Virus record (IMG/VR): IMGVR_UViG_3300038427_000078
Reading direction: 5' to 3' (one strand)
Origin: a virus
DNA length: 64,000 nucleotides
Shown: in pieces, positions 1-64,000 of the stretch
How the letters are laid out: each line of letters opens with the position of its first letter
How positions within the stretch are numbered: position 1 is the first letter of the stretch
Program-made: the position numbers and the translations under genes
Notes under the pieces: generated by a model
Databases searched by the model: none
Told to the model about the DNA's origin: nothing
Seen by the model: the letters and a program-made list of their open reading frames with translations, nothing else

Positions 1-1
1 A

Positions 2-2602
2 GGGGAAGCGGGAGGCATCATCCCTGTCAACCAGGGTCCGTACGCCAACAAACAGTTCGAAGAAGAGGCCAAAAAGAAGTGGGCACAGGAACTCGCGGAA
101 GGCAAACGCAGCCAATCCGAAGTCGAACAGAAAGAAAAGTCACTCAAAGAAGAAGAAAAGGAAGCCGAAGACCGCGCGAAGAAGGCTACCGCCGCTCAGG
201 GTGCCTCGCCCAATACCAACACACCCAACCCATTCTCGAACCCGCTCGAAGCTGGCAACGGCACAGGCGGCAAGCCACAGGTCATCGGTGACGACGGGTC
301 ATTCAAGAAGCTCCTGTGGGCCATCCTCTACTACATGGCCGACTGGAAAGACGAGAACATCTACATCGAGGAAATCCCACCGGGCGTGCCGGAACTGATC
401 GCCGCACTGTGGGCTGACTTCAACTCAGGCGAACGCCAGGAAGGACTCAAGGACTTGAAGGCGTTCTGGTCTGCTATCATCGGCGTGGGTGCCAAGGGCA
501 GCGGTGGCGGGGCAGGCAACCCAGCCAACAAAGGAGGCAGCACCAAAACGGGTGACCTCACCGGCCTCAGTGAAATCATCGAAACGATGTCACAGACGGC
601 TGAAAAATACGGCCTGCCTGCGAAGTTCGTCATCACCACATCACTGTGTGAGTGCAGCTTCAACCAGGCGGAGATTACCTCCAAGAACTCAGACGGTGCT
701 ACTGGCTGGTTCCAGTTCACATCGAGCGAACCGTATCCTGGCATCAAAGTGAACTACCCAAGCGATGCCGAAGACACGGGCCTAGCCACGGCTGCCTTCT
801 GTCAGGCCGCTGTGACCAAGGGTAACGCACTCGCCGGTGGTAAAGGACTGCCGCCTGAAAGCGAGTGGCAGCATTGGGCCGAGGAAACTCAGGTCGCTGG
901 TAACGGAGCTTACGACCCAAGCTGGTCCCGCTGCGAGGCTCAGGCCGAAGGGTACCTACAGCAGTACAAACCGAAGAAGGCCGAAGGCAAGGAAGGTGGC
1001 TCTACCAGCGAACGAGGCAAGGTGGGTGAAGGTGAAACCAACAAGACAAGCTCATCCAGCAAAACACGCATCAAGGCGATGGAAGAAGAGGCCGACACCA
1101 TTGACTCCTTGAAGTACCCATACTCCTACGGCGGTGGTCACGCTAGCGCGGGTCGCCCAAGCATCGGTCCGGAACATGAGAACGGCGAAGGCCCGATGGT
1201 CCTTGGCTTCGACTGCTCAGGCTCCGTGGGCGCGGTGCTCGCTGCGGGAGGCTTCGTGCCTGAAAACAGTGCGATCCCCGCTTCGGGTGGGTTCAGTGGA
1301 CTCAACATTCCTGGCTGGTCGGCAGGTGAATCCACCAGCAGCCCTAGCGTCAACGTCTTCTTCAACGAAACCCACGCCTGGATGACCATCAACGGTCGGT
1401 ACTTTAGCACAGGTTGGAACGACAACCCGAAGAGCGGGGCAGGATGGGGCACTACCAACCACGCAGAACAGCCAGAACCTCGCGACAGCTACACCGTGAT
1501 GCACCTATCAACTGCGTCACTGGAACAGACATACACGGGTCACAAGCCTCCTACTCTCACAGGTGAACCAGGCAGCCCTGCCGAAAAGCTCGTCGGTGAA
1601 ACCGAATCTTCGAACGTCATGGGCACGGCCACTGCCGCTTCCTTCCTGTCACAGATCGCCGCCCCGAACGCCGAAGAAAGGTTGCTAGCCGACGCCATCG
1701 GTGGACAGCGAGCGCTCATGAACACGACGCCGGTGCTCGACCTAGTGGAACAGGTCTGCCAGTCATCGCTCCGCAGCTTCATGTCACTTCCGAACGGGGA
1801 CTTCTACGCCTTCTACCCGGACTACTTCGGAGAATTCGGTCACCACGAACCGTATTGGGCCATCAAAAACATCGAGGTCCAGTCGGGCACAGTGGAACTC
1901 ACAGACAGCAACCTCATCACCCACTACTTCGCCGTGGGCGATGTGTCATGGCCGGGTACCGTCACCTTCATCAACGACCTGTACGCAGGTGCCATGACTG
2001 TGTATGAAGCCTTCCAGCCTGGGATCCTACTCCACAACGAAAAGCCTGCCACCAAGGGCAACGAACCAGAAAAAGGGAGGGCCAACGGCAACACCAACGC
2101 AGCCATCGCCTTCCTCAAGCGCTATGGTGCGCGTCCTGCGAAACACGAATACAACATGGTGTTCTCCGCGCTGTTCGATCAGTTGCTTGCGTACCAGCAG
2201 TTCCTCCTCGGCTGGTCCCGACAGTTCCAGAGTTCGTTCCACTTCACATTCATGCCTGAGTTGTTCCCTGGCGGCAAGGTCGCTTTCCCGGAGACTGGCA
2301 TCAAGATGTACGTGGAAGAAGTCACGCACGCCTGGGACATCACGGACACCGGGTACGAGACATCTGCCGTCCTCTCCGCTCCGTCCATCTTCCGCAACAC
2401 GGAAAACACAGAGGCCATCAACGAACTGCCTGAAAACATGGTCGAGGCATTGATCGAGCCGCTACGCAACCAGATCGGCAAACCAACCAAACCGACCGAA
2501 CCTCCTCACACCCCAACCTCCCCCATCATCAAAACGAGGGAAGAAGCCCGCAACAAGGCGTTCGGTCCGGGAATTGGACTAGCGAACACATTGGTCGAAT
2601 GA
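2..2602 (+). CDS. Baseplate hub/tail-associated lysin (lytic transglycosylase-like + NlpC/P60), 5'-partial
   Basis: Frame is open from window start to the 335 ATG. SLT-like 'CECSFN...ATGWFQF'; NlpC/P60 'YSYGGGH...FDCSG...H'; hub-like C-terminus 'FMPELFPGGKV...YVEEVTH'. Confidence 0.75.
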   Translation, partial: GEAGGIIPVNQGPYANKQFEEEAKKKWAQELAEGKRSQSEVEQKEKSLKEEEKEAEDRAKKATAAQGASPNTNTPNPFSNPLEAGNGTGGKPQVIGDDGSFKKLLWAILYYMADWKDENIYIEEIPPGVPELIAALWADFNSGERQEGLKDLKAFWSAIIGVGAKGSGGGAGNPANKGGSTKTGDLTGLSEIIETMSQTAEKYGLPAKFVITTSLCECSFNQAEITSKNSDGATGWFQFTSSEPYPGIKVNYPSDAEDTGLATAAFCQAAVTKGNALAGGKGLPPESEWQHWAEETQVAGNGAYDPSWSRCEAQAEGYLQQYKPKKAEGKEGGSTSERGKVGEGETNKTSSSSKTRIKAMEEEADTIDSLKYPYSYGGGHASAGRPSIGPEHENGEGPMVLGFDCSGSVGAVLAAGGFVPENSAIPASGGFSGLNIPGWSAGESTSSPSVNVFFNETHAWMTINGRYFSTGWNDNPKSGAGWGTTNHAEQPEPRDSYTVMHLSTASLEQTYTGHKPPTLTGEPGSPAEKLVGETESSNVMGTATAASFLSQIAAPNAEERLLADAIGGQRALMNTTPVLDLVEQVCQSSLRSFMSLPNGDFYAFYPDYFGEFGHHEPYWAIKNIEVQSGTVELTDSNLITHYFAVGDVSWPGTVTFINDLYAGAMTVYEAFQPGILLHNEKPATKGNEPEKGRANGNTNAAIAFLKRYGARPAKHEYNMVFSALFDQLLAYQQFLLGWSRQFQSSFHFTFMPELFPGGKVAFPETGIKMYVEEVTHAWDITDTGYETSAVLSAPSIFRNTENTEAINELPENMVEALIEPLRNQIGKPTKPTEPPHTPTSPIIKTREEARNKAFGPGIGLANTLVE

Positions 2603-2603
2603 C

Positions 2604-2930
2604 ATGGCACCCATCCAGAACATGCACAGAGTGAACAAGAAGGGGGCTAAGATCCTCACGGTGGAACCTGCTACGCAGACCATCCATGCAAGCCTGGGCG
2701 CAGGCCAGGTCGTGCCCGTCAACATGTATACTTACACGCCGGTTGTCCGCTGGCCGAAAGTGGGAGAGACATGGTGGCTACGAGAAGAGAACGGATCGTG
2801 GTTCCTTGACAGCGTTCAGGAGCAGCAGGCAGAAACCTTCCCCGACTATGCACCAGACGGAGCGTATGCGGAAGGCGCTGTGGTAAAATTTGAAGGGAAG
2901 CATTTCTCACTCGGAGAGATAATCGACTGA
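2604..2930 (+). CDS. Putative baseplate spike-like/small baseplate protein
   Basis: Position after hub; OB-like 'PKVGETWWL'; C-terminal CBM5/12-like 'Y...AY..G.VVKFEGKHF'. Confidence 0.5.
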   Translation: MAPIQNMHRVNKKGAKILTVEPATQTIHASLGAGQVVPVNMYTYTPVVRWPKVGETWWLREENGSWFLDSVQEQQAETFPDYAPDGAYAEGAVVKFEGKHFSLGEIID

Positions 2931-3796
2931 TGCCCAAAGAACTACCTATCCCTGGACCCCCACCCAACGAACCGTGGTCACTGTTCAAAGTAGTCCTAGT
3001 GCGACCCGGAGATGCGGTCATCTCTGCCTCTTCGGGGCGCATCCTACAGAACAAGAACAGCTACCTCACCGAAGTCCCTAATGGGCTGCGCGTGCCATGG
3101 TTTCCTACCGCCTTCGCAGGCAGCTTCGAAAACGTATGGAACAAAGAAACTAGCGAAGAGGTCACGAATAGGCTCGAACAGATTTGCACCATTGTCAATG
3201 ACCTCCGCGCATGTGTCATGGCCTACAACATGGTCGAAAAAAAGGAAGAAGTCGATCCCGAAGCTCACTTCCATGTTCGCACGGGCGAGCACCTGGATGC
3301 CCTACACGGGCCGGGTACCGCTGCGGCATTCGCGGATCGCATGGACCTCACCAAGACCTTTCCTGGTACACAGGCGGCGGTCGCAGAACGCATCCACAAG
3401 AACGGAGCCACCGTGGTCGAAACCGTCTGGACAAAGCAGGGTAAGCGGATCGCTGCTCTTAGGCTCCATCTCACCAAGGAGAGAGCGCATTATGACCGCC
3501 TCGAAGTCGAGCCTGAGTACCGAGGCAAGGGCTTCTACTCAGCGCTGATCCGTAGGCCGTCGTGGTGGAGGGAACTTGGAGTCAAGATCATCACCGCCCA
3601 GCCAGAAAACGAACGTTCTGAGCACGCGCTAGCGCTGGGCGGACTCCACTGGCAGGACTTTGAAGGCGAGCCTGTCTTTGGCGCACGGCTTGACCAGAGA
3701 GACAGAATGGACGACTATCGCGAGTGGCTAGCGACCGGCAAGGATCCCGATCAGGAACCAGAGTGGCGTCGAGAACTGCGCCTTCCAACCATGTAA
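2930..3796 (+). CDS. Protein with C-terminal GNAT acetyltransferase-like domain
   Basis: Acetyl-CoA motif A 'LEVEPEYRGKGFYSALI'; translationally coupled (TGATG). Confidence 0.6.
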   Translation: MPKELPIPGPPPNEPWSLFKVVLVRPGDAVISASSGRILQNKNSYLTEVPNGLRVPWFPTAFAGSFENVWNKETSEEVTNRLEQICTIVNDLRACVMAYNMVEKKEEVDPEAHFHVRTGEHLDALHGPGTAAAFADRMDLTKTFPGTQAAVAERIHKNGATVVETVWTKQGKRIAALRLHLTKERAHYDRLEVEPEYRGKGFYSALIRRPSWWRELGVKIITAQPENERSEHALALGGLHWQDFEGEPVFGARLDQRDRMDDYREWLATGKDPDQEPEWRRELRLPTM

Positions 3797-3802
3797 TAGA
3801 CG

Positions 3803-4261
3803 ATGAGCTTTTCGTTGAAGATAGAACACGGCGACCTGGCCCTCAACGGCACGGAACTAGCTAAGGTCGAAGGGGCCGACAAGCTACAGCAGGATCTTTC
3901 TGTCGCCATCCTGACGCCGCTGGGCTTCGATGAACTACACCCGCTGTTCGGGTCCATCCTGGTCGAAAACCTCATCGACAACGGCATCGTAGACATCATC
4001 GGGACGCAGAACTTCCGACGTGCAGCCACCCTCGTCAATGCCGAGCTACGCCGCCTCTGCCGCAATTACCAGGAACAGCAGATCAACCGCAACCAGAGCG
4101 ATGTGATCCGCTTCGGTCGCCACACGCTGACCCCGGATGAGATTCTGGTATCCGTCAAGAACGTCGCTTTCAAGCAGGCCGAAGACCATCTCATCTGCGA
4201 ACTCTCCCTCGAAATCGGCACCGAAACGGTGTCAATCCCCGTTCCGATCCCTAATAGCTGA
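3803..4261 (+). CDS. Baseplate wedge protein (gp25/W-like)
   Basis: 'KLQQDL...LTPLG...HPLFGS' pattern, directly upstream of baseplate J. Confidence 0.75.
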   Translation: MSFSLKIEHGDLALNGTELAKVEGADKLQQDLSVAILTPLGFDELHPLFGSILVENLIDNGIVDIIGTQNFRRAATLVNAELRRLCRNYQEQQINRNQSDVIRFGRHTLTPDEILVSVKNVAFKQAEDHLICELSLEIGTETVSIPVPIPNS

Positions 4262-6963
4262 TGCCCGTACGTAGCCAACTCCAAATCGCAGAACAGATGG
4301 TCGCGCAGATCCGTCTGCTTGAACCTTCTGTCTCAGCCGAAGTAGGCACCCCGGAGCGCTTGATCCTCGACACCGTGTCGGGAGCTATCTCCGAAGACTC
4401 CATCGACCTCGTTGGTCTACAGCAAGCCCTCAACGTAGACACCAAGTACGGCGTCAACCTCACCAACTTCCTCAGCATCTTCGGCTTCGCGAGACAGGAA
4501 GCGACCAAGGCCACCGGCTACGTCGAATTCACCGTGAGCAGTCCTGGCACTCGCACCGTTCTGATCCCGGAAGGGACGCTCGTCAAGTCTAGCGAAGCGA
4601 CCGAACTTGAAGGTCTGGTGCCGGAATTCGCGACTCTCGCCTCAGCTTACATCAGACCCGGTGAAACCACCACGGGTCCGGTGCCTGTCGAATGTACCCG
4701 CCCTGGTGCGTTCGGCAACGTAGCGGCGAACAAAATCACGGTGTTCACGACGCCAGAACTCGGTCCGCTCCTCGGCGTCACGGCGGTCACCAACCCAACT
4801 CCGACCACCCACGGCACCGAACAGGAGAACGACAACAGCCTCAAGACCCGATTCAAGAACACGGTGTTCAGGAACATGTCGGGTACCGAAGACCAGTTCC
4901 TCGCCCTCTCGGTAGCTACCTCCTTCACCACCAAGGCCAACGTCGTCGGTCCTGTCTCTACGTACCAAGAGTACGTGCAGGTACCGCAGAACGAAGAACA
5001 CCCGCTTACTGGCGATGACACTACCGCGATCCGCTACGGCGGAGAAGGCAGCGCCGCCTACGTAGGTTTCCCTGCTCCCATCGTAGTCCGAGGCAACACG
5101 GTGGAAGGCTCATTCATCCTGACCATCAAAGACACAACCGGAGTCACACCCGGACAGGCTGTCGTGGTCTACGAAGAAGGCGACAACCCTCGTCCGAGCA
5201 CTACAACCACAGTCGAAGAAGTTGTCTCGACCACCGAAATCAAACTCGCGGCGAAAGCCAAAGCCACAGTGAACGATGGATGGGTTACCATCGGCACGAC
5301 CTCTGACACACCGTACATCAACAGGTGGACCAGCGGCCTCTCCACCAACCCGTACGCCAAGGAAGTATTCCCGGAACTTCCGGTGTTCATCTCTACGGCT
5401 GCGGCTGGACTCGGCAAACGGTTCTTCCGCGAGGGCGCAGACTTCGTGTTCAACTTCCCACCGAAGCTCGCCGGGGATACCTACCGTGCGATGCTCGATG
5501 GCACAGGCAACGACCCTCGCGTGGGCGAAGGATCGAAACAGCCGAACGTGACCTTCATCAATGTGTACGTCGGCAGCGAACCACCGGCAGAAGTGCTAGC
5601 TCCTGGTACCGTGGCGCTGCTCGAATACTCATACACGTCTAGGGCTTCCCGCAACAACCCGGAACACAATGTCACGAACGCGGTCGATGTGTTCATCGAT
5701 GGTCAGAACGTACAGCAGACCTCCACAGTGTTCACTGTCCCACTGTCCCCGACCGAATTCGCGTTTGTCGATGAACCCGTGAGCAAGTTCTACTACGAGA
5801 ACTACCGCCGTGCCGGTGAGCCAGCCACCCGTCCGGTCGAGGGTGACATCCTAACTCAGCTATTCAACCAGCCGGTGCTAGGGATCCCGCCACAGATCAC
5901 CATCGAGGAAGACGTGTTCTACTTGGGCGTTCACTACTGGCTGGTGAAGGATGTCTCGTCACTCTCTGGCACCATCCGAGCACGCGACGGCATCGAGTGG
6001 AGCGCGTACATCAACGGTGACAAAAAAGGCGCACTCGGTCGCCCGAACCCTGGCAAAGAACTTGCCTACAGCGGCAAGAAGTTCGCGGAACTCGAAGCAT
6101 CGAAAGCCGGTGTCCCGCAGCTTATCGACATCGAAACCTACACCTACGACAAGAACATACCTGACTTGCAGGTTGCCCTCGAAGGTGCGAAACAGGTCAC
6201 CACGGATGTCCTCGCCCACAGCGCTCGCAAACGCTACTTCAAGCTCGACATCACGGTGGTCTACTCAGCTACCGCGTCGGTGACAGCCGTCAACGAAAAC
6301 ATCCAGAAAGCCATCTCTCGATTCCTATCCAACCAATACTTCGGAGCAGTCGTCCGCCTCTCGGATCTGTTGCAACAGATCCACGGAGTTGCCGGTGTCG
6401 AAAACGTCCGCTGGTCCAACGATGTTCCTCACACGCGCGACCTTATCCGGGTCTACGAGACTGACATCGAAGGCGCTCCGCTACGCGGCGTGTTCACTGA
6501 CCGGATCCAGTACGGCGGCGGAGGTAGCAAAGCAATCGATACCCTCTACGTCGTCGGCAACCCAACCGAAGGCGAGTTCGCTCTGAAATACGGAGGAGCA
6601 GAACCATCACCAATCGTACACGTTGCATCCTTTACTGCCGCCTCCCTTGAAACCGCGATCAACGGTGGATGGCTGCCGGGTGGATGGACGGCCACAGTCG
6701 AAGAAGACATCCGCTCAACCGTTGGTGTGCTGTCTCCGATCCGTTCCTTCCGCATCACCTACAGCAAAACCGAAAAACTGGCCGAGCCAGTCACGATCTA
6801 CAACCCGGAAAGCCCGTTGCAGGGTGGTGAATATGTCTACGACTTCGACTTCTACCTCCACGACGACGAGCTACCCGCACTACCCACTGGCACACAGAAA
6901 GGCGACACAGTACCCGGATTGATCATCCGTGCCCGCGCACAGAACGTCTTTGAGAAGGCTTGA
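4261..6963 (+). CDS. Baseplate J-like protein
   Basis: 'FGFARQEATKATGYVEF...IPEGT...VECTRPGAFGNV...VTNP...GTEQEND..LKTR' typical of baseplate J. Confidence 0.85.
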   Translation: MPVRSQLQIAEQMVAQIRLLEPSVSAEVGTPERLILDTVSGAISEDSIDLVGLQQALNVDTKYGVNLTNFLSIFGFARQEATKATGYVEFTVSSPGTRTVLIPEGTLVKSSEATELEGLVPEFATLASAYIRPGETTTGPVPVECTRPGAFGNVAANKITVFTTPELGPLLGVTAVTNPTPTTHGTEQENDNSLKTRFKNTVFRNMSGTEDQFLALSVATSFTTKANVVGPVSTYQEYVQVPQNEEHPLTGDDTTAIRYGGEGSAAYVGFPAPIVVRGNTVEGSFILTIKDTTGVTPGQAVVVYEEGDNPRPSTTTTVEEVVSTTEIKLAAKAKATVNDGWVTIGTTSDTPYINRWTSGLSTNPYAKEVFPELPVFISTAAAGLGKRFFREGADFVFNFPPKLAGDTYRAMLDGTGNDPRVGEGSKQPNVTFINVYVGSEPPAEVLAPGTVALLEYSYTSRASRNNPEHNVTNAVDVFIDGQNVQQTSTVFTVPLSPTEFAFVDEPVSKFYYENYRRAGEPATRPVEGDILTQLFNQPVLGIPPQITIEEDVFYLGVHYWLVKDVSSLSGTIRARDGIEWSAYINGDKKGALGRPNPGKELAYSGKKFAELEASKAGVPQLIDIETYTYDKNIPDLQVALEGAKQVTTDVLAHSARKRYFKLDITVVYSATASVTAVNENIQKAISRFLSNQYFGAVVRLSDLLQQIHGVAGVENVRWSNDVPHTRDLIRVYETDIEGAPLRGVFTDRIQYGGGGSKAIDTLYVVGNPTEGEFALKYGGAEPSPIVHVASFTAASLETAINGGWLPGGWTATVEEDIRSTVGVLSPIRSFRITYSKTEKLAEPVTIYNPESPLQGGEYVYDFDFYLHDDELPALPTGTQKGDTVPGLIIRARAQNVFEKA

Positions 6964-6969
6964 TCTGCC

Positions 6970-7386
6970 ATGAGCGAACGAGCTATTCTAACGGCATACC
7001 GACGAGGAGAGACTGTCGCCTCTATGGTCAATCGACTTGGCACAAGTCGGTACGCAATATACAAGGCGATCAATCGTCATGATGTATCAAAACGCAAAGC
7101 AGCAAAGCAACCCGATTGGCCGGAGTCTGGTCACGGAAAATGGGTTGATAAACAAGGCTATGTCACAGTTTGGTATCGGGGTAAGCCAAGACGAGAGCAC
7201 CGTTGCGTCATGGAAGTAGCCCTCGGTAGGAGACTTCTCAAGTCAGAGACAGTGCATCATGTCAATGGGGATCGATCAGACAATCGCATCGAGAACCTAC
7301 AACTACGACAAGGACATCATGGCCCTGGCGTGGTAATGTGCTGTGCAGAGTGCGGTTCGCATAACCTTCGTCCAACGGAGGCGTGA
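6970..7386 (+). CDS. HNH homing endonuclease
   Basis: 'EHRCVME..LGR.L...ETVHHVNGDRSDNRIENL'; lower GC than flanks. Confidence 0.9.
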   Translation: MSERAILTAYRRGETVASMVNRLGTSRYAIYKAINRHDVSKRKAAKQPDWPESGHGKWVDKQGYVTVWYRGKPRREHRCVMEVALGRRLLKSETVHHVNGDRSDNRIENLQLRQGHHGPGVVMCCAECGSHNLRPTEA

Positions 7387-9383
7387 TCATGACCGTACCC
7401 GCTAACGCAGTCACCACACCGGACGTTACCAACGAAATCGTCCAGCAGTTCTTCATCGAGGGACAGAGCACGGGCAAGTCCCCGCTCAACTACCTTGATC
7501 ACTTCCCGGAAACGGTGTGGAACAAGGGCATCCACACGCGACTCGTCGCGCTCATGTATACTCTCCTTGGTCCTTCGGGAGTAGGGTACCTCCGCCAGAA
7601 CTACCTAGAAGCCCGCATCGCCATCGAAAACAACGGGCTGAAAACGACCGAACTAGATGAACTCTACAACAACATCTTCTCATTCGCTCGCTTCGCCACC
7701 GAGGTCTACGAACAGGACACGGAGGGACTGCTCACCCAGGCGCAGTTCGAACAGGTACAGGAATCCGACAAAGCCTACCAGAACCGTGCGAAATCCTTCC
7801 TCGCCGCCACCCGCGCAGGAGGTACCATCCTCGGCATTGAACTCGCAGCCAAGTCAGGACTGCTCACTGCTGTAGAGGTCATCGAGAACTACAAGGCTCT
7901 CTACGACGAACACTCCGATGACCGGCTAGGCATCCAGTGGCAGGGCGTCACACGTTCAACCGAGGAGGTCATTCTCCTGCCTCGACAGGAACTCCCAACC
8001 AATGCGTTGCAGATACTCGACTTCACAGGTGAACTCCCGCCACTCACGGGTAGTTTCACACTGGCCTTCCCGCTAGCGGCTACGGAAACCGTCGAAAACG
8101 TGAGCCAGAACAACCCATCTACCGCAGAGCTTTCGTTCGAATCCGGGGCACACGAAATCCAGGAGGCGCTAGAAGCCCTTCCTGGTGTGGGCAATCTGAA
8201 CATCCATGTCACCGGAGGACCGCTGCCGAGCAAACCCATCGAAATCGAATTCACCAACGAGCTAGCCGACCGTGTGATCCCGCCGTTGCTGGTGACCAAA
8301 AACACCTGCGCGAACGCCGAAGAACTACAGGTCGTGCTAGAGATTGAACAGAAGATCGTGGGTGCATCCGCTGACGGTGGTGTCTCTACCATCCCTCCGG
8401 AAAACTGGCAGTACGCGGAGGTCGCGCTCAGGCAGATCAAGCCGGTCACCACCATCATCAGCCCCGGCAAAGCTCCGAGCGTTACCAAACGACAGGTGCC
8501 GAACAGCGTTGCCTCCGACTCTGAGTACGCCGAAGTGCTGCGATACGTCACAGGTTCACGCACGATCACCTGGCCTCCTCTCGACTCGACCCACTGGATT
8601 GAGGGTGGCGTGGAGAAGGAGGCACCACAGACCGTCAACGGTGGCTCGCAGCACTACCTCAACTTCCACAACATCAGCACCATCAAAGCATACACAGGAG
8701 AGGCGCTGCTAGACCCGGACTATGAAGAAGGCACCTACGCACCCTACCCGGATGAACACCACGGCATCTTCTCCGCAGAACAGCGAGCGCTCTACCCGTT
8801 CCTCAACGCCTTCAACGACCCGACGCATGTATTCGAAGCCAATGAAGCCGCTCCATCACCGTCACTGCCAGTGTTCAAAGAAGGCCCGTACATCGAAGGC
8901 GTCTATCCTCTGGACTACACCACTGCGCCCGGAGCCAAACCAGACTTCGTGGTAGCAAGCACCCGCATGTGGTCATCCGAAGAACACAATGAAGGATCAG
9001 ACATCTTGGAGATTGACTTCGGCACTGTGCAGGCGTGCAACTTCATCACGTTCGAAGCGTCGAACAAGCCGTACGAAATCAATGTAGCCTATGACCTACT
9101 CGATGCTTCGCCGGAACGCCACTTCGTTCCCGTCACCTTCTCAGAACCGCATGTTGCTCAGTCTGTGCTCAGCATCGGACATGAAACGAAAACCCCGAAC
9201 CCGTGGGTCGTCATCCCTCTCAACTTCGGCAACACCGCTGGCGGGATGATCTACACGCGCTTCATCCGCCTAGAGTTCACGAAGCGCACCACCGAAGGGT
9301 CGCCGTTCACCGGCCCGAACGGGGAACTCAAACCGTTCAGTATCGAGGTCCGTAGCCTAAGAATTGGAAGGAACGTGTCATGA
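7383..9383 (+). CDS. Baseplate/tail structural protein
   Basis: 666-aa ORF in tail module with phage codon usage; position of wedge protein after J. Confidence 0.65.
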   Translation: MIMTVPANAVTTPDVTNEIVQQFFIEGQSTGKSPLNYLDHFPETVWNKGIHTRLVALMYTLLGPSGVGYLRQNYLEARIAIENNGLKTTELDELYNNIFSFARFATEVYEQDTEGLLTQAQFEQVQESDKAYQNRAKSFLAATRAGGTILGIELAAKSGLLTAVEVIENYKALYDEHSDDRLGIQWQGVTRSTEEVILLPRQELPTNALQILDFTGELPPLTGSFTLAFPLAATETVENVSQNNPSTAELSFESGAHEIQEALEALPGVGNLNIHVTGGPLPSKPIEIEFTNELADRVIPPLLVTKNTCANAEELQVVLEIEQKIVGASADGGVSTIPPENWQYAEVALRQIKPVTTIISPGKAPSVTKRQVPNSVASDSEYAEVLRYVTGSRTITWPPLDSTHWIEGGVEKEAPQTVNGGSQHYLNFHNISTIKAYTGEALLDPDYEEGTYAPYPDEHHGIFSAEQRALYPFLNAFNDPTHVFEANEAAPSPSLPVFKEGPYIEGVYPLDYTTAPGAKPDFVVASTRMWSSEEHNEGSDILEIDFGTVQACNFITFEASNKPYEINVAYDLLDASPERHFVPVTFSEPHVAQSVLSIGHETKTPNPWVVIPLNFGNTAGGMIYTRFIRLEFTKRTTEGSPFTGPNGELKPFSIEVRSLRIGRNVS

Positions 9384-12292
9384 GCGCGCCTACAATCTCA
9401 CAGAACTACAGCGGGGTCATCCTCGATCTGAACAAGTCTCCGCGCTTAGGGATAAGCATTGAACCTGGACAGACCTACTACCAGACGTTCCTCCTACCGG
9501 AAGAACTACAGCGAGGAGTGTTCCCCAAGGAACAGCGCCTCCCGGCTCTGTCGGGCTTTCAGATCCTCATCGGCGTCAAGCAAAACCTAAGCGAAATCTA
9601 CGAGGCAAGCGCCGTCGAAGTCAACTACGTGCTCGAACAGTACGAGTTCGGATCTGGCTGGTCGCCGGTCACCAAGGGCACCCTCAAAGGCGTACCGTAC
9701 GGCAACTCACGGGTCTGGATCGATGTGCTGTTTGACAACCCCATCGAACTTAGCGAGAGTCAGGTGCCTAGCGAAAACCGCAACGAGGCTCCGACCGAGT
9801 TCCGGCTCGCGCTTAGCTTCCCCGCTGCGGTCGAAGTTCTATCCTACGTGACACCGAATCCGTATTCGCACGGCGAAGGGTACCATTCAGTCCCCAAGAT
9901 CACGAAAGCCGCGAAGGAAGCGAAAGTAGCTACTCAGAAATCGGGCCGCGAAGTACGCGAAACCGAAGAACTACACGAACGCGAAGCGTGGACAAAAGAA
10001 GAAGGCGAAAGCCTGATCACCAAACAAGAACGCGAAGCCAAAGAACGGGTCCAGAAGGAACTACGCAGGGTGGACGAGACTCACGAAGCCGAAGCGCGAG
10101 AAGAATGGCAGGAAGAAGTCGAAGGCATCATGCGGATCCACGGGTCGTTCAACTTCCGTCTGCTAGCATTGGTGGCGGACAGTGGCACCGACTTCCTCGG
10201 GGATCCCTATCGATCTGTCGCCATCGTGTCCGAAGCGCAGTCCGGAGGAGCTAACCCGAACACCGGCTACTGGCTGTCGTCACCGCAGCCGACACAGTTC
10301 GCTGTCGTCAGCCACTACTCAGATGTACGCCCGCTTCCAACCACGCCGACGTACGGCATCACCAACCTCATCGAGAACCCCAGCTTCGAGTACGACCTCG
10401 TAGGAGGTCTGCCTGCTCTATGGGTGGGAGCAGAAGGTCGAGAACTTCCAGAAGAGGAGGCTCTGCCTGCCGAAGAAATCGCAGCGGGTGAATGGCGTCA
10501 GCCGTTGCACGCGGTCCTCTTCTTCTCTGACTCCTCTGCTACCTTGAGAGTGAACCGCTTCCGGGGTGAATGGGAGGAACTGGAAGTCTACTCCAAGGGC
10601 GAAGGCATCAGCATCATCGAAACCCTTGAAGCGAAAATCCAGAAACAGAAAGAAGCTCGCGAAAAACGCGAAAAAGAGGAACGCGAAGCGCGTGAAAAAT
10701 GGGTGAAAGAAGAAGAAGCAACCGAAATCACCAAAAAAGAACGCGAAGAAAAAGAAACGAAACAGAAAGAAGAACGCGAACACGACGAGAAAGTCGAAGC
10801 CGAAGAACTCGAAGCCTTCGAACGGGAAGGTACCATTACCCGTACGTTTATCTCGAAGATCAACGAAAACCGTGCGCAGAACCCTCTCGGGTTTGAAGGT
10901 GAAACGTTTTGGGAAGAACGCGAAGGTCAGTTCTCCGCTATCAAGGGATTCCAGTACCTTGAAGTTGTCTCCAAAGGCGGCGGGGGTGTCGAACTCGATG
11001 AAGCAAGCGAAGTCCCGGTCAAGATCGGCGTGCCCATCACCTTGTCCTTCTGGATCCGCACGCAGAGCACGTCGTTGCCTATCGAAGTCCTCTTCGGTAA
11101 CGACATCGTGGGCGAAGTCACCGAAGAACTTGAGGCTACGGACGAATGGGTTCGTCACGAAGTCACTCTCCCCCCAACCGAAACGGGCACAGCCAACGTT
11201 GTGATCAGAGTACCATGGCTTCACGGCACCCAAGTCTTCTTCCTCGATGGGGTCATGGTGAACAACGGCAACAGCGCAGCTAAGTACATCGACGGCGACG
11301 TGATCAGTTGCCTCTGGAACGGCATCAAGGGTCGCTCATCGTCTGTTGAACTACAGGAACTCGAATCGGAAGAAAACTCCGTCGTGATCGACTCGATGCT
11401 CATCGACCCGATGACCTCGGGCGTTGGGATGAACGTCTACTACACCAACGACCTCACCGGCAGCGAGGGAGAAGGCGAACCGTCCATCGAAGATTGGGAA
11501 CAGAAGCTCTGGACGCGCGTGCCGCAGACCTACACCACATCAGGCAAGACCACCATCGTCCTCCCCGCTCCCATCGTGGCGAAGTTCGTCAAGCTAGAGT
11601 TCACCAACCTACAACCGAAACCGTACACGCCGGGTGACTACCAGCGTCCCACGCAGTACAAGCTCTTCCCGAATTGGGTGAGCGAAGTGTTCCTCAAGCT
11701 GCTCTCTAGCCCGAACTTCGTCGTCGGCAACGTGGGCGTGGTCTTCGACAAGCTCGAACTGATGTACCAATACTACAAGAAGGACTTGGAACAGCAGCCA
11801 AACAGCCCGATGATCAAGGCTGCCGAATCTGGCGAAGCTCAGGATCTTGCTGATCCGCAGACCCTCTCGCTCATCAATCAGGTCATCAACACCTACACCC
11901 AGCCACCGGCTGCGCAGGCTCCGCAGACCCTCATGGGCGAGGCGCAGAAGTCAGCGTCCCTCAAAGAAACCAACTACCCGGTCGAGCCGAACGCCGCCTT
12001 CAATGGCCCAGCGAACTTCCCGGTGTCTTCGCTCGACCGCACCAACATCGTCATCGACCAGGGCACGCCAGTCATGTTCTTCTACGTCACCTGCCGCCAC
12101 GCTTACAAGGAACAGACCGGCCTCTTCGCGGAAAACAAAGCGTACTACGCGGGCATCAAGCAACTAGCCTTCCTCCGCGAAAGCTACACCACCGTCGCGG
12201 ACGGCAACCTTTACATCGAGACAGGTGCCGATGACGTAAATACTGACAGGAACGATTTCGTCGTGGAAGACGGGATCTGGTACACAGACTGA
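9380..12292 (+). CDS. Minor tail protein with carbohydrate-binding-like domain and E/K-rich inserts
   Basis: 'NLIENPSFEYD' CBM4/9-like start; coupled ORFs. Confidence 0.65.
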   Translation: MSAPTISQNYSGVILDLNKSPRLGISIEPGQTYYQTFLLPEELQRGVFPKEQRLPALSGFQILIGVKQNLSEIYEASAVEVNYVLEQYEFGSGWSPVTKGTLKGVPYGNSRVWIDVLFDNPIELSESQVPSENRNEAPTEFRLALSFPAAVEVLSYVTPNPYSHGEGYHSVPKITKAAKEAKVATQKSGREVRETEELHEREAWTKEEGESLITKQEREAKERVQKELRRVDETHEAEAREEWQEEVEGIMRIHGSFNFRLLALVADSGTDFLGDPYRSVAIVSEAQSGGANPNTGYWLSSPQPTQFAVVSHYSDVRPLPTTPTYGITNLIENPSFEYDLVGGLPALWVGAEGRELPEEEALPAEEIAAGEWRQPLHAVLFFSDSSATLRVNRFRGEWEELEVYSKGEGISIIETLEAKIQKQKEAREKREKEEREAREKWVKEEEATEITKKEREEKETKQKEEREHDEKVEAEELEAFEREGTITRTFISKINENRAQNPLGFEGETFWEEREGQFSAIKGFQYLEVVSKGGGGVELDEASEVPVKIGVPITLSFWIRTQSTSLPIEVLFGNDIVGEVTEELEATDEWVRHEVTLPPTETGTANVVIRVPWLHGTQVFFLDGVMVNNGNSAAKYIDGDVISCLWNGIKGRSSSVELQELESEENSVVIDSMLIDPMTSGVGMNVYYTNDLTGSEGEGEPSIEDWEQKLWTRVPQTYTTSGKTTIVLPAPIVAKFVKLEFTNLQPKPYTPGDYQRPTQYKLFPNWVSEVFLKLLSSPNFVVGNVGVVFDKLELMYQYYKKDLEQQPNSPMIKAAESGEAQDLADPQTLSLINQVINTYTQPPAAQAPQTLMGEAQKSASLKETNYPVEPNAAFNGPANFPVSSLDRTNIVIDQGTPVMFFYVTCRHAYKEQTGLFAENKAYYAGIKQLAFLRESYTTVADGNLYIETGADDVNTDRNDFVVEDGIWYTD

Positions 12293-15200
12293 TGCCGGTA
12301 CAGCCGAACATACCCCTTGGAGATGAGTTCACCAACCTAGTGTGGACCAACTACACGTCGTTCGATGAAACGACGCGGGACCGTCTGCCTACTCAGAAGC
12401 ACTTGGACATCCGCCCGTTCACGGAAACCCCGATCCTCGCCAGCGGCGGAGACTTCCTTGCTCCGGAAGATTGGGAGCTACCTCCGAATAGCTCGACCGG
12501 ATCCGAAGCTGGCACCAAAGGCTTCCCCGTACTCAACCTCCGCACTATCGAAAACGGTACCGTCGAAGCCACATCCATTGTCAAGAGCCACCCGCTAGAC
12601 TTCACTCAGTTCGCCCCCACCGATCTGATCGTCTTCACGCTACCGTTCTATTCAGAAGCCGTGGTCGAGGCTACCTCAAGCTACATCGAATTCATCGACG
12701 CGCAGGGTCGCTCCGTCGCCATCAAATTCAGCGCAAGCGAAGTCGCACTCACTGGCGAAAATCCGTACTTCCAGGTCAAGCTCGAACGCCTTGAAGAAGC
12801 CGAACTCAGCCTCAATGAAATCGTCGGGGTACGGTTCAAGGTCGCGGCCACGGAAAGCATTATCGTCTACATCATGGGCCTTCGGCTCATCAAGGCTACG
12901 CTCTCCGAAGCACAGCCAGGTTGGGTCCAGGCACCGGCTGACTTCGACAACTGGAATGGTCGCTACCACAAGACAGTGCCGCTTGGCAGCCTCGAACGTG
13001 CTCCGGACTACCAGCAGAGCATCATCTGGAAGTCCGCTCCTCTTGCGGGACCGCTTGATCCTCGCGCCGTTGACACTGAGTTCGGCGTGGTGTTCAACGT
13101 TGGTGAACTCGCAAACTCGAACGAGTTCACTATGTACTTCCGCCAGGAATCCAAGATTTTCACGACCATGCTCGACCTCATCGGGGTCACCATGGCGGAA
13201 CTCGACGGTCGTCCGATGCCTGACCTTGGCACACGTCAGTTCAATCCACGCACCGTGGGCGAATTCGATGAGACAGAGATGGAAGAACTCGACCGCTTTG
13301 ACATGGAAGAACTTGAGCGTCAGGCAGTGCCTAACCCGGTGCTTGAGAGTTGGGTGTACTTCACCTTCGCGTGGGACAAAACGGAACCAAGCATCTCTAT
13401 GGGCAATAGCTCGGGCCTCTCGTACAACTTCCCCGACCTCGAAGGACTCGTCACCCTAGAACCGAAACACAACTACTTCGTTGTGTTCACTCTAGAAGGA
13501 TCCACTGCCCGCGCTCGCCTGTACGATCTAGAGCAAGTGCTTGAAGACGGCGGACTCGAAGAACTTGGGGCGGGTATCTACGAGCCGACCGGAGACTACT
13601 TCTCTGTCAAACAGACTCCTCTCTTTGACACGACCATCGTGGACGACGATAACGTGTTCCGTCGCCGTAAGGGACGCATTGGATGGAGCACGAACTTCCA
13701 AGATGGCGACGTGTTCCTCCGCTCGATCCGCCCACGCGGTGTGACCTTCGCGGAATATGAATCGGCTCCGCTCGAAAGCCACACACCTGTCGCTGGGGCC
13801 AGCCTGTTCGCCAGCGTACTACCGGAAGACACTTCTCTGTGGGGAGGAGGGCTTGCCCTCTACCCGGAAGGCACCACTCACTCCTTCCTAGAGCTTGACA
13901 AATCTCGCACGACTGTCAAGAACGGATTCAGCTACCGTGTCACCAACAAGGGTGTCGCCAAGCAGGGTGAATACCAGGGCTTGACCACCGAATTTATGAA
14001 CTTCACTGACTTCGAACAGATGCAGATCGAGTTCAATCTGTGGTACGCTGGCCCTGCTCGCGAACGCGAAAAGATCGAAAAGCTCTACCGTGGGTTCTAC
14101 CCTGGCAACAGGTCATTCCCTGGCCCGGAGCGTTACCCTGGTGCCAAAGTCATCGTCACCACCGAACCGACTGTCGCTAGCATCATCGCGGAGTTGGTCA
14201 GCACGGACGGTACTGTCATCCCTCTCGTCATGCCAGAACTCGAAACGAACCAGTGGCAGCATATCACACTGCGCGTTCCACTGTCGGAAGTCATCCAGAC
14301 AGGCTACTACCAGCTACGGATCCTACAGCAGACACGCCTCGCTACGAACTGGTGGCTCGATAGCCTCAAGGTCTTGCAGCGGGCCGTCGCATGGAGCGCT
14401 CGCTCAGTCACCCAGGATCCGTGGGGAGGTACCTACGCTCCGTGGACTGACTTCATGGACGTGGTGAATGACCGGGAACACAATAGCGGCATCTCGCTTG
14501 AGCCTCGCGGCAAGGAGCTACAGCTACGTGGACGTGCCCGCAGGCAAGACGTGACTATCCAGAAGCCACAGATCATACCTCGCTACGCAGAGCTAGGTCG
14601 TCTGGTGTGGCCGGAGGAAGCGTACCCTACCCTGCCTCAGCAGCTTGAAAACCTCATCCTCAACCCCAGCTTCGAGTATGACACACTCGCAACCTCTACG
14701 CCTAAAAGCTGGGCGTTCCCTACTCCTGGTATGACGCTCCATGTGTCAAACGAATGGGCCGCTGTCGGCACCAAGTCCTTCAAGGTCAAAACACCGAACA
14801 ACGCCACAGAATATGGTATGTTCATGGAACACTTCGCGACCGGCACGCCTGTCGAAGCTGGCTCCGTCTACAACTTCCAAGCAACGTTCAACGTTCTAGA
14901 ACTCACGAACGAACGCCACATCTTCGCCATCATCAAATTCTACAACGCCAAAGAAGAACACGTTGGCACGGAACACTTCACCAAACACATCACGACTACC
15001 GGAGTTCACACTATCAAGGCAAGCGTGACCGCCCCGGAAGAGGCCGTGACTGCCGAAGTCACACCGTTCTACATCCAGGGCGACGGCGTGGCCGAGTTCT
15101 ACATCGACAAGATTTACTTCGGAGAGGGTCCAGCCTACTTCGACGGAGACACCGCAGGCTACCATTGGACGGGTACGCACGGAGACAGCCGATCAATCAC

Positions 15201-15465
15201 GACGCCTCGTCCGGGCACGCCACCCAAGGCGAAGTTCAAGGTGGAAAACAAAGGCGAAGTGATCAAGTTCACAGACGAGTCCATCAATGGCGTTGGCGCT
15301 ATCGTCAATCGGGAATGGACGTTCGGTGACGGCGACCGCATCATCACCAACGATGAAGTAGTGGAACATACCTACACCAAGGCAGGCGTTTACAGCGTCA
15401 CCTTGCAGGTAGTAGACCGCCACGGCAGGCTCAACTCCAAGGTGGAGGAAGTGGAAGCGACATGA
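12292..15465 (+). CDS. Large tail protein with CBM-like and C-terminal PKD domain
   Basis: 'NLILNPSFEYD'; PKD 'WTFGDG...HTYTKAGVYSVTLQVVD'. Confidence 0.7.
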   Translation: MPVQPNIPLGDEFTNLVWTNYTSFDETTRDRLPTQKHLDIRPFTETPILASGGDFLAPEDWELPPNSSTGSEAGTKGFPVLNLRTIENGTVEATSIVKSHPLDFTQFAPTDLIVFTLPFYSEAVVEATSSYIEFIDAQGRSVAIKFSASEVALTGENPYFQVKLERLEEAELSLNEIVGVRFKVAATESIIVYIMGLRLIKATLSEAQPGWVQAPADFDNWNGRYHKTVPLGSLERAPDYQQSIIWKSAPLAGPLDPRAVDTEFGVVFNVGELANSNEFTMYFRQESKIFTTMLDLIGVTMAELDGRPMPDLGTRQFNPRTVGEFDETEMEELDRFDMEELERQAVPNPVLESWVYFTFAWDKTEPSISMGNSSGLSYNFPDLEGLVTLEPKHNYFVVFTLEGSTARARLYDLEQVLEDGGLEELGAGIYEPTGDYFSVKQTPLFDTTIVDDDNVFRRRKGRIGWSTNFQDGDVFLRSIRPRGVTFAEYESAPLESHTPVAGASLFASVLPEDTSLWGGGLALYPEGTTHSFLELDKSRTTVKNGFSYRVTNKGVAKQGEYQGLTTEFMNFTDFEQMQIEFNLWYAGPAREREKIEKLYRGFYPGNRSFPGPERYPGAKVIVTTEPTVASIIAELVSTDGTVIPLVMPELETNQWQHITLRVPLSEVIQTGYYQLRILQQTRLATNWWLDSLKVLQRAVAWSARSVTQDPWGGTYAPWTDFMDVVNDREHNSGISLEPRGKELQLRGRARRQDVTIQKPQIIPRYAELGRLVWPEEAYPTLPQQLENLILNPSFEYDTLATSTPKSWAFPTPGMTLHVSNEWAAVGTKSFKVKTPNNATEYGMFMEHFATGTPVEAGSVYNFQATFNVLELTNERHIFAIIKFYNAKEEHVGTEHFTKHITTTGVHTIKASVTAPEEAVTAEVTPFYIQGDGVAEFYIDKIYFGEGPAYFDGDTAGYHWTGTHGDSRSITTPRPGTPPKAKFKVENKGEVIKFTDESINGVGAIVNREWTFGDGDRIITNDEVVEHTYTKAGVYSVTLQVVDRHGRLNSKVEEVEAT

Positions 15466-15953
15466 CCGAAGGCCCATACGGAATCAAACTCAACCCTCCG
15501 ACCGTCAACGACTTCTCTCCTCCGGAACTTGCGGTCGAGGTCAACTTCTGGTGGGACGAAAACGGTCCTGTCGAATCGTACACCTTCGACGGCGACAGCT
15601 ACCCGTACATATCTCCGGAACCTGCGTCGAGGTACATCATGCACACGACGTACATTCAGGAACCCGTCCACTTCTACGCCATCCTGGATCCGAAACAGGC
15701 AGAAGAAGAACTCAAACACCCTCGGGTAGTTACACCTGCCGGGGTGGGCATCGTCCAGTACCTATGGGACTTCGGTGATGGTACCACGGGTGACGGTCCC
15801 TTCGCCACTCACGAATACAAGGTGCTTGAGCCAGGGATCGAGGTCAAACTCACCGTGGTTGACACGCGCGGACTAACATGGTCGGCAGCCAAGCCCATGA
15901 ACCTAGCGGCCCACGCCTACGGGTACATCAGTCGGCGTATCGTTCCCCTGTGA
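15462..15953 (+). CDS. PKD-domain protein
   Basis: 'YLWDFGDGTTG....THEY...VKLTVVD'. Confidence 0.8.
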   Translation: MTEGPYGIKLNPPTVNDFSPPELAVEVNFWWDENGPVESYTFDGDSYPYISPEPASRYIMHTTYIQEPVHFYAILDPKQAEEELKHPRVVTPAGVGIVQYLWDFGDGTTGDGPFATHEYKVLEPGIEVKLTVVDTRGLTWSAAKPMNLAAHAYGYISRRIVPL

Positions 15954-16048
15954 GGATGAACATCAGAAATGACGCGGACGAACACCTTTGGTGAGCTTCC
16001 GTCTATCGGTGAACAAGCGAAGAAGCTTACAGCACAGCGCGACGTTTG

Positions 16049-16510
16049 TCAAGCGTATAGCTCAAGCACGTAGTGGGCGAACTCCACCAGATCCGCGACC
16101 CGTGCGCCGGTAGGATGGATCGCAGCCCATAACTCAAGGTTCTCGGGGCGGTTGTCATCGCGGATGAGGTTCTTGTGATGGACTGTCTCATGCGGCAGAA
16201 GCTCGCGCCCTAGCCGTTCCTCCATGATGCGACGATGAGCGAGGAATCGTTCTCCGTCAACTTCGTGGACGATGTATCCGTCCGATGTGATCGATCCTTC
16301 GCCCTTCAAACGACGCATCTGTATCGGTTTGCCCGCCAAGGGATCACCGAACTTGAGTTGTCGTTGATAGTGGGCATTACAGAGTTCATCCCGCAAAGCC
16401 CATTTGTCGCACCCCTCAACACGACAAGGTAGGTTCTTGTCCTTCTGGCGATAGTAGTAGGCTAGGGACTTCGCCGCGTCCCGTTCTTTCTGTGCCTGGG
16501 TTCTCATCAC
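16049..16510 (-). CDS. HNH homing endonuclease
   Basis: 'AHRRIMEERLGR...ETVHHKNLIRDDNRPENLELW'; N-terminal C-C-C-H finger. Confidence 0.9.
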   Translation of the reverse strand: MMRTQAQKERDAAKSLAYYYRQKDKNLPCRVEGCDKWALRDELCNAHYQRQLKFGDPLAGKPIQMRRLKGEGSITSDGYIVHEVDGERFLAHRRIMEERLGRELLPHETVHHKNLIRDDNRPENLELWAAIHPTGARVADLVEFAHYVLELYA

Positions 16511-16513
16511 CCA

Positions 16514-18472
16514 TTACGGGTGAGGACCAACCAATATATATAGTAGCTCCTCCCGGCTGAGTTTCGTACTCACCGAGTCATCGTGGGCCATGCCGTCGAA
16601 TATCTGAGTGTGGTAGCCCTCCTTGGTGCTGATGATGTCGCGCTTGCGCATCTCCACGGAGTCTGCCATCAGCAGATCGTACCACCAGTTCGTCGTCAGG
16701 CTAGAATCCACTCGGTTGTTGCGCCCTTGACGCTGGCGCTTACGGGTCCACGTCCAGGGAAGATTGTAGTTGACTCCAACGGCTGCCTCGGGTAGATCGA
16801 TAGAATCACTCCCCTTGTCCGAGGACAGGAATACTTGGATCGTAGGATCACTACGGAAGGCATCTTTAGCCCTCTGACGCGCCTGGTCTGTTCCACTGTA
16901 AGCCACATAGCTGACTCCCCATTCGTTGAGCTTCTGTTCCACGGGTGCGTACCCGTATCCGGCCCACGTCATGTAGACCAGTGCTTTCTCCCCCGGATGC
17001 TTCTCCGTAAGGATTTCCCTCAGTGTATCAAACTTCGTGTGGTGGTCATCCACTAGATCGTGCCCAACCTGGGCGAGCAGCATGGTAGCGATGTCAGATC
17101 CTTTGATCACGTTGGCCTTGAGCCACGCTTCGTCCTCCTCGATCAGTGCCTCCCACGCCTGTCGGTTCTTGGCCGACTCGTTGATCATCGACGGCGCATC
17201 GCAAAGCATCTGCAACACCTGGATCAGCGCGAGGATGTTCACTTCATCGTCTTCCTTCGCGAGCTTGGCGGCTTTCTTCACCAGGCCATCGTAGATGCTA
17301 CGGTCGCGCGAGTCCCAATCGATGATGAGCAGGTCTTCCATGACCTCCGGGAACATCTTGGCAATCTCAGGGTCTTTGCGGCTAGCCCGGTGAGTCATGT
17401 GCTCGATGGTGGCGTCGAGCTTGTCGAGGTTCATCCACTTCTCGGGCGAGCGGGAGATAGGGTTGCGGTAGGACACGTAGGCATCGTGGAAGTCTTTCGC
17501 TAGGCCGAGGACCGGAGGGTTCATCATGCGGATGCAGGAGAACAACCCGTCCGGACTGTTCTCGATGGGAGTGGCGCTAAGCTCCCACTGTCGCATCCAC
17601 TTGGCACGCGGCACGGCACCGTGTAGTCCCTCCTTGCGCGAGCGGAATTTGTCCCACACCATGTGCTGCACCGATTCGTAGAGCTTGGTGGTACGGTTGC
17701 TCAAGCGGGTCGGCATCTCGTCCCAAAAGAAGAGGCAGTCCCGGTCTTCGATGAGAGCCTTGAACATCGGTTCGTCCTGGCGGAAGCTCTCGTAGTTGGC
17801 GACGACCACCTGCGACTGACCGTCCTCTAGATTCTCAAGCACCTGTTCGTACACTCGATCCCGCTGGGAGGGTGGCCCCTGCACGACGTGTGATACAATC
17901 CCTCCTAGCTGCTCTAGCTTGCGCTGTGTGTCCACCTTGTTGTTCTTCTTGACTACGACAAGGCCCAGGTCATACGGGTGCCCGTGCCCTTCGTGCCACT
18001 TGAGAGCCGACGCGATGAACGCAGTCTTGCCGGTGCCCGTATCCCACACCACCAGGCCAGCCTTGAGAGCTTCGTTGCGGACCAGCTTGTTGAAGCCTTG
18101 CACCTGCCAGTGCAGCATGCCATTGACCGTGTTCTCAAGGGTCGAGTTCAACTCGAACGGCGGTGGGTCGGACAGGCTCTCAAACTCCGCCAGGATGTCC
18201 TCCGGTGGATCCGAGAACACGACATGGTAGGCCGCGTCTTCGGCATACGTCAGGAACTCATCCAGCTTGGCCGGTGATACCGTTCGGTAACGCCCTACGA
18301 TGTCCTCGAAGTCGAGGAACCAGTCAGGCCACAGTGACGTGACCTCCCAGCGGCCACGGAAGTCCTCGCTCGGAACGAGAAAGAGGTACTGAGCCTGGTC
18401 CTCTCGGGACTGCTCCTCTACCTCATCTAGTAGCTCGTCACTCAGTAGGCTGTATCTCATCAGGCTCCTCAA
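16514..18472 (-). CDS. SNF2-family helicase
   Basis: 'WDTGTGKT', 'WDE', 'LSATPIEN', 'QRQGRNNR'. Confidence 0.85.
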   Translation of the reverse strand: MRSLMRYSLLSDELLDEVEEQSREDQAQYLFLVPSEDFRGRWEVTSLWPDWFLDFEDIVGRYRTVSPAKLDEFLTYAEDAAYHVVFSDPPEDILAEFESLSDPPPFELNSTLENTVNGMLHWQVQGFNKLVRNEALKAGLVVWDTGTGKTAFIASALKWHEGHGHPYDLGLVVVKKNNKVDTQRKLEQLGGIVSHVVQGPPSQRDRVYEQVLENLEDGQSQVVVANYESFRQDEPMFKALIEDRDCLFFWDEMPTRLSNRTTKLYESVQHMVWDKFRSRKEGLHGAVPRAKWMRQWELSATPIENSPDGLFSCIRMMNPPVLGLAKDFHDAYVSYRNPISRSPEKWMNLDKLDATIEHMTHRASRKDPEIAKMFPEVMEDLLIIDWDSRDRSIYDGLVKKAAKLAKEDDEVNILALIQVLQMLCDAPSMINESAKNRQAWEALIEEDEAWLKANVIKGSDIATMLLAQVGHDLVDDHHTKFDTLREILTEKHPGEKALVYMTWAGYGYAPVEQKLNEWGVSYVAYSGTDQARQRAKDAFRSDPTIQVFLSSDKGSDSIDLPEAAVGVNYNLPWTWTRKRQRQGRNNRVDSSLTTNWWYDLLMADSVEMRKRDIISTKEGYHTQIFDGMAHDDSVSTKLSREELLYILVGPHP

Positions 18473-19226
18473 CGATCACGGCATCCACAACCTCGACGGG
18501 TAGCTGTAGCAGCGCCGCCTCGACCTCTGTCTCTACATCATCATAGCTGCGGAGTCGCTTGACCTCGGCAGAGATGAGGCGCTGTGTGTTCTCGTCACAG
18601 ACGTTGCGGATGGCTTGGAGGAAGAGTCCGAAGTCGCGCTCGTACTCGTCCGCCCTGCCGGTGGACGCCTTTACGTCCATGTCGTTGAGTAGCTTGATCA
18701 TCTGGATCACATCACGCATCTCAATCGCGATGGATCCTGCCTGTGCCAACTCGTACGCTTTACGTACCAGCACCTTGAGCATGCCACGGTCTGTTACTGC
18801 ACCGCGAGCACCGTCCTCTACGTTCTGCTGTAGGAGCGCGGCCTCCTCGTCCAGTGTCTTGCGGATCGTCTGTAGCTCAAGCGGCATGTGTTTCGCAAGG
18901 TGCTTGCCGATAGAGCGACGGTCTGGTTTCGGCACTCCCTCTATCTCGGGGATAGCGTCCGCGATCTTGGTGTGACCGTAGCCATTGACGAGACTCTGCT
19001 CAATGAACAGACGGTTCGGGTGTGTGCAGACGTGGCAGCGAGTCTCTATCACCTGTGACGGTGCGATGGCTGCCTTCTGTGCCTCGATGACTGCGTGGTC
19101 CTTCTGTGCGTTCGCTGTCTTGAACGCCTGACCGCTCTGTTTGTCAAGCACGCGACGACGCTTGGCACGCTCCTCTGCGTCGATGCCAAGTTCGTCAGCG
19201 GTCAGGCTGTCAAGGACTTCGCCCAC
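18438..19226 (-). CDS. Hypothetical protein (CxxC + helical)
   Basis: 262-aa ORF overlapping helicase start; 'RCHVCTHP'. Confidence 0.6.
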   Translation of the reverse strand: MGEVLDSLTADELGIDAEERAKRRRVLDKQSGQAFKTANAQKDHAVIEAQKAAIAPSQVIETRCHVCTHPNRLFIEQSLVNGYGHTKIADAIPEIEGVPKPDRRSIGKHLAKHMPLELQTIRKTLDEEAALLQQNVEDGARGAVTDRGMLKVLVRKAYELAQAGSIAIEMRDVIQMIKLLNDMDVKASTGRADEYERDFGLFLQAIRNVCDENTQRLISAEVKRLRSYDDVETEVEAALLQLPVEVVDAVIVEEPDEIQPTE

Positions 19227-19227
19227 G

Positions 19228-19731
19228 TTACCAGATCCATTGGCGGGCTATCTCACACAGGTTGTAGAACACAATGTCCTTGTCCTGCTCGCGCTGCTCT
19301 AGCTGCTCGAACTCCACCATGTCCGGATGAGTTTTCGCCTCATGGCTGCGCACGGGTCCGTACTCCCAACCGAGTCGGACGTAGGCGTCCCACCAGTCGT
19401 TGTGCAACTCCTTGGGAGAGGACAGGCGGTCGGGGCCACACTGTTTCTCGATGACTTCGCGGAACTGTGCCTTGAACGGCTCCTTCTCCACCAGGGTACG
19501 GTTGATGCCGAACTCGCGCTCGATGGCTAGCCAGTCCTCGCCCATTGGAGGCTCTGCTCCGGGTGGCATGAAGATCACGAACTGCTCGCCTCCGGGCGGC
19601 ATGACACACGGCCCTGAGATGTGCGCCATGATGACCTTTTCGGTGTGGTTTTCGTTGGTCGGCTCAAGGTCGGCACGGGTGATGCCCGCTGCCTTGAATA
19701 GATCGACCCACTGCTTCGTTATTAGCTTCAT
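19228..19731 (-). CDS. RyR (ryanodine receptor repeat) domain protein
   Basis: 'LHNDWWDAYVRLGWEYGPVRSHEAKTHPDMVEFEQLEQREQDKD'; start moved to ATG with GAGGAG RBS. Confidence 0.8.
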   Translation of the reverse strand: MKLITKQWVDLFKAAGITRADLEPTNENHTEKVIMAHISGPCVMPPGGEQFVIFMPPGAEPPMGEDWLAIEREFGINRTLVEKEPFKAQFREVIEKQCGPDRLSSPKELHNDWWDAYVRLGWEYGPVRSHEAKTHPDMVEFEQLEQREQDKDIVFYNLCEIARQWIW

Positions 19732-19741
19732 CGGTAGTAAC

Positions 19742-20263
19742 TCACTCCTCTTGTCGTTTGTAATGGCTTTCTCGTTGCTCAGGCGTTTCAGCTTGTAGCT
19801 CCTGTACCCGCTCCGAGGTAAGTATGGCGTGATGTAAAAAATGGCAGTTCGCACACAGCAGATCGCACTTGTCTAGCTCGGGCACGATAACCGTATCCCA
19901 CGGATACTTCTTGGGAGCAGAAAGTATCTTGGTCGTAATTGCGAAGAGCTTGGTCGAGGGATCCCGATGATGGAACTGCAAGGCTGAGGGATGATCCTGC
20001 GAACAATGGATGCACTTGCCTCCAAGATATTCGCAAGCCTTGATCTTCTGACGCACTTGATATTCGTGGATGTACTGCTGCTTCTCCTCTCTGTTTGCCC
20101 AATAGTGAGCTTTAGCCCTAGCACGAATGATCTCGGCGTTCTTGCCACCGTAGGCTCGGTCCCGCTTACGCTTCGCTTTACGCCTCTCAGGATCAGCGTT
20201 GTACTCTCGCATGTATGCAGCCCTCTCTGCTTTCGCCTCTACAGAATGTGATGTCGTAGCCAT
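19742..20263 (-). CDS. HNH endonuclease
   Basis: 'KCIHC...LQFHHRDP...KCDLLCANCH'. Confidence 0.9.
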   Translation of the reverse strand: MATTSHSVEAKAERAAYMREYNADPERRKAKRKRDRAYGGKNAEIIRARAKAHYWANREEKQQYIHEYQVRQKIKACEYLGGKCIHCSQDHPSALQFHHRDPSTKLFAITTKILSAPKKYPWDTVIVPELDKCDLLCANCHFLHHAILTSERVQELQAETPEQRESHYKRQEE

Positions 20264-20868
20264 ACTTCTAGTATAGCAAAGATTATCGGTAGAACGCTGG
20301 CCCTGTAATAACTGGCCCCGTTCTTTTCGCGTTGTGCCTTCGTGTTGATCTTGCGTCCTCCCGGATGGCTCCTGTTGTAGATGCCCTCGGTCGGTTTCCC
20401 GAACCGATCCAGCGTGAAGGCAGGATCCGGTACACCAGACTCTACCAGAATCTCACGCCGTTTCCGGTTGTAGAGATGAGACTCGAAGAGGATAGGGTTG
20501 GGGCCACGGATGTCGCGGCGTTGTCCCTCGCCCTTGAACCAGCGGTGCCCACGCTCGCATTCGAACTCCGGGAACTCGACGTAGAGTTGTTCCTCGTCTG
20601 CGTCCAGCACCGGCTTGCCTTTGTCGTACTGAGCCTTGGCCTCGATGTTGCCTGTCTCCTCGCCGTAGGGTAGACAGTCCGGGCCTAGCTCCTCGCGACA
20701 CTTGCGGCATAGCTCGCGGTTGCTGTCGTCTTTGAGGAGCGCGTCAGCGAAGCCCGCCAACTGTTCCGGGGTGTACCTCGCGTTAGGATCGAAGACTAAC
20801 TCCGCATCGTCGTCCTCAAGTTCGTCCTCGTCGGCGTCCTCGATGACCTCATCGTCAATGTCTAGCAT
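20239..20868 (-). CDS. Hypothetical protein (paralogous to the middle of 43538-44533)
   Basis: Acidic N-terminus, CxxC; shared 'YTPEQL', 'PDPA.T.DRFG', 'PGGRK'. Confidence 0.6.
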   Translation of the reverse strand: MLDIDDEVIEDADEDELEDDDAELVFDPNARYTPEQLAGFADALLKDDSNRELCRKCREELGPDCLPYGEETGNIEAKAQYDKGKPVLDADEEQLYVEFPEFECERGHRWFKGEGQRRDIRGPNPILFESHLYNRKRREILVESGVPDPAFTLDRFGKPTEGIYNRSHPGGRKINTKAQREKNGASYYRASVLPIIFAILEVWLRHHIL

Positions 20869-21271
20869 GCTCCTCCTTTGAGAAATACTTCGCGGCGAGT
20901 TGTTTGGTGCCTGCCTCCACGTACTGCCCGACAGTCACCGTGGTAATGCCCATGAGCTTCGCCACGTCAGCTTGCTTTTTGTCAAGTATTACGTTGTAGA
21001 AGATGGCTTCTCTCTTACGTGGGGCCAACTCTGTTAGCCTATTGTGCAAGTCCCAAAAGCTGATGGTGAGTTCGACCTTGCGCTTGCGCCGACCGCGTTT
21101 GTCGTAGATCCAGTACGCATACTCGATCATGTCGTGGCGTCCGTCAGAGTTGACGAGCGCACGGTACTCAGGGTAGTGACGCAGTACCTCTCGCAGCACG
21201 CGGTGAAGGGGCAGCGGCGCGGTGGGTTTCTTGTCTTTGGTGCTTTTCTTCTTGACGGGTTTAGTCGGCAT
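20855..21271 (-). CDS. Sigma-70 region-4-like HTH protein (phage sigma-like factor)
   Basis: 'LAPRKREAIFY...KKQADVAKLMGITTVTVGQY...G.KQL'. Confidence 0.7.
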   Translation of the reverse strand: MPTKPVKKKSTKDKKPTAPLPLHRVLREVLRHYPEYRALVNSDGRHDMIEYAYWIYDKRGRRKRKVELTISFWDLHNRLTELAPRKREAIFYNVILDKKQADVAKLMGITTVTVGQYVEAGTKQLAAKYFSKEEHARH

Positions 21272-21776
21272 CTTTGATCGCCACTTCCAGAGGTCGTAGC
21301 TCCTCGTCCTTGAGAGGCTGGCGCTTGAACTCACCAGCGATGAACCCGTACGATCCCATGTGAGTGAGCGGCGGGGAGTAAGCATGGATGGTGATAGCAG
21401 TGGACTCACCGTGATGTCTCACGCGGTGGATGTCCCACGGTCCGAAGTTGAAGGTCTGTCCTTCTCGGTAGATCAGGCCGTGCTCTTTGATCACTCCCTC
21501 GTTGGACTCGCAGTACCCGGAGCGAAGCCGACTCTCACGTACTTGACCGTGAACGCAGATGACTCCGCCAGCGGAGCCATCGTGGTCGTGCAGGCCGGTG
21601 TCGTGGCCGGTGTTCCAGGTGATCACCCAGCAGTTGAAGGTGGGTGTACTAGCAAGCTCCTTGTACCCGCGCCTCTCTCCGTGCTCTACCAGATGCTTCC
21701 AAAGTTTCGGTTGGCCTGCTACTCGCGTTACGTAATCGACTAGCTCGTCAGGCGTCAGGTATTTTTGTGCCATCAC
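21261..21776 (-). CDS. Cysteine dioxygenase type I-like cupin
   Basis: 'WNTGHDTGLHDHDGS...IHRV...AITIHAYSPPL..M..Y'. Confidence 0.85.
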   Translation of the reverse strand: MMAQKYLTPDELVDYVTRVAGQPKLWKHLVEHGERRGYKELASTPTFNCWVITWNTGHDTGLHDHDGSAGGVICVHGQVRESRLRSGYCESNEGVIKEHGLIYREGQTFNFGPWDIHRVRHHGESTAITIHAYSPPLTHMGSYGFIAGEFKRQPLKDEELRPLEVAIKDAD

Positions 21777-21796
21777 CTATAGTATAGCGCAACTGG

Positions 21797-22306
21797 TTAC
21801 TTTTCAAGGTAGTGCAGTCCAATTGCTAGCGCATCCGACTCCTCGAAGACTTTGGTGAACTCGCTGAACCGGGGTTGCAACTCTGGCAGGCGGGCGAACA
21901 CACCGTTCCTCACCTGTGGCTTAGTGATCTTCTTACCCTTACCTCGAATGGCTATCTCAGCTTGCACCGTGCGGGCACTCACCTGCTCCACCGGGACGCC
22001 TTTGAGCACAGCGATGGCATGTACCACCGTGATCTGCACGTTGGCTAGGTAGAGTTGGGTGCCGTTGTTGGCACCGAGGGCCGGGACAGTCTCGGTCACG
22101 ATCACGTCCGGGTGGTAGTCGTACAGCAACTCAAGCGTGAGGCCCACCCACTTGTCCGTAAGCCTCATCCTATACGTCTGGAACGCCTCGTTAGCGCCGC
22201 GTGGCGTGTGGACTACACCGGAGTCGATGTATTCTGGCGGTCTGTTAGCTAGGACAGACCAACCCGCTCTCGCGGCCCCTGAGTCAAGCGCGAGAACCGT
22301 CGTCAT
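21797..22306 (-). CDS. ruvC: RuvC-like Holliday junction resolvase
   Basis: 'VLALDSG...GW', 'PDVIVTE', 'ESDALAIG'. Confidence 0.85.
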   Translation of the reverse strand: MTTVLALDSGAARAGWSVLANRPPEYIDSGVVHTPRGANEAFQTYRMRLTDKWVGLTLELLYDYHPDVIVTETVPALGANNGTQLYLANVQITVVHAIAVLKGVPVEQVSARTVQAEIAIRGKGKKITKPQVRNGVFARLPELQPRFSEFTKVFEESDALAIGLHYLEK

Positions 22307-22601
22307 CCGAACCCTCGATGGGCTGGATGATGAACCCCAGCGCCCGCAGGCGGGAGATGTCTTTCTGCTGGGCCGCTACGTTGTCGCGCTTCTCGGGGCT
22401 TGCCGTGCCCTCCGCGAAGTAGATACCCTCCGGGTCGTCCCGGTAGTCCCATACCTGGCCGAAGCCAGTGGCCTTGCCGTCCTCATCCGTGACAACGGAG
22501 AGGGCCAAGCCGAGAGGGTGGAAGAACTTCCGGTTCGCCTCTTGGAGAAAGCCTCCGTCCAAGAACTCCTGCATGTCCATGTACTGAATCTCGTCAGCCA
22601 T
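22284..22601 (-). CDS. Hypothetical protein
   Basis: 'GFLQEANRKFFHPLGLAL'; TGCTATAGT -10 just upstream of ATG. Confidence 0.65.
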   Translation of the reverse strand: MADEIQYMDMQEFLDGGFLQEANRKFFHPLGLALSVVTDEDGKATGFGQVWDYRDDPEGIYFAEGTASPEKRDNVAAQQKDISRLRALGFIIQPIEGSDDDGSRA

Positions 22602-22608
22602 AGTTACA

Positions 22609-23391
22609 CTATAGCACAGGGCCGGTCAGCGGAGGCTCAGGCCAGTGGTCATCGTCCAGTGTGGTTACTGGTGTGCCGGATGCGATGGCCTCGTTGACGA
22701 ACAGGAACTTGTCGTGGATCCAGTCGATGAGCGGCTGGTTGCGGTGGTAGACAAGCTCGGTGAAGGCGTGCGGTCCTTCCTTCTGCACGCCGAGAAGCAT
22801 CCACCACTCTTTGTCGAACAGGTCCATGTAGAGGTTGAACTGGCACTCGTATTTGGCCTCAAGCCACTCGCTCAGCACGCGGTTCTGCTCGACCTCTTTG
22901 AAGTCCCTGGCGTTCATGGTCTTGTAGTCCACGCCACCCTCCCAATCGCCAAGAGTCAGGGTGCTCACGTCGGCGGATCCCGCCACGCCCACATAGGGCA
23001 GGTAGATCGCTTCGCGGTCCGTGTAGCGCTCGCCTGTGCGCAGCGCCTTGACCGCGTACTGCTCGACCGTGCTCTGATCGCAGAGGCCGTCCGCCACCAT
23101 GAGATACTGCAACCACTGGTGCCAGAAGTGACCGACCTGGAATATCTTGAGCAACGAGTTCGGGTGCGGCTCGAACACTGCGTGCTCCGGGTCGAGCGTG
23201 GCTATCTCGTACAGCGTGCTCACCGGCAGGATCGGATGGCTCGACGGGTGCCAGTGGTGGTCAGGCGTCTTGTCCTGGTATTTGTAGACCCACTGGTCGT
23301 CAGTATGGTTGGCGATGGCCTTTTCGAGAAGCGGCACCAGTTTGTACCGGCGTCCCATTTTGAAGTTGAGCTTACTCTTGTCGATCTTCAT
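22609..23391 (-). CDS. PD-(D/E)xK (Cas4-like) exonuclease
   Basis: 'GHFWH', 'GSAD', 'VDYKT', 'QFNLYM'. Confidence 0.75.
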   Translation of the reverse strand: MKIDKSKLNFKMGRRYKLVPLLEKAIANHTDDQWVYKYQDKTPDHHWHPSSHPILPVSTLYEIATLDPEHAVFEPHPNSLLKIFQVGHFWHQWLQYLMVADGLCDQSTVEQYAVKALRTGERYTDREAIYLPYVGVAGSADVSTLTLGDWEGGVDYKTMNARDFKEVEQNRVLSEWLEAKYECQFNLYMDLFDKEWWMLLGVQKEGPHAFTELVYHRNQPLIDWIHDKFLFVNEAIASGTPVTTLDDDHWPEPPLTGPVL

Positions 23392-23737
23392 GTTCTCCAC
23401 GCTCCACATCATCGCACATGCGTCGGACGGCAAGATCGATGTTGCCATCCATGTCCGCCAACACGCTGCCCTCGCAGCCCTCGAAGCGTAGCACAAGGAC
23501 GGGTTCCCGACCCTCTGCCCATGCCTCTCGCGCGATCTTCTCTAGCTCCTGCACGAACCGGGGCGCTTTGCTGCCGCCCGTGACCTTGCACTCGATCAGT
23601 TCGGTGTCGGTCCGCACGTCGCCGTAATCGTGGGCGGCTGCGCCTGATGAGGCAGACCGCTTCCCGCCGTACTTGCGCGCGACGTATTCCTCCTGGTCCA
23701 CTGACCGGCGCTTACTCGTCCCCCGCTTCGCCATCAT
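23372..23737 (-). CDS. Hjc-like resolvase/PD-(D/E)xK nuclease
   Basis: 'QEEYVA...SGA....GDV....LIECK'. Confidence 0.7.
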   Translation of the reverse strand: MMAKRGTSKRRSVDQEEYVARKYGGKRSASSGAAAHDYGDVRTDTELIECKVTGGSKAPRFVQELEKIAREAWAEGREPVLVLRFEGCEGSVLADMDGNIDLAVRRMCDDVERGEHEDRQE

Positions 23738-24836
23738 CCGCCTCCTCTACCGGAGCCTTCTTCGCGCGCTTCTGCTTCGCAAGCTCTTCCTGGGTGTGGA
23801 TCATGCTCTTCATCACGTCATCACGAATCACACCGTAGGCGTCCGGGTTCTCGGTGAAGAACTTCTTGGCCTTGGCGACACCCTGTACCTGTCCTTTCGG
23901 AAACACAGGGTGCTGTAGCCATGAGCCGGATGACTGGATCACGCCGCTGAGCTTGCCAGTATTCACCACGTCTGACACCTTGTCGATGCCCAGGCCGTAC
24001 TCCTCCGTGTCGATGTTGAAGAAGGTGAACTCGGCGCTCTTGCCTACTGCTTGCGCCATCTTGTTCTTCTTGAAGGTACACTTTATCTCGCGACCGACGA
24101 GGACTTTCTCGCCGTCCACCATGGAGTAGTATTTCTCACCACCGGGCTTGACCTGGATGCGAACGAGCGCGTGGTGCTTCAACGCCTCACCACCCGGCGA
24201 CTCGTAGAAGGTGTTGCCGTTGGCCGCACCCGCCTGTCGCTGCTGGTTGAGGATCATCAGCCCCTTGTTGGCCTTGAACAGCCGGGGCATGACCGCGTTG
24301 AGTCCCGCCGTGACCTGGCTGCTGACACCGTACGCCTTCTGCTTGCCACTCTCCTGTGTGGAGGCAGCACCCATCGCGCCGATAGAGTCGAGCACGATGT
24401 AGTCGATGTCGTAGTCGAACACCAAGTCGTAGAGCATTTCGAACGCTTCCTCTACGTTGTCCGGGTACTCGATGAGTAGGAGGTCCGGGTCGAGGCCGTG
24501 GAGTTTCACTGCCCACTCGACAGTCTCTTCGTGACCGGCGTGCGGCTCCATGGCGATCAGCGCCGGGAGCTTGCCTTCCTTCTGCACGTTGGCGAGGGTG
24601 CCGTAAGCCAGCACCGTAGTCTTGCCGAGTCCGTTGCTTCCGAAAATCTCGACCATGGCTCCGTAGGGGAAGCCTCCCTTGCCCAGCTTGTAGTCGAGCA
24701 TGAGCGATGGTGACGGCACCACGTTCATCTCGTATCTCTCGTTGCCCAAGATTGCGCTCCTTGCTCCGTAGCTTTTCACTGTCTTGGCGTGTATTCCCTC
24801 TAGCCTTCGCTTCAATGCGTCTTTGTTGTCACTCAT
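23712..24836 (-). CDS. recA: RecA-like recombinase
   Basis: 'VEIFGSNGLGKTT', 'IVLDSIGA', 'NQ.R', 'SPGGEALKH', 'KNK', 'GSW'. Confidence 0.92.
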   Translation of the reverse strand: MSDNKDALKRRLEGIHAKTVKSYGARSAILGNERYEMNVVPSPSLMLDYKLGKGGFPYGAMVEIFGSNGLGKTTVLAYGTLANVQKEGKLPALIAMEPHAGHEETVEWAVKLHGLDPDLLLIEYPDNVEEAFEMLYDLVFDYDIDYIVLDSIGAMGAASTQESGKQKAYGVSSQVTAGLNAVMPRLFKANKGLMILNQQRQAGAANGNTFYESPGGEALKHHALVRIQVKPGGEKYYSMVDGEKVLVGREIKCTFKKNKMAQAVGKSAEFTFFNIDTEEYGLGIDKVSDVVNTGKLSGVIQSSGSWLQHPVFPKGQVQGVAKAKKFFTENPDAYGVIRDDVMKSMIHTQEELAKQKRAKKAPVEEADDGEAGDE

Positions 24837-24984
24837 ACCTGTAATCTCCCATTAGCATCAACAGGTACCCACTTTGTCTCGCCTTCGGCAATAACTAGAA
24901 GCTCCTTGTATCCGCACAGGCACTCGCGATATGTGTGCCCTTTTCGTTTGACGAGGATCACATGGTCCCCATGACAAGTGTAGC

Positions 24985-25395
24985 TCATCTCAACCTTTCT
25001 GGCGCGTATTGCTGTAGTAGTTCTTCTGCCCACTCTATCAGATCAGATACGCGCTGTCCGGTCGGGTGGGAACTGCTCCAAAGCTCAAGATTCTTGATGT
25101 CGTTTTCTGCCTTTCCTCGCTTGTGATGGACTGTCTCGCTCTTGAGCAAAGGCCGACCAAGATGTTCTTCCATGATGACGCGATGCTCTGCACGTTGCTT
25201 ACCATCGACGTAAATGAAACGATAACCACTCTTGCGAAGCGTTCCTCCGGTAGAAGGTCTGCCCTTCTTGCGAATAGGGAACAGCTTACCGTATCTACGT
25301 CGTTGATCGTAGTGAGGTTCACATAGGCTGGACTTGTAGGACGGACGATCACAGTCTGGTCCTTGGCATGTTGGGGATTGTCGATATCTCATCAT
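24985..25395 (-). CDS. HNH homing endonuclease
   Basis: 'AEHRVIMEEHLGRPL...ETVHHK...ENDIKNLELW'. Confidence 0.9.
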   Translation of the reverse strand: MMRYRQSPTCQGPDCDRPSYKSSLCEPHYDQRRRYGKLFPIRKKGRPSTGGTLRKSGYRFIYVDGKQRAEHRVIMEEHLGRPLLKSETVHHKRGKAENDIKNLELWSSSHPTGQRVSDLIEWAEELLQQYAPERLR

Positions 25396-25412
25396 CTATT
25401 AGGGTTCGCAAT

Positions 25413-28400
25413 TCAAACATTGAGCAAGCGTCCTGACTCAAAGTGCCACCCCTCAGCCCTCTTGCTAGTGGGCGGACTGTGAGTGATGTTGAAGATTCCC
25501 ACCTGATGCAGTTTGAAGATCGCTTTGTTTTTGCCCCACTTGTTTGAGAAGCACGCGAACGACAGTTCATGCCTACCGAACTCGACGGTCACGATGCCCA
25601 TCGATGCGCCGGTAGCTTTGACCTTGGTCGGTCGTACTCCTGTAATGATACCAGCTATGCGGAAGTCAACTGCCTCATCGTCGGGGCCGAGAGAGGCGAG
25701 CACATCGTTGTAGTCGTCGCAGTTGTCGATGATGTCCTGGTTGGCTGCGATGACTTCTTCCGTATTGTCGGTGAGCACCACGCTCAGGTACTCTTGCTCC
25801 GCAGCCTGCTTGTCCTTGAGGGACCAGCCGCCCATGAGGTCATCCCATGCGCCGACCTCGGCTACGAGCGCAACCTTGCCTTCGTTGAGGATCTGTTTCG
25901 GAGATTTCCAGCCGACCGGAAGGTCGCCCGTCAGAGCCAGCGCTTTCTTTTCCTTCAACGCCTCGTCGTTGATTTCTTCCAGGTGTGTCAGCAACTCGTC
26001 CGGTGTCTCCACGCGGAGGCCACGGGCGTCCCTCAGTTCAGCGAGGAACGCGCCCGCACTAGACACACCCTTGATGTCCCCGAAGCCGAAGTAGATGTTG
26101 TCCTCGTACACATCGCATTCCGCCTGCGAGTAGAGGATGTGCGGCGGGAGCACCTTGATGCCTTTGCGCCGTGCCTCTTTGATGTACTGCGGAGTCAGTG
26201 TGCCTCGTTTGTCGTGCTCGACGGTGCGGATGCACGCGATGTAGAACTCCTGTGGCGCTACCCACTTGGCGTAGAGGCAGCGGAAGGTGATGATGGCGTA
26301 ACTGATGGCGTGGCTCTTGTTGAACGAGTAGCTGGCGAAGTCTTCGATTTCTGTCCACAGCTTCTTGGCAGCCTCTTCCTCGAAGCCTTTGTCGAGGGCG
26401 GTGTTCAGCCATCCCTTACCCTCCCATTCACCTGTGCCCTCGTAGAGAGCGGCCAGCTTCTCCGGTTGCTTCTTGCCCAGGATCTTACGCATGGCGTCGG
26501 CATCCCCGGCAGAGTAGCCGAGGTCAGCCATGAACCGGATGATCTGCTCCTGGTACACGAACAGACCTTGCGTGTGGCCGAGGATGGGTTCCATCATCGG
26601 GTGCGCGAACGTGACCTCGCTGCGCCCTTCCATCCTGTGAATGTACTCCCACTCGTCCGGGCCAGGACGCACGATGGCTCCAAGCACGCCAAGATCCTCT
26701 ACGCTGCGCGGGTGCATGCGCTCGCATAGCTGTTTACCTGCCGGTGTCTCGATCTGGAAGATTCCTGACACGAATCCATCCTCAAGCAGATCCCACATCT
26801 CATCCGGGTACTCCTCGCGGTCCATTCCGCTCCACTCCACGGGTTCACCTTTCTCCTCCATCAGTTTCTCCCACTCGTCAAGAGTGTCAAGGGTCTTGAG
26901 GCCCAGGACATCCTCCTTCACCAGTCGAAGATCATCGATGGTCTTCATCGGGAACTGCGTGGCAGGGATGCCCTCCTTTTTACCTCCGCCACGGAGGTAC
27001 GCGGGAGCGTAGTCGCTCAGGTCGATGTCAGCGATGACGATACCCGATGGGTGAATGCCGTAGCTCTCGTTGCGGGAGTTGGTGTGTTCACACATCTCGA
27101 TGAAGCGCTCCCGTTTGGTGCTGTTACCGATCCACTCTTGGATTTCGTCACCGACATCCACGTTGACGTAGATCACCTTCCCCGGCTCGATGTCCGGGTT
27201 CCATCCGATCTGCTCGGTGCCGTGGATGGCGAGTTTGTGTACGCCCTCCTCCACGATCTTCTTCACTTCTTTGAGTTCACCCATTCCAATCTCGCACGCG
27301 GAGGCGAGCTTGTTCATCACGGCGATGGGCTTGAAGCGTTTGATGGTGCCGATGGAGCACACCTTGTCTGCTCCCAGGCGGTCGATGAGGTACTGGCGGA
27401 TGTCTCCGCGCTTGGAGCGAGCGAAGTCGGAGTCGATGTCCGGGAAGCCGTCCGCACGACCGGCGTTCCAGAAGCGCTCGAAGTACAGTTCGTAGTGGAG
27501 TGGGTCTACGTCGGTGATACCTAGCGCATACGCCACTATGCTACCGGCAGAACTACCCCTACCCGGTCCGGTACGGATCCCGGTCACGTCGCAGAACTGG
27601 AAGATGTCCCAAGCCCACAGGAAGTAGTGGTCGAGTCCAGCCTCCACCAGAATCTCGCACTCATGCGCAGCTTTGGCCCACGCCTCAGCTTCGTTCTTGC
27701 TATCGGTCGGGTAGCGCTTGGCTATGCCTTCCTCCACCAAGTCGATGAACAACTCGGTGGCGCTACGCTCGTCATCCGGCTCGATCCACGGGCAGTCGGT
27801 CGGTACGAACACCGGCAGGTGCGGGCGATCAGCCTCGGGCAGATGAGCGGAGGATTTCGTACCCACATCATGAGTGTTGAGTATGATTTCCTCCACCTTG
27901 TCATCGCCCAGGTAGGCCAGAGCCTCGCGCACGTCATCCTCGCTCTTGATGCACAGCGCTCCCTCCGGGTGCCACATGCTGCGGGCCTCGGGCGGGTCGT
28001 AGATGGAGCTACGTGTCTGCGCAGCCAGGTACATGTCGTGGTACTGCCACTGCTCCGGGAAGGCGTAGTGTCCGTCGTCCCCATACGTCACTGCTACGCC
28101 GCGTTCTTCGGCTGCGTCCACCAGTAGTTCATTGAACACACGCGGAGTCAGTCTCTCACCACTCGCGTCGAAATCGTTCCACGGTGCGTCACCGGGATAG
28201 GTGGTGACCTCGATGCGGAACTGGTCGCCCAGGTTGTCTAGGTACCAGTCGAGCATCGTGTTGTCACCCTTGGCGAGTCCCTGCGGTACGTGACCGATGG
28301 GGCAGGCGGACGTGAAGATGATGCCCTCCTTGTACTTCACAATGTCCTCGTTGCTCACCCTTCCGACGTGGTGATATTTCTCACGGCTGGCCGTGCAGTT

Positions 28401-28700
28401 CACCAGTCGCCACAAGTTGCGCAGACCTTCGTCGGTCATGGCAAGGGCGATAAGGTGAGCCTGATCGCGGGCACCTTTCTTGAGCGTGCCGAAGTCGAGG
28501 CCGTGGTATAGCTCGCAGCCGAACACCGGGTTGATGTCCCGGCTGCGCATGGCCTTGTCGAACTTGATGTGACCAGCGACTACGCCGTGGTCTGTGAGTC
28601 CGCAGTACGGGCAGCCGAGTTCCTGAATGCGGTCGCCAATCTCATCAACTGTTGACCAGCCGTCGAGTGAACTGTACTCACTGTGAACGTGGAGGCTCAC
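25413..28700 (-). CDS. dnaE: DNA polymerase III alpha subunit
   Basis: PHP 'HVHSEYS.LDG', 'TDHG', 'GPGRGSSAGS', 'FPDIDSDF', 'YSFNKSHA'; no intein seen. Confidence 0.95.
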   Translation of the reverse strand: MSLHVHSEYSSLDGWSTVDEIGDRIQELGCPYCGLTDHGVVAGHIKFDKAMRSRDINPVFGCELYHGLDFGTLKKGARDQAHLIALAMTDEGLRNLWRLVNCTASREKYHHVGRVSNEDIVKYKEGIIFTSACPIGHVPQGLAKGDNTMLDWYLDNLGDQFRIEVTTYPGDAPWNDFDASGERLTPRVFNELLVDAAEERGVAVTYGDDGHYAFPEQWQYHDMYLAAQTRSSIYDPPEARSMWHPEGALCIKSEDDVREALAYLGDDKVEEIILNTHDVGTKSSAHLPEADRPHLPVFVPTDCPWIEPDDERSATELFIDLVEEGIAKRYPTDSKNEAEAWAKAAHECEILVEAGLDHYFLWAWDIFQFCDVTGIRTGPGRGSSAGSIVAYALGITDVDPLHYELYFERFWNAGRADGFPDIDSDFARSKRGDIRQYLIDRLGADKVCSIGTIKRFKPIAVMNKLASACEIGMGELKEVKKIVEEGVHKLAIHGTEQIGWNPDIEPGKVIYVNVDVGDEIQEWIGNSTKRERFIEMCEHTNSRNESYGIHPSGIVIADIDLSDYAPAYLRGGGKKEGIPATQFPMKTIDDLRLVKEDVLGLKTLDTLDEWEKLMEEKGEPVEWSGMDREEYPDEMWDLLEDGFVSGIFQIETPAGKQLCERMHPRSVEDLGVLGAIVRPGPDEWEYIHRMEGRSEVTFAHPMMEPILGHTQGLFVYQEQIIRFMADLGYSAGDADAMRKILGKKQPEKLAALYEGTGEWEGKGWLNTALDKGFEEEAAKKLWTEIEDFASYSFNKSHAISYAIITFRCLYAKWVAPQEFYIACIRTVEHDKRGTLTPQYIKEARRKGIKVLPPHILYSQAECDVYEDNIYFGFGDIKGVSSAGAFLAELRDARGLRVETPDELLTHLEEINDEALKEKKALALTGDLPVGWKSPKQILNEGKVALVAEVGAWDDLMGGWSLKDKQAAEQEYLSVVLTDNTEEVIAANQDIIDNCDDYNDVLASLGPDDEAVDFRIAGIITGVRPTKVKATGASMGIVTVEFGRHELSFACFSNKWGKNKAIFKLHQVGIFNITHSPPTSKRAEGWHFESGRLLNV

Positions 28701-28942
28701 TCGTCACCCTCGTAGATCAGAGATTCCCATACGTGTGCGTCGGACATGTTACCCGTCATCCACGGTTGCGGCTTGTTTTTCACACTCTCGGTTGTTCTTT
28801 TGATCCAGCCCAAGTTGCGAGCCTTGATCATCAAGCCTCCCATTCCCTGATTGACACCCCGATCAGGTTCGCCAACGATGTCCCAAATCTCATTGGTCGA
28901 TAGCTTCGGCAGGCGGCGAGCAAGATCATGGATCGTTTCCAA
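28697..28942 (-). CDS. Hypothetical protein (true start possibly frameshifted, see findings)
   Basis: Stop overlaps dnaE start; frame stays open upstream of the TTG. Confidence 0.5.
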   Translation of the reverse strand: METIHDLARRLPKLSTNEIWDIVGEPDRGVNQGMGGLMIKARNLGWIKRTTESVKNKPQPWMTGNMSDAHVWESLIYEGDE

Positions 28943-29063
28943 AACGAACGCGATGAACTCCTCAGACCATCCGCCTTCGGCTCTCTGAATATCTTCAATG
29001 GTGGCCTCGCTACGCGGGTCGCGTTCACGCCTGCGCTTACGTTCATGGCCTGCGTTTTGTGGA

Positions 29064-29501
29064 CTATTGACATGCCAACCCTTCCTTCCTTGCTGATTTC
29101 GATAGCTCGTCTGCGAGGTTGTTCCAAAGGCTGTCGTCGTGGCCTCGCACCCAATTCGGCTCGACGTAGGGATGGCGCTCAGCGGCGCTCTCTAGATCGA
29201 ACCACAAGTCTTGGTTGAGGTTGCGTGCTCGGCTTGGATCTTCCAGTCCTAGTACAACGTACTCGCTGTCTGAGTACAGTAGCACATCGCAGGGTCCGTG
29301 CCGCTCGTATACCGTTTCCAGACCTTCAATCGCAGCCGTCAACTCCATGCGATTGTTCGTGGTGTCGGACGCATGTCCGCTCCCGACTTCGGATTGTCCG
29401 AAGGCGTCGAGCAAGACATACGCCCAACCTCCACTACGGTCCTTGCAGTAGGAGCTACCATCCGTGAAGATGGCGATCCCTTTGCTCGGATCGAGCATCA
29501 C
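29064..29501 (-). CDS. rnhA: Ribonuclease HI
   Basis: 'IFTDGS', 'TTNNRMELTAAIEGL', 'YSDSEYV', 'WVRGH...N.LAD'. Confidence 0.93.
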   Translation of the reverse strand: MMLDPSKGIAIFTDGSSYCKDRSGGWAYVLLDAFGQSEVGSGHASDTTNNRMELTAAIEGLETVYERHGPCDVLLYSDSEYVVLGLEDPSRARNLNQDLWFDLESAAERHPYVEPNWVRGHDDSLWNNLADELSKSARKEGLACQ

Positions 29502-30598
29502 TTAGCCCTGCGGCCCGACTGCTTCTCTGCTGACAGTTGGCGAAGCTCGCTCATCCGACCCTTGCCCTCGGCCTCGTCGCCCTTGGCGGCTTTGCTGCGA
29601 GTGCGGCGAGTCTTCGGCTTCTCCTCGGCCTCAGTCTCGTTGGTCGGCTCTGCCTCTGGCTCGCTGTCCTCTGCCTGAGCAGATGCTTTGCGAGAGGCAC
29701 GACGCTCCGCCACGCGGTTGCGTGTGCGGTCGCCTTTGCTTGAGCTTTTCGCCTTCTTTTTCTTGTTGCCGAACTTGTCCAGCGAGTCACCGCGCTCGAC
29801 AATTGTCTCAAGGAGGGCGTCGTAACGATCCTCGTCCAACAGTTCCTCGATCTTCTTGTCAAGCAACACCTGACCGATGAGAGCGGCAGCCTCCTCGTCC
29901 GTGGCCTTCTCGATCTTGTCTTCCAGACCGGGTAGCTCGTCACGAATGTAGCTGACGCCATCGATGTACTCGATGAGGTTGGTGAGGTCTATCGGCTGGT
30001 CGTCATAGCCCTGTAGAGCGTAGGACGTGTGCTTGTCCTTGCCCAACCGGGTGATCTTGACGGCAGCCTCAGTGATAGGTGCCTCGTTCGCGTCGTAGTT
30101 CTCGACGTGGTTGAAGAAGTTGTTCGGGGACTGGACTACGTACCCCACGACCGGAGCCGTGACCTCTTCCTCCTCATCGGTGACCTCGCCCTTGTCGTCA
30201 AGGACTTTGCGTGTGTAGTTGGTGGTCTTGACCTCGAAGCCAGTCGGCTTTTTACGGCCTTTGACTACCTCGACCACCGGCTCAAGCTCGACCGCGATTG
30301 CGAGCGTACGCTTGACTACCGTGGCGTCCCAATCCTCGACAAAAGCATCGCTCTTGTCTCCGAAGAACTGGTCCGTCTTGGCGACTACTTCCTGGTAGTG
30401 CCCGTTCTCATCCTCCAAGAACTGCACCATGTCGAACGAAGGCATCTCGTCTATCTCGTTCAGGAATACGAGGTAGTGCTCTTCTTTGTCGTCCTTCCAG
30501 TAGGTGCTCGGAAGGTACGGCGCGAATGTGCCTCCGCCCTTGGAAGCATCCTGTGCTGCGTGGATGGCCTCGCGGCCTCTGGCGATTTCACCAGGCAT
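29498..30598 (-). CDS. Putative ssDNA-binding protein
   Basis: Position in replication module; 'KITRLGKDKHTSY' gp32-like; charged tail. Confidence 0.5.
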   Translation of the reverse strand: MPGEIARGREAIHAAQDASKGGGTFAPYLPSTYWKDDKEEHYLVFLNEIDEMPSFDMVQFLEDENGHYQEVVAKTDQFFGDKSDAFVEDWDATVVKRTLAIAVELEPVVEVVKGRKKPTGFEVKTTNYTRKVLDDKGEVTDEEEEVTAPVVGYVVQSPNNFFNHVENYDANEAPITEAAVKITRLGKDKHTSYALQGYDDQPIDLTNLIEYIDGVSYIRDELPGLEDKIEKATDEEAAALIGQVLLDKKIEELLDEDRYDALLETIVERGDSLDKFGNKKKKAKSSSKGDRTRNRVAERRASRKASAQAEDSEPEAEPTNETEAEEKPKTRRTRSKAAKGDEAEGKGRMSELRQLSAEKQSGRRAK

Positions 30599-30665
30599 GT
30601 CTATGTCTCCTTCTGGCTGACCCTCTAAGGTCTAGTGCCGTTGTGTTTTCTTGACAACCGCTACA

Positions 30666-30845
30666 TTAGCAGCTAGATGGCTGACCTTGAACCCCTTGCG
30701 GAAGAACTTTCGCTCGCTCGTCATCCGTAAGGTCACGCGCAGAAGTCTTGCCCAAGCCGTGCAGCTTGGACTCGATCTGGTTGTGCTCCTTCGGGGACAG
30801 AACTTGAGCGCCCTCCGCGTCGGCGTACTTGGTGATAGCCATCAT
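30666..30845 (-). CDS. Small hypothetical protein (59 aa, MMAITKYADAEG...)
   Basis: Translated by hand; preceded by the TAATAGATGATG motif. Confidence 0.5.
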   Translation of the reverse strand: MMAITKYADAEGAQVLSPKEHNQIESKLHGLGKTSARDLTDDERAKVLPQGVQGQPSSC

Positions 30846-30877
30846 CTATTACCCGTCGCCCCTGCTATCCTTGAAGG

Positions 30878-31273
30878 GTGGTGCAATACCCACGATCCAC
30901 AAAGCCGAAGCGTTGTGCTCGATGCCGTCGTAAGAAGCCTGCCTCGGCCTTCGACACCTTCCGTAGATCACCGGATGGCCTTCAAAGCTACTGCAAAGTG
31001 TGCGTGAAAGAGTACCGCGAAGCGATCCCGAAAGAGGTCCAGCGCCGCTACTGGCGTCAGAAGAAGTACAACTTGAGCGAGGAGGAATATGACGCCCTGG
31101 TCATTCGGTATCAGGGTCGCTGCCCTATTTGCCAGGAAGCGGCTTCGTTGGTTGTCGATCATGATCACGCCACCGACCTTGTTCGCGGCTTACTTTGCGA
31201 GGCTTGCAACTTTGGCTTGGGATTCTTCAAGGATGATCCGAATAATCTCCGACGCGCTATCGAGTACCTTTAG
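30878..31273 (+). CDS. Endonuclease VII-family homing endonuclease (antisense to the operon)
   Basis: 'YNLSEEEYD...QGRCPIC...VDHDHAT..VRGLLC..CN.GLG...D'. Confidence 0.9.
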   Translation: MVQYPRSTKPKRCARCRRKKPASAFDTFRRSPDGLQSYCKVCVKEYREAIPKEVQRRYWRQKKYNLSEEEYDALVIRYQGRCPICQEAASLVVDHDHATDLVRGLLCEACNFGLGFFKDDPNNLRRAIEYL

Positions 31274-32346
31274 CCCAGGCCCAAAAGATCGGGTGCCTCG
31301 GCCCCTTCTACATACGGCCTTGGATCCTTGCAGTCGCTCAGATCGGAGTGCTCTCCGGGCACGTACGGGCACAGCCAAGCGCTCTTGATGTACTCGCAGA
31401 TTTTCGCGTTCATCTGGTAGCCAACCTTGTCGTTGTCCCCCGCCGCGATGACCTGATCGAAGGCTCGCAACTGCCGTAGCTGCTCGGGCTTGATGCCTCC
31501 GCCGAACGGACTGATGGCCGAGAGGCCGTAGCTCTCAAGCACGATGACGGTCGGCACCGACTCGACCACGATCACCGGCTGCGCCCGCTTGATGGCGTTG
31601 TCGTAGTTGTAGAACGTCGTGTGTTTCGGGAAGTCAGCGGTGTTCGTGTACTTGCCTAGCCACTTCGGAACGATGGTGTGCTTCTCGTCCCACTCCATCC
31701 ACCGATGCTGCCAACCGACCAGCGTTTTCTGCCAGTAGTGAGGGAACACGATGCACGGACCGTAGTAGTCGGGACCAATCTTCTCGGTATCCTTGAGCGG
31801 GGCTGGCTTCTTGTGGTGTGAGGAGTAGCCGATGTCGAATCGGTCCACCGCAGTCAGATCGAGGCCGCGTTCGTCCAGCCACTCAAGCAACATGACCTGG
31901 CCCTCTTCGTCGTCGGGCTTCGAGAACTGGCTCAGGACGTGTGGGGAGAAGTGCGGCATGCGCTCAGCTTTGCGCTCCTGCTCCTTCTCCAACTCCTTGA
32001 CGAACTTCTCCACGAACTCGTTCTTGGTGTAGACGTGATCGCTGGCGAACTGGTACAGCCACTCGGTCGCATCCTCTTCGTCGGATGTGTCCAGGTGAGC
32101 CATCGCCAGCGATAGGAGGGTGCCTCCCTCGCACACGAAGCAGTGGTACACCATCTTCTCACGGTTGATGGCGAACTTGCCGGTCGTGTCGCCGTTGGCA
32201 TGCAGTCCCCAATAGTCCGGGCACTGACCGATGTCCTCGTCCTTGTACGTGCGCAGCACGTCGAAGCCGATAGCTTCCTCGAACGCATCGATGTCGATGT
32301 CGTCACAGAACTGACTGTACTTAGGAATCTTCCTGGTTCTCGCCAC
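31270..32346 (-). CDS. dnaG: DNA primase
   Basis: Zn-finger 'CP...H...YHCFVC'; TOPRIM 'VVES', 'DND..G'. Confidence 0.85.
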   Translation of the reverse strand: MARTRKIPKYSQFCDDIDIDAFEEAIGFDVLRTYKDEDIGQCPDYWGLHANGDTTGKFAINREKMVYHCFVCEGGTLLSLAMAHLDTSDEEDATEWLYQFASDHVYTKNEFVEKFVKELEKEQERKAERMPHFSPHVLSQFSKPDDEEGQVMLLEWLDERGLDLTAVDRFDIGYSSHHKKPAPLKDTEKIGPDYYGPCIVFPHYWQKTLVGWQHRWMEWDEKHTIVPKWLGKYTNTADFPKHTTFYNYDNAIKRAQPVIVVESVPTVIVLESYGLSAISPFGGGIKPEQLRQLRAFDQVIAAGDNDKVGYQMNAKICEYIKSAWLCPYVPGEHSDLSDCKDPRPYVEGAEAPDLLGLG

Positions 32347-32551
32347 GACGTTTACGCCTCCATCGTTCCAGGTCGGCCAACTGTTCCGGGCCGAGTTCGT
32401 ATTTCAGGAAGTCGAGGCATGGCTCATGGAACCCTCGTCGTAGAGAGTGCGCTCCATTCGCCACAATCATGTTCTGCGTGGGAGGATTGCCGCAAGGACA
32501 CGGAGCGATGTAGTCCGGGTCCGCTAGCCAGGGTGGAATCTGTGTACTCAT
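32321..32551 (-). CDS. Hypothetical protein
   Basis: Coupled between helicase and primase; CPC..HxxC. Confidence 0.55.
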   Translation of the reverse strand: MSTQIPPWLADPDYIAPCPCGNPPTQNMIVANGAHSLRRGFHEPCLDFLKYELGPEQLADLERWRRKRRGENQEDS

Positions 32552-33783
32552 TCGTCCTCATCTATTACCTTCTCGATTTCGAGAGAGCACTGCTTAGAAA
32601 GATCGATGTTGACCTCCCATGAGCGGTAGTCGTGGTTGCGGGCGGCGAGAGTACCTAGTTCACACACTCGGGATTTACGCATCTCTTTGCTGGCCCACAG
32701 TCCGAGGACGAGTGTGGCTGTCTCCTCAATGGCAGCAGATCCCTTGGCCTGATGCACGGACGGCATGGCCTCGGCGTTCATCACACTGCGGTTGAACTGA
32801 TGAGCGAAGCAGATCGGAATCTCGTCGCTAAGGTTGCGGGCCTCGTCCAGCACGTCGAAGTATTGCCCTGTCTCGTTCCATGAGCCGAGGGACTTACCCT
32901 TTATCTCCACGTACTGTAGCTGGTCGATGAGCACACAGTCTGCCCCGGCGTCTTTGGCACAGCCCACCAGCGAGGCGAGGTCGCGTTCGCCACGCGGAGG
33001 CTTGAGGGTACGGTAGGCACCCTGGCCGTCGAGCAGATCGGAGGCTTCGTGGATGAGCTTCCACTCATCCTTGCTGATGCAGTCGTTGATGTACTTGTGC
33101 CACGGCACACCGCTCACCATGCACCGCAGGCGCATGTCCGTTTCCTCAGCCGGAAGCTCAAGCGAGTAGAGGAACGGGTAGATGCCCTTGACGACGTTGC
33201 TGATAGTGGCGTTGACCATGAACCAGGACTTCCAGGTCTTCGGCGGGCCGAGGAAGATCGTCACACCCCGCTGGCCTGCGAAGTAGTCGTCCACCTGCTC
33301 GAAACCGAGGCTCGGACCTTTGCCTTTCTGAGTCTTCTTGTAGTACAGATCCTTGGCCCGGTCGTAGTCGCCGGTGCCGAATACTTCGCCCGTCCGATTG
33401 AGGAGAGCCTGTAGCTGCTTGCCGTGCTGATCGAGGAGTTTGCCGAGGGCGGTCGGCTGTGCCTTGTAGCCCTCCGCGATGGCCTTGAGCGCCTTGCGGC
33501 CCTCTGTCTCCGCGTAGTTCATGCGCAGTCGTTCGATCAGGTCGCCCGGTGCAGTGACCGGCTCGAAGAACTCGATGTCGAACTCGTCGGTCAGTACCTC
33601 CTGCGTCGGCGGCTGGCCGTACTCTCGCGTGTGGTTGTCTGCCCACACGTACGCCTCGCGGACGCCCTCGTCCTCGATCAACTGCGACTGCATGCCCTCT
33701 CCACGGAACACCAGCCATGACTCAGGCAGGGGCAGGTGGTTCAGAACCTCCCCGTCCAGGTCCAGGTTGACTAGCTCAGTCAT
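32548..33783 (-). CDS. dnaB: DnaB-like replicative helicase
   Basis: 'GPPKTWKS', 'SLEL', 'IDQLQY', 'HQFNR'. Confidence 0.85.
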   Translation of the reverse strand: MTELVNLDLDGEVLNHLPLPESWLVFRGEGMQSQLIEDEGVREAYVWADNHTREYGQPPTQEVLTDEFDIEFFEPVTAPGDLIERLRMNYAETEGRKALKAIAEGYKAQPTALGKLLDQHGKQLQALLNRTGEVFGTGDYDRAKDLYYKKTQKGKGPSLGFEQVDDYFAGQRGVTIFLGPPKTWKSWFMVNATISNVVKGIYPFLYSLELPAEETDMRLRCMVSGVPWHKYINDCISKDEWKLIHEASDLLDGQGAYRTLKPPRGERDLASLVGCAKDAGADCVLIDQLQYVEIKGKSLGSWNETGQYFDVLDEARNLSDEIPICFAHQFNRSVMNAEAMPSVHQAKGSAAIEETATLVLGLWASKEMRKSRVCELGTLAARNHDYRSWEVNIDLSKQCSLEIEKVIDEDE

Positions 33784-34228
33784 CGTTGCTTGAGTCTAGC
33801 AGGGCTAGGCCGTAGCGGTCGTACTCGATCCCGCCGATGCGGTCCCGCTTCTGGATGCCAGGGATCTGCTTCGAGCGAGTGTCGTCTACCTCGCTGTGCG
33901 GCTGCATGCCCCAATCTTCAAGGAGTTCCTTGACCTTGTAGTAGTGGTTGTCGGGAGCAAGCATCACCCACAGCGCGCGTTGGTAGTCGCGCAGGTAGTT
34001 GAGCGCAGACTGCAAGTCTTGCAGGACTTTCTTTCCGTCCGGGCTGGCGTAGCGGGCTTTGCCCTCCACGTCGGCTTTGTCGTACAGGTTCTCGAATGAC
34101 TTGACCCGTATTTCGGACAGGTGTAGGTCGCTCCGCAGCGCGCTGACGCGGTGCTGTTCGCGTTCCATGTCCGTCTTGTAGGTACCTAGTGGGACTAGGT
34201 GGAGTTTGATGAGAATGCGTTCTAGCAT
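33776..34228 (-). CDS. Hypothetical protein
   Basis: GGAGG RBS before MLERILIK. Confidence 0.55.
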   Translation of the reverse strand: MLERILIKLHLVPLGTYKTDMEREQHRVSALRSDLHLSEIRVKSFENLYDKADVEGKARYASPDGKKVLQDLQSALNYLRDYQRALWVMLAPDNHYYKVKELLEDWGMQPHSEVDDTRSKQIPGIQKRDRIGGIEYDRYGLALLDSSNDD

Positions 34229-34884
34229 ATCGCCTCCAACGGGATTGCATGAATATTGGGAGAACCACAGTCTTGACAGACCCATACCTGTCCCTCTCCA
34301 TGATCCTTACTTCGTAGCTGCAAGTTCTCGATACGATTGTCGTCCCGCATACCATTGACGTGATGAACTGTCTCATCCTTTCTCAATGGGCGTCCGAGAT
34401 GCTTTGCCATGAGCAGACGATGCTCCATGACGTAAAGGCTTTTCCAATCCTCGGGCAACCAAGAGCGCATCTCATCCGTTACACGAAGCTGTATGTATCC
34501 TTCGCTAGTAATTGATCGACCACCCGTCCATCGATGGTTGTTAGGCCCACGTCTATAACGAAGATCAGACGGATCATATCCTTCTGCACGGAGGATACAG
34601 TCGATAGCACCGGGATAGGTATCATATTCGCGGGCGATGCGACTCTTGGCAAATCCTGCTTTCCAATTCCAAACAATTCCCTTGATATCATCTGTCGTCC
34701 ACTCCTTTCTTGCAGACGGACGAGGAGCGTTTTGTCCACGTACGTCTATCCCGGCTGCCTCTAAAGCACGATAAAGTGTACCATCGGCGCACCCAAAACG
34801 GGCGCATATCTCCATGGTACCTACGCCCTGATGATATAGCTCCGCCATTGTCGCCTTTTCTTGTGGGGAATATCTTGGCATCAT
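34222..34884 (-). CDS. HNH homing endonuclease with N-terminal HTH
   Basis: 'MEHRLLMAKHLGRPL..DETVHHVNGMRDDNRIENL'. Confidence 0.9.
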   Translation of the reverse strand: MMPRYSPQEKATMAELYHQGVGTMEICARFGCADGTLYRALEAAGIDVRGQNAPRPSARKEWTTDDIKGIVWNWKAGFAKSRIAREYDTYPGAIDCILRAEGYDPSDLRYRRGPNNHRWTGGRSITSEGYIQLRVTDEMRSWLPEDWKSLYVMEHRLLMAKHLGRPLRKDETVHHVNGMRDDNRIENLQLRSKDHGEGQVWVCQDCGSPNIHAIPLEAIC

Positions 34885-34916
34885 CTATTATGTGGAAGTA
34901 ATCAAGAACCTTGTAG

Positions 34917-35771
34917 CTACGTGATCGGTCTGACTTCTCCGTTCTGTAGTAGTTCGAAGTCGATGTCCCACACGCTCTCACGACGAACGTCTGAGCCGTT
35001 TACAGTGATCGGCTGTGAGTTCGATGACAGCAGGGAGTACGCCCTCGGGAAGAGCCGGTCGAGTACGTCCGGTTCCATGTTGGTTGTGTAGATGGTGACC
35101 TTGTTGAAGTTGGTACGGTGGCGGATCAGATCCTCGAAGCGCGAAGCGAAGAAGTTCTTTTGTGGATCGCTCACTGGCTCCGTGACCTCATCGAGTACGA
35201 GCACGGTGCGTGACTTGAGCCAGTCCTCGCGCTCAAGCTGTTGCTCGTTCGGCAGGCGGTAGATGTTGAGCACGTCGTTGAAGTTGGAGAACCCGACCGT
35301 CGCACCACGGCGGATCAGCGCCCGCCCGATGAATGTGGCGAGGAAGGTCTTACCTACGCCGAGGGTCTTGGCGTGAAAGCCCAAGCCCATACCGAAGTCC
35401 CGGCAGCGCTCCCACCCGTCGAGGTAGCCATGTACCTCAGCGAGCGCCTTCTGATCGCCCACCCAATCGAACTCGCTGTAGCGCATGTATTTGTACGGGA
35501 TACCTGCGGCCATGTAGTGACGCAGGAGAGTGCTCTGTTCCTCGCAGTCGCAGTCGCAGACTTCACCATTGTAGGTGTACTCTCCGGTGATCGAGCCTAG
35601 CTCAATCTCTGACAGATCGTTCTTGCAGGTGGGGCAGCGGTTAGGATCCAGTCCGCATTCGCGGATCAGAGCCTCAACTTGGATCAGTTGGCTGTCCGTT
35701 AGCCACGGCAGACGCTTCGGCCTCCCGCTCGGAGAGGAACTGTTCGTATTCGGTTGCGATGTTGAAGGCAT
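34917..35771 (-). CDS. DnaC/IstB-like helicase loader ATPase
   Basis: CxxC...CDC, 'GVGKT', 'LVLDEV', 'TTN'. Confidence 0.8.
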   Translation of the reverse strand: MPSTSQPNTNSSSPSGRPKRLPWLTDSQLIQVEALIRECGLDPNRCPTCKNDLSEIELGSITGEYTYNGEVCDCDCEEQSTLLRHYMAAGIPYKYMRYSEFDWVGDQKALAEVHGYLDGWERCRDFGMGLGFHAKTLGVGKTFLATFIGRALIRRGATVGFSNFNDVLNIYRLPNEQQLEREDWLKSRTVLVLDEVTEPVSDPQKNFFASRFEDLIRHRTNFNKVTIYTTNMEPDVLDRLFPRAYSLLSSNSQPITVNGSDVRRESVWDIDFELLQNGEVRPIT

Positions 35772-36324
35772 ACTCTACTTTCTTGGCTCGGTTGCCATCG
35801 ACTGTGACGTACGGACGCTGTAGCGAGAGTATAGCCTCCGGGATCATTTTGTCAAGAGCAATCTCGTAGCTCTTGCCTAGCTTCTCCTTCTGCCTCTCGC
35901 TCAATGGGAGGTAGAGCAGCAACTCTTGCGGGTCAGTGACGGATGCGACGATCACACCGAGTCCCATCGACGCTCCCTCGCCTATGGTTTTCAGGGTTTC
36001 CTGAACGTCCTGATCCTCCTTGTTCCAGAAGATGTCACGGTTCACACGCAGCCCGTTGTAGACGAGCGATTCGATGGTTGACCCGGCGACGATGAGGTTG
36101 TCAGTCTTCTTCGCAGCCGCCACCTTTTCGGCGGTCATCCTGATCGCTGCGGCCTGTAGGTTCATGCCGTAGTTGGCGATGACCCCGTAGTCCTCGTTCG
36201 TTTCCTTGCTGAGCTTGTTGATGTACCCGTCCACGACGGCTGTCGTGCCGGGGAGTTTCTTGGCGAGCGCTTTCGCCAGGGCGGTCTTGCCTGCGCCTGG
36301 TGCGCCGAGTAGGACGAGCCTCAT
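35674..36324 (-). CDS. P-loop kinase/AAA protein
   Basis: 'LVLLGAPGAGKT'. Confidence 0.7.
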   Translation of the reverse strand: MRLVLLGAPGAGKTALAKALAKKLPGTTAVVDGYINKLSKETNEDYGVIANYGMNLQAAAIRMTAEKVAAAKKTDNLIVAGSTIESLVYNGLRVNRDIFWNKEDQDVQETLKTIGEGASMGLGVIVASVTDPQELLLYLPLSERQKEKLGKSYEIALDKMIPEAILSLQRPYVTVDGNRAKKVEYAFNIATEYEQFLSEREAEASAVANGQPTDPS

Positions 36325-36497
36325 GGTAGCGTCCACGCTCCGTTCTCGTCTACGTAGCCGAGGATGCGTAGCGCCTCGACCGATTCCTTCTCCAAGTTGC
36401 TGACGCGCTCTCCGTGTACTTGGTGGCGTACGACCTGAGCCTGTACCCACCTGACCAGGAGGTTCGCCAACTCGTTGACTTGATCCTCTGGCATCAT
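36321..36497 (-). CDS. Small hypothetical protein (58 aa)
   Basis: Translated by hand; ATGA coupling on both sides. Confidence 0.5.
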   Translation of the reverse strand: MMPEDQVNELANLLVRWVQAQVVRHQVHGERVSNLEKESVEALRILGYVDENGAWTLP

Positions 36498-36787
36498 CGT
36501 TTCACTTTCCGGTTGTTGGATCCTTCTATCTCTTCAAGTAGTGTCATGGTAGCACAAACAAGATGGTATCGCGAGGCACTGATGCGTCCGTGATTACGCG
36601 CAGCCCCAGCAATTCGTCGCACCCCGTCCGTCGTGGTCTGTCGATCAAGACTTCCAGGCACGCGACCGAAGCTGACGATACCCTTCTCGTCCCACTGCCG
36701 AAGAGTGACAGGACTCTTGCCAAGAAGCTGTCCGACGACACTGACGCTAAACGTAAAACGCCAATTCTCTCGGGTCGTAGTCCGCAT
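36494..36787 (-). CDS. MerR-like HTH protein
   Basis: 'FSVSVVGQLLGKSPVTLRQWDEKG'. Confidence 0.65.
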   Translation of the reverse strand: MRTTTRENWRFTFSVSVVGQLLGKSPVTLRQWDEKGIVSFGRVPGSLDRQTTTDGVRRIAGAARNHGRISASRYHLVCATMTLLEEIEGSNNRKVKR

Positions 36788-36799
36788 CTATCCATTCTA

Positions 36800-36994
36800 T
36801 CAGGGTTCGACCTTGAAGTAGCCGTCCTTGCAGAGTGTGTCTTGTTTTTCACCTGGGTATCCTTGGTAGTGGACTTGTACTTCCTGCACGCCACCATGAT
36901 GTTCGCAGACGAAGCTCGGCGGACGGATCTGTCCAGCGCCACAGCCTGCAAGCATTACCAGGCAGATCACGCCTATGATTGCGAGCCACTTCAT
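36800..36994 (-). CDS. Small lipoprotein
   Basis: Signal peptide with lipobox 'MKWLAIIGVICLVMLAGC'. Confidence 0.65.
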   Translation of the reverse strand: MKWLAIIGVICLVMLAGCGAGQIRPPSFVCEHHGGVQEVQVHYQGYPGEKQDTLCKDGYFKVEP

Positions 36995-37281
36995 CGTCCG
37001 TCTAGTTCCAGACGCTCGCGTACGTATTCGGATAGCTCTTCCTCGGGCAGCGAGGCCAACCATTCATCATTGATCCGGTGAGCAAGGCGGGTACGCATGC
37101 GGCGGATGCTGATGATGTCCTCCTCGTAGATGTGGTAGCCCTCGCGCAGCTTGTGCATCAGGTGGACCAGCCCGGTCGCCCGAATCAACAAAGCGGCTTC
37201 GGTCTGTTCCTCCACGTCCTCAAGGTCGTGGTGACGAGGCGCGACCACGATGTAGCTCTTGGGTGTGCCTGTGACTCTCAT
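36991..37281 (-). CDS. Hypothetical protein
   Basis: Coupled ORF. Confidence 0.5.
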   Translation of the reverse strand: MRVTGTPKSYIVVAPRHHDLEDVEEQTEAALLIRATGLVHLMHKLREGYHIYEEDIISIRRMRTRLAHRINDEWLASLPEEELSEYVRERLELDGR

Positions 37282-37949
37282 TCAAGCTCCTCCGGTTTGG
37301 GTTTACGTGGAGACTCTAGCCGGTAGCTGAGCTTGCCCGGTAGGATGTACTCCTGCACCTTCTGATAGTCCTCCTCACGCAAGTCCTCGAAGGGGCGGAG
37401 CAAGCGGACGAACTCGTCGCGGTTGTCTGTGCAGAATTTCCTCACCTGATACGCGATGCCCTCGCCACCAATCTCCTTGGCGAGTCTCCATAGAAGCTGT
37501 TCCTCGGGCGAGGTAGTGATGCGCAGCCAGAGAAGCGGGTCATCCTCCTTGAGCGAGGCGTCGTCAAGGTAGGGTGAACCCTGGACCACGTTGCGCTGGA
37601 AGATGGTCTTGCGATCCTTGCTGATGTAGGTGTACTTCATCCACGCAGGATCCTCTTCGACAAGAACCTGGAAGGGTTCGTCCTCAATCTTGACGATCTT
37701 CCATTCCGGGTGGAAGCGATGGACGTAGGTTTCAACCTCTTCGTTCGTGGCGATGATACCCATGCCCGGAGCTTCGGTCGGGATCATGATCGTCCTGGTG
37801 GCTCGGGACTGGACTTCTAGTCGCTCGGTAGCCGCCGCGAAGAACTCGATGCGTGCGTCCTCTAGCTCTTTGGCCTCTTCCTTCTGCCCGGAGTGGTGCT
37901 TCTTCACCGCTTTGGTGACCTTCTCGATGTCGAAGTCGAACTCAGTCAA
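37278..37949 (-). CDS. Hypothetical protein
   Basis: Phage codon usage from TTG (LTEFDFD). Confidence 0.55.
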   Translation of the reverse strand: MTEFDFDIEKVTKAVKKHHSGQKEEAKELEDARIEFFAAATERLEVQSRATRTIMIPTEAPGMGIIATNEEVETYVHRFHPEWKIVKIEDEPFQVLVEEDPAWMKYTYISKDRKTIFQRNVVQGSPYLDDASLKEDDPLLWLRITTSPEEQLLWRLAKEIGGEGIAYQVRKFCTDNRDEFVRLLRPFEDLREEDYQKVQEYILPGKLSYRLESPRKPKPEELE

Positions 37950-38259
37950 CGTACTCTGTCTCCTTGATTGTCTCGTCCCCACACCGAGGACAGATGTGAT
38001 GCTCAGCCTGGTCCGGGGTCTGTTGCTCCGGTCCATCAAGCTGATGCCATCGGCAGAGTATATCAAACGCCTGTTGCTGGTGTTTGCAGTGGCCTCGGAA
38101 GAGGAACGACTCGCACTCGCAGATCAACTCGTCCACGGTGTCATCAGGCCAGGCTACTTTGACGCGGTAGACGACACCGGGTTTGGACCCGGAGGGAATG
38201 TCGATTTCGAACCACGGCTCAGCGCTGACGCAGTGTTGAACCTGCACCAAATCACTCAT
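37942..38259 (-). CDS. SWIM zinc-finger protein
   Basis: 'CEC......GHCKH' plus 'CPRCG'. Confidence 0.75.
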   Translation of the reverse strand: MSDLVQVQHCVSAEPWFEIDIPSGSKPGVVYRVKVAWPDDTVDELICECESFLFRGHCKHQQQAFDILCRWHQLDGPEQQTPDQAEHHICPRCGDETIKETEYVD

Positions 38260-38526
38260 GACTCCGCACTATAGCAGGGTCGCTTGCCACTCCAATCCTC
38301 GGTTACACGCCCGCGATGTGCGCAAGTCTTAGTCTCTTGTCTTCTCTTCCAGCAAAAGGGCAAGTTTAGTCCCAAGTATACACTGTGTTTTCTCTAGGTT
38401 CTCCAAGGGGTTCTGGAAGTTTGGTGTCAGTACCTATACCAATCTTGCCCTCATGCGCCATGCTAGCACACGCGCGAGGATCCTTCAACCCCTCGGACCC
38501 AGCAAGGTCGTTGGGCACTCTCTGCT

Positions 38527-40263
38527 ATGCTGAAACGCAGCGTAATGACCACTGATTTCGACGCACGGAAGGAAACAATGGAGCTTGTAGAACAGGCCCA
38601 GGATCGCTGGCAGCTTGACGCTGACGACGTGATGGGTACGTGGGCATTTACGCAGTACCTTGACAAGTACGCATGGAAGGACGAGGACGGAGAACCGACA
38701 GAGGTATGGCCCGACACCGCCTACCGCGTGGTGAGGCACGTCCTTGGAGCACTCGGCTACACCGACCGCGACCCTGAGTTCCAAGCTCTCGTCGGCCTCA
38801 TAGCCAGCCGCAAGTTCATCCCCGGAGGCAGGTACCTAGCCAGCGCAGGCAAGCGCAAGCATCAGGTCAACAACTGCTTCCTCTACCGCTGCCCGGACTC
38901 GCTCGAAGGGTGGGCGGACACTGTGTGGAAGGGCATCATGGGCCTTGGCTCAGGCGGAGGCATCGGCGTGGTCTATTCAGACGTGCGCGCGTACGGGGAA
39001 CCGATCAAGACCACCGGAGGCATCGGCACCGGCCCTCTATCACCCGCGCGTATGGTGAACGAGATTGCACGCGAGGTCATCAGCGGGGGCAACCGCCGCT
39101 CCGCCATTTGGGGTGGCCTCCACTGGAACCACGGCGACATCTTCAACTGGATCCATGCGAAGGACTGGTCCGACGAGGTATGCAAGGCGAAGGCAGCCGA
39201 CTACAACTTCGCCGCCCCGCTGGACATGACCAACATCAGTGTCATCCTTGACGACGAGTTCTTCGATGCGTTTGAGAACGTGGACCACCCGCAGCACTCA
39301 CTCGCCTGCCGCGTCTACTACGAGGCAACGGCGAACATGGTGAAGAACGGTGAGCCAGGGTTCAGCATCGACGTGGGAGACAACCGCTACGAAAATCTGC
39401 GCAACGCATGCACGGAGATTACGAGTGGCGATGACAGCGACGTATGTAACCTCGGCAGCATCAACCTCGCACGCATCGAGTCACCGGAGGAGTTCGAGGA
39501 GGTAGTAAACCTCGCGACCCTCTTCCTGATGGCGGGTACAGTCTACTCGGACATCCCTCACCACCACGTCAAGGGTGTACGAGAGAAGAACCGTCGCCTC
39601 GGACTCGGCCTCATGGGGATCCATGAGTGGCTGCTGGTCAGAGGTCACAAGTACGAGATGGTACCGGAGCTTGAAAGCTGGCTGGACCGCTACACCAAGT
39701 CCACGGAGTATGCGAATATGTGGGCAGACGCACACAACCTCAGCCGTCCAGTCAAGACGAGGGCCATCGCCCCGAATGGCACCATCGGCATCCTCGCTGA
39801 GACTACTACGTCAGCGGAGCCGATCTTCTGCCTCGCGTACAAGCGGAGGTTCCTCGGCAAAGACAACATCTGGTACCACCAGTACGTCATCGACGCGACG
39901 GCCCGCCATCTCATCGAGGAGATGGGCATCAAGCCAGAGGACATCGAAGACGCCTACACCCTGAGCTACAACGTCGAGCGCCGCATCCGCTTCCAGGCCG
40001 AACTCCAACGCTACGTAGACCACGGCATCAGCAGCACGATCAACCTGCCGTACCAGATCGTAGAACCGGAGGAGGTCATGGGCTTCGCGAACACCCTGTA
40101 CCCGTACCTCCGCAAGCTGCGTGGCATCACCTGCTACCCGGACGGTGCCCGCGCAGGGCAGCCGTTCGAGGCTGTGCCCTACGAGTACGCGGTCACGCGC
40201 ACGGGCGTAACGTTCGAGGACAACAGGGACAACGCCTGCAAGAGCGGGGTCTGCGGCGTCTGA
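38527..40263 (+). CDS. nrdJ: Ribonucleotide reductase class II (B12-dependent)
   Basis: 'PGGR', 'NCF', 'NACTEI', 'CNLGSINL', 'APNGT', C-terminal 'CKSGVC'; no beta subunit nearby. Confidence 0.88.
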   Translation: MLKRSVMTTDFDARKETMELVEQAQDRWQLDADDVMGTWAFTQYLDKYAWKDEDGEPTEVWPDTAYRVVRHVLGALGYTDRDPEFQALVGLIASRKFIPGGRYLASAGKRKHQVNNCFLYRCPDSLEGWADTVWKGIMGLGSGGGIGVVYSDVRAYGEPIKTTGGIGTGPLSPARMVNEIAREVISGGNRRSAIWGGLHWNHGDIFNWIHAKDWSDEVCKAKAADYNFAAPLDMTNISVILDDEFFDAFENVDHPQHSLACRVYYEATANMVKNGEPGFSIDVGDNRYENLRNACTEITSGDDSDVCNLGSINLARIESPEEFEEVVNLATLFLMAGTVYSDIPHHHVKGVREKNRRLGLGLMGIHEWLLVRGHKYEMVPELESWLDRYTKSTEYANMWADAHNLSRPVKTRAIAPNGTIGILAETTTSAEPIFCLAYKRRFLGKDNIWYHQYVIDATARHLIEEMGIKPEDIEDAYTLSYNVERRIRFQAELQRYVDHGISSTINLPYQIVEPEEVMGFANTLYPYLRKLRGITCYPDGARAGQPFEAVPYEYAVTRTGVTFEDNRDNACKSGVCGV

Positions 40264-40300
40264 CCTTGACAGGCTCGCGAGGGCGTGCTACTATCTCGGT

Positions 40301-40726
40301 ATGCCCACCAACGAGACAGTCACCAGGAAGTGCATCGGCTCGGTCGGAGTTGACTCCGGTCAGCTAATCGTCACCGACCCGTGCTACATCAAGGACTTCG
40401 AGAGCGACGACGCATTCAGCGTCCGCCAGAACCTCAACGACGACACCGTGCTCGCGGAGGGCGAGGTACTGCCCTACAGCTACGGCGGTGCGTGCGCAGC
40501 GACCTCTCTCCCCAACCAGGGCGGGCCACTGGCCTACTCGCGTGGGCATGAAGGCGCAGGCGTAGCCGTACGCACCGGATTCGGTGACGGCTTCTACCCC
40601 GTGTTCGTGGAGTACGAGGACACCGGCTTCGCAGGCGTCCGGGTCAAGCGAGTGGTCATCGAGTTCTGGTCCGACGAGGACGAGGACGACGCCGCAGAAG
40701 ATTGGGACGCACCCGATGGGGAGTGA
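40301..40726 (+). CDS. DUF4241-like protein
   Basis: 'GVDSGQL...DPCY' and 'TGFGDGFYPV'. Confidence 0.6.
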   Translation: MPTNETVTRKCIGSVGVDSGQLIVTDPCYIKDFESDDAFSVRQNLNDDTVLAEGEVLPYSYGGACAATSLPNQGGPLAYSRGHEGAGVAVRTGFGDGFYPVFVEYEDTGFAGVRVKRVVIEFWSDEDEDDAAEDWDAPDGE

Positions 40727-40970
40727 CCTCGCTCTCAACCCGCCGCCTCCGCCGCCGATCCATGAGCAGGTGAAGGCGCTCGTTGACTACAACGAAGAGC
40801 TACGTAGCACAGTTCAGCGTCAGCAAGAGCAGATTCGAGCAGCCGAGCGTCTGCATGAGGCGGACACCGCACTTATCGCCCAACTGTCGAGGGAACTCAG
40901 CGAGGCGAATGAGTTGGTCGGCTGGCAGAGGTCGAGGGCACAGCAAGCACTGGACGAGATTGATGCCTAG
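40716..40970 (+). CDS. Coiled-coil hypothetical protein
   Basis: Heptad-like Q/E-rich ORF. Confidence 0.5.
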   Translation: MGSDLALNPPPPPPIHEQVKALVDYNEELRSTVQRQQEQIRAAERLHEADTALIAQLSRELSEANELVGWQRSRAQQALDEIDA

Positions 40971-41202
40971 AGCGAGAGTACATCGAGGACTGACCTTCAA
41001 CATTGGTCCGATCCGTATTCTGGTGACAGACGTGCGTAACGAGACTGCCTCGGTGCATGTGATCTTCAACAACGAGACAACCCTCGGGGCTGGTCAGGCA
41101 TGTCCGGTTGAGAGCATCGAACGTCTGCTCAACTGGTACGAGAAACTACAGATCGCCATGGTGAATGATGGCATCGACCTAGCGACGGTGGTGTCAGAAT
41201 GA
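40963..41202 (+). CDS. Hypothetical protein
   Basis: Overlapping operon ORF. Confidence 0.45.
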   Translation: MPRARVHRGLTFNIGPIRILVTDVRNETASVHVIFNNETTLGAGQACPVESIERLLNWYEKLQIAMVNDGIDLATVVSE

Positions 41203-41332
41203 CTTTCCTCTGGCTCGTCGTGTGGCTGCTCAGCAGCACCCCGGACGTGAGCTTCGCTCACGGTAACGGGTGGGCTATCTCACTCGGCATCTGTGCCTTC
41301 CTTGACATCGTGGGAAGTCGCGAGGCCACCAA

Positions 41333-41659
41333 GTGAAACCCAAAGTTCTTCCCACCATGCCCAAGATCGGGGACATCATCCTGTGGGTGAACAGTCAGCG
41401 CGAGCAGCGCAACCTGCCCGCTCTCAAGGACTTGCCGAAGGGCGTGCGCTCGAAGTTGGGCCTGTGCCCTATCGCTGTGTCACTCTCGACTGACGAGCAG
41501 CCGGTCCACGTAGCATCGTGGGGCTGGACTGAACCGCAGCCGAAGGACACACCGAAGGACGAGCTACTGCCGCAGGTGTGGCATGAGCTTCCCTCCTTCG
41601 TCGCAGACTTCATCCGGAAATTCGATGAGGGCATCGCCTTTCAGGAGTACCATGTCTAG
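41333..41659 (+). CDS. Hypothetical protein
   Basis: 'CPIA.SL...LP.FV.DFI..FD.G'. Confidence 0.55.
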   Translation: MKPKVLPTMPKIGDIILWVNSQREQRNLPALKDLPKGVRSKLGLCPIAVSLSTDEQPVHVASWGWTEPQPKDTPKDELLPQVWHELPSFVADFIRKFDEGIAFQEYHV

Positions 41660-41972
41660 GCACACGCACAAGCCTCTCCGTGCCAAGAACCGCGTCATCG
41701 AGGGAGCCTCGGGGCGCAACTCAGGCCAACATCTGTCTCGGGTCACGGAGCCACGCTTCGACAAGGCTACGTGCAAGAGGCTCCCGGTTCTTCGTGGGTT
41801 CAAAGAGAAGCTGCGCCAGGGTAAGAGTCCGATCAAGCCAGAGGCGTTCGAGGTCACGGAAGCCAAGCGAGAGACACGTCACGCGCGGCGCAAAGCCAAG
41901 CGCGATAAGGCACGGGCCATCGGCATCGCAACCCGCCGTCCGAAACGGAAGCAGGTGGCGTGGTGGCGATAG
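41652..41972 (+). CDS. Basic hypothetical protein
   Basis: AGGAG RBS; R/K-rich. Confidence 0.5.
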   Translation: MSRHTHKPLRAKNRVIEGASGRNSGQHLSRVTEPRFDKATCKRLPVLRGFKEKLRQGKSPIKPEAFEVTEAKRETRHARRKAKRDKARAIGIATRRPKRKQVAWWR

Positions 41973-42231
41973 CCAACCGTGATCCCATCGAGGTTCCCGT
42001 GACGGCACCCGCTCCTGTACGAGTTCCGCTACCTGAGCCGACGCCTGTCCCGGCGAACCCTCTGCCGACTCCCGACCCGGAGCCAGCCCCCGCACCAGTT
42101 CCGGTCGAGGATCCTGACCGCGAACTGACTCCTGCCTGAATCTTTCTCTCCAAAGGGTTGAAACCTACTCAACCCCTGCTATAGTACCGGACATGAGCAG
42201 TGCAACCACTACCTAACAGGGAGAAGGAGCC

Positions 42232-42930
42232 ATGTCGGACAAACCGGACCGCAGTGCCAGGGAGATTGAGCTTACTGAGCAACTTCTCGCTGTGAAGATC
42301 GAGCGTGAGGAACGCGAGAGCCGCAAGGTTCAGGTCGAAACAGACCTCGCGGGCTACGAGGTACAGGAATACGAGCGCCAGGAGCGCAACGCGAAATCGA
42401 AGCACTCCGAGGCCCGCATCTACAACTTCGTGGATCAGGTCACACCGCAGTCCGTCAAGTCAGCCATCGGTACGCTGACCGAATGGACCCGCCGAGGCAG
42501 TGACCCGATCACACTGATCGTCAACACCCCAGGCGGCAACGTCTTCTCTGGATTGGCTCTCTTCGACGCCATCAAGTACATCCAGAAAGGTGACGAGGAA
42601 GCAGGGCTTCCTCCGATCACGATCAACACGGTGGCACGCGGCATGGCTGCCAGCATGGGAGGCATCATCTTCCAGGCCGGTAACGAGCGCCGCATCGAGG
42701 ACAACGCTTACATTCTCATCCATGAGATAAGCGACATCGCCATCGGCTCAACCTCCGAGCTTGAAGATGAGGTCAAGTTGACGAAGCGCTTGCAGAAAAA
42801 GCTCGTCAACATCCTCGCGGAGCGCTCAACGTTGAGCACGAAACAGATCGACGCCAACTGGAAACGCAAAGACTGGTGGCTGGACGCTGAGGAAGCGGTC
42901 GCCAAAGGCTTCGCGGACACAATCGTCTGA
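42232..42930 (+). CDS. clpP: ClpP-like protease
   Basis: 'NTPGGNVFSGLA.FD', catalytic Ser 'AASMG', His 'ILIHE', Asp 'KDWWLDAEEA..KGFAD'. Confidence 0.9.
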   Translation: MSDKPDRSAREIELTEQLLAVKIEREERESRKVQVETDLAGYEVQEYERQERNAKSKHSEARIYNFVDQVTPQSVKSAIGTLTEWTRRGSDPITLIVNTPGGNVFSGLALFDAIKYIQKGDEEAGLPPITINTVARGMAASMGGIIFQAGNERRIEDNAYILIHEISDIAIGSTSELEDEVKLTKRLQKKLVNILAERSTLSTKQIDANWKRKDWWLDAEEAVAKGFADTIV

Positions 42931-42958
42931 GCAAACCCACCACAACAAGGAGAACAGC

Positions 42959-43171
42959 ATGGCATCATCACCATTCAGTACACCAAGCGAGCGGGAGCAG
43001 ATCGCTGCCCTTCGCGCTCATCAGAAGAGCGTGAAAGGACACAAGGCTGCGAAAACGCGCGTCACTTCTGCGGCGGAGGCACTTGCCATCGCTGAGGAGG
43101 ACCACCGCGTAGCTGTGGCCGAGCGTGCAGCCAACAAGGACGCTCTACTAGCAGCACTGGCCGACGCCTGA
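42959..43171 (+). CDS. Small helical protein
   Basis: AAGGAG RBS; Ala-rich. Confidence 0.55.
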   Translation: MASSPFSTPSEREQIAALRAHQKSVKGHKAAKTRVTSAAEALAIAEEDHRVAVAERAANKDALLAALADA

Positions 43172-43176
43172 TCGAC

Positions 43177-43506
43177 ATGCCCGCCCCAGGAACATACGGA
43201 GGTCCGGTCAAGACCCCGCCCGACGAACGTACGTATGACAACGCGGACGATTGGGCGGACCTCCTGAACGAAGCGGGCATCTACAAAACGGAGCTTGAGG
43301 GCGACAACGCCTTCGCAGAGTTGCGTGTGGGACGCATGGACGGACCTTGTATCGTGCAGGTTGTGGGTTCGACGCCGGGAAGGAACGGCGTGGACAGGTA
43401 CGAGGTCTACCCGCTGCTCCTCTTGCCACCGGGATTCGATTGGCCTCTCCTTGAGAGTCCTGACCCGGTGGCAGCGGAGCTTCGGAAGCGTTTCTACCTC
43501 GACTGA
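43177..43506 (+). CDS. Hypothetical protein
   Basis: ORF with phage codon usage. Confidence 0.5.
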   Translation: MPAPGTYGGPVKTPPDERTYDNADDWADLLNEAGIYKTELEGDNAFAELRVGRMDGPCIVQVVGSTPGRNGVDRYEVYPLLLLPPGFDWPLLESPDPVAAELRKRFYLD

Positions 43507-43537
43507 GATTGATCCTCTTCTCTGATACCATGGGTCC

Positions 43538-44533
43538 ATGGAGTATCAGAAGTATCTAAGGTCTGCTCACTGGCATGATCTTCAACGAGTGTTTTGGGAG
43601 AGGCATGAGCATCGCTGCGTAGTGTGTGGCGCAGAAGAGTCGCTGCATATCCATCACCGAACCTACGAGCATCTTGGGCATGAGGAGTGGGAGGATCTTA
43701 TCCCGTTGTGCGAAGATTGTCACACGCTAGTTCATCGGCTAGTGGACAATGGGCAAGCCTCTTTGTCTGACGCTCATCTCAAGTTGAATCCTTCGCTAGA
43801 GTGTCCTTCTCCGGAAGGACGAATCACTATTCCTCAGCGCCTTGGGCATGGACGCAAACATTTTGATGTTGGATCTGTGCCGTTGTACGTTGAGGGACAG
43901 GAGTACACCCCGGAGCAGTTGGACATGATGGCGACCTATTGGCTATGGACTCGAAGGGAGAACGGCCAGGGTGACATTCTGTTGAGTGCGAGTCAATGGA
44001 AGGGGCGCTACGAGCGTGAGATATACACAGCGGATGGGAAACCACCGGACCCCGCTAATACGACCGACCGCTTTGGCAACTACATCGATGGCATGTACTG
44101 GCGTACATGTCCTGGGGGTCGAAAGTGGGTGACCGAGGGAGTTCGTCGTACGATGGGATGTGGATTCTACTCGCATGCTATCGCAGAGGGCAAGAAGATT
44201 GTTCCTCCGAGAGAAGTCGAGGAGCAGGTCCAATGCCCCGGTCCTGGCTGTGATCGACCGGCTAAGACCGGAGGTCTTTGTCCCGCCCACTACCAGCAGC
44301 AGAGGCAGGGCCGACCTTTGGCCCCCATCCGTGTGCATGACGGACTCGGGTACGACCGCTCTCGAAAAAGGAAGAGCCTCAAGGAAAAAGAGAGGCGGCG
44401 CGTCGAGAAAGAGGAGCGCCAAGAACGTCCGAAGAAACCCAGGAAGAACGGGCGTCTAGTGGTCGTCGGGCGGGATGAGGATGGTCAGCCGATCACAATC
44501 CGAGAAGATTCGTCAGAGCATGCTACAATTTAG
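43538..44533 (+). CDS. Chimeric HNH endonuclease
   Basis: 'Y..YLRS.HW...CVVCG...HIHHRTY..LG.E...DLIPLCEDCH' plus extra domains. Confidence 0.8.
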   Translation: MEYQKYLRSAHWHDLQRVFWERHEHRCVVCGAEESLHIHHRTYEHLGHEEWEDLIPLCEDCHTLVHRLVDNGQASLSDAHLKLNPSLECPSPEGRITIPQRLGHGRKHFDVGSVPLYVEGQEYTPEQLDMMATYWLWTRRENGQGDILLSASQWKGRYEREIYTADGKPPDPANTTDRFGNYIDGMYWRTCPGGRKWVTEGVRRTMGCGFYSHAIAEGKKIVPPREVEEQVQCPGPGCDRPAKTGGLCPAHYQQQRQGRPLAPIRVHDGLGYDRSRKRKSLKEKERRRVEKEERQERPKKPRKNGRLVVVGRDEDGQPITIREDSSEHATI

Positions 44534-44653
44534 TCATGACCCGTGCTAGAATAGATGAGATGGATCACTACACCGAACCCATTCTAGTCAAAGGAAACGC
44601 CAAGCAGGGCGGTTCCATCTGACCCTAGACGCATCCGCATAGGACGAGTCTAG

Positions 44654-44675
44654 GGGCTTCCGAGAGGAAGCCCTT
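44654..44675 (+). terminator. Hairpin, possible terminator
   Basis: GGGCTTCC-GAGA-GGAAGCCC-TT. Confidence 0.45.
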
Positions 44676-44737
44676 GATGTTTCCGGAGTAGTGTGGTAGG
44701 ATCCAGAAGTACAGCAGCAAGACATAGAACAAAGCCT

Positions 44738-44812
44738 CTCCTCGTAGCTCAGTCAGGACAGAGCAGCCGCCTTCTAAGCGGTCGGTCGAGGGTTCGAATC
44801 CTTTCGGGGGGA
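44738..44812 (+). tRNA. tRNA-Arg(UCU)
   Basis: Cloverleaf; anticodon arm GCCGC-CTTCTAA-GCGGT. Confidence 0.9.
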
Positions 44813-44813
44813 C

Positions 44814-44842
44814 TTGACAGACGCAGATTCGTCTGCTACTCT
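44814..44842 (+). promoter_or_regulatory. SigA-type promoter
   Basis: TTGACA-17-TACTCT with TG extension. Confidence 0.75.
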
Positions 44843-45043
44843 GTCGAAACGGTAAGGTCCACCGTACATATCCAACGGACCGGCTGGTCAGCCGTAACCA
44901 TACGGCGAGTAGCTTGACGGACAGCGCCCAGGTGGGTGCGAGTCCAGCGCGAATAGCGGTTGAGCGATGTTGACACTTCTGCCTCTCAGAGTAAGCAGCG
45001 GGTACAGAGTTCAGGGTTCGCGCCCGGAGCCAGCCAAATCTTC

Positions 45044-45124
45044 GCCAAGGTATGCAAGTGGACAAAGCACGCTGTCTGTAAAACAGTTCTCTCGGGTTCG
45101 TAGGTTCGACTCCTACCCTTGGCA
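45044..45124 (+). tRNA. tRNA-Tyr(GUA)
   Basis: GCTGT-CTGTAAA-ACAGT; variable arm. Confidence 0.9.
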
Positions 45125-45191
45125 TAAAATCGAGTCCCCTCGCGGAAAATTTTTGCGGGGAATGCTCAGGCGAGATTAGCATAATCTTCAC

Positions 45192-45214
45192 GCGCTGGTG
45201 ATGGAACGGTAGAC
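45192..45214 (+). pseudogene. 5' fragment of tRNA-Leu
   Basis: GCGCTGG-TG-ATGGAACGGTAGAC; acceptor strand pairs with TCAGCGC at 45872-45878. Confidence 0.7.
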
Positions 45215-45262
45215 TTGCTTTGTTTTCCATTCGCATCTGTGCTATAAGTAATAGAAGCATAC

Positions 45263-45347
45263 GTCCGCATGCTGGAACTCGGTAGACGGGCACGGTTGAG
45301 AGCCGTGTGGCCGAAAGGTCGTGTGGGTTCGACTCCCACTGTGGACA
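45263..45347 (+). tRNA. tRNA-Leu(GAG)
   Basis: CACGG-TTGAGAG-CCGTG; long variable arm. Confidence 0.9.
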
Positions 45348-45349
45348 TC

Positions 45350-45832
45350 ATGGCATTTATCCATCGCTACACATTGGAGATGTTGGAAGAGGCAGCGGAG
45401 CACAGCACTTCGGTCGCTGGTGTCTGTCGTTATCTCAACATCAACAACCCTGGCGGTAGTTCGCAGACGAACATCCGCAATCGTCTTCGTGACTTCGGCA
45501 TCGATACCTCACACTTCTTGGGTAAAGCTGCTCGCAAAGGAACACAAGCGAGCAATCGAAAGACGGCGGCAGAGATACTTGTACGCCTTCCTTCTGGTGC
45601 CTACCGACCAGAAGCAAAGAAACTTCGACGGGCCTTGATCGAACAGGGACGAGAGTATGTCTGTGAGGGTTGCGGCAACAAAGCGTGGTGGAAAGAAGGC
45701 CCATTGACACTTGAAGTAGATCACATCGACGGCGATTGGCACAACAACGAAGAGGACAACCTTCGTTTCTTGTGTCCTAATTGTCATAGCGTTTACACGT
45801 TGCCCGGTGTACCATGTGGTACGGCGGACTAG
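45350..45832 (+). CDS. HNH endonuclease
   Basis: 'CEGCG...LEVDHIDGDWHNNEEDNLRFLCPNCHS'. Confidence 0.9.
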   Translation: MAFIHRYTLEMLEEAAEHSTSVAGVCRYLNINNPGGSSQTNIRNRLRDFGIDTSHFLGKAARKGTQASNRKTAAEILVRLPSGAYRPEAKKLRRALIEQGREYVCEGCGNKAWWKEGPLTLEVDHIDGDWHNNEEDNLRFLCPNCHSVYTLPGVPCGTAD

Positions 45833-45879
45833 GACGTGGTGCCCTTCGGGGCGTGTGGGTTCGAATCCCACTCAGCGCA
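45830..45879 (+). pseudogene. 3' half of tRNA-Leu(UAG)
   Basis: TAG-GA-CGTGG, variable arm GCCC-TTCG-GGGC, T arm GTGGG-TTCGAAT-CCCAC, TCAGCGC-A. Confidence 0.8.
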
Positions 45880-46152
45880 TAGGGCCGGTGGTCAGGCGAC
45901 GGGGTAAGCTCCTGTCGAATGCAGCCGAGTAGGTCGGGGATCCAGGCGCGTCTGGTGAAAGACCCGTATCCCTCTTGAGGGGTGCCCATCTCAAGCACTT
46001 GGTTGCGGAGCGGTCAAGTGGGTAGAGGGCGGAAGCCAGCCTTGAAAGGTTGAGCCGAAAGCTCTAGCTCCAATGTTTCAACTCCCGTGTAGTGGTGGAA
46101 GTCCACGTCGCGCAAGCGATTGTTACTGATGTGTGTCATGCACGGGAGCCAT

Positions 46153-46228
46153 GCCGCTGTGAAGGGAATTTGGCATACCTCTCACGCTTAGAACGTGAGG
46201 CTTGTGGGTTCGAGTCCCACTGGCGGCA
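46153..46228 (+). tRNA. tRNA-Leu(UAG), short variable arm
   Basis: TCACG-CTTAGAA-CGTGA. Confidence 0.85.
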
Positions 46229-46246
46229 CTCAGTAGTGAAGTACCT

Positions 46247-46318
46247 GCCTCCGTATGGTTAGTGGTAGACCCTCCGACTTTTAATCGGGAAGCTGGGGTT
46301 CGATTCCCCACGGGGGTA
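46247..46318 (+). tRNA. tRNA-Lys(UUU)
   Basis: TCCGA-CTTTTAA-TCGGG. Confidence 0.85.
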
Positions 46319-46469
46319 CTTTTGTGGTGATCGGCTGGGCTTGATCGGCCCGCTGTCCGATGGAAGGTGGTCGTGTGTCCACTCTTCGACCCGCGTCAAG
46401 TAGGGCCACAACGAAGGGCAAGATACCTCCGTACCGCAGCGCGCCGGGACGATAGGTAACACACAACAT

Positions 46470-46542
46470 GGGCCTGTAGCTCAAATGGGAGAGCGCCTGC
46501 CTTGCAAGCAGGAGGTTGAGGGTTCGATTCCCTCTAGGTCCA
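46470..46542 (+). tRNA. tRNA-Ala(UGC)
   Basis: CCTGC-CTTGCAA-GCAGG; G3:U70. Confidence 0.92.
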
Positions 46543-46711
46543 CTGACTGTGGTGATCAGTCAAGCGGTAGCGGCCCCGGTAAAGGGTGCAGCCCGCACGA
46601 ACTCACCACCGCCTCTGCGTTCACGGGCAGAGCAAATGGAAGTGTCGTGAGCTTCCCGTACAATTCTCTCTCCCCGATTTCAGTGCGTGGGATGGAGGGC
46701 GGTCGAATCAA

Positions 46712-46785
46712 CAGGGAGTAGCGCAGTCTGGTAGCGCACTTGGTTTGGAACCAAGGGGTCGCGGGTTCGAATCCCGCCTTCCTGA
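46712..46785 (+). tRNA. tRNA-Pro(UGG)
   Basis: CTTGG-TTTGGAA-CCAAG. Confidence 0.92.
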
Positions 46786-46826
46786 TAGCAGAGGGACGGC
46801 TGCTTCGTAAACCGTCCCGCACTTAC

Positions 46827-46922
46827 GCGCCTGTAGCTCAGTGGTCAACGGTTCTCTTCGGGGAGCCAAAGAGTTGCCGCCTTTCAAGCGGTAGGTCCGG
46901 GGTTCGATTCCCCGTAGGCGCA
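46827..46922 (+). tRNA. tRNA-Glu(UUC) with extra hairpin in D-loop
   Basis: GCCGC-CTTTCAA-GCGGT; 96 nt. Confidence 0.8.
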
Positions 46923-46979
46923 TAACTCGTACCGCACCCCGGATTAGGGAGTACGAAGGCGGTGCAACGCCGCCACCAG

Positions 46980-47053
46980 CAGGGTATAGCGCAGTCTGGT
47001 AGCGCGCTCCCCTCGGACGGGAGAGGTCGTAGGTTCGAATCCTATTACCCTGA
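46980..47053 (+). tRNA. tRNA-Pro(CGG)
   Basis: CTCCC-CTCGGAC-GGGAG. Confidence 0.9.
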
Positions 47054-47135
47054 TAGCGGCAGGCCATGGCCTGTCTCGAAGATCCTCGGTTGAACCGTGA
47101 AGCCATAGTTACCACGGGCCGGTACGGATCGAGTT

Positions 47136-47208
47136 GCCGGTCTAGCTCTAATGGTAGAGCGCTTCCGTGGTAAGGAAGAGGTTCCGAGTTCGAATCTCGG
47201 GATCGGCT
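47136..47208 (+). tRNA. tRNA-Thr(GGU)
   Basis: CTTCC-GTGGTAA-GGAAG. Confidence 0.9.
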
Positions 47209-47470
47209 TAGCGGGGTAGACTCCATGCGCAGGGGTCGATGTCGAGGGAGTCATGACCCAAGGCACGCGGGTACCGACAGGCAAAGCGCCTGCTCGGTCC
47301 GTGCCGCACACTCATACCGTGCGCCGGGAAACCGCTAGACTGGCGGGTGTTACCGGATAAGGAGAGGCTAGTCACCGATCCGAAAAGGGATTGCTCGCAC
47401 GGTTTTCTAGATTGATCGGTCGGCCTCCGGTAGAGGAGTAGCGGACGGGTCGCCCCTCCACGGAGGGCTT

Positions 47471-47542
47471 GCCAGCAAAGCGGAAGTGGTGCCGCACCCG
47501 TTTCGTAAGCGGGGGAATCGGGTTCAATTCCCGATGCTGGCT
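47471..47542 (+). tRNA. tRNA-Thr(CGU)
   Basis: CCCGT-TTCGTAA-GCGGG. Confidence 0.85.
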
Positions 47543-47693
47543 TTGAGGCCGTGACCTCCGGGTAAGAAGCGCGGGGAGCGTCAGTCTTAGGTTGTCCAGG
47601 GTCTAAATTTGCGCCTGGCTGAGCAGCGGAGACTACATAACCGGCTCGCCTCACTTTCGTACTTTTCTTTCGGGTACGACAAGGTAATGTGTA

Positions 47694-48101
47694 ATGGTAT
47701 GTGCTACCTGTAAAGAAGAGAAGGACTTGGACGAGTTCCATGCTGGTGCTCGCGTGTGTAAAGGCTGCAAGAAGGATGCCGATGCTCGCTCGTTTCAGAA
47801 GCATCGGGAGGCTCGTCTAGAAAAGCGCCGACAGGATCGCCTCGCAGCACGCGAATGGTTTGAGTCCTTGAAGGCAGGAAAGAAGTGTGCCGACTGTGAT
47901 CTGGATCATCCTCCGTGGAGGATGGATTGGGATCACCTTCCAGGCACAGAAAAGCTCTTTGAGATAGCCGATGTCAGCCACATGGCAACGGGAGAGAAGG
48001 GCAAGCGGAAGATACTGGACGAGATTGCCAAGTGCGAGCTTGTCTGTGCCAACTGTCATCGAGACAGAACGCACGACCGCCGACGGGGAGTGGCCCTGTA
48101 A
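47694..48101 (+). CDS. HNH endonuclease
   Basis: 'CADC...MDWDH...KCELVCANCHRDRT'. Confidence 0.9.
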   Translation: MVCATCKEEKDLDEFHAGARVCKGCKKDADARSFQKHREARLEKRRQDRLAAREWFESLKAGKKCADCDLDHPPWRMDWDHLPGTEKLFEIADVSHMATGEKGKRKILDEIAKCELVCANCHRDRTHDRRRGVAL

Positions 48102-48126
48102 CTCGGTTCGACTCCGAGTGTTGGCT
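48102..48126 (+). pseudogene. 3' tRNA fragment (Thr-like)
   Basis: CTCGG-TTCGACT-CCGAG-TGTTGGC-T. Confidence 0.7.
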
Positions 48127-48171
48127 TCCATGGCAGACGAGGAGGCAAGCCCTCTCTTGACTCTGCCGCCA

Positions 48172-48244
48172 GGGGGATTGGTGTAAACGGCAATCATGAT
48201 CGGCTCCAACCCGATTGATCAGGGTTCGAATCCTTGATCCCCCG
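48172..48244 (+). tRNA. tRNA-Trp(CCA)
   Basis: ATCGG-CTCCAAC-CCGAT. Confidence 0.88.
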
Positions 48245-48342
48245 CTGTAGCAGACGTGCTACCCGGCCAGGGGATCTACCTGGTGCAGGCCAATGCTGCC
48301 AGCCCACGCCAGTCGAAACGCTGTCCTGTGGCTGGCCTACCT

Positions 48343-48379
48343 GGTGTCTTAGCTCAGATGGTTAGAGCGCTGCCCTGTC
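48343..48379 (+). pseudogene. 5' half of tRNA-Asp(GUC)
   Basis: GGTGTCT-TA-GCTC-AGATGGTTA-GAGC-G-CTGCC-CT-GTC, no T arm follows. Confidence 0.8.
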
Positions 48380-48429
48380 TAGTAGACCACTGGCCTTCAA
48401 GGGCGGTGGTATCGGCTAGGTAATAGCTG

Positions 48430-48846
48430 ATGGCAACTACCAAGGACAAGGGCGACCTCGCTGAGCTACGCATCGCATCAGACTTGATGCGGCAAGGATA
48501 CAAGGTAGCTATTCCCTTCGGTGACAATTGGGACTTCGACCTGATCCTGTACCGCGATGGGTTCGAGAGGGTCCAGGTCAAGTACGCTCAGTCAGACGGT
48601 GAGAAGGTCGAGGTCAAGGCGGTAAGCTACTCGACCAACAAAGGTCTGACCATCTCAGCGAAACAGTACACCGCTGCTGAGATTGACTGGCTTGCGGTGT
48701 ACGATGTGACCACCGACGAATGCTTCTACGTGCCAGCTAGCGAGCTTGGCGACGGGATGAGGATGGTGACGCTCAGGTATAAGCCTGCGCGTAACAACCA
48801 GACCAAGGGCATCCGGTGGACGAAGGACTATGGGTCCGTAGCGTAG
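48430..48846 (+). CDS. PD-(D/E)xK homing endonuclease (I-Ssp6803I-like family)
   Basis: 'KGDLAE...GYKVAIPFGDN.DFDLI...RVQVK...Y...EID..AVY'. Confidence 0.85.
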   Translation: MATTKDKGDLAELRIASDLMRQGYKVAIPFGDNWDFDLILYRDGFERVQVKYAQSDGEKVEVKAVSYSTNKGLTISAKQYTAAEIDWLAVYDVTTDECFYVPASELGDGMRMVTLRYKPARNNQTKGIRWTKDYGSVA

Positions 48847-48905
48847 TGGTCTAACGCGCCTCCCTGTCAAGGAGGAGAACGGGGGTTCGAATCCCCTCGG
48901 TCCCG
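48832..48905 (+). tRNA. tRNA-Asp(GUC)
   Basis: CCTCC-CTGTCAA-GGAGG; overlaps the endonuclease stop codon. Confidence 0.9.
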
Positions 48906-48927
48906 CTCAACAACGAAGCGGAGAATC

Positions 48928-49074
48928 ATGAAGCTCAGTAAGCTCAGTAAGCTAAGTCGTACATCCGAATTGCTCCCGTATCTTGAATCCGTTGAGCATT
49001 ACGCCAACGCTGCCGTATACCACGGCACCTTCGAGGGCGAACAGTTCACGTTGACCTTTACCTTCGGCCCTTGA
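48928..49074 (+). CDS. Small protein (48 aa) with N-terminal KLS tandem repeat
   Basis: GGAG RBS; (AAGCTCAGT)x2 + AAGCTAAGT. Confidence 0.45.
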   Translation: MKLSKLSKLSRTSELLPYLESVEHYANAAVYHGTFEGEQFTLTFTFGP

Positions 49075-49118
49075 CTCGTCGCTTGACTTCTAGTCGTGGA
49101 CCGTGTAGACTACGGTCC

Positions 49119-49586
49119 ATGAACCTACTAAAGACACTTCCTGTCGTGCTGCTCGTAGCCCTTGCTGGATGCGGAGCAGTTACCAAAGCACCTGCCAAAG
49201 CACCTGCCCCGCACCCTAGTCTCCCCAAGGTGGTCAAGGTCACGGCGCAACCGACCACGACGACACCGGAACCCAGGCCCAGGCCCAAGCCTAGACCTGC
49301 GGTGGTAGTTCCTGTGCCTACTCCTACGCCTACATACCCGACATGCGATGGCGGACCCGTTGAATGCGGGAAGGCATCGGCAGCACCGACACGGGAAGAA
49401 AGTCTGCAACAGCACTACCGCGAAACCGGAGGCTGCGGTGGGGAAGGAGAGGCTGAATGTCCCGCCCACGGAGAAGGCAGCGGAGAAAATAGCGTCAACA
49501 GCACGGGTGAATCGCGTGCCTGTGCAGAAGAACGTAGTGAATACACAAGTGGCGAGAGGTCTAGTCTCCGCGTTGGCTGTCGATAA
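49119..49586 (+). CDS. Pro-rich lipoprotein
   Basis: Lipobox 'VVLLVALAGC'; TTGACT...TAGACT promoter, leaderless. Confidence 0.7.
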   Translation: MNLLKTLPVVLLVALAGCGAVTKAPAKAPAPHPSLPKVVKVTAQPTTTTPEPRPRPKPRPAVVVPVPTPTPTYPTCDGGPVECGKASAAPTREESLQQHYRETGGCGGEGEAECPAHGEGSGENSVNSTGESRACAEERSEYTSGERSSLRVGCR

Positions 49587-49626
49587 GTCAAGGCGGAGGT
49601 CGCGGGTTCGAGTCCCGTCGTTGTCG
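49587..49626 (+). pseudogene. 3' half of tRNA-Asp(GUC)
   Basis: GTC-AA-GGCGG-AGGTC-GCGGG-TTCGAGT-CCCGT-CGTTGTC-G. Confidence 0.8.
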
Positions 49627-49639
49627 CTCGCAGTACAAC

Positions 49640-49711
49640 GCGCTGGTAGCTCATTGGCAGAGCAATCGGTTTACACCCGATGTGTATGGGGTTCGATTCC
49701 CTGGTGGCGCA
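49640..49711 (+). tRNA. tRNA-Val(UAC)
   Basis: ATCGG-TTTACAC-CCGAT; weak acceptor stem. Confidence 0.8.
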
Positions 49712-49758
49712 TAGATGTCAAGTAGCTCTGTAGGCGCAGGGGGGTGCGACATCTTTGA

Positions 49759-49831
49759 GGGCGATTAGCTCAGTTGGGAGAGCGCCGTCGCGACATGGCG
49801 GAAGTCACTGGTTCGAGTCCAGTATTGCCCA
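49759..49831 (+). tRNA. tRNA-Val(GAC)
   Basis: CCGTC-GCGACAT-GGCGG (C33). Confidence 0.85.
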
Positions 49832-50020
49832 CTCTCCTGTCACCTAATTGGTGGCAGGGAATGCAAACCCACGACCAGCGTAAGAAAGGATGGTGATCCA
49901 GAAATCTACCTTGTAGACAGATGGTCGCCGTCCACAGTTGGTCGGCACTAAGTCGTTGGGGGAGGGTGAGGGCCGCTGGCTCTTAGCCCTCCCTCCGAGG
50001 TTCTTCGGAGCCTCACCCAT

Positions 50021-50417
50021 GGGCCTTTCCCGGTAATCGATTGGGTAGGTTCGGCAGTATGTCATGCAGCGGTCGTCACACCTACCTGACAAAAGCCATA
50101 ACTGGCAACGCAACAGACACGCTCGCAATCCCCGCATCTCTCTTCGAGGTTCGGGCTAGCGACGTACTCGCTGTAGCCTAAGAAGCTACAAGCCGGGACC
50201 AGCCGAGTATCCTGGGAACAGAAACCTCGGAGGGCAGTGAGCGCCATGCCCTTGACGTGCAGAGTACCGTTGTAGTTACACCGCAAGGTGTTGGTAGCAC
50301 CCCGCGCGTTCCCGGACGTATAACCGGGTGGTGGAGGCGGGCCATGCCTGTCCCAAAGCTGCTAGAAGTGACGCCTGTACGAGACTCAAGACGGCAGTTC
50401 GACTCTGCCAAGGTCCA
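50021..50417 (+). ncRNA. ssrA: tmRNA
   Basis: Acceptor GGGCCTT/AAGGTCC-A with G3:U70; T arm GGCAG-TTCGACT-CTGCC; ATAACT then tag ORF 50104-50181 GNATDTLAIPASLFEVRASDVLAVA*. Confidence 0.92.
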
Positions 50418-50451
50418 CTAAAACAAGGTCCATCCGTGCTAGAATAGATGG

Positions 50452-50889
50452 ATGGGCAGAGAGCAAAGACGAGCAAAGCAATTGGGTATGCCGCATGGCA
50501 CAGCCATGCACCGCTTGCGTAAACGAGTGATGTTTTCACTAGCTCAGGAGTTGCACTTGGATCAGTGCATCGTGTGTAAGAGGATGATCGAAGATGCTGA
50601 CGACCTTAGCATCGAGCACATCCAGCCGTGGGAGGGCCGAGACACGTCCCTGTTTTGGGACATCACTAACATCGCTTTCTCTCATCGCTGGTGCAACCAA
50701 CCTCATACGCGACCGGGCAAGCCTCCGGTTCATGACCTCAAGCCCGACATGTGGTGGTGCTCCCACTGCGAACAAGAACTTCCGCTTGATCGATTCGGCC
50801 TCAAGACAGTGACAAGTGGAGCTAAACGACCACGAAACTACTGCAACAAATGCCGTACCGAACGTAAAGCAATGGGCCTCTCGGCCTAG
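50452..50889 (+). CDS. HNH endonuclease
   Basis: 'CIVC...SIEHIQPW...NIAFSHRWCN' plus C-terminal Zn finger. Confidence 0.85.
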   Translation: MGREQRRAKQLGMPHGTAMHRLRKRVMFSLAQELHLDQCIVCKRMIEDADDLSIEHIQPWEGRDTSLFWDITNIAFSHRWCNQPHTRPGKPPVHDLKPDMWWCSHCEQELPLDRFGLKTVTSGAKRPRNYCNKCRTERKAMGLSA

Positions 50890-51056
50890 TCCACTTGACA
50901 AGCCGGAGAAGACGTGCTAAGCTCCCGGCATGGAACAAGACAAAAACGGAAACCTGATCTGCAACGTCTGTGGACAGGATTGGGCAAGCCAACACACCAT
51001 CGGGGCAACTGCCTCCAACCTCCCAGGAAGCCAAGTCAACCAAAGGAAGGCAAGTG

Positions 51057-51359
51057 ATGGGCTACTACATCGAGACACCCCTCCCGCTCGCGAAGGCACT
51101 TCAACTCGAAGAGCTTCACGGTGCGGAGCCGTACTCGGGTACGTTCGAGGACGTACCGGAGGGCAAGGTCGTAGTCGCAGTGGTACAGAACGGTCTGTTC
51201 GACGCCGCTGGCATCTGCTACGACGAGAACGAGTTCAAGGCATTCACCGCTGACCCAAGCGACACCAGGCCGAAAGACCTGTTGACGCTGGACAAGGACA
51301 CCGCCCTACGGCTGTGCCCGCACGCAGCGGAGGTACTTGGAGAGGACGTGGCTACCTGA
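51057..51359 (+). CDS. Hypothetical protein
   Basis: AAGGAAGG RBS; 'VVQNGLFDAAGICYD..EF..F'. Confidence 0.6.
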   Translation: MGYYIETPLPLAKALQLEELHGAEPYSGTFEDVPEGKVVVAVVQNGLFDAAGICYDENEFKAFTADPSDTRPKDLLTLDKDTALRLCPHAAEVLGEDVAT

Positions 51360-51565
51360 TGCCCGTCCTTTTCTTCATCATCGCAGGCATCATCCTGATC
51401 GCCAACTCGGGCTGGTTCCACGGAGCAGACATCGTTGGCATCGTCCTGCTCGTCTTTGGCGGGCTTGGACTTGTCCTCTGGCTCGTCGCTGCGAAATTCG
51501 CACGGAGCATCATCAAAGAGGTCAAAGGACCAGGGACACCCCGGCATCCCCGGAGGTTCCGCTAA
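51359..51565 (+). CDS. Small membrane protein
   Basis: Two hydrophobic segments, basic tail. Confidence 0.6.
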   Translation: MPVLFFIIAGIILIANSGWFHGADIVGIVLLVFGGLGLVLWLVAAKFARSIIKEVKGPGTPRHPRRFR

Positions 51566-51572
51566 GTTGTTC

Positions 51573-51645
51573 GCCCTTGTAGCTCAGAGGATAGAGCATC
51601 GGTTTCCTAAACCGTGTGTCGCGGGTTCGATTCCCTCCGGTGCCA
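51573..51645 (+). tRNA. tRNA-Arg(CCU), chimeric/possibly pseudo
   Basis: TCGGT-TTCCTAA-ACCGT; 3' acceptor strand does not pair. Confidence 0.6.
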
Positions 51646-51661
51646 TGGTATACTGTTGGGT

Positions 51662-52003
51662 ATGAGTGATCAAGACCTAACAGAGCAGCAAGTAGTGGCT
51701 GCGGAGGCCGGTGTCGGAGACAGCATACAGGCCATCGCGGACCGCGCAGTCAAGGCCGTCGAGGTACTGGACTTGAGCGAGGGCGATGTTCTCGTAGTCA
51801 AGCTCGGCATCGATGACATGGGTGACGGACTCCCACCGTGGATTCCGGGACCAGCGGAGCTAGAGCAGGTGTCAGATGCCTTGACCGCGACAGTGCCAGA
51901 GGGCGTACGGGTGCTAGTTCACCACCTGGGAATCAACTTCCAGATCGTACGCGGCCTCGACACCAGTAACCCGGTCGTAGTCGAATCGCTGCCAACAGAG
52001 TAA
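51662..52003 (+). CDS. Hypothetical protein
   Basis: TGGTATACT -10 then ATG. Confidence 0.6.
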   Translation: MSDQDLTEQQVVAAEAGVGDSIQAIADRAVKAVEVLDLSEGDVLVVKLGIDDMGDGLPPWIPGPAELEQVSDALTATVPEGVRVLVHHLGINFQIVRGLDTSNPVVVESLPTE

Positions 52004-52006
52004 CAC

Positions 52007-52081
52007 GCGGGAATAGCTCAGCCAGGTTAGAGCACTTCTCTGATAAGGAAGGGGTCAGAGGTTCAAATCCTCTTTTCCGCA
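52007..52081 (+). tRNA. tRNA-Ile(GAU)
   Basis: CTTCT-CTGATAA-GGAAG. Confidence 0.9.
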
Positions 52082-52166
52082 TCGCAGGAAAATCGGTCCT
52101 GAAAAATTAGGGTCGGCGCTCAGAAAAATTTTGCGCCAACTTCTCAGGCGAGATTAGCCTAATTAC

Positions 52167-52241
52167 GCCCAAGTGACGGGAATTGGCATACCTGGCAAGC
52201 TCAAACCTTGTCGTTTGTGGGTTCGACTCCCACTTTGGGCA
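52167..52241 (+). tRNA. tRNA-Leu(CAA), short variable arm
   Basis: GCAAG-CTCAAAC-CTTGT. Confidence 0.85.
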
Positions 52242-52273
52242 CTTTTTGTCGAACCTTCTGACACGTAATATAC

Positions 52274-52606
52274 GTGGCATACAAGGATCCTCAGAAGCAG
52301 AAAGAAGCACAGCATCGGTCATATCTGCGTAACAAAGAGATAATCCTCAGGCGCAGTTCTGATCGCATCAAAGAGCTTCGACGCAAAGTGCGAGAGTACA
52401 AGGAGGAGCGTGGTTGTAGCGCGTGCGGGTACAACAAATACGGTGGGGCTATCGATGCTCATCACCCAAACGGCAAGGATAACCAAGAACAGTGCATTGC
52501 CCGTTTGTGCAAACGGGCCTTTCCGTGGGAGACAATCCTTGCGGAGCTTGAGAAGTGCATTCTTCTCTGTTCCAACTGTCATCGCGAGCACCATCGCGGT
52601 GAGTAG
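52274..52606 (+). CDS. HNH endonuclease
   Basis: 'GCSACG...IDAHH...ELEKCILLCSNCHREHH'. Confidence 0.9.
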   Translation: MAYKDPQKQKEAQHRSYLRNKEIILRRSSDRIKELRRKVREYKEERGCSACGYNKYGGAIDAHHPNGKDNQEQCIARLCKRAFPWETILAELEKCILLCSNCHREHHRGE

Positions 52607-52784
52607 CATAACGCGCTATACTGGAAATATGGGACCAGACAAATGTGGCGCAGAAGTCGGACTTTTGGCAAGATGCCAAAGACCGGCGAATCACGACGGA
52701 GAGCACTCAGGGCCGATTTTCGTCCCTCAGTGGATTACCTATTTGGGCGAGGGTGACGAGATTCCTCGCAGTCAGTACCAATCG

Positions 52785-52856
52785 TGCGGAGTGGAGCAAC
52801 GGTAGCTCGCAAGGCCCATAACCTTGAGGTAGGAAGTTCGACTCTTCCCTCCGCTA
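52785..52856 (+). tRNA. tRNA-Met(CAU), initiator-like
   Basis: CAAGG-CCCATAA-CCTTG; 1:72 mismatch. Confidence 0.85.
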
Positions 52857-52868
52857 TAGCAGTACAAT

Positions 52869-52940
52869 TCCGGGTTCGTCTAATCGGCAGGATGTCTGGT
52901 TCTGAGCCAGATGGTCAGGGTTCGAATCCTTGACCCGGAG
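52869..52940 (+). tRNA. tRNA-Gln(CUG)
   Basis: TCTGG-TTCTGAG-CCAGA. Confidence 0.9.
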
Positions 52941-53002
52941 CTTTGGCAGTAGAAGGCGAACAGCGCTTAGAGCGGGTTCGTGGGATCCCGCGCTGTCAAC
53001 AT

Positions 53003-53073
53003 TGGGGGTTCGTTCAACGGCAGGACAGCGGGCCTTGAACCCGCGAATCGGGGTTCGAATCCCTGACCCCCAG
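53003..53073 (+). tRNA. tRNA-Gln(UUG)
   Basis: GCGGG-CCTTGAA-CCCGC (C33). Confidence 0.88.
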
Positions 53074-53155
53074 CTAGCAAGGCAAGGAGCCGGTAGGCGT
53101 GTGCTACCGGACCAGAACGAGGCGTCACTGCACGCCTACCTTGCCGCAATCTTTC

Positions 53156-53239
53156 GCCTCTCTGGTTGGAATGGTAGACACAGCGGGCCTAAACCCCGCC
53201 GATCTTCGGATCGTCCGAGTTCGACTCTCGGGAGAGGCA
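53156..53239 (+). tRNA. tRNA-Leu(UAA)
   Basis: GCGGG-CCTAAAC-CCCGC (C33); long variable arm. Confidence 0.85.
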
Positions 53240-53320
53240 TCGCGTCGGAAGCTCAAGTGCGAGCGCCGCCCATTTGGGGGCGGAGGTCGAGGGCGATTAG
53301 CTCCCCTCTCGGCGCAACAT

Positions 53321-53394
53321 GGTGGTCGTCATCTAATGGACTAGGATTCGAGGTTGTGAACCTCGCCATGCGGGTTCGATTCCCGTCGATCACC
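53321..53394 (+). tRNA. tRNA-His(GUG) with G-1
   Basis: CGAGG-TTGTGAA-CCTCG; G-1:C73. Confidence 0.9.
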
Positions 53395-53406
53395 CTGGCA
53401 GCACAA

Positions 53407-53481
53407 GCGCCACTAGCTCAGTCTGGTTAGAGCAACTGTCTTATCAACAGCGTGTCCGGGGTTCAAATCCTCGGTGGCGCA
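53407..53481 (+). tRNA. tRNA-Ile(UAU)
   Basis: ACTGT-CTTATCA-ACAGC. Confidence 0.75.
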
Positions 53482-53487
53482 CTTCAT

Positions 53488-53561
53488 GGCCCGTGGGTCT
53501 TATGGCAAGGATTCCGCGTTCTCAGCGCGTGAGATGATGGGTTCGAATCCCATACGGGCTA
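53488..53561 (+). tRNA. tRNA-Glu(CUC)
   Basis: CCGCG-TTCTCAG-CGCGT. Confidence 0.85.
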
Positions 53562-53636
53562 CTCTGTAGGTACCATTCGAATGGCTCTGCCTGCGGAACG
53601 CTTGACTTCATCGCACCCGTGCGATATGATGTCGCT

Positions 53637-54290
53637 ATGTCGAGAGCAAGAGACTGGACCCACCCAATCACCGGCGAGCTACACTGGTTCGACGTACACG
53701 GCATGGCTGGGGTCCGGGAACTCGAAGTTCTCGCAGACGCCGAAGACATCGACTTGGACGACCTGTTCGACGCGAACCTCTCTTCTAAGGAGGTTCTGTT
53801 CCGGCTCAACAAGCTCAGTGAGCTAATCCCGGAGGCGGGCCTCAACAAGCTCAAGAAACGTCAGACACAGGGCGAGCCTGAGACTTGCCGCATCTGCCCG
53901 CTACTCGGTCGGGAGTGCGAAGGTCGAATGACCAAACATCACTTCGTGCCGCGTTGGATCATGTTGGAACTGGCAGACTACGAGGTCTATGCACCGCGTA
54001 GGCTCTGCACAGTCCCGGCGTGCGCCGGGAGCCACCGTTGGCTCCACATGCGGACCGAGGAGGGATCGAAATCCATCGCTCCTTACCTCGACAAGAATGA
54101 GAAGGCACTAGCGCACCATCTCATCGGGACACTCCGTCAGGAGCGCCCCAGGATCTACGCCCTCCTCGCGGGCGGGGACAAGAACAGCTACGAGTGGCAA
54201 CTTGTTCAGGATTGGCGGCGAGGACTGTTTGATGTCAGGGGGGAAGGGAAAGATCCCTTCCCTCGCTGGCAGCTACGAAACTCTCTGTAG
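53637..54290 (+). CDS. HNH-like protein
   Basis: 'CRIC...TKHHFVPR...TVPAC...HRWLH'; TTGACT...TATGAT promoter. Confidence 0.65.
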   Translation: MSRARDWTHPITGELHWFDVHGMAGVRELEVLADAEDIDLDDLFDANLSSKEVLFRLNKLSELIPEAGLNKLKKRQTQGEPETCRICPLLGRECEGRMTKHHFVPRWIMLELADYEVYAPRRLCTVPACAGSHRWLHMRTEEGSKSIAPYLDKNEKALAHHLIGTLRQERPRIYALLAGGDKNSYEWQLVQDWRRGLFDVRGEGKDPFPRWQLRNSL

Positions 54291-54353
54291 CTCAGTGGAT
54301 AGAGCGTCCGGTTGCGATCCGGGAGGTCGGCGGTTCGAGTCCGTCCAGGGAGG
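54281..54353 (+). tRNA. tRNA-Arg(GCG)
   Basis: TCCGG-TTGCGAT-CCGGG. Confidence 0.85.
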
Positions 54354-54381
54354 TACGTTAGAACCCTGCTAAGGTGTAGAT

Positions 54382-54561
54382 ATGCCTTACGCAGATAGAG
54401 AGAAACAGGCGGCGTATCAACGCGATTGGTACCGACGCCACAAAGAGCAACATATCAACCGTATTCGTAACGAACGTCGTAAGAGGCGTGAAGTGGTCAA
54501 CGAATACAAGCTCTCAAGAGGGTGTAACCGATCGCGGGTTCGATTCCCGCATAGTGCTTAG
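54382..54561 (+). pseudogene. Truncated HNH gene fused to a tRNA 3' fragment
   Basis: MPYADREKQ...VNEYKLSRGC resembles the 52274 N-terminus, then GCGGG-TTCGATT-CCCGC-ATAGTGC. Confidence 0.7.
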
Positions 54562-54568
54562 ATCAAAC

Positions 54569-55155
54569 TTCGTATCAGGCGGTTGCTGCGCTTGAAAGAC
54601 AGCGTAGAGGAAGTTCGGGGCATGCTGGCAGGGGAAACCTTGTCATCGGCTCAACTACACCGAGTGACACCGGCCCAAAGGAGGTACGCCCTCGTTGGTG
54701 TTCCGGCGCATGCAACTCCAAGTAGAGAACCCTACGGCGAAAGCTATGGGCATATCGGGTTGGAGGCTTAGATGGATGATCGCCACCAGTTACGACTCAG
54801 AGGAGAGACATGAACTACTGTGAAGCGATGGCCTACGTCGCGGGGCTGTTGGAGGGCGAGGGATGCTTCGATTTCGTAGCTCCCGGCCATCCAAGGATCC
54901 GCATGGAGACAACAGATGAAGATGTGGCATACTGGCTTCAACACTTGGTTGAAGGTGGGACAATCACTAATCGTCAGGGCAAACGCAGTAATCACAGCGA
55001 TTCGTTTGTGTGGCAAACGAGCAGGGCTGATGTGGTCAAGAAGGTCTTGACGGCAATCTATCCTTGGACAAGTGCTCGCAGGCGAGTAAAGATTGATGAA
55101 CTCATGTCTGCTCTCTGAGCCGTAGTTGGTACAGAACCCCGGCTATCGATACGAA
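54569..55155 (+). ncRNA. rnpB: RNase P RNA (reduced), with ORF inserted in P19
   Basis: P1 TTCGTATC/GATACGAA; P2 GGCGGTTG/TGATCGCC; P3; CR-I GAGGAAGTTCGGGGC; P5 CATGC/GCATG-CAA; P15 CTCCAA/TTGGAG; TAGATGGATGAT; CR-V ACAGAACCCCGGCTA. Confidence 0.88.
54810..55118 (+). CDS. Single-motif LAGLIDADG homing endonuclease
   Basis: 'AYVAGLLEGEGCF...IRMETTDEDV...GG.I...FVW...LTAIYPW...RR'; AGGAG RBS. Confidence 0.88.
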   Translation: MNYCEAMAYVAGLLEGEGCFDFVAPGHPRIRMETTDEDVAYWLQHLVEGGTITNRQGKRSNHSDSFVWQTSRADVVKKVLTAIYPWTSARRRVKIDELMSAL

Positions 55156-55196
55156 TATGCCCCTCGGCTCTGTTCAGAACGGCTTGGGGGCACCAA

Positions 55197-55270
55197 GCCT
55201 GTGATGCAGAAATGGTGCTGCGCTCGCCTTGTAAGCGAGAATAGACTCGGTTCGATTCCGAGCATAGGCT
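55197..55270 (+). tRNA. tRNA-Thr(UGU)
   Basis: CTCGC-CTTGTAA-GCGAG. Confidence 0.88.
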
Positions 55271-55434
55271 CTGACTGCGCTCTTGCAAGCACCGGGAACC
55301 GGCGTGCGGCAGAGCGGCGCGCTGGTCACCCGTGGCTAGTCCTCATTTGCTCAACGCACCCCGGATTAGGGATTGGGCAGGCTAGTCTAGTGTGAGTACC
55401 CACTGATCGCGATGAGCGTGAGGGGAAATCCAAT

Positions 55435-55505
55435 GCGGATGTGGCGTAATGGTAACGTATTTGCCTTCCAAGCAAAGGTTGCGGGTTCGACTCCCGTCTT
55501 CCGCT
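55435..55505 (+). tRNA. tRNA-Gly(UCC)
   Basis: TTTGC-CTTCCAA-GCAAA. Confidence 0.9.
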
Positions 55506-55571
55506 TCAACCCACGACACAAAGGAGGTACCCCATGCGGTTAGGCACTGTCTAATCGAAAGGAGGTACTAA

Positions 55572-55742
55572 GTGAACGGCAACCTCGCAGCCAAGGCTGC
55601 GAAGCTCATGCAGAAGAACGGGAACCGCGACAAAGGAGGCGGATCCCACAAGTACGGACGCAACCGCAACAAGTGCGCCCGCTACCGCGCCCGCGTGGGG
55701 AAGCCCCGTGGTCCTGGTGTCGATGGAAACAAGAAACACTAG
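55572..55742 (+). CDS. Small basic protein (56 aa)
   Basis: Perfect AAGGAGGT RBS; MNGNLAAKAAKLMQKNGNRDKGGGSHKYGRNRNKCARYRARVGKPRGPGVDGNKKH. Confidence 0.6.
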   Translation: MNGNLAAKAAKLMQKNGNRDKGGGSHKYGRNRNKCARYRARVGKPRGPGVDGNKKH

Positions 55743-55779
55743 AGGGTGGCCGACCGGCCCACTGGAACGGTCGGATTAG

Positions 55780-55850
55780 TGCTGTGTAGCTCAACGGTAG
55801 AGCAACTGGCTCATAACCAGAAGACGGCGGTTCGACCCCGCTCGCAGCGA
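55780..55850 (+). tRNA. tRNA-Met(CAU) (elongator Met or Ile2)
   Basis: ACTGG-CTCATAA-CCAGA. Confidence 0.85.
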
Positions 55851-55900
55851 CTCATAACTCACAGGCTCCTTTCGAGCCATTTCCGGGCGCATAATGCTTG

Positions 55901-56245
55901 ATGGCATACAAGAACAAGGTCGATCAAGCAGCCTCTTCTCGTCGTCATTACCTTCGTAACCAGAAGGCGATGAAGGAGAGGGCTGAACTCAAGAACCGCG
56001 AACGTCATGCAGAATACGCGGAGAAGATCAAGGTTGCGAAGGCTAGACCTTGCGCCGATTGCAACATCGAATACCCTCACTACGTCATGGACTTCGATCA
56101 TGTGCGTGGCAAGAAGGTCGGGAACGTATCGACCATGGCTCATGCCTTGCGACCTTGGAAGCTGATCGAACAAGAGATTGCGAAGTGCGATGTCGTCTGT
56201 TCTAATTGTCATCGAGAGCGTACGTATGTTCGACTCTCCGCATAG
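55901..56245 (+). CDS. HNH endonuclease
   Basis: 'PCADC..YPHYVMDFDHVRG.K...EIAKCDVVCSNCHRERT'. Confidence 0.9.
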   Translation: MAYKNKVDQAASSRRHYLRNQKAMKERAELKNRERHAEYAEKIKVAKARPCADCNIEYPHYVMDFDHVRGKKVGNVSTMAHALRPWKLIEQEIAKCDVVCSNCHRERTYVRLSA

Positions 56246-56472
56246 CGATTTCATCATCCGGGCGCGAAACCTGCTATCATCGGTAGAGTAATGGTTGGAG
56301 ACAGACACATGGACAACGGTGGCTATCAATGCTCGACTTCATCTTCCGATACCTGTGTCGGCGCTTCGGCCATCGCTGGATTGCCGAGGAAACCTACGCT
56401 GGCGAGTGGTGGGACATCTGCGCCCGCTGCCACGCTGTGCGCAAACACCAACCGGGGAGAAATTGAAGGTCC

Positions 56473-57237
56473 ATGAGCGAGACAGACGCACAGAAGATCG
56501 CGCAGTTGAAGCATCTCATCGATGAGACACACAAACACGGTGAGAGGATCCAGGTCGAAATCCAGAAACTACAGGCGGCACACGCCTCTCATGTTCAGAT
56601 CGACATCAAGAAGGGTCTGTTGAAGGGGCTAGAGCTTCTGAACGCACACCGTCGTAGGGAACTAGAGGAGCTTGAACATCCGGCTCCGAAACCTGCACCT
56701 GAGCCTCCGAAACCTGCTCCGAAACCGAAACCAGCGCCGAAACCCAAGCCGAAACCGAAGCCGAAGCCACCGGCTCCGCAGCGGTTCCACATGCTCGACT
56801 CCACGAACGCCGACAGTCTCCCGGAGGAGGGAGAGGCAGCGGTCGCCGGTTACGTCAACGGGATCTTCAACGACTTCGACAACATCGTCAAGCGCTTCCC
56901 GCACCTGAAACACCTGTCGATCAGCGTGTTCTCTGGCGAGGACGCCGACGCTCTCGACGTAGAGAACGGGGACGCGACACCGGGCGAGGCACCAGGCTGG
57001 GTACGCAAACAGCACGCACGCGGAAAGGCCCGCCCTGTGGTCTACGCCAATGCGAGCACGATGCCCCAGGTTGTGCAAGCCTTGACAGACGACGGCATCA
57101 AGAGGGACGAATATCTCCTATGGGTGGCCGACTATGACGGGAAGGCCGACATCCCGGAGGGCTTCGATGCCAAGCAGTACGAAGACCACAATGAAGAGTA
57201 CGACATCTCGATCTGTGAGCCTTGGTTCTTGGACTGA
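56473..57237 (+). CDS. Endolysin, GH25/DUF1906-like muramidase with coiled-coil and PK-rich linker
   Basis: 'AGYV', 'LDVENGD', 'PVVYAN', 'LWVADYDG', 'AKQY', 'DIS'; next to holin-like gene. Confidence 0.7.
   Translation: MSETDAQKIAQLKHLIDETHKHGERIQVEIQKLQAAHASHVQIDIKKGLLKGLELLNAHRRRELEELEHPAPKPAPEPPKPAPKPKPAPKPKPKPKPKPPAPQRFHMLDSTNADSLPEEGEAAVAGYVNGIFNDFDNIVKRFPHLKHLSISVFSGEDADALDVENGDATPGEAPGWVRKQHARGKARPVVYANASTMPQVVQALTDDGIKRDEYLLWVADYDGKADIPEGFDAKQYEDHNEEYDISICEPWFLD
56680..56778 (+). repeat. Coding Pro-Lys low-complexity repeat
   Basis: PAPKPAPEPPKPAPKPKPAPKPKPKPKPKPPAP. Confidence 0.8.
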
Positions 57238-57289
57238 GCCGTCGCGTAAAGGGTGCTAGCAGCAACAACCTCTAGAGAAAGAAGGGATC

Positions 57290-57535
57290 ATGTCAGCAAC
57301 AGCTAACGCAGTCACGAAGGCAACCTCAACGGTCACGACCGTTGTGGACAACCTCTTGGCTGACCTAGTGTCGTTGGACAACCCGGTTACGGCATCAGCC
57401 GTCGTCGCGTTCGTCCTCTCGGTCACTGGCGGCGGAGCAGACATAGGCTTGAGCGGGACTACGCTCTTGGCGATTGTCGGTGGTATCGGCACCGTGTCGC
57501 TCGTCGTCAAGCGCTTGTTCAGCAAGTCCAGCTAA
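57290..57535 (+). CDS. Putative holin
   Basis: Two hydrophobic segments, basic C-terminus, follows lysin. Confidence 0.6.
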   Translation: MSATANAVTKATSTVTTVVDNLLADLVSLDNPVTASAVVAFVLSVTGGGADIGLSGTTLLAIVGGIGTVSLVVKRLFSKSS

Positions 57536-57556
57536 GCGCCAAACAACAACCAGACT

Positions 57557-57585
57557 AAGGCCCGTCTTGAAAAGCGGGCCTTTCT
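57557..57585 (+). terminator. Intrinsic terminator
   Basis: AAGGCCCG...CGGGCCTTTCT. Confidence 0.75.
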
Positions 57586-57600
57586 CGTATGTAATGGCTG

Positions 57601-57918
57601 ATGGGTAAGTGGGTTCACCGGCTTTCGGAGATAGATGAGGTAAATCGCACAGCGGTATGCGCTAACTGCGGTCCAGTGGCGATCCGGAAACGGTCAAGTA
57701 ATCGTGGATGGAGATGCTCTCCTGGTAACCCGAATACGAAACAACTTCATTATCGTGCTCCTCCGGGCAGCGTATGCGAACGCTGTGACTTCGTGCCCGA
57801 GCACATCTGTCAGATCGACGTTCATCACAGGGACGGCAACAAAGAGAACAACGATCCTTCCAATCATTCGATTCTGTGCGCTAACTGTCATCGGCTCACG
57901 GTGCTCGGCCTGGTCTAG
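57601..57918 (+). CDS. HNH endonuclease
   Basis: 'CERCDF...QIDVHHRDGNKENNDPSN..LCANCH'. Confidence 0.9.
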   Translation: MGKWVHRLSEIDEVNRTAVCANCGPVAIRKRSSNRGWRCSPGNPNTKQLHYRAPPGSVCERCDFVPEHICQIDVHHRDGNKENNDPSNHSILCANCHRLTVLGLV

Positions 57919-57956
57919 CCTTTTTCGTACCCGAAAGCGGCTCCGTAAAGACTGAG

Positions 57957-58436
57957 ATGAAAACCACGAACAAGATGAGCCTCCGCGTCTGGACGAATCT
58001 GGATGACGACTTCGCCCACGAACAGCTAGCGGACAATTGGGCCAAGCTCGATGCTCACGATCACACCAACGGGCGTGGTGTTCAGATCCCGACCGAAGGT
58101 ATCTCCGATGAAGCGATCACCTTCGAACTTCTGGCCGAGGAATTGCGGGAACGCCTGTTCGCGGCGACCGAGGAATGGTCCCTCGCCTTCACCGAACTCA
58201 AACCGGGCAAACCAGTCACCGCTACGGCTAGGACAAACGTTCTGGCGACGATAGACCTGACTGCCGAAGTCGAACTCGTAATCTTCGTGGGAGGCAACGA
58301 ACTCACCCGGTTGGCCCAGCCTTCGGGCGTCTTCCCGATCAGTTTCTTCGTGCCGAAAGGTGTGGCATGGGAATGGGGCATTGTCTCTGGCGAAGAAGAA
58401 CACGTCAAATTCACCTACAAGCAGGTTGAACTATGA
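57957..58436 (+). CDS. Virion/tail-fibre-associated protein
   Basis: N-terminus 'DDFAHEQLADNWAKLDAHDH' paralogous to next gene. Confidence 0.6.
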   Translation: MKTTNKMSLRVWTNLDDDFAHEQLADNWAKLDAHDHTNGRGVQIPTEGISDEAITFELLAEELRERLFAATEEWSLAFTELKPGKPVTATARTNVLATIDLTAEVELVIFVGGNELTRLAQPSGVFPISFFVPKGVAWEWGIVSGEEEHVKFTYKQVEL

Positions 58437-59587
58437 TCACGACCGAACACATGGGCCTAGTGCTGTGGGACTTGGAGAAGGACGACTTCGAACATTCCAA
58501 GCTCGCGGACAACTTCGTCAAAATCGACCAGCACAACCACGCGGGCCTAGTCCTCGAAGGCAAATACAAGAACGAAGACACGGAAGAAGCCGAAAAAGAA
58601 ACTCCGGGTCCATCTTCTGACATCCTCAACTACGCCGAAGACAACGCCGATGTCGCCAAGTGGGAAGCGGTAGGCGACGGCGAGGCCATCCGCACGCCAG
58701 AGGTCGCATCCCCGACCGACACGGCCATCAAGCCGGAAAGCATCTGGCGCTACCTCCTAGCCCTGCGCTCAGTCGGTCATCGTCAGCTTGATGTCAACGG
58801 CGTGTGGCCGGAAAACATCAAGGACGAAGCGGTCGAACGTCGTCACATCAAGAAAAAAGCCATCTGCACGCCGCAGATCGAAGAAGGCTGCATCACTGGT
58901 CCGCTGCTTGAGCAAGGACTCCTGCCGTTGGGCATGGTAGTGGCCTGGTACAAATCACCTGCCGAACCGACACCGGGATCCAAATGGGCTGTCTGCGAAG
59001 GACAGGAATGGAAAACGGTTGCCAACGAACTCGGTGCATCTTACGCCAAGCTCGAAGCGGGCAACATCCCGAACTTGGTTGACAAGTTCATCCGTGGATC
59101 CAAAACGTCGGGCATCGGTGAAACGGGCGGTCAGAGCACTCTCGACCTAGAACACTCGCACACCGTGGATGGGCATGTTCACACGATCAACGGCCACTCT
59201 CACACAGTCGAAGCTCACACGCACACGATTTCGAGCTACACGCACAAACACAACTTCCACGGAGCCAGCATCACATCCCGCGAAAACGCCTTCACCGATG
59301 GGCGTAGGTTCTCTGACTTCAAGGACAACGGTATTCCGATTGGAGAAGGTGCTCCGACTGAAAACACCCTACAGTCTCTCTACGTAGGCGGACAGACCAA
59401 CGAAGAACTTCCGATGTCTGAAAACACCCACAACCACGGAGGCGCTACGGGATCCGCATCACCGGGCACCAGCACTGTCGGGCTGACCTCGAACGTCACG
59501 GCTCCGGGCACGAACAACGCGCTCGAAACGTACAACATCGAACCGCCGTGGTACGGCCTTTGCTACATCATCAAGGTCAAGCGGTAA
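58433..59587 (+). CDS. Tail fibre protein (collar + HxH needle)
   Basis: 'LPLGMVVAW...WAVCEG...IPNLVDKFIRG', repeated HxH, 'NIEPPWYGLCYIIKV'. Confidence 0.8.
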   Translation: MITTEHMGLVLWDLEKDDFEHSKLADNFVKIDQHNHAGLVLEGKYKNEDTEEAEKETPGPSSDILNYAEDNADVAKWEAVGDGEAIRTPEVASPTDTAIKPESIWRYLLALRSVGHRQLDVNGVWPENIKDEAVERRHIKKKAICTPQIEEGCITGPLLEQGLLPLGMVVAWYKSPAEPTPGSKWAVCEGQEWKTVANELGASYAKLEAGNIPNLVDKFIRGSKTSGIGETGGQSTLDLEHSHTVDGHVHTINGHSHTVEAHTHTISSYTHKHNFHGASITSRENAFTDGRRFSDFKDNGIPIGEGAPTENTLQSLYVGGQTNEELPMSENTHNHGGATGSASPGTSTVGLTSNVTAPGTNNALETYNIEPPWYGLCYIIKVKR

Positions 59588-59706
59588 AATGGCCTTCTCC
59601 CGTACGTGAATAAGTGGACCGAACGTAGTTAGTAGGGCGTCGGTAGACAGCCCGAAACCCAAGCTAGTAGGCCCATCAACCATCGAATCACAAAGGAACT
59701 ACCAAC

Positions 59707-60378
59707 ATGCCAGGACCATACGTAGGCGTTCGAGCGATTTCTCGCTCACAGAACGTCAGAATCGCAGGACAGAAGGTCACCGAGAACGTCACCACGTACG
59801 TTGACCTCAACCCGGAAACCACCGGAACCTACCCTCGCGCTTACCCGCCAGTCAAAGAGCTTCGCTCCCACTTGGCAATCGGCGCGATCATCGTCGTTGA
59901 GCCGCTAACCTGGACAACCTCAGATTGGGCGGTTCAGAGTGGGCTTGTCGTCACATCTAGCGCACTTGCTGCCAAAAAAACCAAAGTCGTCGTTTCGCCA
60001 GGTGACGTTGAGCAGCGCAGCACGGGGCTAGTCGCCGCAAGCACGGGCAAAGCGTCAACGGAATACACAACCGTAGTCGAAGGCAAAGAACGCATCGACA
60101 TCTTCACGGTTGCTTACACCAACGACGAATCTGGTGCTTCGAAAGAGAAAGAAGGCACCGCTGCCGTAACGGGTAAAGCTGTTCAGCCGGAAACGGAAGA
60201 AGAGGAAAAACTCGTCACATACGCGAAAGAACTCGAAAAAGCGGAAATCACTCAGAAAGAATACAACGAAAAAGTTGCTGTTCTTCCGAAGGAACTGGTC
60301 ATCGCCACCATCACGTACAGCTACCCGACTGGTGGATCCGAAGAACGACCTGTGGTAACTCCGCAGAACCGCGCCTGA
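59707..60378 (+). CDS. Putative virion structural protein
   Basis: AAAGGAA RBS; GAA-rich codon usage like tail genes. Confidence 0.55.
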   Translation: MPGPYVGVRAISRSQNVRIAGQKVTENVTTYVDLNPETTGTYPRAYPPVKELRSHLAIGAIIVVEPLTWTTSDWAVQSGLVVTSSALAAKKTKVVVSPGDVEQRSTGLVAASTGKASTEYTTVVEGKERIDIFTVAYTNDESGASKEKEGTAAVTGKAVQPETEEEEKLVTYAKELEKAEITQKEYNEKVAVLPKELVIATITYSYPTGGSEERPVVTPQNRA

Positions 60379-60439
60379 TTCACCGCCGCATTCAAGGGGA
60401 GCGTCCATATTGGGCGCTCCTCTGCTATAATCAGTAGAT

Positions 60440-60925
60440 ATGACTACACCTACCTCACCCGATCTTCCGACCGACGATCTGGTCAAGTCGAAGCAGGAGT
60501 ACGCCGATCTGCTTACCCAGGACATGACGGACGACGAAATCAGCAAATCGTTCGACATCATGCTCCCGATCATCAAGAAGTGGCAAGAGCGATTCATCCG
60601 TCGCGCTGAGAGTTACGCGAACGTCGAAGCTGCGATGGAAGACGTGAACAGGTTCGAGGACGAGTTGAAGTATGAACTTGCCACGAAGCTCAAGATTTAC
60701 GCCACCGTCGATGTGCTACCTTTGCTCGAAGGCAAGCCTCCGGTGATCGTGATCCAGGGTCCACTAGAGGACCACATCATCCACAAGTACGGCTTTGACC
60801 ATGAGAAGAAGGGTTACGAGGTAACCCACGCAACACGCAACGACGAAGCCTATCTTGGGGAGAAGCCGAAACACAAACGGAAGAAGAATGAAGCTCCTCG
60901 ACCAAGTAGAAAACCTGCTACTTGA
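60440..60925 (+). CDS. Hypothetical protein
   Basis: TGCTATAAT -10 upstream. Confidence 0.6.
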   Translation: MTTPTSPDLPTDDLVKSKQEYADLLTQDMTDDEISKSFDIMLPIIKKWQERFIRRAESYANVEAAMEDVNRFEDELKYELATKLKIYATVDVLPLLEGKPPVIVIQGPLEDHIIHKYGFDHEKKGYEVTHATRNDEAYLGEKPKHKRKKNEAPRPSRKPAT

Positions 60926-60968
60926 TCAGCAGCTAGAAAAGTAGCTTCTCCTCCGTCGTAATGGACGG

Positions 60969-61481
60969 ATGCCCCGTGATCGTATCAGACAAGAGTATTG
61001 CGCCAAGGGACATCTGCTTTCCGAGACAGCCCATGTCCGCGAGAACGGCAAGCGTAGCTGTAGCGTATGTCAGAAAGAACGACGAGAGGAACTAAAGGAA
61101 CGTCCCAAGATTTTCCTAGCAGAAAAGCGATGCGGTCGTTGCGAGGTTCCGAAGCCCCTGAACGAGTTCTATCGTGATGCTTCCAAGCCTGACGGCGTTG
61201 GTTATTACTGCAAGGTGTGTGAACGATGGATCAAACTGCTCTACAACTACGGTGTGACCGAGGAGGAATACAACGCCCTTTACGCGAAACAAGGTGGGTG
61301 TTGCGCCATCTGTGGGCACTGTCCTGTCCCGCCAGAACCGTTCTTGGTAGTGGATCACGTTCACGATACCGAGGTCGTGCGCGGACTGCTATGCGGAACC
61401 TGCAACACAGGACTTGGGATGTTGAAAGAGAACCCCGAGATTGTCGAGAAGGCATTGGAGTATCTGTATGAAGCTGCTTGA
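60969..61481 (+). CDS. Endonuclease VII-family homing endonuclease
   Basis: 'YGVTEEEYNAL..KQGGCCAIC...VDHVH.T..VRGLLC..CN.GLG'. Confidence 0.9.
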   Translation: MPRDRIRQEYCAKGHLLSETAHVRENGKRSCSVCQKERREELKERPKIFLAEKRCGRCEVPKPLNEFYRDASKPDGVGYYCKVCERWIKLLYNYGVTEEEYNALYAKQGGCCAICGHCPVPPEPFLVVDHVHDTEVVRGLLCGTCNTGLGMLKENPEIVEKALEYLYEAA

Positions 61482-63609
61482 CCAGGTGGAAAATTCCCTA
61501 GCGCCTAAGCACATCAGCATCATTGAGTTCGCTGAATCGTCAGACTACTGCGGCAAGACCCTCTATCCTCGGCAGGCCGTTCTTCTCAAGCTGCTCAACC
61601 TTGAGGAGCTAACAGGCGAGGAGGAGGACGTACTCGACTACTGGCTCAAGGGCGGGCGTAACGGTACCGAGATTGAGATTTCGCCCAATGTGCGCGAGCG
61701 TGTCGAATGGCTCCGCGAGAACGACTACCCGCACTTCCGCGAGGCTATCCTCGTCGGGGGTCGCCGTAGCTCCAAGGGATTCTGCACCGGCATCCAGATG
61801 GCGTACGTCATGTGGAACTGCTTGCAGTTGCAGGATCCTGGCGCGTACTACGGCATCGACCCGGAGAAGGAAATCTACTTCTCCTGTGTCGCCGGTTCCG
61901 AGGAACAGGCGAAGGAGTTCCAGTACGCCGACTTTTCGTCAACCGTGACGACGTGCAAGTCCTTCGACCCGTACATCATCAAGTCCCTAGAGACTGAGCT
62001 TCGCATCGCCACCGAGACTGACCTCCGTCGCATTCACACGGAGAAGGCCAAGGGGAACCGCATCCAGAAGGACATCGCTCGACTTCGAGGCAAGGCTCTT
62101 GCCGCGAACGCCGGTACGCTGCGTGGATCAGCTACCATGGCTATCTGCATAGACGAGATGGCGCACATGATCCCCGGTGAGTCGAAGGCTGCCGCTGATC
62201 AGGTCTACAACGCCGCCGACCCGTCCCTCGACCAGTTCGGCGTAGACGGCATGATGTTCTGCAACTCAAGCCCGTACTCCAAGGTGGGTATGTTCTTCGA
62301 CCGCTTCGAAGCGGCAAAGGTGAAGTTCGATCCTGACCGTCCGCTAGATGACGTTGTAGTCGTGGGTGAGGAGGGTGACATCGATATTCATGAACTCAAT
62401 GGCGACCCGCGTATCTTCACCTTGCAGTTCGCGTCATGGTCGCTCTTCGAGGGTTACCAGAAGTCGAAGCACGCCAAGCGCCTCAAATGGACCCTCATGG
62501 CTTGCCCGGAGTGGGACGAGGACGAGAAGAACGAGGACGGCACTCCGTACTGGAACGACAAAGACATCACCGCGATCAAGGCCGCACGTTCCAAGGAGAA
62601 ACAGAACCCGGAGACATACAAAGTCGAGCGTCGTGGCAAATTCGCAGAGGTCACCGAAGCGTACATCCCAGGTGGCGTCGTGGACAAAATGTTCGCGGGC
62701 CTCCCTATCGAATGGGTATCGAAGATGAACCCACGCACGCATGAGCAGGGACCGCTCGAACCTGTGTACGCGGAGTTGGCAACGAATGACATGGGCCGCG
62801 TGGGTGAGTACGGCAGGCACAAGTTCCACATCGATCCGTCATCCACCACCGCTGGATTCGGCTTCGCCATCGCGCATCCGGAGAACATCGTCAACGGGGC
62901 CACAATGGTCGAGGAGGAACACGTTGTCTTCGATGTCATCCAGCGCTGGCAGCCGCAGCACTTCGCGGGCAAAGTCATCGACTGGCACATCGTGCTCCCT
63001 GAACTCGTAGGCTTCGCGGAACTCTTCCGCCCGTTCGAGATTACCTTCGGCCAGCATGAGTCGCTACAGGCGATGCAGGAACTCGATGAAAAACTCCGCC
63101 AGAAAAACTACGGCACGCGCATCTTCCAGTCCAAAGAGACAGCGGAGCTAAACTGGAAGCGTTGGGAGGTCACCAAGACCTCGATGTACTCTGGCTACGT
63201 CCACGCGCCGAAAGACACCGAGGATGCCAAGTTCGCTGCTCTTGAGTTGAAGTTCTTGCAGAAGCAGGCAGGCGCAGGGCGCTGGCCTCGCATCGACAAG
63301 CAGGAAATGGGTCCGGTCCAGACGAAGGATATGGCGGACTGTATAGCCGAGTGTGTGTCCACATTGATAGGCAATCAGATAGCGAACCGCACCCGTGACC
63401 GATTGACCCACTCGGCCCTATTGGGCGGCTCTCCGGGCGGCTACCAGATCGGCCTCGGCAGCAACCCAGCAGTGGGCGGAGCCGGTCCTCCGAACATCTC
63501 CGAGTATTACTCCCGCCGTGATGAGAAGATCGGCGGCGGAGGCAATCCGGCCCGAGGAGTGCTGGGAGGCGGCAGGAACCGCCGCAACCGGAACAAGGCA
63601 AGATGGTAA
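61468..63609 (+). CDS. Terminase large subunit
   Basis: Walker A 'GGRRSSKG', Walker B 'ICIDE', 'SSP', nuclease 'HIDPS', 'KDMADC'. Confidence 0.88.
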   Translation: MKLLDQVENSLAPKHISIIEFAESSDYCGKTLYPRQAVLLKLLNLEELTGEEEDVLDYWLKGGRNGTEIEISPNVRERVEWLRENDYPHFREAILVGGRRSSKGFCTGIQMAYVMWNCLQLQDPGAYYGIDPEKEIYFSCVAGSEEQAKEFQYADFSSTVTTCKSFDPYIIKSLETELRIATETDLRRIHTEKAKGNRIQKDIARLRGKALAANAGTLRGSATMAICIDEMAHMIPGESKAAADQVYNAADPSLDQFGVDGMMFCNSSPYSKVGMFFDRFEAAKVKFDPDRPLDDVVVVGEEGDIDIHELNGDPRIFTLQFASWSLFEGYQKSKHAKRLKWTLMACPEWDEDEKNEDGTPYWNDKDITAIKAARSKEKQNPETYKVERRGKFAEVTEAYIPGGVVDKMFAGLPIEWVSKMNPRTHEQGPLEPVYAELATNDMGRVGEYGRHKFHIDPSSTTAGFGFAIAHPENIVNGATMVEEEHVVFDVIQRWQPQHFAGKVIDWHIVLPELVGFAELFRPFEITFGQHESLQAMQELDEKLRQKNYGTRIFQSKETAELNWKRWEVTKTSMYSGYVHAPKDTEDAKFAALELKFLQKQAGAGRWPRIDKQEMGPVQTKDMADCIAECVSTLIGNQIANRTRDRLTHSALLGGSPGGYQIGLGSNPAVGGAGPPNISEYYSRRDEKIGGGGNPARGVLGGGRNRRNRNKARW

Positions 63610-63648
63610 GACACGTACTTTAGAGTTGGATCGGGCCGATAACAACTG

Positions 63649-64000
63649 ATGAGACTTTCCGCCACCTACGTATATGAGGGTGACACGATCTTTGCCTTTC
63701 ACGGCAACACCCTGATCACGCACGGAACAGAACACAGCGCAGTCGAGCAGACGGCTGTTGACTACCTCAACAACCTTGTCAAGAAGGACAAGGAGGACGA
63801 CAACGCAACCGAGGTCAAGAGTGCCCGCTTCATCGAAACCCCGAATGGGCTGAAAGGCGAAATCCTTGGCAACGTCAAGGGCCTTTGGGATGACGAGATT
63901 ACGGTGCGTTGGGAGAACGGTCGTATCGCCAAGTACGATACACGTCTTGAGGGCAAGTACACCAAGACCGCAGGCACCGGCGAGCCGGAAAGCGCTCTCG
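63649..64000 (+). CDS. Hypothetical protein, 3'-partial (MRLSATYVYEGD...)
   Basis: Frame is open to window end. Confidence 0.6.
   Translation, partial: MRLSATYVYEGDTIFAFHGNTLITHGTEHSAVEQTAVDYLNNLVKKDKEDDNATEVKSARFIETPNGLKGEILGNVKGLWDDEITVRWENGRIAKYDTRLEGKYTKTAGTGEPESAL

Follow-up and report, generated by a model that had tools for sequence, protein, structure and literature searches.

The window analysed here is a stretch of 64,000 nucleotides from a large uncultured phage that encodes a cut-down RNase P ribozyme itself. At the P19 position of this RNase P RNA gene, a homing-endonuclease gene of the LAGLIDADG type has probably settled, and no intron accompanies it. The earlier note on this DNA had interpreted the locus as an endonuclease gene looped out of the P19 helix of a phage RNase P RNA; as a description of anatomy and evolution, this interpretation is supported.

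Judged by its sequence, the segment 54569-55155 (plus strand) is a phage-encoded, size-reduced homologue of class-A-type RNase P RNA. It is located in a phage tRNA array and comprises about 241 nt once the insert is subtracted. The assignment draws on homology to relatives and not on an Rfam score of the window itself. The RNase P model search suggested in the earlier note, performed with the insert in place, gave no match: Rfam reported no RNase P family for the window at the gathering score, for 54350-55440 at E ≤ 10, or for 54560-54800, a piece whose end is not flush with the 3' strand of P2. Note that the gathering score of RF00010 is 100 bits, and that the window's relatives score 28-67 bits, which is below this cut-off. 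The host of the insert was shown to be a homologue of RNase P RNA through L174 (412-690 on the minus strand), a metagenomic relative devoid of the insert that matches RF00010 over model positions 1-367 with 51.6 bits (E 3e-15). The global identity between L174 and the RNase P RNA of the window is 77-79%. L174 is also the kind of insert-less rnpB allele for which a search had been proposed: at the position of the insert it carries just CTAG, and its junction reads GATGATCGTC-CTAG-ACAGAACCCCGGCT. In BLASTN, nt 40-242 of L174 align to 54607-54782 with E 3e-19, and nt 249-264 align to 55131-55146; consequently, a stretch of 6 nt in L174 stands opposite 348 nt of the window.

The RNase P parts found in the window are CR-I, P4 with its bulged U, the GGU of L15, J18/2, CR-V, and the helices P1, P2 and P3 (Table 1). 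P1, P2 and P3 are arranged in the canonical order, and the 3' strand of P2 precedes J2/4 and the 3' strand of P4. In P4, which is formed by CR-I and CR-V, AG(U)UCGGGG pairs at 8/8 positions with CCCCGGCU. Compensatory variants of this helix occur in L081, L069, L068, and L082; the pairs read AG(U)UCAGGG/CCCUGGCU in L081 and GG(U)CGGG/CCCGCC in L069. In P1, P2 and P3 the sequences vary among the window, L174 and L081, whereas the pairing is kept. The complementarity of P1 is maintained in both relatives despite sequence differences, the homologous P2 of L174 (GGACGGT/ATCGTCC) is annotated by Rfam, and the location of P3 agrees with the Rfam alignment of L174. The earlier note had let the 3' strand of P2 end at 54784. 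This is correct for ATCGCC, and the preceding TTAGATGGATG had to be reassigned to J18/2. The L15 GGU, J5/15 and J18/2 motifs of the window (GCAA...CGGGUUGG...UUAGAUGGAUG) align to the consensus via L174, whose GCAA...CGGGU was aligned by Rfam to the consensus of the J5/15-P15 region. The specificity-domain region (P7-P14) is confined to only about 90 nt between CR-I and J5/15, and Rfam left its counterpart in L174 unaligned; a MAFFT alignment of 9 sequences (413 columns) is poor across this domain. Since the specificity domain is too reduced for an Rfam alignment, ribozyme activity is not assured.

Table 1. Features of the phage RNase P RNA gene and of its insert (positions refer to the window)
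Feature	Position	Strand	Evidence and remarks
P1, 5' strand TTCGTATC	54569..54576	+	8/8 pairs with 55148-55155; in the MFE fold of the full RNA
P2, 5' strand GGCGGT	54578..54583	+	partner ATCGCC 54779-54784
P3 hairpin, CUGCGCU / 8-nt loop / AGCGUAG	54586..54607	+	consensus fold of window, L174 and L081
CR-I GAGGAAGTTCGGGGC	54607..54621	+	5' strand of P4 54612-54620; bulged U is U54614
Strongly reduced specificity-domain region	54622..54711	+	alignable to L174; Rfam aligns no P8-P14 there in L174
J5/15 GCAACUCCAAGUAGAG and P15 region	54712..54767	+	L15 GGU 54758-54760; conserved with respect to L174
J18/2 TTAGATGGATG and P2, 3' strand ATCGCC (54779-54784)	54768..54784	+	Rfam consensus uAGAugAAUG and P2 3' strand, via L174
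Closing (P19) helix, 5' arm	54785..54813	+	holds Shine-Dalgarno GAGGAG 54800-54805 and ATG 54810-54812
Gene of 102-aa single-domain LAGLIDADG homing endonuclease	54810..55118	+	ORF; Pfam, PHROG, AlphaFold2/Foldseek
Closing (P19) helix, 3' arm	55102..55130	+	holds final five codons and stop TGA 55116-55118
CR-V	55131..55144	+	J2/4 ACAGAA 55131-55136; P4 3' strand CCCCGGCU 55137-55144; identical to L174 nt 249-264
P1, 3' strand GATACGAA	55148..55155	+	pairs with P1 5' strand; MFE fold

Independent assemblies of different samples yielded the same sequence in 10 contigs, so it is not an assembly artefact. Among the samples containing this phage are the peat samples JGI 3300018017, 3300009636 and 3300018023. 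The RNase P gene and its insert are invariant among these contigs; the sole difference is one base at 54512, upstream of the gene. When the region was compared with cultured phages by means of BLASTN, only a tRNA-Gly similarity was detected, and a scan for promoters and terminators found none inside or adjoining the RNase P RNA. Directly upstream of rnpB, the 3' half of a tRNA is fused to a truncated HNH-like ORF, both being decayed elements. A flanking ORF of 223 aa has no relative in viral contigs.

The insert lies exactly between the 3' strand of P2 and CR-V, i.e. at the position of P19; it is bordered by GATGATCGCC, which ends at 54784, and by ACAGAACCCCGGCT, which begins at 55131. The earlier note had estimated about 345 nt for this interval; the exact length is 346 nt (54785-55130), and the coordinates were right. 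Its ends had been proposed to pair over about 29 bp with 3 mismatches, and 26/29 pairs, including G-U, were indeed obtained: segments of 10, 8 and 8 bp, separated in this order by a 1x1 mismatch and a 2x2 loop, join the first and the last nucleotide of the insert. RNAduplex assigned -35.4 to -36.4 kcal/mol to this closing helix, compared to a mean of -15.6 ± 3.5 for shuffled arms; its energy was reached by 0/500 shuffles and, in a separate run, by 0/1000. Among the inverted repeats within 600 nt in the 64-kb window, the helix (I1) is listed at the top and is the longest. The GAGG of the Shine-Dalgarno sequence (54800-54803) is paired to 55112-55115, the start codon to 55103-55105, and the stop codon to 54797-54799, which verifies the claim that the ribosome binding site and the ATG pair with the last codons and the stop of their own ORF. 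Coding sequence makes up 309 of the 346 nt. The 37 non-coding nt are too few for an intron core, and Rfam detected no intron family around the ORF at E ≤ 10; the view that a group I or group II core is absent thus holds. In 17 insert-less phage relatives, the P19 site is occupied by a hairpin (7/17) or by a linker of 3-4 nt (10/17), in agreement with P19 being variable and dispensable.

The ORF in the loop encodes a LAGLIDADG fold. The Pfam family LAGLIDADG_3 matched with 19.2 bits (E 0.0015), which is below the curated cut-off of 22.5, and PHROG 5046 matched with E 6e-13. The AlphaFold2 model (pLDDT 92.8) has the topology alpha-beta-beta-alpha-beta-beta-alpha. The top PDB matches listed by Foldseek are all LAGLIDADG proteins (I-CvuI, I-CreI, I-TnaI), with E-values down to 1.6e-5 and best TM-scores of 0.76-0.77. 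The motif VAGLLEGEG comprises residues 10-18, and the LAGLIDADG helix ends in an intact acidic catalytic residue; residues A11 to F20 (AGLLEGEGCF) are invariant among 7 relatives. Fold model and invariant motif hence agree with the 102-aa LAGLIDADG ORF that the earlier note had seen in the loop. A homodimer joined via the LAGLIDADG helix is predicted with an ipSAE of 0.85 (best control 0.01), where the mark set for this score was reached by 20/30 proteins solved as pairs and by 1/23 solved as single chains. The predicted dimers agreed in at least 94% of the contacts between runs, and the pLDDT of the partner was 92; the score may stem from the model's memory of solved I-CreI dimers. Inspecting the putative target in L174 by eye revealed no convincing pseudo-palindromic symmetry.

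The association of this endonuclease with RNase P RNA genes is recurrent. All 9 relatives at 44-61% identity are located within the 3' portion of a phage rnpB gene or abut it, whereas 0/89 relatives at 26-40% identity (80 viral and 9 bacterial) lie at an RNase P RNA gene; no RNase P motif occurs in the vicinity of the 9 bacterial LAGLIDADG loci, which come mostly from actinobacteria and MAGs. ORFs belonging to the clade of the window's endonuclease reside inside P19 in four other phage RNAs (L069, L081, L274/L275, L276), and five free-standing members (L068, L268, L272, L080, L082) are flush with the 3' end of rnpB in tRNA arrays. As far as these sequences tell, members of this clade are specialists of the 3' part of rnpB in phages, and its presence or absence among related RNase P RNAs is patchy. 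In the case of L274, the Infernal match to RF00010 (positions 1-320, 67.1 bits, E 1.4e-20) stops exactly at the start of the insert. Closing helices were found in L274 (35 bp, -37.2, reached by 0/500 shuffles), in L276 (25 bp, -38.4, 0/500), and, as an interrupted one, in L069 (-21.0, 4/500); among the five P19 inserts, that of L081 lacks a significant closing helix. The helices of the window, L274, L276, and L069 are unrelated in sequence, each encloses the start and the stop codon, and they span from the first insert nucleotide to 0-2 nt short of CR-V.

RNase P RNAs were also encountered in other phages. A variant of CR-I was detected in 67 viral contigs, 17 of which contain a matching CR-V 158-400 nt downstream. 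Of these 17, 13 were scanned with Rfam; most of the fetched stretches contain tRNA clusters, and two of the contigs match RF00010 at 255 and 191 bits. Three complete phage genomes possess an RNase P RNA and lack an RnpA gene, so host factors are needed by these phages in any case. The pattern GATGATCG-N(320-350)-ACAGAACCCYGGCT does not occur in viral contigs. The pattern TAGATGGATGATCG does; for the 80 listed of its 90 matches, the 600 nt upstream contain no CR-I motif, and they were dismissed as chance matches. The literature searched, whose scope leaves out most subscription journals, contained no paper on a phage RNase P RNA and no endonuclease gene within rnpB; phage-encoded RNase P RNA genes appear to be undescribed there.

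These data suggest the following course of events. In the RNase P RNA, P19 would serve as an optional peripheral hairpin. As the closing helix puts P2 and P4 back in register, the ribozyme core could still fold and splicing would be unneeded. The endonuclease would cut the insert-less rnpB of co-infecting phages, putatively at the conserved GATGATCG..ACAGAA junction, and repair of the cut alleles would spread its gene. The primary transcript would double as ribozyme precursor and mRNA. Because the ribosome binding site, the start and the stop are inside a duplex of -36 kcal/mol, translation of the ORF would be restricted, presumably to the interval that precedes transcription of the 3' arm, or to molecules whose helix has been opened or cut. 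With respect to the fate of the loop, we give an even chance to cleavage by host RNase III, which would leave a base-paired ribozyme of two pieces; retention comes not far behind, and a small share is left for other outcomes.

A course resembling that of the intervening sequences (IVS) of bacterial 23S rRNA, which is a variant of the preferred explanation, deserves closer consideration. RNase III would cut the 26-bp helix, the ORF loop would be freed to act as mRNA or to decay, and P1, P4 and what remains of P19 would join the two pieces of the ribozyme non-covalently; the mature ribozyme would then not also be an mRNA. As a reading of the locus as a whole, we rate it slightly below an even chance. 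Substrates of RNase III usually comprise 25-35 bp, and a long double-stranded stem is present at the base of the element in the window (26 bp), in L274 (35 bp) and in L276 (25 bp). Helices of 25-35 bp with unrelated sequences, kept in three lineages, are far beyond what is needed to close a loop; since RNase III acts on helices of this length, removal of the loop with no religation has to be taken seriously as an alternative. After the cut, the 3' piece would still be paired by 8 bp of P1, 8 bp of P4 and about 10 bp of P19. However, a natural RNase P RNA made of two pieces is not known to us, and the 1x1 and 2x2 internal loops could block or restrict cleavage. Moreover, L081 has no long helix and that of L069 is interrupted, so cutting by RNase III is not universal in the clade. 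A precedent exists in the IVS of Coxiella burnetii, an ORF-bearing element of 428 nt in helix 45 of 23S rRNA, which RNase III excises without religation (PMC4990558).

Two further explanations were weighed. It is improbable that the insertion killed rnpB and left a pseudogene, with the phage using the RNase P of its host and the helix being an inverted-repeat footprint or a translational control of the element. The missing Rfam match of the window and the lack of RnpA in the three complete phage genomes would fit this explanation, and the decayed neighbourhood immediately upstream, with its broken tRNA and truncated HNH-like ORF, makes a dead rnpB conceivable. On the other hand, the core motifs and helices are all intact and covary with those of relatives, and the RNA sequence is unchanged across the 10 independently assembled contigs. 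The insertion is at the sole place where relatives accept a variable hairpin; inserts at this very site are present in five divergent RNAs, and the helices end 0-2 nt from CR-V, as expected under selection for the fold. We regard as very improbable a spliced intron of an unrecognised or trans-acting (e.g. protein-dependent) kind, whose removal would yield a continuous, insert-free ribozyme. LAGLIDADG genes usually reside in group I or archaeal introns, but no known ribozyme core is small enough for the 37 non-coding nt, Rfam showed no intron family at E ≤ 10, and the bulge-helix-bulge splicing machinery is archaeal and not bacterial. In favour of an intron, large 16S rRNA insertions with LAGLIDADG genes in CPR bacteria have been reported as introns (PMC8172020).

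A comparison with known systems helps to place the locus of the window, for which an endonuclease gene settled at P19 without an intron is the preferred explanation. With class A RNase P RNA (E. coli M1 RNA/rnpB; RF00010), it shares the order P1-P2-P3-CR-I...P15/L15(GGU)-J18/2-P2'-J2/4-CR-V-P1' and the bulged U of P4. In contrast to class A RNAs of 330-400 nt, the RNA of the window (about 241 nt) is encoded by a phage, has nearly lost its specificity domain, and carries a protein-coding insert in P19. The enzymes I-CreI, I-CvuI and I-CeuI stem from group I introns of rRNA genes, and I-DmoI and I-Vdi141I from archaeal rRNA introns. The protein of the window resembles such intron-encoded LAGLIDADG enzymes in fold, motif, single domain and predicted homodimer, as well as in having a gene looped from a structured RNA and, as its likely target, a highly conserved sequence of a structural-RNA gene. 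It differs in that the insert contains no intron and that the host RNA would be restored by closure of a helix and not by splicing; furthermore, the protein comprises only about 100 aa, whereas the solved enzymes listed by Foldseek have 147-302 aa. Free-standing phage homing endonucleases beside their target genes, such as SegB in the tRNA cluster of T4, are matched by five members of the clade; unlike these, the copy of the window lies within the RNA gene itself, as do four others. Translation of I-TevI, encoded in the td intron of T4, is reportedly limited by sequestration of the ribosome binding site. In both I-TevI and the ORF of the window, this site and the start codon are buried in RNA structure; in the window, however, it is the 3' end of the ORF itself that sequesters them, and the helix so formed is at the same time one of the helices of the host ribozyme. 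The 23S rRNA IVS of Coxiella burnetii is likewise selfish, measures some hundreds of nt and occupies a peripheral helix in a structural RNA that is essential; both elements have a long closing helix and an ORF, and the insert of the window, too, would do without splicing or religation. Whereas the S23p ORF of Coxiella is decaying and untranslated (PMC4990558), the ORF of the window is apparently an intact homing endonuclease gene with a Shine-Dalgarno sequence; in addition, the host of the former is an rRNA and that of the latter a ribozyme, for which excision by RNase III is hypothetical.

Stripped-down RNase P RNAs encoded by phages are common beside phage tRNA arrays, including that of a cultured jumbo cyanophage, and are overlooked by Rfam thresholds and GenBank annotation. 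P19 would constitute a permissive insertion site, which may be of use in tagging or engineering RNase P RNA. The endonucleases of 100 aa are among the smallest of their fold; given this size and their probable target in the highly conserved RNase P core, they are candidates for compact meganuclease scaffolds. If the preferred explanation is true, a catalytic RNA accommodates a complete, translated gene in one of its peripheral helices and presumably still works, which would also be a natural example of a single primary transcript being both ribozyme and mRNA, and the niches of selfish endonucleases would be widened. It is reasonably likely that homing endonuclease genes thereby gain, beyond introns, inteins and free-standing positions, a further niche in a dispensable helix of a ribozyme: folding would restore the function of the host RNA, the helix would gate translation and perhaps allow release by RNase III, and a clade of mini-LAGLIDADG proteins would have specialised on phage RNase P RNA genes.

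Judged by alignment to relatives, the RNA that carries the insert is a genuine homologue of class A bacterial RNase P RNA (Rfam RF00010), though a strongly reduced one; since it does not reach the 100-bit Rfam threshold, it formally falls outside the family by that criterion. In the window itself, Rfam gave no RNase P match at the gathering score, nor at E ≤ 10 on 54350-55440, nor on 54560-54800. Sixty-seven viral contigs contain the CR-I variant GAGGAAGTTCGGGGC, and 17 of them have the matching CR-V ACAGAACCCCGGC 158-400 nt downstream. Thirteen of these 17 were scanned with Rfam; most of the stretches taken contain tRNA clusters, and two contigs, both complete genomes with terminal repeats, matched RF00010 at 255 and 191 bits. 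A metagenome scan with a longer pattern yielded L174, an insert-less close relative, whose 279-nt RNA covers RF00010 model positions 1-367 (51.6 bits, E = 3e-15) and has a global identity of 77-79% to the window RNA. BLASTN places nt 40-242 of L174 on 54607-54782 (E = 3e-19) and nt 249-264 on 55131-55146; the tetranucleotide CTAG is the counterpart of the window's 346 nt. Through this alignment the window RNA shows every core element, and P4 covaries among relatives (UCAGGG/CCCUGG in L081, GG(U)CGGG/CCCGCC in L069). The specificity domain is cut down to about 90 nt and is not alignable by Rfam.

Core elements of the window's RNase P RNA and the tmRNA call
Feature	Position in window	Strand	Basis
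P1	54569-76 / 55148-55	+	alignment to relatives
P2	54578-83 / 54779-84	+	alignment to relatives
P3	54586-607	+	alignment to relatives
CR-I	54607-21	+	alignment to relatives
P4, bulged U54614	54612-20 / 55137-44	+	alignment to relatives
J5/15	from 54712	+	alignment to relatives
L15 GGU	54758-60	+	alignment to relatives
J18/2	54768-78	+	alignment to relatives
CR-V	55131-44	+	alignment to relatives
tmRNA	50021-50418	+	ARAGORN; tag GNATDTLAIPASLFEVRASDVLAVA*

An earlier note had described a LAGLIDADG gene looped out of P19, and its sequences and coordinates were reproduced: 346 nt separate the end of GATGATCGCC (54784) from ACAGAACCCCGGCT (55131). Of the 3' strand of P2, which the note let end at 54784, only ATCGCC belongs to that helix; the preceding bases are J18/2. 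The insert ends pair as proposed, 54785-54813 with 55102-55130, in 26 of 29 positions; stretches of 10, 8 and 8 bp are separated by a 1x1 mismatch and a 2x2 loop, in that order. This duplex has an energy of -35.4 to -36.4 kcal/mol, compared with -15.6 ± 3.5 for shuffled arms, none of which was as stable (0/500; 0/1000 in a separate run). No inverted repeat found within 600 nt anywhere in the window is longer, and none is listed ahead of it. It is still there, along with P1 and P3, in the minimum-energy fold of the full 588-nt RNA. The loop is the 102-codon ORF 54810-55118, whose Shine-Dalgarno sequence GAGG, ATG and TGA stop are all base-paired inside the closing helix. The hairpin between the 3' strands of P2 and P4 is called P19 in RNase P nomenclature. 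Bacterial types A and B are both given a P19 in PMC2858038. Among 17 insert-less phage RNase P RNAs this position holds a 3-4-nt linker (10) or a 4-7-bp hairpin (7), so that the insert lies where these RNAs tolerate a helix being present or absent; the P19 label is right.

The ORF matches PHROG 5046 (E = 6e-13); its match to Pfam LAGLIDADG_3 is sub-threshold (E = 0.0015). AlphaFold2, given an alignment with seven relatives, produced an alpha-beta-beta-alpha-beta-beta-alpha(-alpha) fold with a pLDDT of 92.8. The top Foldseek matches listed from the PDB are all LAGLIDADG proteins (I-CvuI, I-CreI, I-TnaI, I-Vdi141I, I-MsoI, I-CeuI), with best TM-scores of 0.76-0.77. The motif AGLLEGEGCF is unchanged across the seven relatives, and the acidic residue at the catalytic position is retained. 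A homodimer through the LAGLIDADG helix was predicted with an ipSAE of 0.85 (best control 0.01); since I-CreI-type dimers have been solved, this may express likeness to them and not be independent evidence. Of 30 proteins whose solved structure is a pair, 20 attain this ipSAE mark, as does 1 of 23 whose solved structure is a single chain. The runs have at least 94% of their contacts in common, and the partner chain has a pLDDT of 92.

The genomic setting of close relatives of the protein was checked as far as it could be traced. For all nine at 44-61% identity, the gene is located within the 3' part of a phage RNase P RNA gene or adjoins it, and they form an endonuclease clade specialised on such genes. 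The next two relatives (38-40% identical; L083, L271) have no RNase P RNA nearby, and paired CR-I and CR-V motifs were absent near 80 viral and nine bacterial relatives at 26-40% identity; at two of the 80 viral loci an unpaired CR-I-like match is present, well beyond 200 nt from the gene. Viral contigs L175-L254 hold a large LAGLIDADG family (matches of about 90-110 codons, 26-40% identical to the window's), none adjoining RNase P RNA.

Setting of the endonuclease genes and closing helices of the P19 inserts (shuffles: number reaching the energy)
Locus	Protein (identity)	Setting	RNA vs RF00010	Pairs	kcal/mol	Shuffles
Window				26	-36.4	0/500
L069	P0003 (49%)	inside P19		23, interrupted	-21.0	4/500
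L081	P0005 (47%)	inside P19		not significant	-17.1	187/500
L274/L275	P0029 (46%)	inside P19		35 (L274)	-37.2 (L274)	0/500 (L274)
L276	P0020 (45%)	inside P19		25	-38.4	0/500
L068	P0002 (60%)	same strand, within about 35 nt downstream of RNA 3' end	53 bits, E 3e-14			
L268	P0009 (51%)	same strand, within about 35 nt downstream of RNA				
L272	P0102 (49%)	same strand, within about 35 nt downstream of RNA				
L080	P0004 (48%)	convergent, gene 3' end overlaps RNA 3' end				
L082	P0006 (46%)	convergent, gene 3' end overlaps RNA 3' end	31.6 bits, E 7e-7			

In all five loci with a P19 insert, pairing begins at insert nucleotide 1-3 and stops 0-2 nt short of CR-V, with the start region and stop codon both enclosed. 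What is conserved in the closing helix is its structure, not its sequence. With Infernal in truncation mode, the RNA of L274 matches RF00010 positions 1-320 (67.1 bits, E = 1.4e-20), and the match stops exactly where the ORF insert starts. L274 and L276 are AT-richer with a canonical P18, which places the arrangement in two or more subfamilies of these phage RNAs. Insert-less alleles of the RNase P RNA gene (rnpB), which the earlier note had suggested seeking in related phages, do exist (L174; 17 insert-less RNAs were compared). Presence of the insert is patchy with respect to RNA similarity: the insert-less L174 is nearer to the window and to L081 than these two are to each other, a pattern that fits mobility in a small sample.

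The window has a G+C content of 57%. Its region at 44.7-55.9 kb holds 28 tRNA genes plus a tmRNA predicted by ARAGORN, every one of them on the + strand, with small endonuclease-type ORFs scattered among these genes; no match to the tmRNA family was found anywhere in the window at the Rfam gathering score. At least 20 contigs, drawn from many samples and up to 172,635 bp long, encode a protein identical to that of 54810-55118; the source is a large uncultured phage. Ten contigs compared show no difference in RNase P gene and insert, the sole variant in 54500-55200 being one base at 54512, upstream, so the locus is not an assembly artefact. A 96-nt tRNA-like gene (46827-46922; Rfam tRNA 57.5 bits, anticodon unassignable by ARAGORN, 'ga') could be a tRNA that carries an insert or has an unusual anticodon loop. 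A 59-aa ORF (54382-54561), weakly similar to the N-terminal half of the HNH endonuclease ORF 55898-56245 (BLASTP E = 0.001), runs into a tRNA 3' half (54510-54558) with a perfect T-arm CGCGGGTTCGATTCCCGC and acceptor strand; no 5' half was seen on reading the sequence upstream. A deletion seems to have joined what is left of a tRNA to a degenerate HNH gene; in L068 and L081 an intact tRNA immediately precedes the RNase P RNA. A hairpin element, AATATGCCC(C/G)...GGGC, which could be a processing or promoter element, follows the RNA in the window (55156-55196) and in L012. In L068 (about 3040-3070) it stands after the free-standing LAGLIDADG gene and not directly after the RNA, as if the gene had been inserted between the two.

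Complete phage genomes that carry RNase P RNA include the DTR-complete IMG/VR records of L012 and L057 (168 and 300 kb) and the GenBank entry MW495066.1 of Microcystis phage MaAM05, a jumbo cyanophage in culture with a genome of 274 kb. The latter has a full-length class A RNA at 115284-115683 (L256; RF00010 251.8 bits, E = 8e-84), where its record annotates no feature. No match to the RNase P protein family PF00825 was found in these three genomes; the phage RNAs therefore presumably use the host protein subunit. The RNA of L033 (minus strand, about 11974-12443; Rfam RNaseP_bact_b 38.5 bits) resembles the window's by eye in P3, CR-I and the first hairpin; it has a 36-nt P19 hairpin and a different insert of about 190 nt in the specificity domain. 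GCAGCAA/TTGCTGC closes this insert, which has a possible ORF of 66 codons (MSYKTAEAIAK...). A search of full-text literature, with subscription journals mostly outside its scope, found no paper on an RNase P RNA encoded by a phage, nor any on an rnpB gene that contains an endonuclease gene.

The interpretation of the earlier note is supported as anatomy and evolution; the comparisons show the anatomy with its P19 site, the homology, that no intron is present and that the clade is specialised. The closing helix would re-create P19 and put P2 and P4 back in register, so that the catalytic core could fold without splicing; simple pseudogenisation of this rnpB copy appears improbable to us. Cryptic splicing of the insert is less probable still: as the note had stated, no intron core is visible, Rfam finding neither a group I nor a group II intron at E ≤ 10 (54350-55440), and with 309 of 346 nt coding, only 37 non-coding nt are left. 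The probable target of the endonuclease would be the conserved GATGATCG / ACAGAA junction of rnpB alleles that lack the insert. LAGLIDADG-type enzymes leave a 4-nt overhang, and one may speculate on the similar size of the 3-4-nt linker in these alleles. Translation of the ORF would occur only ahead of 3' arm synthesis or once the helix is opened.

For the fate of the loop, we consider it about an even chance that RNase III cuts it out without religation, since closing helices of 25-35 bp, far beyond the need of loop closure, have the size of RNase III substrates. After such a cut, a two-piece ribozyme joined by P1, P4 and the P19 stub would result. Retention of the loop in the RNA, as the earlier note had it, seems to us somewhat less probable than excision. 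The ORF-bearing 23S IVS of Coxiella is removed by RNase III without religation (PMC4990558). The window insert would resemble such an IVS in its way of working and represent a homing endonuclease gene in a new niche.

Follow-up and report, generated by a model that had tools for sequence, protein, structure and literature searches.

A likely phage-encoded, minimised RNase P RNA gene with a LAGLIDADG endonuclease gene in the P19 position

A type-A-like RNase P RNA gene of 587 nt is located at 54569–55155 (+) of the 64,000-nt stretch of DNA analysed here (the window), inside an array of tRNA and tmRNA genes. We consider it likely that the locus is a real RNase P RNA gene of the phage, with a role in phage tRNA maturation, and that its insert is a LAGLIDADG gene in P19. 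Once the insert at 54786–55129 is removed, the core has 243 nt, close to the roughly 250 nt given in a first-pass annotation of the same DNA. That annotation had taken the locus for a phage-borne, minimised RNase P RNA, which agrees with the intact catalytic-domain layout, the stub that replaces the specificity domain (S-domain), the lack of P18, and the location in a tRNA array. The window is phage DNA, with genes for a polymerase of the Pol III alpha type, a DnaB helicase, a ribonucleotide reductase (RNR), and a large terminase (TerL), the last having ~31% identity to its counterparts in cluster C mycobacteriophages and Rhodococcus phage E3. The source is an uncultured peat phage of ~170 kb. 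The exact endonuclease protein of the window is also found on a contig of 172,635 bp, and DNA runs from 24 peat and wetland studies contain the locus, whereas no RNA run is listed as containing it. ARAGORN assigns 28 tRNA genes and one tmRNA gene to 44.7–55.9 kb on the same (+) strand, in keeping with the adjacent array of ~29 tRNAs claimed earlier.

The elements of the RNA are listed in Table 1. Every helix of this layout is present in the window copy, and so are the conserved junction sequences. P1 has a different sequence in every family member with the helix kept, and it covaries in orthologues, as do the P2-homologous columns, hairpin A, and stem C of the S-domain remnant; P3 has double changes at six of its seven pairs. 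The region from J5/15 to P15 (54713–54765) is supported by the nhmmer alignment and agrees with the RF00010 consensus GCAA-ggcc-AAAUAG ... CGGGUa-ggcc. J5/15 and the P15/P16 internal loop, whose GGU binds the tRNA 3′ CCA, set type A apart from type B. The junction before the P2 3′ strand, UAGAUGGAU, is of the AGAUGAAUG type that is expected of J18/2. CR-I, the CR-V/P4 pseudoknot, the P1–P3 framework, J5/15 with the GGU loop, and J18/2 place the RNA with type A. As a separate observation, none of the 28 tRNA genes (window 44738–55851) encodes a 3′ CCA and the RNase P RNA still has the CCA-binding GGU, so the retained GGU is without a partner on the primary transcripts, a point that counts against the functional reading.

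Table 1. Elements of the RNase P RNA gene and of its insert in the window. MFE, present in the minimum free energy fold; SD, Shine-Dalgarno sequence.
Element	Position	Strand	Remarks
P1 5′ strand	54569–54576	+	pairs with 55148–55155; 8/8 Watson-Crick
P2 5′ strand	54578–54584	+	pairs with 54778–54784; 7 pairs including 2 G-U
P3 hairpin	54586–54607	+	7-bp stem 54586–92/54601–07, 8-nt loop; MFE of core and full RNA
CR-I GAGGAAGTTCGGGGC	54607–54621	+	J3/4 GAGGAA and P4 5′ strand 54612–54620
P4	54612–54620/55137–55144	+	8 pairs: 3 bp, bulged U54615, 5 bp
P5 5′ strand	54621–54625	+	pairs with 54708–54712; MFE; matches RF00010 P5 as aligned in orthologue L002
Specificity-domain remnant	54626–54707	+	82 nt, three hairpins; MFE
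S-domain hairpin A	54626–54645	+	GAAA loop
S-domain hairpin B	54646–54663	+	
S-domain hairpin C, irregular	54664–54704	+	
J5/15 CAA	54713–54715	+	matches RF00010 consensus
P15	54716–54719 (CUCC)/54762–54765 (GGAG)	+	encloses P16-like arm with GAAA loop
P15/P16 internal loop	54757–54761 (3′ side)	+	AAGUAG; 3′ side GGGUU, with GGU motif
GCU, then at once J18/2 UAGAUGGAU	54766–54777 (J18/2, 54769–54777)	+	P18 absent
P2 3′ strand	54778–54784	+	
P19-position stem, 5′ arm	54785–54813	+	with SD GAGGAG 54800–05 and start codon 54810
LAGLIDADG homing endonuclease ORF	54810–55118	+	102 aa, single-domain
P19-position stem, 3′ arm	55102–55130	+	overlaps the last codons and stop codon of the ORF
CR-V ACAGAACCCCGGCTA	55131–55145	+	J2/4 ACAGAA and P4 3′ strand 55137–55144; second nhmmer match
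P1 3′ strand	55148–55155	+	

We then compared P4 with the canonical form. The RF00010 consensus is GAGGAAAGUCCGGgC at CR-I and ACAGAACCCGGCUUA at CR-V. The first-pass annotation had read both window motifs correctly (GAGGAAGTTCGGGGC and ACAGAACCCCGGCTA) and had rightly described P4 as kept paired with a bulged U. It had also called P4 register-shifted, a view that we reject because both motifs have the same lengths as the canonical ones and are ungapped against RF00010, as aligned in orthologue L002. The geometry is the canonical one of 3 bp, U, and 5 bp, and intermediates occur in relatives. In order, the window P4 consists of A-U, G-C, U-G, the bulged U, C-G, G-C, G-C, G-C, and G-C, and three pairs are swapped with respect to the canonical P4 (A-U to G-C, G-C to U-G, and C-G to G-C). 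Relatives of the same group (L094, L095, L105, and L106) have canonical P4 strands. Intermediate forms are those of L096, with U-A at the second pair, and of L002, with A-U at the last (distal) pair. RNAalifold recovers P4 unprompted with the second U as the bulge, and 4 of the 8 pairs covary among relatives. The window's P4 variant is also present in a full-size type A RNA (L083, 255.4 bits) on a complete 300-kb phage contig. Among 185,579 species represented by one genome each, the common J18/2 combined with the variant CR-V has a single match, on a 3.65-kb MAG contig. This tRNA-array contig, from a Pseudomonadota MAG bin, has a mini RNase P RNA of 62.7 bits directly next to a tRNA (L114:1230–1567, −); it probably comes from a phage and was binned with bacterial DNA by mistake. 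Judging from these sequences, the P4 variant looks phage-specific, since the sole cellular-genome match is itself a tRNA array with a mini RNase P RNA; its rarity in cellular genomes, taken from a scan that had no canonical-pattern control, is no more than indicative.

The RNA is minimised at two places. The first is P18, whose hairpin with GNRA loop is absent from the window, where 0 nt separate GCU from J18/2. The RF00010 consensus at this position is GCU, P18, and then CuAGAugAAUG, and relatives L002, L096, and L106 have the P18 hairpin. The second is the S-domain. Within the 82-nt stub, the type A motifs of CR-II (GUAAGGGUGAAA and GGUAAGAG) and CR-III (AAACCCCAC) are found no better than in shuffles, and a specificity domain of P7–P14 with CR-II/CR-III, the T-loop modules for the tRNA elbow, is not recognisable. 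These results bear out the first-pass annotation, which gave the S-domain ~80 nt at 54626–54707 and could discern neither CR-II/CR-III nor P18. In orthologue L002, 140 S-domain model positions of RF00010 are unaligned. The window copy is the most eroded one in its phage group, with the smallest core and the most diverged S-stub. It lacks P18 together with the neighbouring hairpin, and its S-stub lacks GGGAG and UUGAACC, both of which are invariant in the orthologues.

Rfam gave no RNase P family match at the gathering threshold in the window, and none at E ≤ 10 in 54350–55200 or in the 5′ piece 54565–54786. It is silent on the window because the 344-nt insert between P2 and P4 splits the gene, and on the 5′ piece because that piece is truncated. 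Nor does the RNA match type T (RF02357), the all-family Rfam 15 scan of the window having no match to the RNase P clan. Relatives were gathered via TerL and via the CR-I 15-mer, and the best model for the orthologues is RF00010. In the window's phage group, each of the four complete genomes (160–170 kb; terminal repeats in one of them) carries a single copy, at 38.6–56.9 bits, and the copy of a further partial contig scores 63.4 bits. Hence the orthologues, at 38.6–63.4 bits, do not reach the RF00010 gathering threshold of 100 bits. Alignment to covariance models, the check put forward in the first-pass annotation, has a divided outcome: there is no RNase P match in the window, and the uninterrupted group orthologues align with RF00010 end to end at sub-threshold scores (E 1e-11 to 1e-20). 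The model fails on the two group members with large inserts, namely the window and L008. The L008 insert is a different one, of ~190 nt (4760–4972, +), in the S-domain stub of the orthologous RNase P RNA (L008:4648–5124), and carries a 70-codon ORF of unknown family.

CR-I and CR-V occur in order and 173–415 nt apart in 19 IMG/VR contigs, and a P1 helix of differing sequence flanks them in each of the 16 non-redundant copies examined. Hence the locus is not a chance arrangement. Uninterrupted copies measure 256–380 nt from P1 to P1. RF00010 also matches end to end all nine tested other contigs with the window's P4 variant (19–141 bits). The homology of the window copy was assessed by nhmmer and by explicit pair counts. 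An nhmmer profile of four uninterrupted orthologues matches 54572–54767 of the window with an E value of 3.6e-15 (profile positions 2–210), and a second match at 55127–55152 (profile positions 277–302) is collinear with the first across the insert. In six orthologues, 94.8% of cells are paired and 32 of 65 pairs have changes on both sides, demonstrating the conserved homologues with covariation on which the earlier reading depended. None of 500 shuffles reaches these values, and slid partners pair at 31–40%. A caveat is that one of the six orthologues served as the template for the structure, in which P4 was written as a pseudoknot. The counts cover six close orthologues, the diverse-family MAFFT alignments being too poor in the S-domain, and leave out the P18 columns, which MAFFT broke in the six-orthologue alignment. 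Across the family loci examined, the RNase P RNA gene is always within tRNA arrays. When the locus and three family members were compared by blastn with 50,697 phage records, the sole match was one in the S-domain, to the Microcystis phage MaAM05. RNase P RNA of this kind was found neither in more distant relatives (TerL 38–48% identity) nor in five cultured actinophages, which indicates that the RNA is dispensable for phages of this kind.

The insert lies between P2 and P4, and its ORF accounts for 309 of the 344 nt. The arms of its stem form the longest inverted repeat of the window: 17 bp with a single mismatch are followed by a small internal loop and then by a further 7 bp, among which is the start codon. 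The stem also takes in the Shine-Dalgarno sequence, and it forms in the MFE structure of the full 587-nt RNA. We inspected whether this big stem could be P18 and rejected the assignment, because the stem lies after the P2 3′ strand. It emerges at the P19 position, between that strand and ACAGAA. In relatives, P19 varies between complete absence and a short GNRA hairpin, and relatives supply empty insertion sites. P19 is described as variable in length, stacking on P2, and lost many times (PMC12974513). Both borders of the insert are bridged at an identity of at least 99% by DNA contigs of three other peat or wetland studies. The DNA contigs of four peat and wetland runs contain no insert-skipping joint and no endonuclease-free allele of the window phage.

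The encoded protein has the LAGLIDADG motif with its conserved acidic residue in a single alpha-beta domain, and the motif, AGLLEGEGCF, is invariant in seven homologues of 100–117 aa drawn from the protein database. Taken alone, the window protein matches PF14528 with an E value of 1.5e-3 and 19.2 bits, below the 22.5-bit Pfam cut-off, and phrog_5046 with an E value of 6e-13. Among the homologues, PF14528 (LAGLIDADG_3) is found in six of seven and PF00961 (LAGLIDADG_1) in five of seven, and the homologue profile matches one domain of I-HjeMI (9e-9) and of I-AniI (2e-8) in the PDB. Relatives of the endonuclease were also sought in IMG/VR by sequence pattern, and none was confirmed. The related metagenome contig L105 has a 60%-identical endonuclease gene, which is free-standing and lies 16 nt behind an RNase P RNA that is intact and 259 nt long. 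The window and L105 share the tRNA order Arg-gcg ... RNase P RNA ... Thr-tgt, Gly-tcc, Met-cat. As the L105 homologue is outside the intact RNA in the same tRNA synteny, the sequence comparison indicates that the endonuclease gene is a mobile, free-standing gene tied to the RNase P RNA gene, and that it settled inside the latter in the window. A GC-rich hairpin, AUAUGCCC ... GGGCACCA, is conserved in both (window 55158–55196 and L105:1806–1840). It directly precedes tRNA-Thr(tgt) in both, and comes after the RNase P RNA in the window and after the endonuclease gene in L105.

We propose that the RNA descends from bacterial type A and that P18 and almost the entire specificity domain have gone. 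The layout of the catalytic domain is kept whole, comprising P1–P5, the P4 core with the bulged U, J5/15, the P15 loop with GGU, J18/2, and J2/4. The RNA may be transcribed together with the tRNA array and would assemble with a protein through its conserved C-domain. Host RnpA is the candidate partner because the related phages encode none (RnpA, PF00825, was not found in 5 related phage records). The complex would remove the 5′ leaders of the pre-tRNAs and the pre-tmRNA of the phage. For recognition it would rely on the acceptor stem and 3′ end and not on the T/D-loop elbow. In this it would be like archaeal type T RNAs (PMC3579882) and like the E. coli C-domain, which is catalytic by itself (PMC5839562). 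It is plausible that the RNA serves 5′ maturation of the phage tRNAs and tolerates odd ones. The endonuclease gene would have landed in the peripheral, length-variable P19, where the long stem would close the insert and bring P2 and P4 back together. The same stem would hide the Shine-Dalgarno sequence and AUG of the endonuclease, and translation would then be limited to unfolded transcripts. An insert between P2 and P4 could impair folding. Because the modelled stem rejoins P2 and P4 and hides the Shine-Dalgarno sequence and AUG, the interrupted ribozyme can probably still fold.

A bolder form of this proposal, which we offer tentatively, sees the transcript as a ribozyme-mRNA chimera. A working RNase P RNA would at the same time be the endonuclease messenger, with translation gated by the folding of the P19 arm, and the endonuclease would target endonuclease-free RNase P RNA genes of co-infecting relatives. 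The RNA would represent an undescribed phage RNase P RNA lineage that uses host RnpA and leaves the tRNA elbow unread. Were this true, a selfish gene would have its safe harbour in the outer helix of a trans-acting ribozyme.

Three other explanations were weighed against a functional RNase P RNA gene. In one of them, which we hold to be unlikely, the locus is a decaying relic, that is, a once-working RNA inactivated by the endonuclease insertion and the loss of P18 and the S-domain, in a phage that uses host RNase P. Such decay would accord with the lack of an Rfam match in the window, with the core and S-stub being the smallest and the most diverged of the group, respectively, and with the absence of the gene from more distant relatives. 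However, the catalytic-domain helices and junction motifs are all intact, the insert is exactly in the one freely length-varying position and is closed by a 17+7-bp stem, and contigs from several peat studies carry the same sequence with no differences. It is also improbable that the RNA is a decoy or regulator, binding host RnpA or pre-tRNAs and thereby diverting or shutting off host tRNA maturation with no need to cleave. A sponge would have no use for the bulged U, the adenosines of J3/4 and J2/4, J5/15, and the L15 GGU, all of which are kept, and would not explain why P4 is maintained through compensatory changes and why the gene is always within tRNA arrays, although the lack of a detected phage RnpA and an S-domain loss that would weaken normal substrate recognition are in line with this role. 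Finally, that the insert is an intron spliced from the RNase P RNA can be dismissed as very improbable, since LAGLIDADG genes do typically travel in group I introns (as the PDB matches I-AniI and I-HjeMI recall) but group I and II models have no match at E ≤ 10, the ORF fills the insert and leaves no space for an intron core, and the L105 homologue is free-standing outside the RNA.

A probable RNase P RNA gene can be set beside several known systems. With type A (RF00010; E. coli M1 RNA, rnpB), the phage RNA shares the order and pairing of P1, P2, P3, the P4 pseudoknot with its bulged U, P5, and P15/P16, as well as the junctions GAGGAA, CAA, AAGUAG/GGGUU, UAGAUGGAU, and ACAGAA. It differs in having an 82-nt stub without CR-II/CR-III instead of ~165 S-domain consensus positions, no P18, three P4 swaps, and orthologues that score 38–63 bits against a threshold of 100. 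In addition, it is phage-borne, has a protein-coding insert in P19, and has no cognate RnpA gene that we could find. The archaeal type T RNA of Thermoproteaceae/Pyrobaculum (PMC3579882) is likewise natural and has shed most of the specificity domain, to ~200 nt (Lai et al. 2010, as cited in PMC4919922). Type T, however, belongs to an archaeal lineage with archaeal proteins, whereas the junctions of the window RNA are those of bacterial type A and its P15 loop has the GGU. A precedent for the mechanism is an E. coli ribozyme engineered to consist of the C-domain (Eco CP RPR; PMC5839562), which shows that the catalytic domain of type A cleaves without the S-domain. It is an artificial truncation of lower efficiency, whereas the phage RNA is natural and conserved and keeps a small three-hairpin stub.

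Full-size RNAs are also phage-borne. The cultured jumbo Microcystis phage MaAM05 has a type A RNase P RNA of 251.8 bits at MW495066.1:115284–115683 (L109:1501–1900), in a gap left unannotated by the GenBank record, with canonical P4 and no tRNAs nearby. Together with the 255.4-bit RNA of the 300-kb IMG/VR contig L083, which has the window's exact P4 variant, it is above the Rfam threshold with a complete S-domain and P18, whereas the window RNA has neither the score nor these elements. Regarding the insert, LAGLIDADG ORFs are known from the peripheral loops of group I introns, and phage tRNA regions have homing endonucleases that are free-standing. The window ORF shares with the former the single LAGLIDADG domain, the location in a terminal loop of a structured RNA, and the sequestered ribosome-binding site and AUG. 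Its host RNA differs in being a trans-acting ribozyme gene that is not self-splicing, with no sign that the insert is removed. As in the latter case, the window array is littered with HNH endonuclease genes.

To our knowledge, RNase P has been treated as strictly cellular (and organellar), and phages with tRNA arrays have been assumed to borrow the host's. Full-text searches of the accessible literature found no report of a phage-encoded RNase P RNA, and a term search found no mention of one in a 2024 historical review, a 2016 diversity review, a 2026 survey of 635 cellular RNAs, and an unrelated preprint. What is new in the window is that P19 houses an endonuclease gene and that the pairing of P4 has been clarified. 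Given a conserved phage lineage, tRNA 5′ maturation would join the translation functions carried by large phages, and the phage RNAs would amount to natural experiments on the minimal specificity domain of a bacterial-type ribozyme. They would also be a source of compact ribozymes with which tRNAs could be processed in vitro. With 243 nt, the core is smaller than the RNase P RNA of Mycoplasma fermentans, for which Siegel et al. reportedly gave 276 nt in 1996. In the window copy, a protein-coding selfish gene would be housed in a trans-acting ribozyme without an intron, which makes it possible to test how well P19 tolerates large insertions and whether RNA folding controls endonuclease translation.

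The surrounding array has further features. Three HNH endonuclease genes (43538–44533, 45269–45832, and 55898–56245, +) are interspersed in it, making the tRNA array a hotspot of free-standing homing endonucleases. Just upstream of P1, a 59-codon ORF (54382–54561, +) resembles the N-terminal part of nearby phage HNH endonucleases and runs into an orphan tRNA 3′ half, with a T arm (54533–54550) and an acceptor strand; the two look like debris of an older endonuclease/tRNA rearrangement. The phage tmRNA gene (50021–50418, +) is located mid-array and encodes a 25-residue tag with a LAVA end. At 46827–46922 (+), a 96-nt tRNA scores 57.5 bits with Rfam and could not be named by ARAGORN; its anticodon loop, CUUUCAA, contains UUC (Glu), and an extra hairpin of ~23 nt is present within the D-loop. 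With its altered elbow, it is the kind of odd tRNA that an RNase P without the S-domain might tolerate.
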